From: Reclinomonas americana ATCC 50394
Taxonomy: Eukaryota
DNA length: 37,938 nt
Direction of reading: 5' to 3'
NCBI GenBank assembly: GCA_048213135.1
Contig: PS015173.1
Span: forward strand, 62,001 to 99,938
Part shown: in pieces, positions 1-37,938 of the stretch
Position numbering within the stretch: position 1 is the stretch's first letter
How the letters are laid out: every line of letters starts with the position of its first letter
Translations under genes and position numbers: made by a program
Notes under the pieces: generated by a model
What the model was told of the DNA's origin: nothing
Databases searched by the model: none
Seen by the model: only the letters and a program-made list of their open reading frames with translations

Positions 1-3000
1 GTTCCAGAACGCCATTGATCTCCAGCGCCGCATGCGCAATCTCAATGGCGAGCAGTGCGTGGTATTCCTCGACGAAGCCGGTCAGTTGTGCCGTACCCTA
101 CCCCCCGATGTCCAAGTTCTTGCTGAGTTGCCTTCATTGTTGTTTCAGGTCTGCCGTCACAGCGCAAGCAGGCACTGAAGGTCACCCATGCCTATCTGGA
201 CCATCCGGTCGTGTCTTCTGTGTTTTTGTCCAACACGACACTCGACGCAGCGTGAGTAATTGTGTACGCCCGCTGTCTCTTTTGTGGTGCTCTCGTTCTC
301 AACAGTTTTGACATTACAGCAAGACGAATCGCATGATCCAAGTGCTGCGCCCGCTCTCGTCGGAGGCCGAACTACGCGAGCTCGCGCACGGCTTCCTCAC
401 CGACAATTCACCGCAGGCAGCCACTCCGTACCTCGAGGCGCTTGCGGAGGGGCTGTGCAGGGGATTCAAGCGTGTGGTTGAGTTTGCCGATAACCTCTTC
501 CACATGCGCGATTTCGTGTACTTTTTGCGGTATCTGCGACGAGCCGCCTCTCGTGACGGCGCTCTGGGCGATCAGGTGCGAGTGTGCATTTGCTTGCGGT
601 GAGAGTGCTGCCCCGCTGTGCCCAAGAATGGCTCTTGTACTGCGCAGTTTGTCGTGTCGGTCGAACACTTTGTGGCCGGCGTGTATCGCAACTTTGGTGG
701 CATTCCGTCTCACCGATTGCGCCAGGTGCTCCTTTTTTTGTTGTGCGCACGTGATCGTTTCAGTGGCATTGGTGGCTCACCGAGTCGTGTGTAACATTGG
801 CCAGCTGTGTGACATGTTTGTTGACGAGGTGAACCGTGCAATCGTGGAAAGGTTCGACCCTCCTCCTGAGCACATGCTGCTGCTGATCGACGAGCGGCGT
901 ATGCAAGACTTCTCGGTGGTCAACGCCCTGCGTGGCAGCCTGGAGGAAAGGCTGAAGGAGGACGAGGACCCGAATCAGGTGTGCAATGTGATGCGCACGC
1001 GTGTGTGTGTGCGCCGTTGACGACTGACGATGTGTGTTGCTCGTGTTCGTCCACGTAGGCCCCGTTCCGCTACACCCTGCTTATCGACCCGACCGAGTCG
1101 CAGCTGTCGGTGCAGCTGCTGTACGACCTCAAGAGTGCGTATAAAACTGAAACCGTAGCTATCGAGTGTGTACTGACCAGGCGAATCTCTCTCTCTCTCT
1201 CTCTTTTGTCAGTTGTGGATCCTGATCGCACGGTGGTGCGATGTGTCACTGCGGATTTCGAGCGTGATGACGACCAGCTTGTCAATCGGCCTTTGGTTCT
1301 TGCTCGCATTGTCGACGCCATGCTCAAGGGTCAGACGGTGGTTCTCATCAACGTTGCGTCTCTCTCTCTCCTGCTGGTCGTCTTGTGGCTTCCTGGATTG
1401 CCAACGAGTCTCGAAACAATCACACAGGGTGCGACCATCTTTACATCGTTGTACGATGTCTTCAATCGGCACTTCATGTGCGTCAAGGGCCAGTACTATG
1501 GTGTGTCACCAACAGTGCGCAATGTCTTAGTTGTTGATATTTACCTCCTTTGTTCCTCGCAGCCAATGTGGCCATCGGAGCCATGTCGCGCTACGTTGTC
1601 GGTGAATATCACTCTTGTCTGTCCCTTAGACTTCTTCGTGTTGTCCACTACTGACACTGTCCGTTGGGTGGCTAGTGCATCGCGATTTCCGTGTCATTGT
1701 CCACTTGCCACTCAAGTCGTTGCCTACTACGCCGCTGCCGTTCTTGAATCGGTGTGTAGCCATGCCCTGTTTTTGTGTGAGTGCAAACTTGCGTGCGCTA
1801 ACTCTCGCCACCTCGTCAGCTTTGAGAAATTCGTTCTTGGTGCCACCGACGGTTTGTAATGCAAGAGGCACCATCCGCGATGTTTGATTCTGATGAAAGC
1901 TTCCATTTGATACATCACTTAGTGCTGGACGAGATGCTGCTTGATCCACGAGTCGCACGCATCCCGACCGTGGACGGTGGATCGGCGCCGCTGTTGCGCG
2001 CAGTGTCTGAAGGATGCCATGTTGCGTGTGACATTAGTTGGTTTTCGTGTGGTGCGGAGAGCTGACTTGCGCGGGTGTGACGCACAGGAATTCGTACGCC
2101 AGGTTGATCCTACCGCATTCTTTGGCCTGCATGCTGCAGAGACGGTTGCCGCTCTCTTCATCAGCGTCGCTCGTCAGAGCGCTGGCGGACTGCCGCTAGT
2201 GACTCCTCCGTTTGCCATGCCCCCTCTCAGCCGGCAGGCAGCTGCGCTGGCCGCTGCCAGTCGCTCAGATCTCGATCCCGATCAGTTGCAGACTCTCATC
2301 CGCCTCGCCAATTTCCACCTGTTGCAATTGGTGCGACCGGAGACGCTGTACAGCCTTCGGCACCGGCTGCCGGTGGTGTACTTGTCGGAGGTTGGTAATC
2401 CATCCTATGTGCATCTGCTAGTCAGAAGACGACACATGCTTATTCACTCCCCTCACTCTTCTTGGCGTGCAGTACCTGGTCACACAGGAGCACCTCTCAG
2501 TGTACGCACTGCTGTCGCAAGTGCTGCGACTGCGACTGGCTCCCAATGGCGCTGCGGAGGCTCGTGATCGGACGCCATCCAAGTGGGTGATTTACACTCG
2601 CTCGTCGTACGAGCTGGCGCAGTTGCATCAGCGCCCATCGCTGCTGCGAGTGCTCCTGGCGCCGGTGCAAATGGAGCCCGGGCAGGATATCGCCGATGTG
2701 GCGCAGGTTTGTTTTGGCTTCGTCTCAAACTATGCATGTGCCACGTGCATGCTTGCTCAAGTGTTGTGATGCACAGATTTCCGTACTCGGTTCCTTCATG
2801 TCGCAAGAGGACTGCGCAGCCTCGGTGCGCGATTTCTTTGCCAGCCGTCGACGCCTGCTGTTGGTGACAGCGGACATGTTGCGTAGATCACGCACTCGCT
2901 TCGGTCGAGAGAGATGATGCATTCTGAAAAGCATTTATTATTCCTCTGCTGCAGGTCGGTCGTGTCCACTCGCCAAGTCAACTTTTGGCGCTTCCAAGTC

Positions 3001-6000
3001 GACGAGCAACTGCGCCAACTGGCCGGTGCTGCTGCCGAGGGCGAGAGAGCGCCGGTCGTGGTCCTCATTCAGCATTTGCCACCGGAGCTCGTCTCCAACC
3101 AGTTCGGTGCGTGCTCACTGGACGCCACACCACTGATCAACAACTGGACGTATACGTACGTGGACTCGCTCGGTAGGTTGAATTTGTTTGTTCAAAGCGC
3201 TGCGTTGAAGTATTCGTGTCTCATGTGACTATCAAGGCTTGTCGACTGGATCTGCACATGACGACGCAATCGTCGCCGCTGATGCGCAGGGTGCTGATGG
3301 CGAGCAGCCGGCCGCAGTCATGGGCGCAGTTCACGCACGTCAGTGGATGGCTGTGGCATTCGGCCTGACGCAGCGAGCGGTATGTTTGTGGTTGGTGTTG
3401 TTTGACTCGGCTCTGTTGTGTGTACTGATGCGCTGCAATGGTCTCTGCAGGCCGCCGATGACGGACAACTGGGCGAATTCGACAGCCTCTTTGAGTCCTC
3501 GCTTAATGCCGTCTTCAACGTCTGCAATGTCACTGCCGTGCGGCTTCCGCAGTCACTTGTTCTCCGCCATGCGTCGGCGTTTTACAAGGCGCCTATGCCG
3601 ACTGCAGCCATTCCTCCGGCAACTCGACTGGCCGTGTTCCGCAAGGTACGTCTAAGGGACCACTCTTCGACAGCAGAGATGTTGATGTATTGATTGCTTG
3701 TTGCGTAGGTTCTGGAAAAGCACCCGCAGCTCAAGGAGGATGTCGTGCAGCGCTTCGTGAGCATGTGGAACTTGATGATGCTATCGCGCATTGTGGACTC
3801 GAGCTGCAAGGTCCTTACCTGCTTCCTTGATTTCTCTCCGATTTCGTCGCATCTGCTGTGCTAACTTGCTGGTGACTGCCGCTACTGCAGAGCATCTTGC
3901 GCGGCGACATTGTGCGGTCGTTGCTGGATGTCATCCTGTCGAGCATGCAGGAGATGATGCAGGGTCAGCTGTCCAACATTGTTCGGGCCTTCTGCGAGCA
4001 TCTGTCTTTGGAAAGCGTACTTCGCGTGCTGTTTGACGACGATGCCAACTTGGCGGTGCATGCCGAGTGGCTCACAGTGTGCATTCGCTCCCTCGAATCG
4101 TCACGTCCGACCGGCTCCGGCAGCGGCACTGGTGCATTGACATGCTCAGTGCCAATGGGCAAGGACCTCATCGCTGAGCCGCCCCGACTGCCACTATACG
4201 ATGTTGCGTGTCCATCTGTGTTTGTACAACGCACACTTAAGCCTTGTGAGAGGTGGCCAGCTCAAGTGGTGTTATTTTTCTCTTCGTTGAACACAGTACC
4301 TCGCGTCTCGCATGCGTACTCTGGTGCGACGAGCTGTTCGACGTGTTCCGGAGCGTCGCGACGATCCCGAGGCTCTTGCCGAGCAGCTCGACTTGCTGCT
4401 CCGCAAGAGCACTGTGGCCCCGCTGTGCGCTACGATCGAGCAACGCGACTGTTGCGTGCGTTCTTCGCAATTCATGCAGATTAAGTCATGCGGAGCTCAC
4501 CCGACACTCCTCCTTGCTTCACATGCAGTGCTGTGGAACAACTGCCTGTACGACTTCCTCACTCGTAGTCTGGGTCTGCCACTTCGCGGCTTGCCTGAGC
4601 GCCTGTTCAATGTGTTTGCGAACCTGCTGGAGCTCCTCGACTCGCGCCGTGGCAAGATGTGCTCCATGTTCGTCTCGCTGCATCTGCAACGACCGCTATT
4701 CGCATTCGCTTTTGCGTCACTCCGACCACTGTTGGAGATCGCGCCGGGCGAGTGCGTGCAGCTGTTTGCGGATCTGGAGCGCGCAGGCACTGTGGAGGAG
4801 TTCCGACGGACACTCGTTGGTCGCGATGTGGGAGTGCTGTTCAATGCCGTCGTCGACATTGCTCACGGCCACGCCGCCGATGCCGACTTGCAGAAGCGCA
4901 TGACGGCGCTGGAAAGCACGCTACTCTTCTACTTTAGTCGAGTCGGCAGTCGTGAAAAGCTGCTGCCGATGGTGGCTGACGCGCACGAACGCGCCAAAAT
5001 TGACGTGCTTACGGTTCGCTTGGACGTCCTCGGTCAATGCGATCACTGTTCCCAAGCATGGTTCTGACCACATGCTTGCTTGACGTGTTTCAGGTTGTAC
5101 ATCTGTGGCTCCATCAGCTGCAGTTCGGCAACGAGTCTGCAGAGGTGCTGATTCGAGATCTGTCGCGCATTATCGACGACGTCGAGCGTGCGGTGCGCGA
5201 GGCTCGTCTGGTAAGCTGTTACATCTGAATCATTCCGTCCGTCTGCGGTTGTCTCACTAACACGTGTCGCAAAAGCCCTTCGGAGGCGTGATGGAACTCG
5301 TGCGGCAGCTGATTCGCGCCGAGTATGACCGCCGTCATGGAGTGATTGATGGACAAGTGGTGGCTGGATTCCTCTTCGAAGTCCTGCAAACATTTGTGTC
5401 TGCACCGTTGTTGGAGGCAGGTGTGCGCGAGGACCCGGCCGTCCAGGCTCAGTGGCTCGACGGTCAGGCCAGTGCAATGAGACTGCTGAATCCGGAGCAG
5501 GCCGATCACTCTCGCTTCGTGCGTAATCAGGAGCGCACTTGTCGCCGCTCACGCCGCTGTCGCCTTCTCAATCATGGTTTTGTGTGTATAGTTCTTCAAC
5601 GAGTTGCCGCGCGATCTGCGCGCTCAGATGCTGCTGAAGATCGTCCGCGAGGCACTCTCGTCGCCCCATCACGAGGCCAAGGAACAGCTCTTCAGCGCCA
5701 TGAGCGACGAGATTCGCATGGGTATCGCCAGCCCGGAGCAAGGCGCAGCTGCAGGTGCTGCCGCGCCTGCCTTTGTTCCGTTGGATCTCTGTGCGGCGGA
5801 CGTACTGGCAGATGCGGCGTTTGTGTCGCGCTTCGACGTACTGTGCTACGAGGTCAGCTGTTCTGCCTCTTGCTGCCTTTTTGTAATGCGCACACTTACC
5901 GATTCCGCTTCGTGCAACAGGTGTTTGCAGAGTACATTCGTGGGTTCACCGTGCGCGACTGCGTGCAGTACATTCTCTCGATTGAGCAGCAAGTACTGCG

Positions 6001-9000
6001 CGACCCAGGCGCCAAGGTGCACTACAATACCGTACGCGTTCAACATGGCAGTAGCAGTTGAGTCTCACCCGCTGTTTCTCTCTGTCTCTCGCTTGCGTGT
6101 TTCACAGTTGTCTGGTGACGTGTTCGGGGCCGCACTTCGTGTCCAACTCTTGCGAACATTTGCCTCGACGCTCGGCAGCGATCCACGACCACCCATCGAA
6201 GTTGCGTCGTGCGATGAGTTGAACTCTCTCTCCGTGCTGCGTTGTGTTGCTCATGGTGATCGCCAGTTGCTACGAGATGTGAATGTGGTCGGCGATGTCG
6301 CTACCGCCGAACGCCTGTTGCGCCAGGCGCTGGCTTCCGGCCAACCGGCTCAGTTGTTCTTCTTCGGCTCCATTCCGGTGCGACTCCTTGCGTGTGTCTT
6401 CGATTGGTTTTAAGCATGGTCTTTACGCGGCTTTCGCTTGTCACATGCATATGCAGACACAAGACCGGCTGGTGACCGTGCTGCGTTCGCGTGAGTTCCT
6501 CGACGCGCTGGGCATGGTGCAAAACTGGTTCGTCGATTCGGAAGTTGGCGCCGCCTCGTCGCACCAGATGCCATTCATGCTCGATCCGACGCACCCACAC
6601 CATGTGGTCTTCACGGCTCTCCGCACTGCGATTGCCAACAATAACCCTCAAGTTTGTGCACTCGACTAGCTGCCTACTTCAATGGAGCCACACACTCATT
6701 TGTCGCACAATGTTCTTTTCTTGCAGGCGGTGGTGCAGCTCGTGACAGAGCGAGTGAATCAGGCCGGTGGCGACGCTTCAGCGATCCTGGAAACGCGCCA
6801 CGTGCTTCGCATGTGCGTGTTGGCCATCGCGTACCACGACTACTTCTGCCGCTGCCGCGAGAGTGCTTGCCTCGTCACACTGCTGGACGACGCCGCCTAC
6901 CAGGGCGTTCGAGATGCGCTGCTGCTGGATTCGCACGCGGGTTCGGCGGGTCGTGAGCGTCGCATGTTCCGCTTCTTCTCGGTTATGCCGCCCGACGTTC
7001 CTGATCGCTACGCCAACGCATTCGCGTACATTTTTTCGCTCCAGTTGTGTTTCCTCTGTCTCCCATGCCACTTCTCGGCACAGTGGTTAACGCACTTGCT
7101 TACCGTTGCAGTGCTGTGCAAAACGATCCGGCCCTTGCGATCAAGCGCCACTTCTTGTTTAACTTGCTGCTCACCGCTGTCAGCCTGCCGCACGATAGGA
7201 GCCATTTGTACCCACGCATCTTCTGTCCGACGGTGAGATCGTCGCTGCGGCGTTGACTGCCGTCGTTTTCGCTTCTCACAGTGGTGGTTTGACTGACTTG
7301 CAGGAAATTGACGGTGCCAGCGAAATCGGCATTGGCTCTGCTGACTGTCACCGCAAGATTTGGGACTGCGGCTACCAGTATGACGTGCAGACTGGTTTGC
7401 AGCAAGGTCATACGTTTGACGGCAACACGCTGCACCGGTTGACCATGAACGCCATTACCTGTGCGTTTGCTTATTGCATGTGCACCATCGTCGGGGGAGA
7501 CTGACAAGTAGAATGCGCATCCTTGCAGGGGGCTCCACTGCCATGTGCTTCCTCATCGACCCGGAGGTTCACGCGGAAAATATTCGAGCCGGCCGGTATG
7601 TGTGTGTGCATCATTTTTTTGCGTAATGCACGACAGATTACTGACAGAATGTTCATCGGTAGGCCATACCATTACTTGAGTTGAGTTGCATCGTGCTGCC
7701 GCGCCATGTGCGACCGAGCTCACGAATTGCTCCTTTTCTTTATCGTGGCATTTGCAGACGCCTACGGAGATTTTGCACGTGAGCGAGTCGATGGTATCGA
7801 GGTCCAGCGCAACCTGTCGCAGCAAATCGCCATCTACGCCTGGACGAAACCTTCAGTGTTCTTTGATGAAGTCTCTGCGCACGGTCTGCATCTCCTATGC
7901 TGGCGCTGTTGTCTTTTGCGGTGCTGCTGACATGGCGCTTTGTGTCTGGTAGCTGCGGTCACCGATGTGTCGTTCTACATGACGCAGGCGTTGGATCTGT
8001 GGCGAACAGAGGCGTGGCGAGCGATTCGTGCTGGCGGCGCTGATGTTCTGCGTGCGCATTTTACGACAGAGCCGCAAGGTGAGTGGCTGGATCGTGTATG
8101 TGAAGTAAGAGGCGACGCGAGAGCTTATTCGTGAAACCATCATGTAGCCAAGGGCTATGAGAATTCCTGGCGCGATTGGTCATTCGCGCATTTGGTGGGC
8201 GCCGACTATGTGGCACTGAAGGCGCCGTACGAGGGCGCAGCCCGCCGTGCGGCCGAGCCCGTCGACCGTGCGTTGGAGTGGCATAACAGGAACATTGCAA
8301 ATGTGGGCCTCCATCGACTGCGCTTCCCATCCGTTGACTCATTCCGCGATGCGCTTGGTACGTGATGTCATCAAGAAGGCGATGTCGTGTGAAGTAATGG
8401 CCTCATGCTCACCATCGTGTGCCGGTTTGCAGGAGCGCAACGACCCGCGCTTGTGTACAAGTTCTTTGGCAAACGGCGCCATTTGTCCATGTTGCAGCAC
8501 ATTCCGCTGTTGGTGCACTTCTACAATGCGATCCACCAGCTGGTGGACCACCGTTGCGTTGGGCGCTGCTCTGCTGCTTCTCTCATCGCGTTGACTGTGG
8601 GTCACAGGCCTCACCGAGGAGCAAGCCTGCTCCTTGACTGTGCGTACCGTCATTGCTGAGCTCGAAGAGCGCGCCGACATGCGTCGCGAGTTGCTGGAGC
8701 TGTGGAACCAATTCCGAGCGGCCACGACGGAGATTGCGGAGGTGTTTGCTCTGCTACCTGGTTGCGGAGAAGACGACGATGGTGGCGATGAAGACGGCGG
8801 CGCCGACGATGGGGCACACCGCGGGCAGGCCGACGCAGCTGCGCGGGCAATCCCACTCATTGACGACGAGACGCCGTTGATGGTGCTCTTATCGGTTTGT
8901 CGACAGTTTGCTGGCTTGCTTACTGTTGTAATATCACCGCGTGGGTTGATATTGACTGGACGTTCTCTGCTTGTACATGTAGTGGGCCGACGAAAACATG

Positions 9001-12000
9001 CATGATGCAATCTTGCAGATTGTGGAGATGCTAGTTCGCTTGCAGAACTCGATGCTCCGATCGGCGCACGACGCGCTTCCGCAGCTGGGTGTGACACGCG
9101 TGTCGGATGTGGCCCATCTTCATCTGATTGACGTCCACAAGGACTTCACGATGCAGCAGTCGCTGTTGACTGGCGACCTGGATAATTCATTGCAGGCGTA
9201 CGGTGTCACCTGTGTGAGTGTGGCGGATGATGGGCAGCTGGTGGTGGACTGGCCTCGCCTCAGTCGATATGTGCGTATATCTGTCCCTTTCTCACTATGA
9301 TACGCGTGCTGACTGTGTGTACTTGCAAATGATGCAGCTCGTGTATCGCCATGTTCTTGGTCGCGCGTCAATCGTCAGCAGCAGAGATTCTACTGGTGGT
9401 GTGCGGCGAGTGTGGGAGCCCAAGACTCAACAGGTGCAGGCCGCGCACGCCGGTGCTGCGGTTGCTGCCGAGGGTGCAGATGCTCAGTCGGGTGGCGACG
9501 GTGCCATGAGTGCACTGGTCGAGTTACTCCCCCGAGTGACTGACCAGTTGTGTCCACCACTTGAGGGGCGCCAGGAGGACGAGTTGCAGAGAATGTTTGG
9601 CCGCGCAACTAGCGTGCAGCTGTCACAGGTGGCAGAGCAGCTGGTCAGTGTCCTCCGCAGTTGCCTGGCCGAGCGGCTGTTCTTGGACCGCCATTCGCGT
9701 CTGGTTTGTATTCGTGTGATCCACCGCAGCTGTGCAGGAGAAGTCCACTAATTGGCGAGCAGACGATTGAGGATGTGTGCAACGAGTACTGCGGAGTCCC
9801 TGTCACCGGCTTCCTCACGCATGCGTGCGGCCGCCCGATCAAACATTTGCGCAGTCTGTGCAACGTGGTGGTCGAACTGTTCGCCGACATGGCGGAACTC
9901 GGCGAGCAAGCGGCTGGAGGGAACTTGTTTGGCGGCGCTGGTCAACAGCTCGATCGCCCATTCTCCCTTCAGTGTCGAGTTTCGTTTTTCACGAGCTGCC
10001 CATGGGCGTGTTATCTCGCAGCTGACATGTGAATCTTGCAAGACTGCGCTGGACGCAGCACGACAGCGCATTCTAATCTCCAGCGACAGCATGGAGGCGC
10101 GGCGTACTGTGGCGTTCTTGCAACGTGTCAGTCAGGCGCTGCGCGAAGAATTCATTGTGGAGGCACTGCAAATGCAGCCACAGATGTCTCTTTGCGAGGC
10201 TCTGGGACAGGAGTTGGATCGGGAAGCGCACGGCGACATGATTGATGTCTGGCTGCCTGCATCGCTGCTTGCCGAGCACTATTCAACGTACTTGCGCTTC
10301 CTGCGCAAGGTTATCGGTGTTTTGTCCCTGCGCTTCCTGCGTGCCAATACGCAGCAGTATGCCGAACATCCACCGCCGTGGTGCGTCCCGGATCGTCCTC
10401 TGCAGCAGATGGCATTCCTGTCCGAGGAGGAGCCTCCGACGCCCGCAAATTCCGAGGCAAGCTCTGCTGATCGCCGCCGCCCTCGCCACGAAAGCGGCGA
10501 CCTCGGCGTGGACGAAGATGCGGTGGAGGACGATGTGGAGATGGTTGAATTCCCCACGGCCTTCAACCGCGGTGGCCGAGGTGGCGGCGGGCAGCAGCCG
10601 GCTGGTGCACAGGACTTCTTCCTGCATCAGGCACGCCGCATGCACTTGCTGCAGAGTTTGCAAGATGCCGTGGCTGTGGGAGACATCGAGGTTTGCGACA
10701 CTGGTGCTATCTCGTGTGCTGCTGCTGAAGCTGATGTTAACGACTGCATCAGTCCATGTTCACCGTTCTTCGAGAGGATGTGACTCTGCTCGAGATGCGC
10801 AACTCAGACGGCCTCGGTTTGTTGCACCTGGCCGCCTGGCACAATCAAGCCGACCTATTCCATGTGCTGGTTGAGCAAGTGCAAATGGACCCGTGGATGA
10901 GAAATGCCGACGGAATGACAGCGTTGCACTTTGCGTTGCGTACTGCCACTCTCATCCTTGTCCTTCTCCTTGGCCACTGCTGCTCACAAGAGAAAAATCT
11001 GAAAACAGGTGCTTCCGCAACGCCCAGGCTGTCATCGGAGCTCTTGCTGACATGGGTCCTCTCGACTTCACCATTGAGACCGAGGACAAGAGAACGCCGC
11101 TTTCGCTTGCGGAGGAGGGTGGTCACGTTGAACTGGTTGGCAAGATTCAAGCCGTGCTCCATGGGTGCGCCTGTCATGTATTTGTTCTCCTCGCCGTTGC
11201 ACAATGGTCATCACAACTGACTCTACTGCATGACCGGTGCAGCGACCCTGCGCCGTCAGACGATCCAGTGGAGCTTATGCCCATCGGCGTTGCTACATTG
11301 GATGTGGTGTGGTCCCTGCTTGCAGAAGGCGTCGGCGCGTCGCCGTTGCCGGCAGATTCTGCAGTTGGAGATGACGTCCAGTACCTGCAAAGTGCCGTGT
11401 TGGCGCTGGGACTGCAGCCGCGATCCACGCAGAGTATGTCTGTGATCGAGGTCGTGCCGAGTGCGCTGGGAGACGAGAGCGGAAGCTCGTGGCGCTGCGA
11501 TGCGGCGGCTGAGTGGAGCATGAGTGCAGAGGGCACCATCGCCGGTCACCCTGTGGACTTTACGGCTTTGGCGGAGGAGATTGTCGCCGGCCGAGTCGAC
11601 TCGTCTCGTGATCTGGCCGCTCTGTGGGCTCTGTTGGTGGCCCAGCCGCCTTCGGCGGATGTTGCACGGCCTTCATGGGTTGTGCTTGTCACCTCCAGTC
11701 GTCGCGTTCCTGCCGCATTGTTCCGAGTGGGTCCAGATCTGGCGGAGGCCAGCCAACTGGCCGCCTTCGAAGCCGACCCTCCTAAGTCTGCTGACGAGTG
11801 CTTGTTTGTGGGCCTGCTTATGTCCAGTCGGGAATTCTTTGCTCTGGAGGTCGCGGATGAAGGGCTGCTGCAGGCTGCTCTTCTGCAGCGGTGGCAACCG
11901 CCACCGGTTGATACCGCGGCCACAGATCAACAGTCGGCATTGATGGAACCGAGAGAGCTTGTGGCACAGTTTCGCGCACTTGTCCTTGTCTTCTTGCTCG

Positions 12001-14237
12001 TCTATTGTTAGAAAGAACTGACGGTATTGAGTGTTGCAGCTGTGTACTGAGCACTCCGCTCTCGCTCGTCGGTGTGCTGCCAACAGAGGGCGTGGCCGAT
12101 GTTCCTGTCGACCAAACTACGGCGGCGGCGGCGGCAATTGAGCACGCCGTTACTCAATTTGGCCTATCCATCGTCTCAGGTCACGGCTCTTTGCTACATG
12201 CACTGTGCGCTCCTCAGCCGCCAGAGTCCGCTGGGCCCTCTGCGGAGGTCAGTATTATGGGTGCATGCTGCGTGTTGTTGAAGTTTTCCCCCCTTCTCAA
12301 TCAAGTCGCTGTCGAGTGCAGATCATGACGGCAGAGGCGGCGGCGGATTGCATCGGCGAGTGGACTTTGCTGAGCGAGAGCACCGCCGTTCTGCCAGTCA
12401 GCCCGTTCTTTGATATCGACAAGCCAGATGGCGTTCAAGTCTCACACGTGTTGCAGCAACTCGGTACGGTCGTCGACGACTTTTGCCCGACTTCACTGCT
12501 GCGCTCCGATGCTGCGTTGGCGTGGGTCGCGGCGCAACGGCTGGCAGTCAACCTCTTGATGCTGGTGTTCTGCACCGATGGTCGCTTGATGTGTGTCCGA
12601 TTCAATGCTGGCGAGGTGGAGCTGGTGGGCGAGGATGCGCCGGCCCGTTTGATCCCGCTGGCATACATTGAGGCGGACCGCGTCTTCTGCCGCCTTTGTG
12701 GTGACTACCATTGTGTTAACAAGCTTCTTTTCCGCTGTGAATGATCTTGTCGCTCACTGCACGTGCACGGCAGACGACGGGACGGAGCGCATGTCTCGTG
12801 TGCTAGCTGCTTTGTTTGGTGAGGCGGAAACAGGTGGTGTGTCACTCGTTGATCCTACTCATGTTGGTATTGTTCGATGGCTACACGTACACAGGCACTG
12901 AAGACGAGGAACAAACGGAGGTCGTGCCTGTTGCTGCTGCTCTGGAGGAGATGGATCAATCGGTGGCAGTCGACGTACTTTTGTGGCGGTTGCGTCACAA
13001 TTCGGTGCAGATCATGTGGGGTGGAGTGGGTGTCCCAGGCGTGTCGTACGTGGTGTACCTTGGAGACGAGATGATTGGAGGTGAGTGTCAATGTATGCTC
13101 GCCACATTCGTCGCTGCAGATAGGGTGGCTCATTGTGTGCGCACGTGCAGAGACCGACCGACATCAAGTGCCGTTTAGTTTGCCCACAGAGCGCCTGCAT
13201 TCAGGCGCTGAGCTGGCGATTATTGTGCGAGTGCGTTGTGGAGACACGCTGTGGGCGCCGTCGCCTGTGCTTCGCACTGTTGTTCCGAGTGCGTGACCGC
13301 TATGTATATATTATGTAGATGTGCAGCCTGTGCACTTCCACTCAACGCGACATGCACAGATCCGCCTCCGTGGACCTCGGAACGCCAAGAGGAGCTGGAG
13401 CGCAGTGCCAACCTGGTGCTGAAATTGCGCTGCAAGCCTTCTGTGAAACCGCGTTCGAAGAAGCAAGCAGAACCACTGTTGGCCAAGGTGCGCTCTTGCT
13501 CTGCAGGAGATTTCTTTGTGTTGACGTGTGTGCCTCATCCACGCATACTGCAGGCCGCAAGCAGTGAGTGTGGAGCGTATCGTCTGTTGGACGGTTACTT
13601 TGAGTTTGTGTGGGTACGTTTTGGCATACCACCAGCGAATCACGTCGTGAACTTCATCTAACATCGTTCGGCAGTCACACGCGACAAATGGCATCTCGGA
13701 GCCGGTGCCGGAAGAGTACCACACGTCGACTGCGGCCGCGCTGGCTGAGATTGCATACACTCTCACGCTTCCTGGACTGGACTGTTGCGTTGAGCTGCTC
13801 GCAGTTTGTCGCACTTGCCAGCTCCACTCAATCGTGTTTTTTGTGTCCCTCCCCCGACACCGCCAGGTGCTCATGATGTGGTGCGTTGGGTCTTGGCTGC
13901 CGACGACGTTAGCTGGACAGAGATTGTGCAACTGCAAGCTGGTGAGACGGTCGGGGCCATGGCGACGGCGATTGCGGAAATCCTGATTTCCATTCGCGAG
14001 ACCGCGCCTGGTGCGTCCGCCCTTCGGCAGAGTTTAAGCCTGCACAATGTCTTCCACTAACTCACTCTTGCAGGAGGATCGTGGGTCACCAACGCTCCCG
14101 AATTCGTGCGCGGAACGTGGTCGACGCTGCGCGACAAATGTGTCGCCCATGCCGGCGATGAGATGCACGATACTCTTCTCGAGCTGTGCGACTTTGTGTT
14201 GAGTCTGGTGCCACCACCACCACCACCACCACAGTAA
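1..14237 (+). CDS. RNF213: RNF213/mysterin-like giant AAA+ ATPase / E3-like protein, 5'-truncated by the window edge, dozens of exons, with a C-terminal ANK + tandem domain + FN3-like extension
   Basis: Spliced exons (2-80, 149-251, 320-575, ...) read CVVFLDEAGL..LKVTHAYLD..VFLSNTTLDAAKTNR, FHMRDFVYFL, YRNFGG, RYTLLID, AMLKGQTVVLINGATIFTSLYDVFNRHF..GQYYANVAIG..VHRDFRVIV..PLPFLNRFEKFVL. These are colinear with recalled RNF213 AAA4-AAA5 motifs (VVLDEVGL, ISNWALDPAKMNR, LRDYYSL, RNFSG, LYESLYDALNQYY, VHPNFRLIV, PIPLINRLEKHYL). The junctions I checked join in phase through to a last exon at 14074-14237 ending PPPPPPPQ-TAA. Not every internal junction was verified. The symbol means 'like', not proven orthology. 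Confidence 0.85.
10650..11160 (+). other. Ankyrin-repeat domain (about 3-4 repeats) within the RNF213-like gene
   Basis: Spliced translation LQDAVAVGDIE..RNSDGLGLLHLAAWHNQADLFHVLV..RNADGMTALHFACFRNAQAVIGALAD..EDKRTPLSLAEEGGHVELV matches the ANK consensus G-TPLHxA..G..xV. Confidence 0.85.
12960..13290 (+). other. Fibronectin type III-like domain within the RNF213-like gene
   Basis: The pattern HNSVQIMW...SYVVYL...LHSGAELAIIVRVRC...W.PSPVLRTVVP resembles the FN3 signature (SxxxxW, Y-x-V, L-x-P-G-x-x-Y-x-V-x-V). Confidence 0.5.
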
Positions 14238-14319
14238 TGTACATCGTGCTGTTTTGTTGCAATTGAGGACGATTATCATGATTGTTTTTACCACTCGTGC
14301 CGCATTCCGGTCGGCCTTG

Positions 14320-15577
14320 TCACGCAAATGTGCGATGCACCGCCTTTTGCGGTCTCTGCTCTGCAAACGGTGCAAACTGGTAGCCCTCGTAGCCCAGCTC
14401 CGCCAACTTGAGATTGCGCTTGCGTTCCCTAGACAAGAGTCTTGTCACGCGCCGCTCAGCCTGCACAGGAGTGCGCTCCGCGTCGTGGCGCAGTCGCTCC
14501 ATTTTCCGGCGAGGCAGACGCACAAACTTGCGCCCGGCGTTGCGGAACAGATCAGGATGAATGCGATCCGGCGTCAACAACTCGCACTTCAGCACGCGAT
14601 CGAACATGATGTAGTTGTGCATGGCCTCGGCCGCCAACTCGGCCACCTACAACGACCAGGTAAGCACACGCCGGCTTCACGAGTGCGCACCAACAACATC
14701 ACGTTACCTCTTTCCTGGCAAACTCGACAAAGGCATAGAAGCGCGACTTGCCCGTTCGCCGCGCCTTGGCCATGCGCACATTGGTGATGCGTCCAAACTG
14801 CTTGAAGAAGCCACGCAGCTGGTTATCGTAAAAGCCGTGTGGCAGATGACCAATGTACAACACTCCGCGCTCGTCCTGCACGCAGAAGACGTACAGATTC
14901 AGCACGCTAGCTGTCTCTCAAGCTGTCGTCTCCCGGCATTGCGTAACCTTGTCGACTTGCATCGCATCGTCTTGCTTCTTCGCCTTGGAGAGAGGCAGCG
15001 GCACCACCGCTTCGTCGTCATCATCGTCGTCCTCCACACTCGCAAGGGCCTTTTGCAAACCCGCGGGAGCCGGCATTGTCGGCACCAGCTCGACATCGTC
15101 GGGCAACTCACCCTCGTCGGATGAGTCATCGACCACGGCCGCCGCCTTCTTGCCCTTCTTGCCCGGTGCCAGTCGCCGCTTCTTCTTTGGTGACTCACCC
15201 TCGCCCTCTTCCTCCACGGCGATAGCCTCCACCTTCTGCACGGAGCAACAAAAGGGGGGGCGTGTAAGGGCTATGTGCACATTCACATCATCAACGACAT
15301 GCCCAGCACACACGCACACACACACACAAACCTCCTCTTCCTGCGGCGCATCCTTGACAGAGGGTGTGCGAGCTCTCTTTCGTGAAGGCTTGCTGCTTGC
15401 GGCGGCTGCGGGGGCGGGACTGGCAGCAGCAGCAGCCTTGGTCTTGCGAGCAGGAGGCGGCGTGCTCTCGCCCTTCTTGTTCAGCGCATCGAATACCTTT
15501 TGTGAGGCGGCAGACGGCTCGCGTGAGAGGAGAGCCTTCTTCTGCGGGCGGCGCGCGGGCGCCTTCTTGCGATCCAT
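14320..15577 (-). CDS. NOP15: Nucleolar RRM protein Nop15/NIFK (MKI67IP), ribosome biogenesis; about 4 exons
   Basis: GVLYIGHLPHGFYDNQLRGFFKQFGRITNVRMAKARRTGKSRFYAFVEF..EVAELAAEAMHNYIMFDRVLKC..IHPDLF is the characteristic Nop15/NIFK RRM. It has a K/E/D-rich N-terminus from ATG 15577 and a stop at 14320. Confidence 0.93.
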
Positions 15578-15732
15578 GAGTGCTGTGTGTGATTGATGTG
15601 TCCCGTGAGTCTGCGCGCGACGTTCCTTCGTTGTTGCTTTCTCCCCTCCAAGTCAAGTCTGTGGAGCCTTCCGCCCTTCTAACATCAATGTTCTCAAACA
15701 CTTCCCCACTTCCCGCACGAACGCGAATCACT

Positions 15733-16444
15733 TTATTCACCATTGCCGACTTCCAACTTCTCGACCTCTCGCCGGAAACCCTGCTTGCTGAACAGAGTCA
15801 GCGTCGTTCCGGCTGTGTGACATGACACCGCACACAGTCAGCGACTCCATGGAACAACGAAAAAAGAGAGGAGAAGAAGAACAAGGGAAAACGCAACGTG
15901 GAGGCTTCTTGTCGGAGTACCGACTGGCATTCGCCACAGCCAAGCTCACTGCACGGCAGCACAGGTTGCGCTTGTGAATGAGAGAGAATGCAGCAAAATG
16001 GAGAAACGCCTTTCAGCTCGAACCTGCTTCCCGGTCGCGCTTTCGCGGGTGCTTCCTGCCCGATGAGTCCATGACCGCAGTCGACGCTGCTGATCCACTT
16101 GCTGTCGACATTGACGAGAAAGAGGAGGCTGCGGCGGCTGCTGCTGCTGCTGCGCCTGCTGCTGGTGACGACGCTGTGACAGGTGACTGTGGTGACATTG
16201 GAATGTCACGCCCTCCAGCAGAACCACTGTACAACTCCAGTGGGTTGGCGGTCACAATCACGTTCTGTCGTCGCCGGTGTCTCTCTTGTTGCATCTGCGT
16301 GCGCGTGGGCGGGTGGGCGGGCGAGATGAGCAACGAAGCAGCGAGAGGGGGAGAGGAATAGTGATGTGCTGGCAACGCAACGACGATCTCATTGGCGGTG
16401 CGTTGCAGCTCGCTGAGCTGTCTGTTGGGTCGTGCAGCGGCCAT
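15733..16444 (-). CDS. Small hypothetical protein, 4 exons, low-complexity Ala/Ser centre, basic RKHPRKRDR putative NLS
   Basis: Three GT..AG introns with pyrimidine-rich interiors join MAAARPNRQLSELQRTANEIV / MQQERHRRRQNVIVTANPLELY..RKRDREA / VSLAVANASRYSDKKPP / PGTTLTLFSKQGFRREVEKLEVGNGE* in phase. No family recognised. Confidence 0.6.
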
Positions 16445-16603
16445 TCACGGTGTGGTGTGTGTCTGCACACGCAGCGACGTGATGACGCAGCGATGGGCAG
16501 GACGCACAAAACAAAGACAACTTCGACCTTCTTCATTCTTCACCCATGCGACAGGCGGTGCTCTATAACAGAAATACACACGCCGCCTCTCTCACAGTCG
16601 CAC

Positions 16604-19600
16604 TCAGTTGTGCTTGCGACGACTCTTCTTGCTCTTGTTTCCGTGGCTGCAGCGGGCCGTGATCTGACGGACCAGCTTCTCCGCTTGCTTCGCCTGTCGC
16701 TCGTCGCGCTTGGCCAGACGGCGTTGGTGGATCGACTTGGCGTCACGAACCGACTTCTTGGCTTGCTCCAGCGCCCGCTTGGCGGCAGCAACGGCCTTGC
16801 GGACTTCGGCGTTGGCTCGCTGGAGAGCGTTCTGGCTCGCCGCCGTCTCCTGCGTGTGTGAGAAAACAAGAGAGCGAGTGAGTGACAAGGGATGATATGC
16901 GTTGTGGGTTCGCTCCACGAACCTGCTTCACGCGTCGCTTCCACGTTGGCGACACGCATTCGCACTGCTGTTGATACCGCCTCCGGAGGGCCTTGATTTT
17001 GTTGACGAGCAGCTGGCATGGCCGGCTCTGCTGCGTGGAACTTGCTTCCGCCAAGGACAGCAACGGTAGCGATCCCGAATCGCCGTCTGGTGGCGTACCA
17101 TCGGCGTGCAGAACACCATCGGCAGGAGGAGCGCCAACGGCAGGCGGAGCACCATCGACAGGCGGAGCGCTAACATCGGCAGGAGGAGTGCCATCGGCAG
17201 GAGGAGCGCTAACATCGGCAGGAGGAGTGCCATCGGCAGGCGTGCCATCGGCAGGCGGAGCACCATCGGCGGGCAGAGCGCTAACATCGGCAGGAGGAGT
17301 ACCATCGGCAGGAGCGCCATCGGCAGGCGGAGCGCCATCGGCAGGCGGAGCGCCATCAGCAGGCCAGGCAGCATCGCCACCGGCAGGAGGAGCGCCATCG
17401 GCAGGCGGGGCACCATCGGCAGGAGGAGCGCCATCGGCAGGAGGAGCACCATCGGCAGGAGGAGCGCCATCGGCAGGCGGAGCGACATCCGCAGGCGGAG
17501 CGCCATCGGCAGGAGGAGCACCATCGGCAGGCCAGGCAGCATCGCCACCGGCAGGAGGAGCGCCATCGGCAGGAGGAGCACCATCGGCGGGCGGAGCGCT
17601 AACATCGGCNNNNNNNNNNNNNNNNNNNNNNNNNNNNNNNNNNNNNNNNNNNNNNNNNNNNNNNNNNNNNNNNNNNNNNNNNNNNNNNNNNNNNNNNNNN
17701 NNNNNNNNNNNNNNNNNNNNNNNNNNNNNNNNNNNNNNNNNNNNNNNNNNNNNNNNNNNNNNNNNNNNNNNNNNNNNNNNNNNNNNNNNNNNNNNNNNNN
17801 NNNNNNNNNNNNNNNNNNNNNNNNNNNNNNNNNNNNNNNNNNNNNNNNNNNNNNNNNNNNNNNNNNNNNNNNNNNNNNNNNNNNNNNNNNNNNNNNNNNN
17901 NNNNNNNNNNNNNNNNNNNNNNNNNNNNNNNNNNNNNNNNNNNNNNNNNNNNNNNNNNNNNNNNNNNNNNNNNNNNNNNNNNNNNNNNNNNNNNNNNNNN
18001 NNNNNNNNNNNNNNNNNNNNNNNNNNNNNNNNNNNNNNNNNNNNNNNNNNNNNNNNNNNNNNNNNNNNNNNNNNNNNNNNNNNNNNNNNNNNNNNNNNNN
18101 NNNNNNNNNNNNNNNNNNNNNNNNNNNNNNNNNNNNNNNNNNNNNNNNNNNNNNNNNNNNNNNNNNNNNNNNNNNNNNNNNNNNNNNNNNNNNNNNNNNN
18201 NNNNNNNNNNNNNNNNNNNNNNNNNNNNNNNNNNNNNNNNNNNNNNNNNNNNNNNNNNNNNNNNNNNNNNNNNNNNNNNNNNNNNNNNNNNNNNNNNNNN
18301 NNNNNNNNNNNNNNNNNNNNNNNNNNNNNNNNNNNNNNNNNNNNNNNNNNNNNNNNNNNNNNNNNNNNNNNNNNNNNNNNNNNNNNNNNNGGCCTTCGGC
18401 TTCTCCGTCGGCTTCGGCTTCGGCTTCTCCGTCGGCTTCGGCTTCTCCGTTGGCTTGGGCTTCTCCGTCGGCTTGGGCTTCTCAGTCGGCTTGGGCTTCT
18501 CAGTCGGCTTGGGCTTCGGCTTCTCCGCCGGCTTCGGCTTCGGCTTCTCCGCCGGCTTCGGCTTCGGCTTCTCCGCCGGCTTCGGCTTCGGCTTCTCCGT
18601 CGGCTTGGGCTTCTCAGTCGGCTTGGCCTTCGGCTTCTCCGTTGGCTTCGGTTTGGGCTGCTCCGTCGGCTTGGGCTTCGGCTGCTCAGTTGGCTTCGGC
18701 TTCGGCTTCTCCGTCGGCTTCGGCTTGGGCTTCTCCGTCGGCTTGGGCTTGGGCTTCTCCGCCGGCTTGGGCTTCTCCGTCGGCTTGGGCTTGGGCTGCT
18801 CAGTCGGCTTGGGCTTGGGCTTCTCCGCCGGCTTCGGCTTGGGCTGCTCAGTCGGCTTGGGCTTGGGCTTCTCCGTCGGCTTCGGCTTCGGCTTCTCCGT
18901 CGGCTTCGGCTTGGGCTTCTCCGTCGGCTTGGGCTTGGGCTTCTCCGCCGGCTTGGGCTTCGGCTTCTCCGCCGGCTTGGGCTTCTCCGCCGGCTTGGGC
19001 TTCTCCGTCGGCTTGGGCTTGGGCTTCTCCGCCGGCTTCGGCTTGGGCTGCTCAGTCGGCTTGGGCTTGGGCTTCTCCGCCGGCTTGGGCTTGGGCTTCT
19101 CCGCCGGCTTCGGCTTGGGCTGCTCAGTCGGCTTGGGCTTCGGCTTCTCCGTCGGCTTCGGCTTCGGCTTTTCCGTCGGCTTCGGCGGCTGTGCTGGCTT
19201 CGGCGGCTGTGCTGGCTTCGGCGGCTGTGCTGGCTTCGGCGGCTGTGCTGGCTTCGGCGGCTGCGCTGGCTTCGGCGGCTGCGCTGGCTTCGGCGGCTGC
19301 GCTGGCTTCGGCGGNNNNNNNNNNNNNNNNNNNNNNNNNNNNNNNNNNNNNNNNNNNNNNNNNNNNNNNNNNNNNNNNNNNNNNNNNNNNNNNNNNNNNN
19401 NNNNNNNNNNNNNNNNNNNNNNNNNNNNNNNNNNNNNNNNNNNNNNNNNNNNNNNNNNNNNNNNNNNNNNNNNNNNNNNNNNNNNNNNNNNNNNNNNNNN
19501 NNNNNNNNNNNNNNNNNNNNNNNNNNNNNNNNNNNNNNNNNNNNNNNNNNNNNNNNNNNNNNNNNNNNNNNNNNNNNNNNNNNNNNNNNNNNNNNNNNNN

Positions 19601-20983
19601 NNNNNNGCCATCGGCACGAGGAGCTGCCATCGGCAGGCAGGCAGCGATCGCAGGCGGAGCGCCATCGGCAGGAGGAGCGCCATCGGCAGGCGGAGCGCCA
19701 TCGGCAGGCGGAGCGACATCGGCAGGCGGAGCGCCATCGGCAGGCGGAGCGCCATCGGCAGGCGGAGCGCCATCGGCAGGCGGAGCGCCATCGGCAGGCG
19801 GAGCGCCATCGGCAGGCGGAGCGCCATCAGGAGACCAAACAGCACCGGCGGGCGGAGCGCCATCGGCAGGCGGAGCGCCATCGGCAGGCCAGGCGGCATC
19901 GCCACCGGCAGGAGGAGCAACGTCGGTAGGCGGGGCACCTTTAGGAGTCCAAGCAGCATCGGCAGGCGGAGCGCCATCGGCAGGAGGAGCGCGATCGGCA
20001 GGTGGCACTCGCCCATGCGGCTGCGCCGGCTTATACGGCTGCGCTGGCTTCGGCTTCCCCTTCGGCTTCGGCTTCTCCGTCGGCTTCGGCTTCGGCTTCT
20101 CCGTCGACTTGGGCTTCGGCTTCTCCGTCGGCTTCGGCTTGGGCTTCTCAGTCGGCTTCTCCGTTGGCTTGGGCTTCTCAGTCGGCTTGGGCTTCGGCTT
20201 CTCCGTCGGCTTGGGCTTCTCAGTCGGCTTGGGCTTCGGCTTCTCCGTCGGCTTGGGCTTCGGCTTCTCCGTCGGNNNNNNNNNNNNNNNNNNNNNNNNN
20301 NNNNNNNNNNNNNNNNNNNNNNNNNNNNNNNNNNNNNNNNNNNNNNNNNNNNNNNNNNNNNNNNNNNNNNNNNNNNNNNNNNNNNNNNNNNNNNNNNNNN
20401 NNNNNNNNNNNNNNNNNNNNNNNNNNNNNNGCTGGCTTCGGCGGTGGTGGCGGTACTGCCCTCGGAGGTGGAGGTGGTGGCGGCGGTGCCCTCGGAGGTG
20501 GTGGTGGCGCTGGCCTCGGTGGTGGTGGTGGCGGCGCTGCCCTCGGAGGTGGAGGTGGTGGCGGCGGTGGTGGCGGCGCTGCCCTCGGTGGTGGAGGTGG
20601 TGGTGGCGCTGGCCTCGGTGGTGGTGGTGGTGGAGGCGGCGCTGGCTTCGGCGGTGGTGGTGGTGCTGCTCTCGGAGGTGGAGGTGGTGGCCTCCTTGCT
20701 GGCCCACCAGTTGCTGCTGCAAGACTGATCACAGCTGCATCTTCCTTGTTCTCGCCGTCGAACAAGTGCCCATAGTCAGACTGCAAGAGGCTCCACTGGC
20801 CTTCTTGCTCATCGTTGAAGATGACGTCAACGGTGTCGCTCTCGAAGGCTGTGTGGCAATACATGGATTGGCGGTGGGGCTGTGAGGTAATGTGTTGTTG
20901 CTTGACTCACCATGCGCTTGCAGAGCCAGAACTGTCACGCCCAATGCCGCGACAAGGAGGAGAAGCAAGAGAGGGTATCTCAT
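16604..20983 (-). CDS. Secreted proline-rich repeat protein (extensin/mucin-like) with a basic coiled-coil C-terminus; spans 3 gaps
   Basis: ATG 20983 gives the signal peptide [25 protein letters not shown]. After intron 20849-20910 come an acidic N-domain, poly-Pro, and [14 protein letters not shown] and PPADGA arrays. After intron ~16850-16922 the last exon is [38 protein letters not shown]. Continuity across the N-gaps is inferred. Confidence 0.72.
17115..17609. repeat. 18-bp tandem array (ggcggagcgccatcggca-like; PPADGA on the - strand)
   Basis: Directly visible; runs into the gap at 17610-18390. Confidence 0.95.
18391..19314. repeat. 18/24-bp tandem array (PTEKPK[PK]) followed by an 18-bp array (PPKPAQ)
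   Basis: ggcttcggcttctccgtc-type units at 18391-~19180; ggcttcggcggctgtgct units at ~19180-19314. Confidence 0.95.
19607..20275. repeat. Second PPADGA array (~19607-20000) and second PTEKPKPK array (~20060-20275)
   Basis: Same units as the other arrays, directly visible. Confidence 0.93.
20431..20692. repeat. GGT/GGC/GGA-rich repeat encoding [12 protein letters not shown] poly-proline blocks (- strand)
   Basis: Directly visible. Confidence 0.92.
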
Positions 20984-21030
20984 GCTGGAAAGCTCTTGGC
21001 CTTCTCTCGCACCAAATCGCTTTGAGATGA

Positions 21031-21605
21031 ATTCATAAGTTGAGATTCGAGCGGGAAGTAACGGTGGGTATACAAAAACGGCTACACAAGACGATTTCAG
21101 CGAAGAAGTTGTCGGTATGGTGAAAATGAAAAAAAAAAGGCTTTTTGCATCTGATGAACTTGAGTCTCGGCGTGAAAACAAAGAAAATCCAAGAGGAATT
21201 GCCGATAAAAGCTGGCATGCGCAGCTGCAGCACCGAAATCAGAAAATCGGGATCCTGACCGTGGCTTTCAGGGTGCAACATTGCTCCACCGACCTACTTC
21301 AGTGCATGGGTTACGCCAGGTCCGAAAACACGTGGCCCTAACCACGCAGGTCCGGAACTGCTTGGTCCAGAACTGCTTCCGATTCGAATTCGAATGCTGC
21401 GTAGCGTGTTTCCGTTTTTTCCATTCTCGAGTTGCATCTAAGCGCAGCCCCGTGCCTTATGGACATCGCATGCGCAAGCGTTCTGTTCATGCAGCCATCA
21501 TGGAAAAGCGTACCTGGCACGGCATGCAGTACACAGCCGCAAAAAAACACTGTAAATCCGACGAATCAACAAAAAAACCACTTCAACTAACTCTTATCTT
21601 ACGCA
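21031..21605. promoter_or_regulatory. Putative bidirectional promoter region between divergent genes
   Basis: More AT-rich with A-runs, lying between ATG 20983 (-) and ATG 21606 (+). Positional inference only. Confidence 0.4.
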
Positions 21606-21698
21606 ATGGCTTCGTGGCTGTTCGACAAGCTGCGGGGTGAGTGTTCCCTCCCTCCACCTCTCCTCCCTCCCCTTCCGTCTCTCTCCCCCTTCTCCCTC

Positions 21699-21760
<62 letters not shown>

Positions 21761-22880
21761 NNNNNNNNNNNNNNNNNNNNNNNNNNNNNNNNNNNNNNNN
21801 NNNNNNNNNNNNNNNNNNNNNNNNNNNNNNNNNNNNNNNNNNNNNNNNNNNNNNNNNNNNNNNNNNNNNNNNNNNNNNNNNNNNNNNNNNNNNNNNNNNN
21901 NNNNNNNNNNNNNNNNNNNNNNNNNNNNNNNNNNNNNNNNNNNNNNNNNNNNNNNNNNNNNNNNNNNNNNNNNNNNNNNNNNNNNNNNNNNNNNNNNNNN
22001 NNNNNNNNNNNNNNNNNNNNNNNNNNNNNNNNNNNNNNNNNNNNNNNNNNNNNNNNNNNNNNNNNNNNNNNNNNNNNNNNNNNNNNNNNNNNNNNNNNNN
22101 NNNNNNNNNNNNNNNNNNNNNNNNNNNNNNNNNNNNNNNNNNNNNNNNNNNNNNNNNNNNNNNNNNNNNNNNNNNNNNNNNNNNNNNNNNNNNNNNNNNN
22201 NNNNNNNNNNNNNNNNNNNNNNNNNNNNNNNNNNNNNNNNNNNNNNNNNNNNNNNNNNNNNNNNNNNNNNNNNNNNNNNNNNNNNNNNNNNNNNNNNNNN
22301 NNNNNNNNNNNNNNNNNNNNNNNNNNNNNNNNNNNNNNNNNNNNNNNNNNNNNNNNNNNNNNNNNNNNNNNNNNNNNNNNNNNNNNNNNNNNNNNNNNNN
22401 NNNNNNNNNNNNNNNNNNNNNNNNNNNNNNNNNNNNNNNNNNNNNNNNNNNNNNNNNNNNNNNNNNNNNNNNNNNNNNNNNNNNNNNNNNNNNNNNNNNN
22501 NNNNNNNNNNNNNNNNNNATTCGTCGCCCACTGGAGGAATGCCGGCCGCTGGGCCGGTGGTGGTGACGACCACGGCGTCCGTCATTTTGGCGCAGCACAT
22601 CAAGGCGCGCTCTGCGGCAGCCGCGGCGGCCGCAGCGGAAGCAGCTGCAGCACCCGCTGGCGACTCGCCATCATCGCCGCCTGCGGCGGTCACGCCGGAA
22701 GAGGCTGCCGACGCAGAGAGCGACGATGATGCAGAATTCTCCGGCTTCGTGTCGGCATCACCGACCGCGTCTCCCCCGCCGGCACCGTCGCCACCCGCAG
22801 CAGCGCAAGAAGCCGCAGCGGCCGATGGCGCCGCATCCACACCCGTGGCTGCTGACACAAAACCGCACGAGGAACAATGA
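21606..22880 (+). CDS. Hypothetical protein; middle hidden in the gap at 21761-22518; Ala/Pro/acidic low-complexity C-terminus
   Basis: MASWLFDKLRG is followed by a gtgagt donor and a pyrimidine/CA-rich intron. After the gap an open frame ..ESDDDAEFSGFVSA..KPHEEQ* is followed by AT-rich 3' sequence. Confidence 0.55.
21704..21760. repeat. (CA)n microsatellite, intronic, abutting a gap
   Basis: Directly visible. Confidence 0.98.
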
Positions 22881-22963
22881 AACTCTAATGATTGTTTGTT
22901 GGTATTATGTATGCTACGTGCAAAACAACAACACTTTTTTTCATTCTTTTCTTTGTTTCTTCC

Positions 22964-24335
22964 TCACAGCATCGGTGACCGACTGACACTTGCCGCCGCC
23001 GTGGCCGTCTGCTGTCGCTGAATCTCCAGCGCAGCCTCGAGCTCCACCAAGGCCTCTCGCGCCTTGGCCACCTGCGCACGGATTGCGTCACTGGGCTTCT
23101 CCAGCGACGGAGCGACAAGCTGCGGCACGTTCTCGTCGAAGCGGCGAATGTAGGCGCGCAGGCACTCCATGCGCCTGCTCACGTCCTTCTCGGCCAGGAG
23201 GAACACCAAATCATTGGCCACCATGTGCCGAATGACGAGGCACGGATCGGCCGTGCGCAGCGGAAAGAACGACTCCGAGTGCANNNNNNNNNNNNNNNNN
23301 NNNNNNNNNNNNNNNNNNNNNNNNNNNNNNNNNNNNNNNNNNNNNNNNNNNNNNNNNNNNNNNNNNNNNNNNNNNNNNNNNNNNNNNNNNNNNNNNNNNN
23401 NNNNNNNNNNNNNNNNNNNNNNNNNNNNNNNNNNNNNNNNNNNNNNNNNNNNNNNNNNNNNNNNNNNNNNNNNNNNNNNNNNNNNNNNNNNNNNNNNNNN
23501 NNNNNNNNNNNNNNNNNNNNNNNNNNNNNNNNNNNNNNNNNNNNNNNNNNNNNNNNNNNNNNNNNNNNNNNNNNNNNNNNNNNNNNNNNNNNNNNNNNNN
23601 NNNNNNNNNNNNNNNNNNNNNNNNNNNNNNNNNNNNNNNNNNNNNNNNNNNNNNNNNNNNNNNNNNNNNNNNNNNNNNNNNNNNNNNNNNNNNNNNNNGC
23701 CCGGCCTGCGTGGTCCACGGATGAAACTCGCCCAGCATGAGCCCGCGCTCCACAAAGCGCGCCTTGAGCGCCTGCTGCGTCTCGTCAATCAACTCGGGCG
23801 TCGCACGCGGAAACACCGTAATCAGCGCCTTGAGCTGCACAAAATCGAACATCGACCCCCATGAGAACACTCTCTTATACTCTCTTGCTTGTGAGGGGGA
23901 GCAAGCGCGTCCACGCACCAGTGGTCTCGCACACGGCATCTCCTTCTCAAACAGATGCAGCGACTGCATCATCTCACGTCGCATCTGCTCCTCCAGCACT
24001 GATGCACCTCTGCTCTTCTCCAGCGCCACCACGCGCACGCGGATCGCATCCCGACGCATCGCGGCCGGCACAAACGGGCACACCACGCCCGCACGTCCCA
24101 ACGCCGGATGCTCCTTGGCCAGAAACTGCTCAGCAAACACCGCCACGCGCTGCAACACTCCATTCACATCATCATGATCTCCACTGACAGCACTCTCCTC
24201 GTGCAACCGCGGAGGACGTGCGCTCGTCACGTCCACGGAGAACACCGCCGCGCGCTTGTCAGTGACGAGTGCGCGGCATTCGGAGATGGACCAGCCCCAT
24301 GACGGAGATGAGGAAGTGGAGCGTGCGGCTGACAT
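22964..24335 (-). CDS. DUF6875-like protein (family recalled mainly from bacteria)
   Basis: Motifs FLAKEHPALGRAGVVCPFVPAAM, KALITVFP, QQALKARFVERGLMLGEFHP, G-LHSESFFPLR, LVIRHMVANDLVFL and AYIRRF match the recalled pattern HPxLGRxGxVCPF..GLMxGEFH..GLHN..FxPL..IRHMVxxD. Probable in-frame intron at ~23835-23918. The start codon is uncertain. Confidence 0.72.
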
Positions 24336-24453
24336 GTGCCGCTGTGTGTGAGAGAGTAGTCGGAGCATTGGCCACCGCACGACAAACAAACAACAACGAA
24401 AGAACAACAAAAGGTTTGTCCAACTCATTGACTGACTGCGTCGGAGTTCTGAG

Positions 24454-26303
24454 ATGGGTGGGTGTGTGGAGTGGTTGCGCCGATGTAGGCAACGCGCTGG
24501 CACTGTGTTGCTGCTCACCACTGCGGCGTTGTTAGTGGTGAGCATACACAGAGTCGAATGAAAAACCACACGCCTTGTCATGCAACTCATCTGTCTCTCC
24601 GTCATACAGGATAACCTTGTCATGACGTGCGTCTCCCTTCCTCCCCCGTACACCCCACTCTCTCTCTCTCTCATTGTCTCGCTCACATGCAGCATCATTG
24701 TGCCCATCATTCCCGATTACCTCGACGAGAAGGGCTACTCGGCGACGCTCGTTGGCGTTCTCTTCTCCTCCAAGGCCATGGCGCAGCTGCTGGTGCAGGT
24801 CGGTGCTTGCGCTCACACGTGCTCTCTTTCGACTTTTGGCTCACTCTTCTGTGCGGGAAACAGCCACTGGTGGGCTTGGTGACGGATCGTGTGGGCCGCC
24901 TGGTGCCGCTGCTGTTTGGCATGCTGATTCTCACGGGCGCCACGCTGATGTATGCCTTTGGTGGCTCCTACGCGTTGCTGTTGACTGCACGTGCGATTCA
25001 AGGTGTGGGTTCCGCCTGTTCCACCACGGCGGGAATGGCCATGTTGGCGGATCAGTATCACGATGATGCGGCGCGTGGGGCGGCGTTTGGCAAGGCGCTG
25101 GGCGGGCTGGCGGTGGGCATCCTGCTGGGACCGCCGCTGGGTGGTGTGTTGTACCATGCGGGTGGCATCAAACTGCCGTTCCTGCTGCTGGCGGGCATGT
25201 CGGGTTTGGTGTTGGTGCTACAGGCGGTGTTTCTGCGGTACGATGCGCCTCCGCGGCGACGAAAGCAACAGGCGGGAGAGGCGATGTTGCTTGGCAGCGT
25301 CACCGACACGGAGGGTGGCGACAACAACAAGACGGCGATGGTGGTGGTGAAGGAGCGGTCGCGTCAGATGCACATGCTGCACATGCTGCGCGATCCGTAC
25401 ATTCTGCTCATCTTTATCGAGCTGATTGTGATGACCACCAGTGTGGCGTTCCTCGAACCCTGTTGCGTCGTGCGTCATTTGCTTTTGAGTACCGCTGCGG
25501 TTGCTGACATGAGAGAGAATGCGGCAGGCCTGCCGACTTTTATGAAGGACCGCTTCAACTCCTCGTCGGTGGCGACGGGTCTCATCTTCGCGGCCGCCAC
25601 TGCTTCGTACGCCATCTTCAATCCGATCATGGGCGCACTTGGTGAGAGTTGTGTCCCCGCACTGTGTGGGTAGCACAGAACTGACACGTATCTCGGCAGG
25701 GCATCGACTTGGTCGCTGGCTGTGTGTCCTCATCGGTGCGCTGCTGCTGATGCTGTGGCTGCCACTGCTGTCGGTCGGCAACTCGCAGTACTGGCTCATC
25801 TTCCCGCTCTTTGGCTTCGGCTTGAGTTTCGCTCTCATCGACTCGAGTGTCATGCCCATGTTGGCGTTCCTGCTCGACGTTCGCCACAATTCCGGTTCGT
25901 ACGGCAGCGTCTTTGCGGCGGCCGACATGGGCCAGCAGCTGGGTTTTATCATCGGTGCGTGTGTGTATAGCATACCTGGCAGTCACTGGAAAAGACTGAC
26001 ACTGCTGGCAGGCCCATTGCTTGGCACGGCCATTTATGACAACACGTCGTGGTTGACTGCCTGCCTGATTGTCGGCGGCATCAATGTGATTTCCGCACCT
26101 TTTATGTTTTTCCTCCGAAAACCCACGCAGTACTTGGATGTGGCCGACAAGGATGCGGACGGCCGCACCGAACTGGACGGCAATGCCACGCCGATACTAC
26201 CTGCCGGCATGAGATCACAGGTGCGTACAAATCTCGTGTTCAAGACCGCAGCACGCGTGATTGCTCATTTTTCCGTGTGCAGAGCTCTTCAACAATACAG
26301 TAA
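24454..26303 (+). CDS. SLC18A: MFS transporter, SLC18A (VMAT/VAChT)-like vesicular amine:H+ antiporter; about 8 exons
   Basis: Spliced translation LLVDNLVMTIIVPIIPDYL, VGVLFSSKAMAQLL, TDRVG, ARAIQGVGSACSTTAGMAMLADQYHDDAARG, ALGGLAVGILLGPPLGGVLY, DPYIL, FLEP, IDSSVMPMLAFLLDVRH..YGSVFAAAD is colinear with recalled VMAT motifs. It includes a 17-nt microexon near 24610 and a stop at 26301-26303. Confidence 0.9.
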
Positions 26304-26325
26304 ACAAGCAATCATTATACTATCC

Positions 26326-29300
26326 TCACTGATGAGGGGGTGCAGGTGGTGGTGGCGGTGGAGGTGGTGGCGGAGGTGGTGGCGGTGGTGGTGGTGGCGA
26401 CTGCACGGTTCCTCGACGGTGACCACGGGCAGAGGAGCTTGACCTGCCGACAAGTTCCAGGACCACCTCATGCTGCGCCTGCTGCAACGAGAGGTGCAGG
26501 CGGCGAAGCATCTCAGAGTTGCTGTCACGCAGCACGTGATGGATTCTACCGAGGAGCTGCTCGACCTCTGCGTGTGCCATGCAGCGTTAGCACTCGGGAA
26601 TCAGTGAGCGAAGAGCATGCACGTGCCTTGAGTGTAATTTTCGGAGGTCGGCGCTCGTGCACCCCCACTGATCGAGGTCGCTGTCGCAGTTGCGGTGGTG
26701 CTAGTTGTTGTTGCTGTCGTGGTCGTCGTGGCGGTACTGGTGCCGCGCAGAACCGATGGTGACCGCGAGTGCGAGCGGCGTCTGTGTGGGCGACAGAATG
26801 AGAGGTTGATGTGAGTCGGTAAGCACGATCTGCACGCAACTCCCGATCCACTCGACGTCCGTGAAAGCTCCACAGCGCACTTCGCACAACCTCAATGTCT
26901 GCTCAGTTGGTGAGAAGAAGAACCATTCGACACAGGTGATATCAACGCCCTCACTCGAACACACCACGCGGGACCACGCCTTCCAGCTGCGCTGCAGAGA
27001 CACGCGCGAGATCGCCAATGGTGGCAAAGCGAGCACACAACATCTGAAACACGGACGTGTTCTTGCCACGAGCAGACACTGCTAGCACCGACAGTGGCTC
27101 GGTCGACTCCACCAGCCGCACACACAGAGGCTCCTCTGTGACAGTATTAGTCAGAAGACAAACCGACACGAGATACTCGAGAGACGGAGTTTGCAGACCC
27201 GCTGTGCCATCCACCATCATGGCATCCGACGAGTCGCTGTCGCCATCCGACATGTCTGCCACCAACGTTGAGCTGCCGCTCTGCATGTCGGGTGGCAGCG
27301 CGGTGTCGGGATTGGCGGCCAGTGTCGCCGCCCACTCGGCCAGTTGCTTGTGCCGCAAGCGAGTTCGTTGGCGCGCTGTCCCCATTTTCCCCCCATGCGT
27401 GGTGAGTCTATATTCCGTCGCGAGGAGCAGGCAGCAGCACTCACCGGCACGTCGGCGGCGCACGGGTTCAGTCGACTTGGAGGCCTGGCGAACGGTGGTG
27501 AGGTAAGAATGAACAGCGTCAGAGCGCACACAGGATGGTCTCTGGTCATCCACGCACCCTCGACTCCTGACTCTCGGTGAGATTGAATTGCACGCGATGT
27601 GGCGATCGAGCAGACATGGAAGACGATGACGAGCCTGGCGACGACGCTGATCTTCCTGCGGCGATATTCAGCACGAGGTGCGCACGGCTAGTTGTTCTCT
27701 CATGTGACGCAACTCATGGCTATTGCATCCTTGCTGTCTTCTTCGCTGGCCGACGACATCCCCGATCGGTCACCAAGTGGCAGTGGTGCTGCCGGTGGCG
27801 GGGGTGGTGGTGGTGGTGGTGGCGGCATTGGCGGTGTGCCATCCACGGTTTCCGGGCTCGACGCTGTGATGGAAATGAAGAATGAAAACACGAGCAGCCA
27901 TGAACACTATGGGTGCGACGAAACGGGACGATAGCGGAAGCGTCACTGTTTGCTCCTCCACTGCGGGCGCCGAGACGGGCCAGACTTGCAGAGAGTGCGA
28001 CTCCGACAACTCTGCACTGGAAAAGATGGTGTACGGAAGCTGGTGCTCGACCGCCGTCGCGGCAGCAGCCGCCGGCGCGGTGACGGTGAGGAGCGGTGGT
28101 GTCAGGTCGACGGGCATTTCTCGTTCCTCAGCCGCTTCCTCCGTCACTTGCGGCTCATCGCTCTTGTGCTCGGTGGTGCAAGTCTCCATCGGCTCCACCA
28201 CCTGCTCCTCTCCTTTCTCTTCTTCGACAATCGCCTCGGCAAAGTGTTCCACAGGCGGCGGCTGCGGTGCTTGTGGCGAAAAGGCCGCCGGCGATTCTGT
28301 GCGCACAATGTGCGTGAGCTTCCCCGTCTTGTTGTATTGACGGAGGCCATTATGCAGACTCGCCTGGCAACTGTGAAATCGGAGCCTGCGAGGCCGGATC
28401 CAGTTCCGTATACGTGACCGGCGCTTGTAATCTCTGCCACAGTACGCACCGTTTGCAGTGAGCGACAAGAGGAGAAAACACTTTCATCAACCCCCCACAA
28501 CAAACCTGCTGCGCCGCCTTCTCGCGTTGGTGATCGGTCATTAACTTTCGGCGCTTGCGAGCTCGAGTGTCGATGGTCACAAACTCGGTACTGCCGCTCG
28601 ACGGCGTACGCGAGAGCGGCTGATACTTTTCCTGCGTCGGAGTCTCGCCTCCCGAGACAGTGGTATCTGCAGCCGTGTGTGTGAGCAATCGGGTTGAAGG
28701 GCAGAGGTGCGATGCGTACACAACCTGCAGGGCGCTTGCGCGAGTCGCTCGAAACCGCCGACAGCTGCGAGAGGCTGGAGAGTGGCGAGTCCTCGTCAAG
28801 CAGCGATCGGCGACGACGACGCGTGTGCGTTGATGACGAGGCCGACGACGACAGCAGTGGAGGAATGAAGCTGCCCACAGACGACGCTTCTTCCTGTGTG
28901 TTGTTGCCCATGAGCACTCCGAGAATCACCACCGGCGCCGCGCCTCCGGCCGCAGCCTCGGCAGACGAAGCGGATAGCGGGAGAGAAACGGACGACGGCG
29001 GCGCCGGTGGTGGAGGTCCGGGGAAATTGGGAAGTGGTAATGTTGGTGCCACCAACTGCACGGCGCATTGATGAGGAAGGAGCGGCTTTCAAGCGGGGAC
29101 GCAATAAAACAAAACTCGGATCTCTCGGAGCACACGCTCGAGATCGGGTGGATACTGCAGTGTGCGCACGGCGCGTTCACCGAATGTCATCCGCCACCAC
29201 TGCAGCGTGTCGTCCACTAGGTGCTGTCGACGAGACCGCTCGAACACAGCCAGCAGGACCGGTGCGAACACCGACAGGTGCTGCCGAGGCGCAACATTGT

Positions 29301-32300
29301 CAGGGCGATACGTCGCAATCGTGCGCACAAACACGTAACGACGAACCTCACTGGTGAGTTCCGTGGACTCGGTGACAGAGTTGAATAGTGACGCCAGGTT
29401 GAGCCAGCACTTCTCCACCGAGGAACGCAGCACACTGTGTGGTGATTGCAAAAATGGCAGAGGGCTCGGCAGCGAGCTGCTCAGCGATCCGCGTTCGAAC
29501 ACCGACAGCTCTGGTGTGCGTAAGACAATCAGAGAAATGGGGTACTGCAAAGACGACATGCACATGTTCCTCAACCTGTCATTCCCTCCGGCACGGGCTC
29601 GATCAACTGTGCCAGTGCACTGCACGTACCACTGGCCAGACACATGAGGTCGGTGGCGCTGCGTTTCATGGACTGCATTCGATGCACATGAGTGGACCGG
29701 CGAGGCGCAGAGAATGAACGGGAAGTGCCACCTACTTCCATCAGAGAAAAGTACACGTCGAGAATGGCCTCGTCAAGCGCCACTGTGCGTGGCTCTTGCA
29801 CAACGCAACGCAGCAAGCGATCCATAATCGCCGATAACGAACGAACCACACTGCGCAGCAGAGTGCTGTCAGACGCCAGCAAGCACAAAGCAGACAGAGA
29901 CACAATGACGCACCAGTGTTCGGGGTGGGTGACGGAGAGAGGTGCCGACACGGACGAGTGGTGCAGGTCTCGACTAATGTCCTTCAGGCTGACATCGTGT
30001 CGGAAACATTCACGCAGACCAGCGCGCACGGCCGAATCCGGAGACGCCAGGAGCGACTTGGAGCACATGCTTGCTGTCAGGAGTGACATGACGGAGACAA
30101 CGAGGCGAGTGTTTGGACTGTGCGCACATCAACAGGAATTCAGCATCCGCAACACACTCGCCGTCACAAGCCAACGCAGTACGCACCACGCCTGCAGAAG
30201 CTTCGCACACACGTGCAGTGTGATGTTGGCAATGTCGCAGGCCGCTGGCACATCCGCAGCCATGATCACACGCAACAGCTCCAGCAGCACCGACTCCACG
30301 CGGGCCAGCAGCATCTCGTGGAAGTCGACTGCGAGCGGCCACAACACGAAACGCAGCACGATCGAAAGGCCTCCGCTACGCGGCGTGTGGTGTCGAATGT
30401 CGGTGCCGAGTACCGACGCGTATCTGCCTTCGTCGAAGGCGTGCACGAGAATATCGCCTGCAACGCCGCGGGGGATATTAGCAATCGGAAAAAGCAGGAG
30501 AACAGCGCAACAACTCACCAAAGTACGCCCACAAGCACACGGCTCGCGAGACCCCGTCTTGCTGCTGCGCGATGCTGCTGGTGTAGTCGGTGAGACACTC
30601 CAACAGCTCCAACTGCGCCATCGTGGTGTTAGCCATTCACACGCATGCACACGTGATGATTGAAAAGACGAACCGCGGGAAACGCCGAGAGTGCATGCTG
30701 CAGAATACCGTGCAGGTGGTCTGCAAACATCGCTGTCGACAGCGTGGAGTCGACGTCGACCTCCCACGTTTCACGCAGCGTCTTGTCAAAAACGCACAGC
30801 GCTACCAATGCGCACACCTCTGCACAACTCGATTTGCATGAGTAACGCGGTATGGGTGATGCACAAGAGGCGAGCAGACAGTCCGCACCGTAGAGAGAAA
30901 ACACTGGCATGGCTTTCGCCTCGGCGCTCCACCCGCGACATGAGCTGCACGTGGAACTGGCATCAGCAGATATGCAGACGAGGCGAAACCTACAAAAGTG
31001 TGACATCACTCAACGATGGCACATCCTGCGGTGCAAAGAGGAACAATGACGAAGCGCCGGCATGTGCCGGTATCCGCCGGATCAGCAAGTACAACAAGTG
31101 CGCCAGTGAAGGCGATCGCTTCCCTTCCAGTTCGAGGGGCGTGAGCTCTGCTCTCTTGGTGGTGAGCCACGGTTCGCTACTCGCAAGGCGACACAATCAA
31201 AACCTGAAAACATCGGCAGCAGCCACTGCATAAATGCACTGCTGCAGGCACGTCGCAAGTTGATAACTTCGTTCTCTGATGGTGGGCGGCGACCTGGAGC
31301 CAGTAGGTGCACAAGAGCCGGGAAAATGGAGGCCGTGTATCGAATGACGTGATGCGTCAGTGTCTCCACATGCTGAGACGAAAGGGGCAAGTTGAGTGAT
31401 GACAGGACGCACACACAAGCAAGGTTGTGCAGCAGCACACCTGTGGATGAGTGCCGCGCTGTATCAGAGAGTGCAGCGACGACATGATGGGGATGGGAGC
31501 CTGAATCAAGCACTGCCAGGTGTCGCCCAGGAAGGCAATGACGTGCACAACATTGGCGATGGTGCCTGGGGCGCGCTGTTCCATGGAGGCGCCAGGAAAT
31601 ACGGCAATCGCAGTCGCAAGCGCACTCCGCTGGGCAGCCACCGACTGGTCTGCAGGCATTGGCGGTGAGTTTTCATGACGGCGTAACGAGAAAGAGAGAG
31701 AGAGAGGGGTGCTAACCATCTGATGGTTTGCTCTCAAACGCCACCGAGGCGAACGTCTCCAACGCCCCGAAAATCTCCTCCGCCAGCGCCCGGCTGGCCA
31801 CGCGCAGAGCAATCCGAGACAGCACCACCACTAGGTGATGTACGTTCTGTGGTGTGACAGCATTCAGAGAGACGACGGACTGACATGCCACGGGCGGGAG
31901 GCTCACCGATTGAGCATCCACGGTCGTCCACTTGTACTTGCGATCCATCAGCTTCCGAAAGAGTAACCTGGACGACATGGTGGCCAACATGTGGCCAAAC
32001 AAGCGTGCAACCGCCGTGTACAGCGGTGACGGTTCCAGCGGCGCACCTTTCGCGACAGACACGAGAGATAATCTGCAGTCGCGGATTAGAAGAAAATACA
32101 AATTGTTTGTGTGGGTCGGTGACATCAGTACCTCTTGAGCGCCTGTATGGGCGGACCGAGCGAGCACTCGCACTTGACGGTATCCATGCGGTCATTGTTG
32201 CCGCTGTTGCTGCCACTGCCACCGGTGCAGTCGCTGTTGAAGACGTCGAACACGAGGTGCCAGATGTTGAAGATACACACAGCGGCCTCGGGCGACAGGG

Positions 32301-33935
32301 GCGAGGACCCGCCACTGGCCGCGATGCCCTTGTCCTTCACGCCGTTGACGACGCCGCCACCGCTGGCCTCAATCATCACTTGGTGTCCCATGAGCAGTAG
32401 CCGATTGGCGAGTTTGCTCGAGGCTATTCGGCTGCCCAGCAGAAACACCAGGTAGCCCCACATGCGCACCCGAGTGACATCGTCGCCAATGGCCTGCAAA
32501 AGCGTGAGCATGCGCAGCGGTGCCTGTGTCACCACCGCAGTCAGCACCACACAACAATCCCTCGATTGCCATGATACACCACGCACTTCAGCATCGCTCT
32601 GCAGGCGCTGGCGCATTTCATCAAACGAGACGCCTTCTACAGACTGCACAATCGCATCGGCGAGGGTTCGAAGCGGACCCGTGCGGTGCGACATGGCCAC
32701 TCGACGATACTCGAGACACATGTGCTCGATCGCGGCAGCAGTGGAGCACAACTCTGCTGCTGTTCCGGCAGCCACAGAAAACACCGACGCTTGCGACTCG
32801 TCGGCACCACCACCACCAGCGACACCACCGCCACTGCCTCCTCCTGCTCCCAGACTCTTCAAGTGTCGCGCGAAGAGCGGCGCGAGCCACGTATGAGCAC
32901 TGGAGAACATGACGGGAGAGTGTCGTCGGAAGAGTGCCAAGAGAGCCTGCGAGTGGACGGGTGGGTGGATGGGTGGAGCGGGAGGACTTTGGATGGTGGC
33001 AGCGCGCAACATTGACCGCCAGATTCTCCACCATTGGTGTGGTGGACGACGACTGTTCGCCCACAGCCAAGCGCACGAGCGCGTGTACTATGCCGTCGAG
33101 AAACTCCTCCTCCACCGCTGGTCGCAGGCGCATGTAGTACACTGCGAGTGCTGCCGAGCACACCAATCTCTGCTTGCAAGCACATGAAACGAGGCTTGTG
33201 TCATCCGAACCCCTGGCGATGCACACATACGACAGACACAACACACTGACCGTCACCGACGACTCCAACAGCTGCAGCAGCGACGCCGCAAACGATTGTT
33301 GCAAGTCGTCTGCAACATGCGCAGCACGACAGTCAGATCACGTCGCTAGTAGACATTGCCGACGACGACTGTACCTGACACGAGACACTGGGGACCATCG
33401 GTCACCTGCGCACAGCAGACGACCTGCGAGAAGACGAGAACCGCCCGCGAGGTACTGCGTGCAAGGAACACAGTTTGGTGGTGAATGACGATCGGCTTGG
33501 GATCCCACGGCGATCATGCATGCTCACCAGAACACCTGCGATTCCATGTCGTGCTTGATCGACTTGGATGTGGGCGGCCTGACAGTGTCACGCACTCGCT
33601 GCAGTGCGTCCGCGTGTAGATCACCCTGCAGCAGAGTGCGACACAGTTGTGGAAAGAGATCACGCATGTGATCCGAACTGTGCGAGGCCGCGCATTCCAG
33701 CAACTCGGGGAGCCACTCGAGCTGTGCGATCGCGGTCGGAGTGGCGAGTCAAGGACACACATGCGCGAGTGAGACGAGAGAGCGAGGAGGAGGAGGGAAT
33801 AAGGATATGAGTGGCGAGTGTTGTGTACTCGGCGATGCGTGCGGCCGAGGTGGTGGTTGCCGTGCTGCACACCTCGATGGCGCGCGTCAGGTGTGCGACG
33901 AGGGAGTCCACGGAATGTGGATCCTCGTCGCCCAT
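26326..33935 (-). CDS. RIF1: Replication timing / telomere factor Rif1 homolog, multi-exon
   Basis: The N-terminal HEAT-like region has AEYTTLATHI and MWGYLVFLLGSRIASSKLANRLL..IFNIWHLVFDVF (compare recalled RIF1 WPLFVKLLG..FINSLL..AFIAWKSLIDNF). It is followed by a long S/A/E-rich disordered middle, an RVQF PP1-docking motif (27585-27596), and C-terminal LVESTEPLSVL..FATIGDLARVSAAQLE (compare IKTIGDLSTLTASEI), ending in poly-Pro. The start is taken at MGDEDP (33935) and is uncertain. Confidence 0.8.
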
Positions 33936-34139
33936 GCTCGATGGTCGAGCAAGAGTCGAAGAGGGAGACGATGTCGACGTGGGACAGGATGACGTCGGCC
34001 GACTCGTCGAAAGACAGGAGAAGGCGCACTTGCATGTATGTTTCGGCAGGCATTGTTCAACCAATTCACTTCAAAAAGAAACCCATCACCAAACTTCCTC
34101 TATGACCTAAATAAAATGCAACATGTGCGTTGCTGCCGC

Positions 34140-37100
34140 TTACTTCTTGACGCCGTGGAAGTCAGTGATGTAGTTGATCCACTCCTGGAAGTTCGGGCTG
34201 CCGAGACCAGTCACTGACAGACGCACACAGAACAGGTGAGTGGGTTGGCGGAGCACATGTCATGCCGTGCTGCTCAAAACTAACCTGGATCCCATCCGGC
34301 AGCAGCCTCGAAACCGTACTGGCAGCACCACTGGCGATTGCACTTGTTGTTGCCGGAGGTGATGTCGTTGAAACTGCACGAGTGGCAAGACGAGGTAAGC
34401 GTCAACAATTAACCACTTGAATTGTGTAGTGATGTACGCAACGCGGCAGGGTGATCCGTGGCCATCTGGTACAGCATCGGGTTCAGGTAGCCGACCACCG
34501 GCTTGCCATTGGCAATCAGCACCTCGTTGACCAGCGAGACGAGGCCGGCCAGAGCGGGACTCGAGCACGACGTGCCGTCGACGGCAATCTACGACAGCCA
34601 GCAACAGTCAGCGCACACGCACGTACACATTTTCGTCTCTTCTTGCACAAACACACCTGCTTGCAGGGGCAATCATCGCCGGAGCTGTTGGAGATGAAAA
34701 TGTTGTAGTGGTGGCCGTTGAACGCCAGATCGGGGTAGCCGCGCTTGGAGCTGTCGAAAGTGCTCGACGGCGGGAGCGACACTCCCGAGTTGACGTACGA
34801 GTTGACAAACGAGGTCTGGAACGACGGCTGCGGGTTCATGGCCGAGAAGCCGCCACCGGTGGTGATGATGGCACCGGTCAGAATCGAGGCGGCCACCTCG
34901 CTGGTGATGGTGGAGCCGGAGCTGATGAACTGGGTGGCACCGACCGAGGTCACGTAGGGCGATGAGGTCGGGTAGTCGGGGTTGAGGGCGCGACCGCCGC
35001 TGGGCGAGTAGCCGGCGTAGGCCGAGATGGTGATGTCGCCGGCGGAGGCCGACTTGAGCTTCGAGCACGTGCACTTGGAGGCGATGTGGTAGCCCTGGCG
35101 CGAGTCCTGATCGAGGTTCACGTCGCACGACGGGTTGGCGTTGACAAAGGCGTTCAGTGCATCGTTCACGCTCGAGTCCTGAAGAATGGTCGAGCAGGCG
35201 TTGGAGCCGAGGCCCATCGGGAAGTAGCAGTTGCCAGTGGTCGAGGAGGAGGTGAAGGTGAGCTGGTGGGGGAAGGAGGTGAGTAATGGGCGAGGGCGAT
35301 AAGAGAGAGAGTGTGCAAGACGTACCATGCCGCACTTGGTCGACGTGTGCTGGCAGCCACCAATTGGGCAGTAGTGCGAGTCATCAATCGGGCAGTTGCC
35401 GTCGGCGCCTGCAGCAGCAACGCGGTCAGACGAGTGGGCACGAGGTACGAAAAATGAAAACACAGTGTGCTCACCGCCAAGGCCTGGGGAGCCGTCGTCA
35501 CCGTCGGAGACGAGGATGGTGATGCCGCGAGTTCTACACGACACGGCGGAATGAGCGCAGAGCAGCCAAGGATGAGACGACGTGGAGAGAGTTGCACAAC
35601 ATACCCGAGCAGCTTGAGGTTCTGGTCCGTGCGGGCAACGTACTGCGCCGAGTCGTAGCCGAGAGCTGCGGGGAGGAGTGAAGATTTGAGCGCGGATGAT
35701 AGCTTCTCCAAACAAAGACACAAATACACACGCACCCTGGCACTGCACGGTGGCGATCTGGCACTGGCCAAACTCGCTCCAGCCGTACGACACCGAGTTC
35801 ACCAGCGGCGTCTTCGGGTCCTGGATCAGCTCGTCGGTCCATTGCAGAATCCACTGTGGTGACGGTGGTGAGCATGCGGAAGGGCGACAGAGGAAGGGAT
35901 AAAGGCACGCAACGTAGCCGTCAGCGTGGTTGTTGAAGGTGGTGGTGACGTTCACGCCCATGGCGGAGATGTACTGGACTGTGCGGGGTGGAGGAAAAGG
36001 TGGTGATGAGCAGAGAGTCGCGGGTAGGAAAAGCAGAGTCACAAACACACACACCATCGAGATCGCTCTCGCCCTGATCGCAGTTCGGGAGGCCTGTGTC
36101 GCACATGTGAGCAAACGAGACCGCGGGGCGCAACCACAGTCACACGCAACAGTCGGGGCCGATCTTGGCGACCGGGTTGTGCGCGAGGTGGTACAGCGTC
36201 TGGAAGTTAGTCAGAGCGCCCTGTTGTACGCATCTGGTCAGCAAAGCTCCATAACACCGAAGCAAGCAAGGCACCGCGCAGCAGCACGCAACGCGAGAGT
36301 AGTAATCGTTAAAGGCAGCAATGCTCTGCGTGTTGTTCGGCTGCGTGCCCGTCAGCGACGATGGCACATTGTAGTAGCCTGTATACGCAATCAGCAAGCA
36401 GAAGCTGGTGGGTGATGATACGACTTGCCAAAACCAGCACGCAACTGCGCAGCACGTCGGGCGTGATCAGCAGGTTGGTGTCGGCCAGCGGCTCCGTGTG
36501 CCGCTGCGCCACACGGCGCGTCTCCGAGATCATCTCCGAGAGGCCCAGAATCAGTTCCACGTGCGCGGCCAGATCCGCCGGAATAGACAAATCGCCAATG
36601 TGTCGCGCATACGTGCGCCCCGACGGCGTGTGTCGCACATCGACGAGCGTCGTCTCAAACATGGTCTCCACGCGCGCAGCCGTCGTGCGCACCTCCAGCG
36701 AGTGCAGCGTGCGTCGGAACTCACTCACGCCGTGCGAGCGCAGCCACTGCTCAACGGCCGCAAACGAGGCCTCGCTCGGCCCATAACGGGCGGCCGTCTC
36801 CTCGCGCGTCAGGTACTGTCCGTACACGGCCGACTTGGGGTTCGACACGGACCAGAAGAACGACTCGAGGTCCTCTGTGTGTTTGAGGAAAATGCTCAGT
36901 GATCATGCACGACAAGAACAGCAGCGTGTACACGTGTCAATGTGCAGCAACGAGAGAAAGACAAGGGAGAGACAAGGGAAGAGGGAGAGAGAGAGCAAGT
37001 TTGGGGGTCTCATGCGCCATGTGTGATCTACCACGCACCAGTGTTGCGCATAAAGAGCGCAATGTTGAAGGCGACGGGTGTGAGCGGGTGTGTGGGTCGC

Positions 37101-37297
37101 AGGAGGGACCAGTTGGGCGGGAGCGAGTCGGAGGCGCGCTGGCTGCGGAGGACGCGGTGTGGGGCCAGTGGCGGAGTTGAGCTGGTGTTGGAGGCGAGGT
37201 TGACCTTGAAGGCGGAGGCGGTGGAGGCCAGGAGCAGCGCGGTCGCCAGCACGGTGGCGATGGCGGCCACGAGGGCAATGTGTGTGCGAGCGCTCAT
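34140..37297 (-). CDS. TPP1: Peptidase S53 (sedolisin / tripeptidyl-peptidase I / physarolisin-like) preproenzyme
   Basis: Signal peptide MSARTHIALVAAIATVLATALLLASTASA. Prodomain VSNPKSAVYGQYLTREE..VEQWL. Catalytic motifs ESDLD(VQY), SVSYGWSE, GITILVSDGDDG, YPTSSPYVTSVGAT, RGYPDLAFNG, GTSCSSP, VGYLNP, FNDITSGNN and GWDPVTGLGSPNF. The stop TAA is at 34140-34142. The symbol denotes the family. Confidence 0.95.
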
Positions 37298-37687
37298 GGA
37301 TGAGGAGAAAAGCGAATGGGGGTCGTTGAAATCCGGCGCGCGGACGAGATTCGAATCCGGCAACAACTTCGCCGCCAAACGTTGACTGTTGCGCGGCATT
37401 GACCCCCGTCCGGGAGGTGGCAGTCACTGCGACGGAGTTGAGACGAGTGCGTGGCTGTGTCTGCGTCTGTGCACGATCATGAGAAACATGCATGCAGCGG
37501 TCGACGTCGTGCTCGTGCTCGGATTTGATCATGCATGCATGCAAACAGTTTGAGATACAGCAGCGCTACTTGTGTACGTTTGCACGTGGTGGGGATTACC
37601 ATGGAGTAGAACAAACAAAGTCAGTGTCTTGCTATGCCTTCCCGCGGTGTGTTGTCATGGGACACCCGTCGTTGTTGTTGTCGCAAG

Positions 37688-37938
37688 ATGCCCGCGCACG
37701 AGCCTCCATCGCTGCGCCACCGACCACCACCTGCCCACGAAGAACATCACCAACACCATCAGCAGCAACAGCAGCAGCACCACAGTGGCTCCACGCACAT
37801 GACAGCAGTTGCATTCGAACTCATCATCGCTCACTGTCACTCCGACTCACACATCAACGCACACACAGTCACACGCATGGGCGCATGAACCCTGCAAAGG
37901 TTACTCTTTCTGCCTCTCTCTCCCTCTCGCGCGCACAC
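37688..37938 (+). CDS. Possible 5' end of a gene with a His/Gln-rich N-terminus, running off the window
   Basis: ATG 37688 gives MPAHEPPSLRHRPPPAHEEHHQHHQQQQQQHH, followed by intron-like sequence. It is divergent from the S53 gene. Confidence 0.35.

Follow-up and report, generated by a model that had tools for sequence, protein, structure and literature searches.

The window analysed is a stretch of 37,938 nucleotides from Reclinomonas americana ATCC 50394 (contig PS015173.1, forward-strand positions 62,001 to 99,938), and positions 1-14237 of it encode the rear part of a giant AAA+ protein followed by an ankyrin-repeat part on the same strand. The features recognised, with the methods used for each, are as follows.

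2..80, + strand: first visible exon, the end of an AAA+ large subdomain with Walker B (manual reading, regex, exon model)
149..725, + strand: three exons, 149-251, 320-581 and 648-725, for the sensor region and lid belonging to this AAA+ module (manual reading, exon model)
805..9940, + strand: mostly helical body of ~35 exons and ~2,250 codons with no recognised family (exon model, regex, Pfam, PDB)
9941..10090, + strand: weak link, 150 nt nearly devoid of coding signal (coding score, splice-path scoring)
10091..10690, + strand: single uninterrupted exon with an ATG start, A at -3 and G at +4 (ORF 9752-10780, coding score 0.338/codon)
10753..11164, + strand: ankyrin repeats, 3-4 including a cap in the preceding exon (~10600-11160 overall) (Pfam)
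11243..11968, + strand: alpha/beta region A, ~240 aa (atlas, Pfam, PDB, AF2)
12040..12712, + strand: alpha/beta region B, ~200 aa (exon model, Pfam, PDB)
12895..13288, + strand: candidate beta-sandwich (FN3/Ig-like), ~90 aa (pattern by eye)
13360..14237, + strand: tail exons of uncertain internal boundaries, a poly-Pro run and the terminal TAA, 14235-14237 (exon models)

Positions 1-14237 hold genuine protist coding DNA, dense in introns, on the + strand. Codon position 2 was poor in GC (0.42-0.47) relative to positions 1 and 3 (0.64-0.69). A codon model built from the exons of 2-9940 scored the exons of 10753-14207 at +0.209/codon in frame and at -0.31 and -0.33 in the other two frames; the reciprocal test gave +0.189 in frame against -0.28 and -0.22. 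Exon-chaining models predicted ~50 short GT-AG introns with a median of 68 nt, the 51 predicted acceptors being CAG (35), TAG (8), GAG (5) and AAG (3); these models are home-made, with ~10 weak junctions and approximate exon boundaries. The original prediction had pointed to phase-consistent splicing into the ankyrin repeats and the domains after them, and an open chain does run to 14237, but such consistency carries no weight of its own because exon chainers always find some open path, and the junction at 9941, between the core and the ankyrin part, is the weakest of all. The end of the chain, a TAA at 14235-14237 following the poly-Pro run, is the same as that originally given. Scans against Rfam and for tRNAs returned no match over the window and thus provided no spliced-leader clue.

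The AAA+ module enters the window with an intact Walker B motif, VVFLDE, at nt 59-76 (manual reading and regex), and the exons of 149..725 carry the motifs KTNRMIQVLRPLS, MRDFVYFLRYL and YRNFGG. Pfam found no family in these exons. The language-model features of a protein atlas placed exon 324-581 with dynein AAA-lid clusters (0.90-0.91) and with unnamed eukaryotic clusters (0.97). The claim that a giant AAA+ protein is encoded was borne out by Walker B, the exons after it and the dynein-type lid features. No Walker A was matched by regex downstream of Walker B or elsewhere in the window, in the raw + frames or the spliced model, and as such the visible module would be the last active one. The gene carrying it extends upstream of the window, with only the rear of one module visible, and the rest of any AAA ring lies upstream of the window or is unrecognisable.

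The helical body downstream gave no homologue to exon 4297-5025 among 1.84 billion proteins (0 matches), nor to 4297-5013 among metagenome contigs, and word-index searches for longer proteins with core exons 4291-5064 and 321-581 were empty. Modelling of 4297-5013 by AF2 without an alignment gave a pLDDT of 50.8, too poor to compare, and Foldseek on that model retrieved only designed or TPR-like generic helical repeats with a best E of 0.1. Across the whole gene, 43 pieces submitted to Pfam yielded no family above cut-off except ANK, and phmmer searches of the PDB with 10 exons retrieved only unrelated chains (E 0.18-1.5), all database queries being single exons, so that the sensitivity of the PDB comparison was low. 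The sub-threshold Pfam names DUF6066, DUF6560, Pex2_Pex12, Sigma54_DBD, Chal_sti_synt_C, FXMRP1_C_core, RMI1_N_N, DUF6392, KIX and DUF2484 were taken as chance.

Neither of the ligase fingers that define RNF213 was found. A regex for the RING matched neither the spliced model nor any of the three + frames of 1-14400, and the RZ finger had no match in the raw + frames or the spliced model, with no Cys/His cluster of that spacing. In human RNF213 the RZ finger comprises four Cys and two His (C4505, H4509, C4516, C4525, C4528 and H4537) and is the part of the protein that catalyses ubiquitylation of bacteria, RZ mutants failing at this (PMC11549300). The E3 and innate-immunity role first proposed for this locus is unsupported because the RZ, which ubiquitylates bacteria in RNF213, and the RING are both missing. 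Home-made models could have overlooked a small exon rich in Cys; the raw-frame scans speak against this. Two degenerate candidates considered by eye were set aside, an RZ in 7282-7460, the sole Cys/His exon near the expected place, in which the spacing differs and which had no PDB match to RNF213 or ZNFX1, and a RING in 4297-5013, which had no support.

Beyond the weak link, exon 10091-10690 matched no Pfam family. It carries, besides a helical region, a low-complexity acidic linker (~10400-10560) and the first cap helices of the ankyrin repeats. The presence of an ANK-containing part downstream on the same strand, as originally claimed, was confirmed by Pfam Ank_4 at 30.5 bits (E 4.3e-07) and in a second run at 27.2 bits (E 4.6e-06), both above the cut-off of 22.7. 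An intron lies near 10935-11027 within the repeats, its position being uncertain. The 3-4 repeats flanked by an acidic linker resemble ankyrin-repeat adaptor proteins, whereas the other ~800 residues of this part match no family. Region A had no Pfam family and no PDB match, its exon 11244-11966 had no homologue among longer proteins or metagenome contigs, and AF2 without an alignment gave a poor model (pLDDT 35.9). The atlas associated it with GAF clusters (0.92) at a recognition of 2182 (<2300) with only 129-132 shared features, making a GAF-like fold a weak lead.

Region B was likewise without a match in Pfam or the PDB. The two regions had been described as related domains of ~200 aa, which does not hold, as their local alignment reached a z of 0.5-1.0 with 80-158 of 500 shuffles attaining the observed score, and hhalign gave a probability of 0.15%. 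The predicted FN3 domain likewise came down to a pattern seen by eye, with no Pfam family at E<=1 for 12897-13079, 13126-13287 or 12807-13175 and none in the PDB. The candidate beta-sandwich comprises exon 12895-13080 and a second exon from ~13124 or 13153 to 13288, separated by a short intron (~13081-13123 or ~13081-13152), and because this intron splits the candidate each half-query represented half a domain.

The best explanation of these features, held tentatively and at well short of even chances, is that there are two + strand units, a fingerless RNF213-type AAA+ gene from 2 to ~10030 and a separate ANK gene at 10091-14237. The first unit would supply the last ~2,440 codons of a giant AAA+ protein of the dynein class, in which the last active ATPase module and the segment after it would follow the motif order of RNF213, and from which RING and RZ would both have been lost or never have been present. 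Its product may serve as a conformational switch or scaffold, gated by ATP, that would be incapable of RING/RZ ubiquitin ligation. The second unit (~1,100 codons) would open with a helical head and the acidic linker, continue through 3-4 ANK repeats and the two unassigned alpha/beta regions, and close with a possible beta-sandwich and a helical tail; its product may act as a protein-binding adaptor.

The division into two units turns on 9941-10090. The coding score there was 0.03-0.06/codon against 0.275 in exons, rising to 0.338 from the ATG at 10091, and the stretch holds an in-frame TGA at 10028-10030. The upstream frame meets this TGA both unspliced and via an intron at 9941-10021, after which three codons precede the stop; at 81 nt this intron alone among the candidates combines a typical length with a CAG acceptor. 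The original prediction allowed for a gene boundary at ~10500, which sits within the uninterrupted, strongly coding exon 10091-10690, so that a boundary would instead lie at 9941-10090. The extra part, which it put at ~900 residues, comes to ~1,100. Taken by itself, the choice between one gene and two is about even with a slight lean to two, unit 1 stopping at TGA 10028-10030 and unit 2 starting at ATG 10091.

It is less probable, and on the doubtful side, that a single gene joins a fingerless RNF213-type core to the ANK module via a weak or atypical intron. The introns available to it are 9941-10058, which at 118 nt keeps the frame open but would be the longest of all predicted, and 9941-9995, which at 55 nt needs a GAG acceptor, a class seen in 5 of 51 predicted introns, at least one of those five (spliced round a true stop) being an artefact. 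Both use the donor GTCAAC at 9941, unique among the 51 predicted introns. In splice-path scoring 9941-10058 reached 7.2, equal in effect to the stop-path through 9941-10021 (7.1), with 9879-9972 at 6.3, but the exon chainer yields an open path whether or not it is used. The core and the ANK part are alike in strand and codon style, and the 60 nt between the stop TGA and ATG 10091 are too small for a 3′ UTR, promoter and 5′ UTR, the only other estimable same-strand spacer in the window being ~950 nt. A TGA and an ATG within a linker or intron would also be the expected remnant of a past two-gene fusion. Against a single gene stand the lack of coding signal in 9941-10090 and the searches of metagenome contigs and for longer proteins, in which no relative of such architecture was found. 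Neither GC content nor ATG context told the two readings apart. The product of one gene would have ~3,570 residues within the window, its ATPase core bearing its own ankyrin-based target-binding tail.

The RNF213 affiliation given to the core in the two-unit reading begins with the order of motifs after Walker B, which would be collinear with that of the last active AAA module of RNF213 and the next one. Human RNF213 has a total length of 5,207 residues. On this length its end falls ~2,360 residues past E2845 (a residue named in PMC11549300), and here TGA 10028-10030 lies 2,416 residues past the Walker B Glu, so that the lengths agree. RNF213 is described as having a dynein-like core of six AAA units, of which AAA3 and AAA4 hold Walker A and B (PMC7311170, PMC11549300). 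With the vertebrate RNF213/mysterin (6TAX, 7OIK, 8S24) unit 1 shares a giant size, a dynein-like AAA+ module in which Walker B is followed by a lid and short motifs in apparently like order, a distance of ~2,400 residues between the last Walker B and the C-terminus, and an extended helical body that lacks annotated domains. It differs in having neither RING nor RZ finger and no sequence similarity by phmmer or Pfam, and possibly in having ~1,100 more C-terminal residues (ANK and more), an extension of a kind not described for vertebrate RNF213 in the available parts of PMC7311170 and PMC11549300. No RNF213 relative in a protist is described in the titles and abstract openings surveyed. Kinship of the core with RNF213 is plausible, on the basis of motif order. 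Of the RNF213-type AAA motifs originally reported, what stands is the end of an AAA+ module, Walker B included; the RNF213 label has no tool support, none of 6 core exons matching RNF213 chains in the PDB (phmmer, E<=10; single-exon queries of low sensitivity) and Pfam naming no family.

Unit 1 may alternatively lie outside the RNF213 family, as an orphan giant of the dynein/midasin class of AAA+ proteins with a lineage-specific long helical body, although this too appears somewhat unlikely. None of the tools tied an exon to RNF213, the atlas names dynein-type lids only and the defining fingers are missing; set against this, several short post-Walker B motifs appear collinear with RNF213, the length from Walker B to the stop fits RNF213, and a real dynein or midasin would register in Pfam, which none did. 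What unit 1 has in common with dynein heavy chain and midasin is the dynein AAA-lid character of its lid exon and a module of the class found several to a chain. Pfam, however, recognises neither family in any exon, and a MIDAS/VWA domain and a stalk or microtubule-binding signature are absent.

A more elaborate form of the one-gene reading, in which a single polypeptide fuses a fingerless RNF213-type ATP motor to an ANK, GAF-like ligand-binding and Ig-like module, is improbable. If true, it would represent a protist ATP-driven sensor or coat protein whose targets are recognised by its own tail without RING/RZ ubiquitin transfer, and would reveal a ligase-independent ancestral function of the RNF213 motor. 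The active, microbe-sensing RNF213-like E3 ligase extended by interaction modules, as first envisaged, has an AAA+ module with intact Walker B in its favour, and ANK repeats and a possible beta-sandwich that could bind targets, but is very unlikely with no RZ and no RING, given that RNF213 RZ mutants cannot ubiquitylate bacteria (PMC11549300).

RNF213 has been studied as a vertebrate immune ligase and as the moyamoya-disease ligase. Protist relatives with its dynein-like ATPase ring but with neither ligase finger would reveal the motor's own function, and a built-in ankyrin or ligand-binding tail on such a relative would add weight. The present data do not establish a fingerless RNF213 relative with a built-in tail, as kinship is no more than plausible and what looks like a tail may belong to the neighbouring gene. 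Beyond the end of the ankyrin part, a convergent RRM gene on the - strand has its stop ~82 nt past 14237.

The original prediction read the plus strand of 1-14237 as a single gene for an RNF213-like giant ATPase with a C-terminal extension of ankyrin repeats (ANK), two related domains and an FN3-like domain. The window is eukaryotic DNA with a G+C content of about 58%, and over 1-14237 the plus strand is GC-poor at codon position 2 and GC-rich at positions 1 and 3. Exons were modelled with our own exon-chaining dynamic programme, retrained iteratively, which scored codon log-odds, splice sites (by matrices) and intron composition. It predicted some 50 introns of the GT-AG type, 43-115 nt long with a median of 68 nt and a G+C of 0.50; among 51 predicted introns the acceptors were CAG (35), TAG (8), GAG (5) and AAG (3). 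When the codon model was trained on exons 2-9940 alone, exons 10753-14207 received a per-codon score of +0.209 in frame and of -0.31 and -0.33 out of frame, with the reciprocal test giving +0.189 in frame vs -0.28 and -0.22 out of frame. As cross-training gave positive in-frame scores both ways and negative out-of-frame ones, the codon bias is no product of circular training and, together with the plus-strand coding signal, bears out a real gene. The predicted end at 14237 was recovered exactly, the exon chain passing through a poly-Pro run to its stop codon, TAA 14235-14237.

The window starts inside a dynein-class AAA+ module, encoded by the first exons:

2-80, 149-251, 320-581 and 648-725, plus strand: first exons, read by hand and with the exon-chaining model

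In keeping with the AAA+ motifs predicted at the 5′ end, the Walker B motif VVFLDE lies at nt 59-76, followed in the first exons by a sensor region ending in KTNRMIQVLRPLS and by the lid motif MRDFVYFLRYL and then YRNFGG, with FRYTLLIDP and SLYDVFNRHF carried by later exons. Exon 324-581 has dynein-type lid features, adjoining dynein AAA-lid clusters at 0.90-0.91 in the protein atlas. In the ESM Atlas the same exon matched two unnamed eukaryotic clusters of ~72 aa (0.97 and 0.92), which may represent exon-sized pieces of proteins related to this one and could seed an alignment. Few members of these two clusters have a record, all of them rotifers. No Walker A motif was found downstream of the visible module in the raw plus-strand frames or the spliced model, which is consistent with this module being the last active one.

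The ANK-bearing C-terminal extension may be a separate gene. A gene boundary near 10500 can be dismissed since 10091-10690 is a single uninterrupted, strongly coding exon, encoding the first ANK helices as well as a helical region and an acidic linker. The weak point between the core and the ANK part is instead 9941-10090. Left unspliced, the preceding exon 9763-9940 (frame 1) reads into TGA 10028-10030, and the candidate intron 9941-10021 (81 nt), the only one combining typical length with a CAG acceptor, leads to the same TGA after three codons. The frame stays open with either of two rescue introns: 9941-9995 (55 nt) uses a GAG acceptor, seen in just 5/51 predicted introns and partly artefactual as a class, while 9941-10058, at 118 nt, exceeds every other predicted intron in length. 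The donor GTCAAC at 9941 has no second occurrence in the gene model. Splice scores (7.2 for 9941-10058, 7.1 for 9941-10021 and 5.7 for 9941-9995, the mean of predicted introns being 8.5) do not decide between the stop path and the open paths. In 9941-10090 the per-codon coding score drops to 0.03-0.06, compared with 0.275 in exons, and it climbs to 0.338 at ATG 10091, whose context bases are A at -3 and G at +4.

The TGA path, odd rescue introns, unique donor and low coding score over 9941-10090 speak for two genes, the upstream one ending at TGA 10028-10030 and the ANK-containing one starting at ATG 10091, an arrangement with a slightly better than even chance of being correct. A single gene, in which a rescue intron joins the core to the ANK part, is given a little under an even chance: two genes would be separated by a spacer of 60 nt only, the other same-strand spacer estimable in the window, upstream of an RRM gene, being about 950 nt, but the step in coding score at ATG 10091, the atypical rescue introns and their unique donor count against it, as does the a priori rarity of fusions of this kind relative to neighbouring genes.

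Kinship of the upstream unit (2 to about 10030) with RNF213 is plausible. The short motifs come in an order that would match RNF213 in its last active AAA module and the module that follows. In the exon model TGA 10028-10030 lies 2,416 residues past the Walker B glutamate, and human RNF213 ends ~2,360 residues past E2845, this similarity providing one indirect point for kinship. The position of E2845 is taken from PMC11549300. Database queries were single exons, which are weak queries at that size, and with these none of six core exons matched RNF213 in the PDB at E<=10, exon 4297-5025 had no match at E<=0.001 among 1.84 billion proteins, two word-index searches with core exons gave no match among proteins up to 2,000 residues, and no relative came up in two metagenome scans. 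In Pfam, ANK was the sole family above its cut-off across 43 pieces. An AlphaFold model of 4297-5013 made without an alignment had a pLDDT of 50.8, with Foldseek returning generic helical repeats only.

RNF213 is defined by two ligase fingers and the upstream unit has neither, with RING patterns, RZ patterns and correctly spaced Cys/His clusters all absent from the three plus-strand frames and the spliced model. RNF213 combines a RING with an RZ finger (residues C4505, H4509, C4516, C4525, C4528 and H4537), and it is the RZ finger that catalyses ubiquitylation of bacteria, with RZ mutants failing to do so (PMC11549300). The upstream unit would be a giant protein of the dynein/RNF213 class, gated by ATP, for which RNF213-style ubiquitin transfer would be impossible because both fingers are missing, and a switch, scaffold or remodelling role might be expected. 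The proposed E3 and innate-immunity role is unsupported, RING and RZ being absent and nothing pointing to immunity.

The predicted ankyrin repeats were confirmed, Ank_4 scoring 30.5 and 27.2 bits against a Pfam cut-off of 22.7, with three or four repeats, the first cap helices of which are encoded by the last part of exon 10091-10690. The two ~200-aa domains predicted to be related (11243-11968 and 12040-12712) are not detectably so, as their local alignment gave z 0.5-1.0, with the observed score reached by 80-158 of 500 shuffles, no 30-residue window pair reached the score threshold of 45 and hhalign returned a probability of 0.15%. The first of them gave a weak GAF-like lead (atlas 0.92), with recognition below the tool's own bar, no Pfam family, PDB match or homologue, and an AF2 model of pLDDT 35.9. 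An FN3-like pattern is visible by eye over two exons, but the domain itself is unproven, each half finding nothing in Pfam or the PDB. Whether tail or neighbour, the ANK-containing unit has the appearance of a protein-binding adaptor, with its ANK repeats possibly accompanied by an Ig-like domain and a ligand-binding alpha/beta fold.

A convergent RRM gene lies on the minus strand at 14320-15577 (RRM_1, E 6.1e-13), the N-terminal part of its product being Lys/Asp/Glu-rich and resembling NIFK by eye only. Its stop is ~82 nt beyond TAA 14235-14237, such that the 3′ UTRs of the two genes must be very short or overlapping. The region 16900-23700 is low-complexity and highly repetitive, its repeats being rich in Pro/Lys/Thr/Glu or in Ala/Glu in several frames, and probably reflects poor assembly of a satellite or of a gene rich in repeats. 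The only five N runs in the window are found here (17610-18390, 19315-19606, 20276-20430, 21761-22518 and 23284-23698), and between about 21 and 24 kb the G+C content drops to 0.33-0.46. Three further features follow:

24615-25670, plus strand: exon of a major-facilitator transporter (Pfam MFS_1, E 8.2e-33)
29092-33087, minus strand: extensive coding region whose reading frames stay open over long distances; two pieces searched against Pfam matched no family
36312-37297, minus strand: sedolisin-type peptidase gene (pro-kumamolisin activation domain, E 5.4e-29)

The peptidase gene has a signal-peptide-like start at ATG 37297.

Follow-up and report, generated by a model that had tools for sequence, protein, structure and literature searches.

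A Cys-Gly motif in a giant AAA+ gene of Reclinomonas americana, probably incidental, compared with the RZ finger of RNF213 and ZNFX1

The RZ E3 centre, a recent discovery, ubiquitylates lipopolysaccharide and RNA. Its residues in human RNF213 are given as C4505, H4509, C4525, and C4528 for the metal ligands, C4516 for the proposed nucleophile, and H4537 for the general base, with H4509A and C4516S each abolishing pathogen ubiquitylation (PMC11549300). ZNFX1 has counterparts in C1849, H1853, C1869, and C1872 (ligands), C1860, and H1881; the report on it finds H1853 and C1860 both necessary, finds the same for a ubiquitin-binding helix ahead of the finger (I1835A), and says of the RZ domain that it dates back to choanoflagellates (10.1101/2025.10.14.682297). 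The spacing C-x3-H-x6-C-x8-C-x2-C-x8-H is identical in the two proteins (PMC11549300; 10.1101/2025.10.14.682297). RNF213 and ZNFX1 share nothing except this finger. For mouse RNF213, published limits place the AAA core at 1775-3405, the hinge at 3406-3588, and the E3 module at 3589-4926, with the RING at 3940-3999 (PMC7311170).

The DNA analysed here, referred to as the window, is a stretch of 37,938 nucleotides from Reclinomonas americana ATCC 50394. This eukaryotic DNA has a G+C content near 58% and is interrupted by five runs of N in the interval 17610-23698; neither Rfam families nor tRNA genes were found in it. A giant intron-rich gene is predicted on the plus strand at 2-14237, open at its 5' end where it meets the window edge; its frame runs open from that edge for 3,459 codons and is closed by a stop at 14237, the coding sequence being split into 54 exons by 53 introns and ending in a C-terminus that reads ..PPPPPPPPQ*. 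No paralogue of the gene was found inside the window. The model comes from our own dynamic-programming parse, which combines codon log-odds with GT..AG introns scored for donor, branch, and acceptor; the parser was run twice, with a crude third-position G+C score and then after retraining on its own exons, and the second pass is the model used throughout. The median length is 71 nt for introns (range 52-116) and 156 nt for exons. Of the 53 introns, 43 end in CAG, eight in TAG, and two in AAG, and 17 have a CTRAC branch motif close to the 3' end. A few details of the model are uncertain: the 11-nt exon at 7648-7658, the donor at 4460, which is weak, and the stretch 1213-1500, in which unspliced sequence may remain. 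The predicted protein has 61 Cys and 95 His among its 3,459 residues; Cys makes up 1.8%, and a stretch of 200 aa is expected from composition to hold three or four of them.

The beginning of the model appears to hold the end of an AAA+ unit. Read directly, three plus-strand exons at 2-575 carry a Walker-B-like motif, ..CVVFLDEAGL.., close to the window start, followed by ..VFLSN.. and ..AKTNRMIQVLRP.. and then by a lid-like helical stretch. About 330 residues further on, a second, degenerate AAA-like unit (1213-1851, plus strand) is likewise recognized by direct reading, as ..LYDVFNRHF..GQYY..HRDFRVIVHLPL..PLPFLNRFEKF. We take the two units, by eye, to resemble the midasin/dynein/RNF213 class. 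Of a dynein-like ring of six AAA units, at most the last two or three would fit in the window, and the others would lie upstream of base 1. In an Atlas feature search with exon 321-575, dynein AAA and AAA-lid clusters scored 0.89-0.91, below an unnamed top match at 0.96, and so provide a lead only. No Pfam AAA family matched the modelled exons, the AAA-like stretches included, and a phmmer search of PDB with 1215-1499 (E<=1) returned no chain of the midasin/dynein/RNF213 class. The host protein is, we infer, one of the AAA machines of the dynein/midasin/RNF213 class. Its kinship to RNF213 in particular is unproven, the only pointers being the Walker-B-like motif and the dynein-lid-like Atlas lead.

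Set against RNF213 as a whole, the host is alike in its giant size, in its Walker-B-like motif, in an order in which more than 2,000 residues, most of them helical, come after the AAA units, and, as a lead, in an AAA-lid-like exon that resembles dynein lids in the Atlas. It differs in having neither RING nor RZ finger, in about 1,000 additional C-terminal residues that include ankyrin repeats, and in that ten of its exon pieces have no pairwise match to any RNF213 chain in PDB. The ankyrin repeats, at 10741-11217 on the plus strand within the same modelled gene, match Pfam Ank_4 with an E-value of 4.3e-07, above the cut-off, and are the sole Pfam family to score above it in the gene.

A first-pass annotation of this DNA, made by eye, had seen no C3HC4-type RING between 3000 and 9000 and had proposed that a short motif, DCHRKIWDCG, stands in the position of the RZ finger. 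The first of these statements is borne out: the C3HC4 pattern, a cross-brace of the form C-x2-C ... C-x-H ... C-x2-C ... C-x2-C, occurs neither in the spliced model nor in any of the six frames of the window, no RING family matches in Pfam, and the observation that no RING is visible extends to the entire part of the gene inside the window. The annotation was also right that a canonical RZ finger is lacking here: the spliced model contains neither the strict nor the loose RZ pattern. Across the six frames of the whole window, the strict pattern does not occur, and the single match to the loose one, on the minus strand (33568-33666), falls far beyond the gene and in an apparently non-coding frame. 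The motif exon does not match even when the pattern is relaxed and reduced to its N-terminal half (Cys, two to five residues, His, four to nine residues, Cys-Gly). The model contains a single CxxC in its 3,459 aa, at aa 3122. Pfam searches of 31 stop-to-stop ORFs detected no RING, RZ, or AAA family. Nor did a search at E<=1 with 51 exons of the model, in which no family of any kind passed its cut-off, and hmmscan of the motif exon by itself against Pfam-A, which we take to include an RZ-type model, returned zero families at E<=1. Because all introns of the model are 116 nt or shorter, there is no space in them for a missed zinc-finger exon.

The DCHRKIWDCG peptide and its flanks are present exactly as first quoted. 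The motif occupies 7343-7372 on the plus strand (about aa 1737-1746 of the model), with WDCG at 7361-7372, and falls in a predicted small exon of 52 codons at 7304-7460 that encodes EIDGASEIGIGSADCHRKIWDCGYQYDVQTGLQQGHTFDGNTLHRLTMNAIT, including ..SADCHRKIWDCGYQYDVQTGLQQGH.. within it. The exon upstream of it (7112-7232, plus strand, from the ORF translation and the gene model) reads ..AIKRHFLFNLLLTAVSLPHDRSHLYPRIFCPT and ends ..HFLFNLLLTAVSLPHDRSHLYPRIFCPT, and is separated from the motif exon by a 71-nt intron at 7233-7303, GTGAGA..ACTGAC..TTGCAG. On the other side, a 68-nt intron at 7461-7528, GTGCGT..ACTGAC..CTTGCAG, leads to a modelled exon at 7529-7595 that encodes (W)GSTAMCFLIDPEVHAENIRAG, reading (W)GSTAMCFLIDPEVH.., and beyond it splicing is ambiguous at 7596-7757, where alternatives were worked out by hand. 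Both introns lie on the plus strand and are identified by sequence signals as well as by the model.

These surroundings bear on the question of whether the peptide is made as written. The motif exon could be mis-spliced, or the locus could be a decaying pseudogene; a home-made model, with some weak donors and an 11-nt exon close to the motif, invites such a suspicion, as does the fact that a neighbouring 236-aa piece has no relatives among 1.84 billion representative sequences. However, the signals for donor, branch, and acceptor are strong in both introns around the motif exon (GT..CTGAC..CAG), and the frame of the gene stays open through 54 exons and 14 kb. The motif-exon frame itself is stop-free and scores +13.6 in codon log-odds over its 52 codons, compared with -12.6 to +4.9 for the other five frames, a figure that is slightly circular since this exon was among those used to train the codon table. 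We regard an artefact of the gene model as highly improbable.

Residue by residue, the motif exon contains C1738, H1739, C1745, G1746, H1759, and H1767 in model numbering, spaced C-H-x5-C-G-x12-H-x7-H. As in the RZ finger of RNF213, an acidic residue precedes Cys-Gly, a Cys and a His lie a few residues upstream and a His lies downstream, and the Cys-Gly is part of a giant protein whose Walker-B-bearing AAA unit lies a long way N-terminal to it. The four zinc ligands (C-x3-H ... C-x2-C), by contrast, have no full set of equivalents, since the exon offers only C1738, H1739, and C1745, and the motif is without C-x2-C. The gap between the first Cys and the His is zero residues rather than three. 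The RZ nucleophile stands 11 positions past the first Cys (a gap of 10), whereas C1745-G1746 stands 7 positions past C1738 (a gap of six). The general-base His of the RZ finger is at nucleophile +21, after 20 intervening residues, while the His residues here are at +14 (H1759) and +22 (H1767) from C1745, after 13 or 21. In all, at most three of the six defining RZ residues are kept, each at a different spacing, the CxxC zinc knuckle is absent, and neither sequence searches nor Pfam supply a match. The motif's weak resemblance to the RZ finger of ZNFX1 equals that to the finger of RNF213, but the host shows neither the helicase nor the Miz domain of ZNFX1 in the window.

The proposal that DCHRKIWDCG is a minimal E3 loop replacing the RZ finger therefore fares unevenly: the part of it that concerns the missing RING and the missing canonical RZ finger stands, but the likeness of the loop to an RZ finger is limited by the few residues kept, the lack of CxxC, and the differing spacings. 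Developed fully, the proposal would place the host, which has no RING, on a deep branch of the RNF213 family and suppose that its zinc knuckle was lost while the first Cys/His, the nucleophile Cys-Gly, and the following His survived as a small loop, a zinc-free DCG stub that would keep the Cys able to accept ubiquitin from an E2. Points consistent with such a degenerate finger are the distance at which the motif follows the Walker-B-like motif, the presence of C, H, C-G, and H together in a span of 22-30 residues, and the placement of H1767, 22 residues past C1745 where RNF213 and ZNFX1 have 21 from nucleophile to base. Against it, there is no CxxC and all spacings differ, phmmer searches of PDB matched no RNF213 or ZNFX1 chain and Pfam matched nothing, and the host's own kinship to RNF213 is itself putative. 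Both known RZ fingers, moreover, need zinc coordination and the N-terminal ubiquitin-binding helix for activity according to the reports on them, and the inactivity of zinc-ligand mutants in RNF213 and ZNFX1 argues against a working zinc-free version. We consider a degenerate RZ finger very unlikely, and describe the idea as unsupported rather than refuted.

Some of the attraction of that idea lies in position, and we examined how readily such an arrangement arises by chance. For a protein of the model's length and composition, the tripeptide [DE]CG is expected 0.44 times and is observed twice, and it appears somewhere in 36% of 5,000 composition-matched shuffles. Within aa 1600-1800 it appears in 2.5% of the 5,000 shuffles, the interval having been chosen post hoc from the human spacing. 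When a second Cys no more than 13 aa upstream and a nearby His are demanded in addition, the share falls to 0.26%, for a pattern that is itself post hoc. These shuffle figures are not taken as a test, because interval and pattern were set after the motif had been seen, because many other Cys motifs in some 1,700 residues would have been accepted, and because, over such evolutionary distance, the lengths of domains shift by hundreds of residues. The claimed functional element is indistinguishable from chance.

Two observations from this comparison nevertheless run counter to an incidental reading. The DCG motif follows the Walker-B-like motif by about 1,725 aa, near the value for human RNF213, in which the distance from the Walker B of AAA4 to the RZ nucleophile C4516 is roughly 1,670 aa. 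The clustered C/H pattern around [DE]CG, post hoc as it is, is also found in only a small fraction of shuffles.

Homology searches were carried out exon by exon. Ten exon pieces were compared by phmmer with all PDB chains, the piece 1215-1499 at E<=1 and nine others at E<=10 (7304-7459, 6727-7044, 321-575, 2088-2390, 4297-5004, 2473-2706, 2956-3171, 8150-8356, and 8983-9270). Each piece drew between zero and four weak chance matches, and in all ten of these pairwise, exon-wise searches, whose power is low, RNF213 and ZNFX1 chains were absent. The first-pass annotation had reported that the flanks of the motif align by eye with the helices around the RNF213 RZ finger; this alignment could not be reproduced, in that neither the motif exon nor the exon just upstream found an RNF213 or ZNFX1 chain in PDB at E<=10. 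Similarity to RNF213 extending over the whole protein, across AAA core and E3 module, likewise did not emerge from exon-wise pairwise searches of this low power. When 4297-5004 (236 aa, of which about 23 residues are probably intronic) was compared by full HMMER with 1.84 billion representatives, no match reached E<=0.001; if RNF213 spacing were kept, this piece would lie just before the RING within the E3 module. Word-index searches with exon 6727-7044, exon 321-575, and the motif exon found nothing among proteins of up to 2,000 aa, a size limit that puts giant relatives out of reach. An Atlas search with exon 6727-7044 gave a recognition of 1889, under the useful level, and its output is treated as noise. 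That every homology test was made exon by exon, with low power, is a further consideration on the side opposed to an incidental reading.

A scan of metagenomes with the same exon, 6727-7044, yielded 229 pattern matches, one of which passed tblastn. The locus was rejected as a chance match: its GC content is 37%, the seed 8-mer lies in a non-coding frame, a single other weak HSP is collinear (E 0.08) with the remainder scattered, and the contig is unrelated, AT-rich, and animal-like. The ORFs around the match look to us like exons of a vertebrate-type checkpoint kinase together with a retroelement.

Structure prediction was made from single sequences. The AlphaFold2 model of the 52-residue motif exon has a mean pLDDT of 53.9, too low to be reliable or to be set beside the RZ fold, a beta-sandwich with a ubiquitin-binding helix ahead of it, and contains three weak strands (exon residues 21-27, 32-38, and 43-48). 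These low-confidence strands, where helices might have appeared, are compatible with a small beta-rich insert resembling an RZ remnant, a point on the side opposed to an incidental reading. Exon 4531-5004 (158 residues) was modelled as all helical with a pLDDT of 57.7; Foldseek found zero matches to this model in PDB at E<=0.001, with designed helical repeats at the top of its output, and the comparison is uninformative. Neither prediction has a bearing on whether the motif derives from an RZ finger.

The motif exon lies in a part of the protein that is rich in potential metal ligands, with three Cys and three His in the 40 aa from 1710 to 1749, the third-densest such stretch in the model. A small, novel structural metal site with no relation to RZ could be formed by C1721, C1738, H1739, C1745, and H1759, and would staple the loop. 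The density of the stretch is in keeping with such a site, but its spacing fits none of the known zinc-finger patterns scanned, Pfam offers no match, and the fold predicted for the exon is of low confidence; we think a metal site unlikely.

The account we favour, and think probable, is that DCHRKIWDCG is simply a lineage-specific part of a giant AAA+ protein, and that its Cys pair has no special role; we infer, that is, that the pair is incidental. The host would begin, within the window, with the tail of one AAA unit that has an intact Walker B, and a degenerate AAA unit would follow. About 3,000 mostly helical-looking residues would come next, with ankyrin repeats near the end and neither RING nor RZ finger. 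The motif exon may then be a short insert, probably loop- or strand-rich, between helical exons.

Were a zinc-free RZ remnant with a working Cys to exist here, it would tell which parts of the E3 centre are dispensable, the DCG stub would be the smallest form in which this transthiolating centre can work, and the centre would be dated to before animals. As things stand, the value of the comparison is that of a correction, the motif looking no different from an incidental pair of Cys. The result that is left is a giant AAA+ gene in which no RING or RZ finger occurs and for which no relatives could be detected; databases cover its organism poorly. The densest Cys/His cluster of the model is found not at the motif but further downstream, at 9763-9978 on the plus strand (..CNEYCG..THACGRPIKH..C); it lacks CxxC and matches no Pfam family, and it brings together four Cys and three His in 40 aa.

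The giant gene, the large intron-dense gene that opens the window, is at the level of its sequence an orphan. When a 236-residue coding stretch from it (4297-5004), of which about 23 residues are probably intronic, was compared with 1.84 billion protein representatives, nothing matched at E<=0.001. The source organism itself seems not to be represented in that collection.

Just 3' of the motif exon, the exon encoding the DCHRKIWDCG peptide, the region 7596-7757 can be spliced in two ways. It may be read as two introns flanking an 11-nt micro-exon (7648-7658), or as a single 154-nt intron with a GTGTGC donor at 7604; the choice is ambiguous, and the encoded proteins differ by only a few residues. 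Cys and His residues crowd together most densely in the giant protein at 9763-9978 (..CNEYCG..THACGRPIKH..C), some 590 residues C-terminal to the DCG motif, where a cluster holds 4 Cys and 3 His within 40 amino acids. This cluster includes no CxxC and has no Pfam match.

Ankyrin repeats (10741-11217; Pfam Ank_4, E 4.3e-07) fall within the giant gene as we modeled it, in a C-terminal extension of roughly 1,000 residues. The model, ankyrin part included, may describe one gene, or it may join two that closely abut.

Tandem repeats with units of 18 and 24 nt, in long arrays of up to about 30 copies interrupted by runs of N, and a (CA)31 microsatellite occupy 17116-20691 and 21698-21760, between the neighborhood of the giant gene and the genes that follow. 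Among the neighbors are a major-facilitator transporter on the forward strand (24615-26439; MFS_1, E 8e-33) and, on the reverse strand, a gene with a pro-kumamolisin activation domain (36312-36902; E 5e-29) and an adjoining unannotated ORF of 564 codons (34519-36210). Each is a long, unbroken reading frame, whereas the giant gene is interrupted by introns about every 160 nt.
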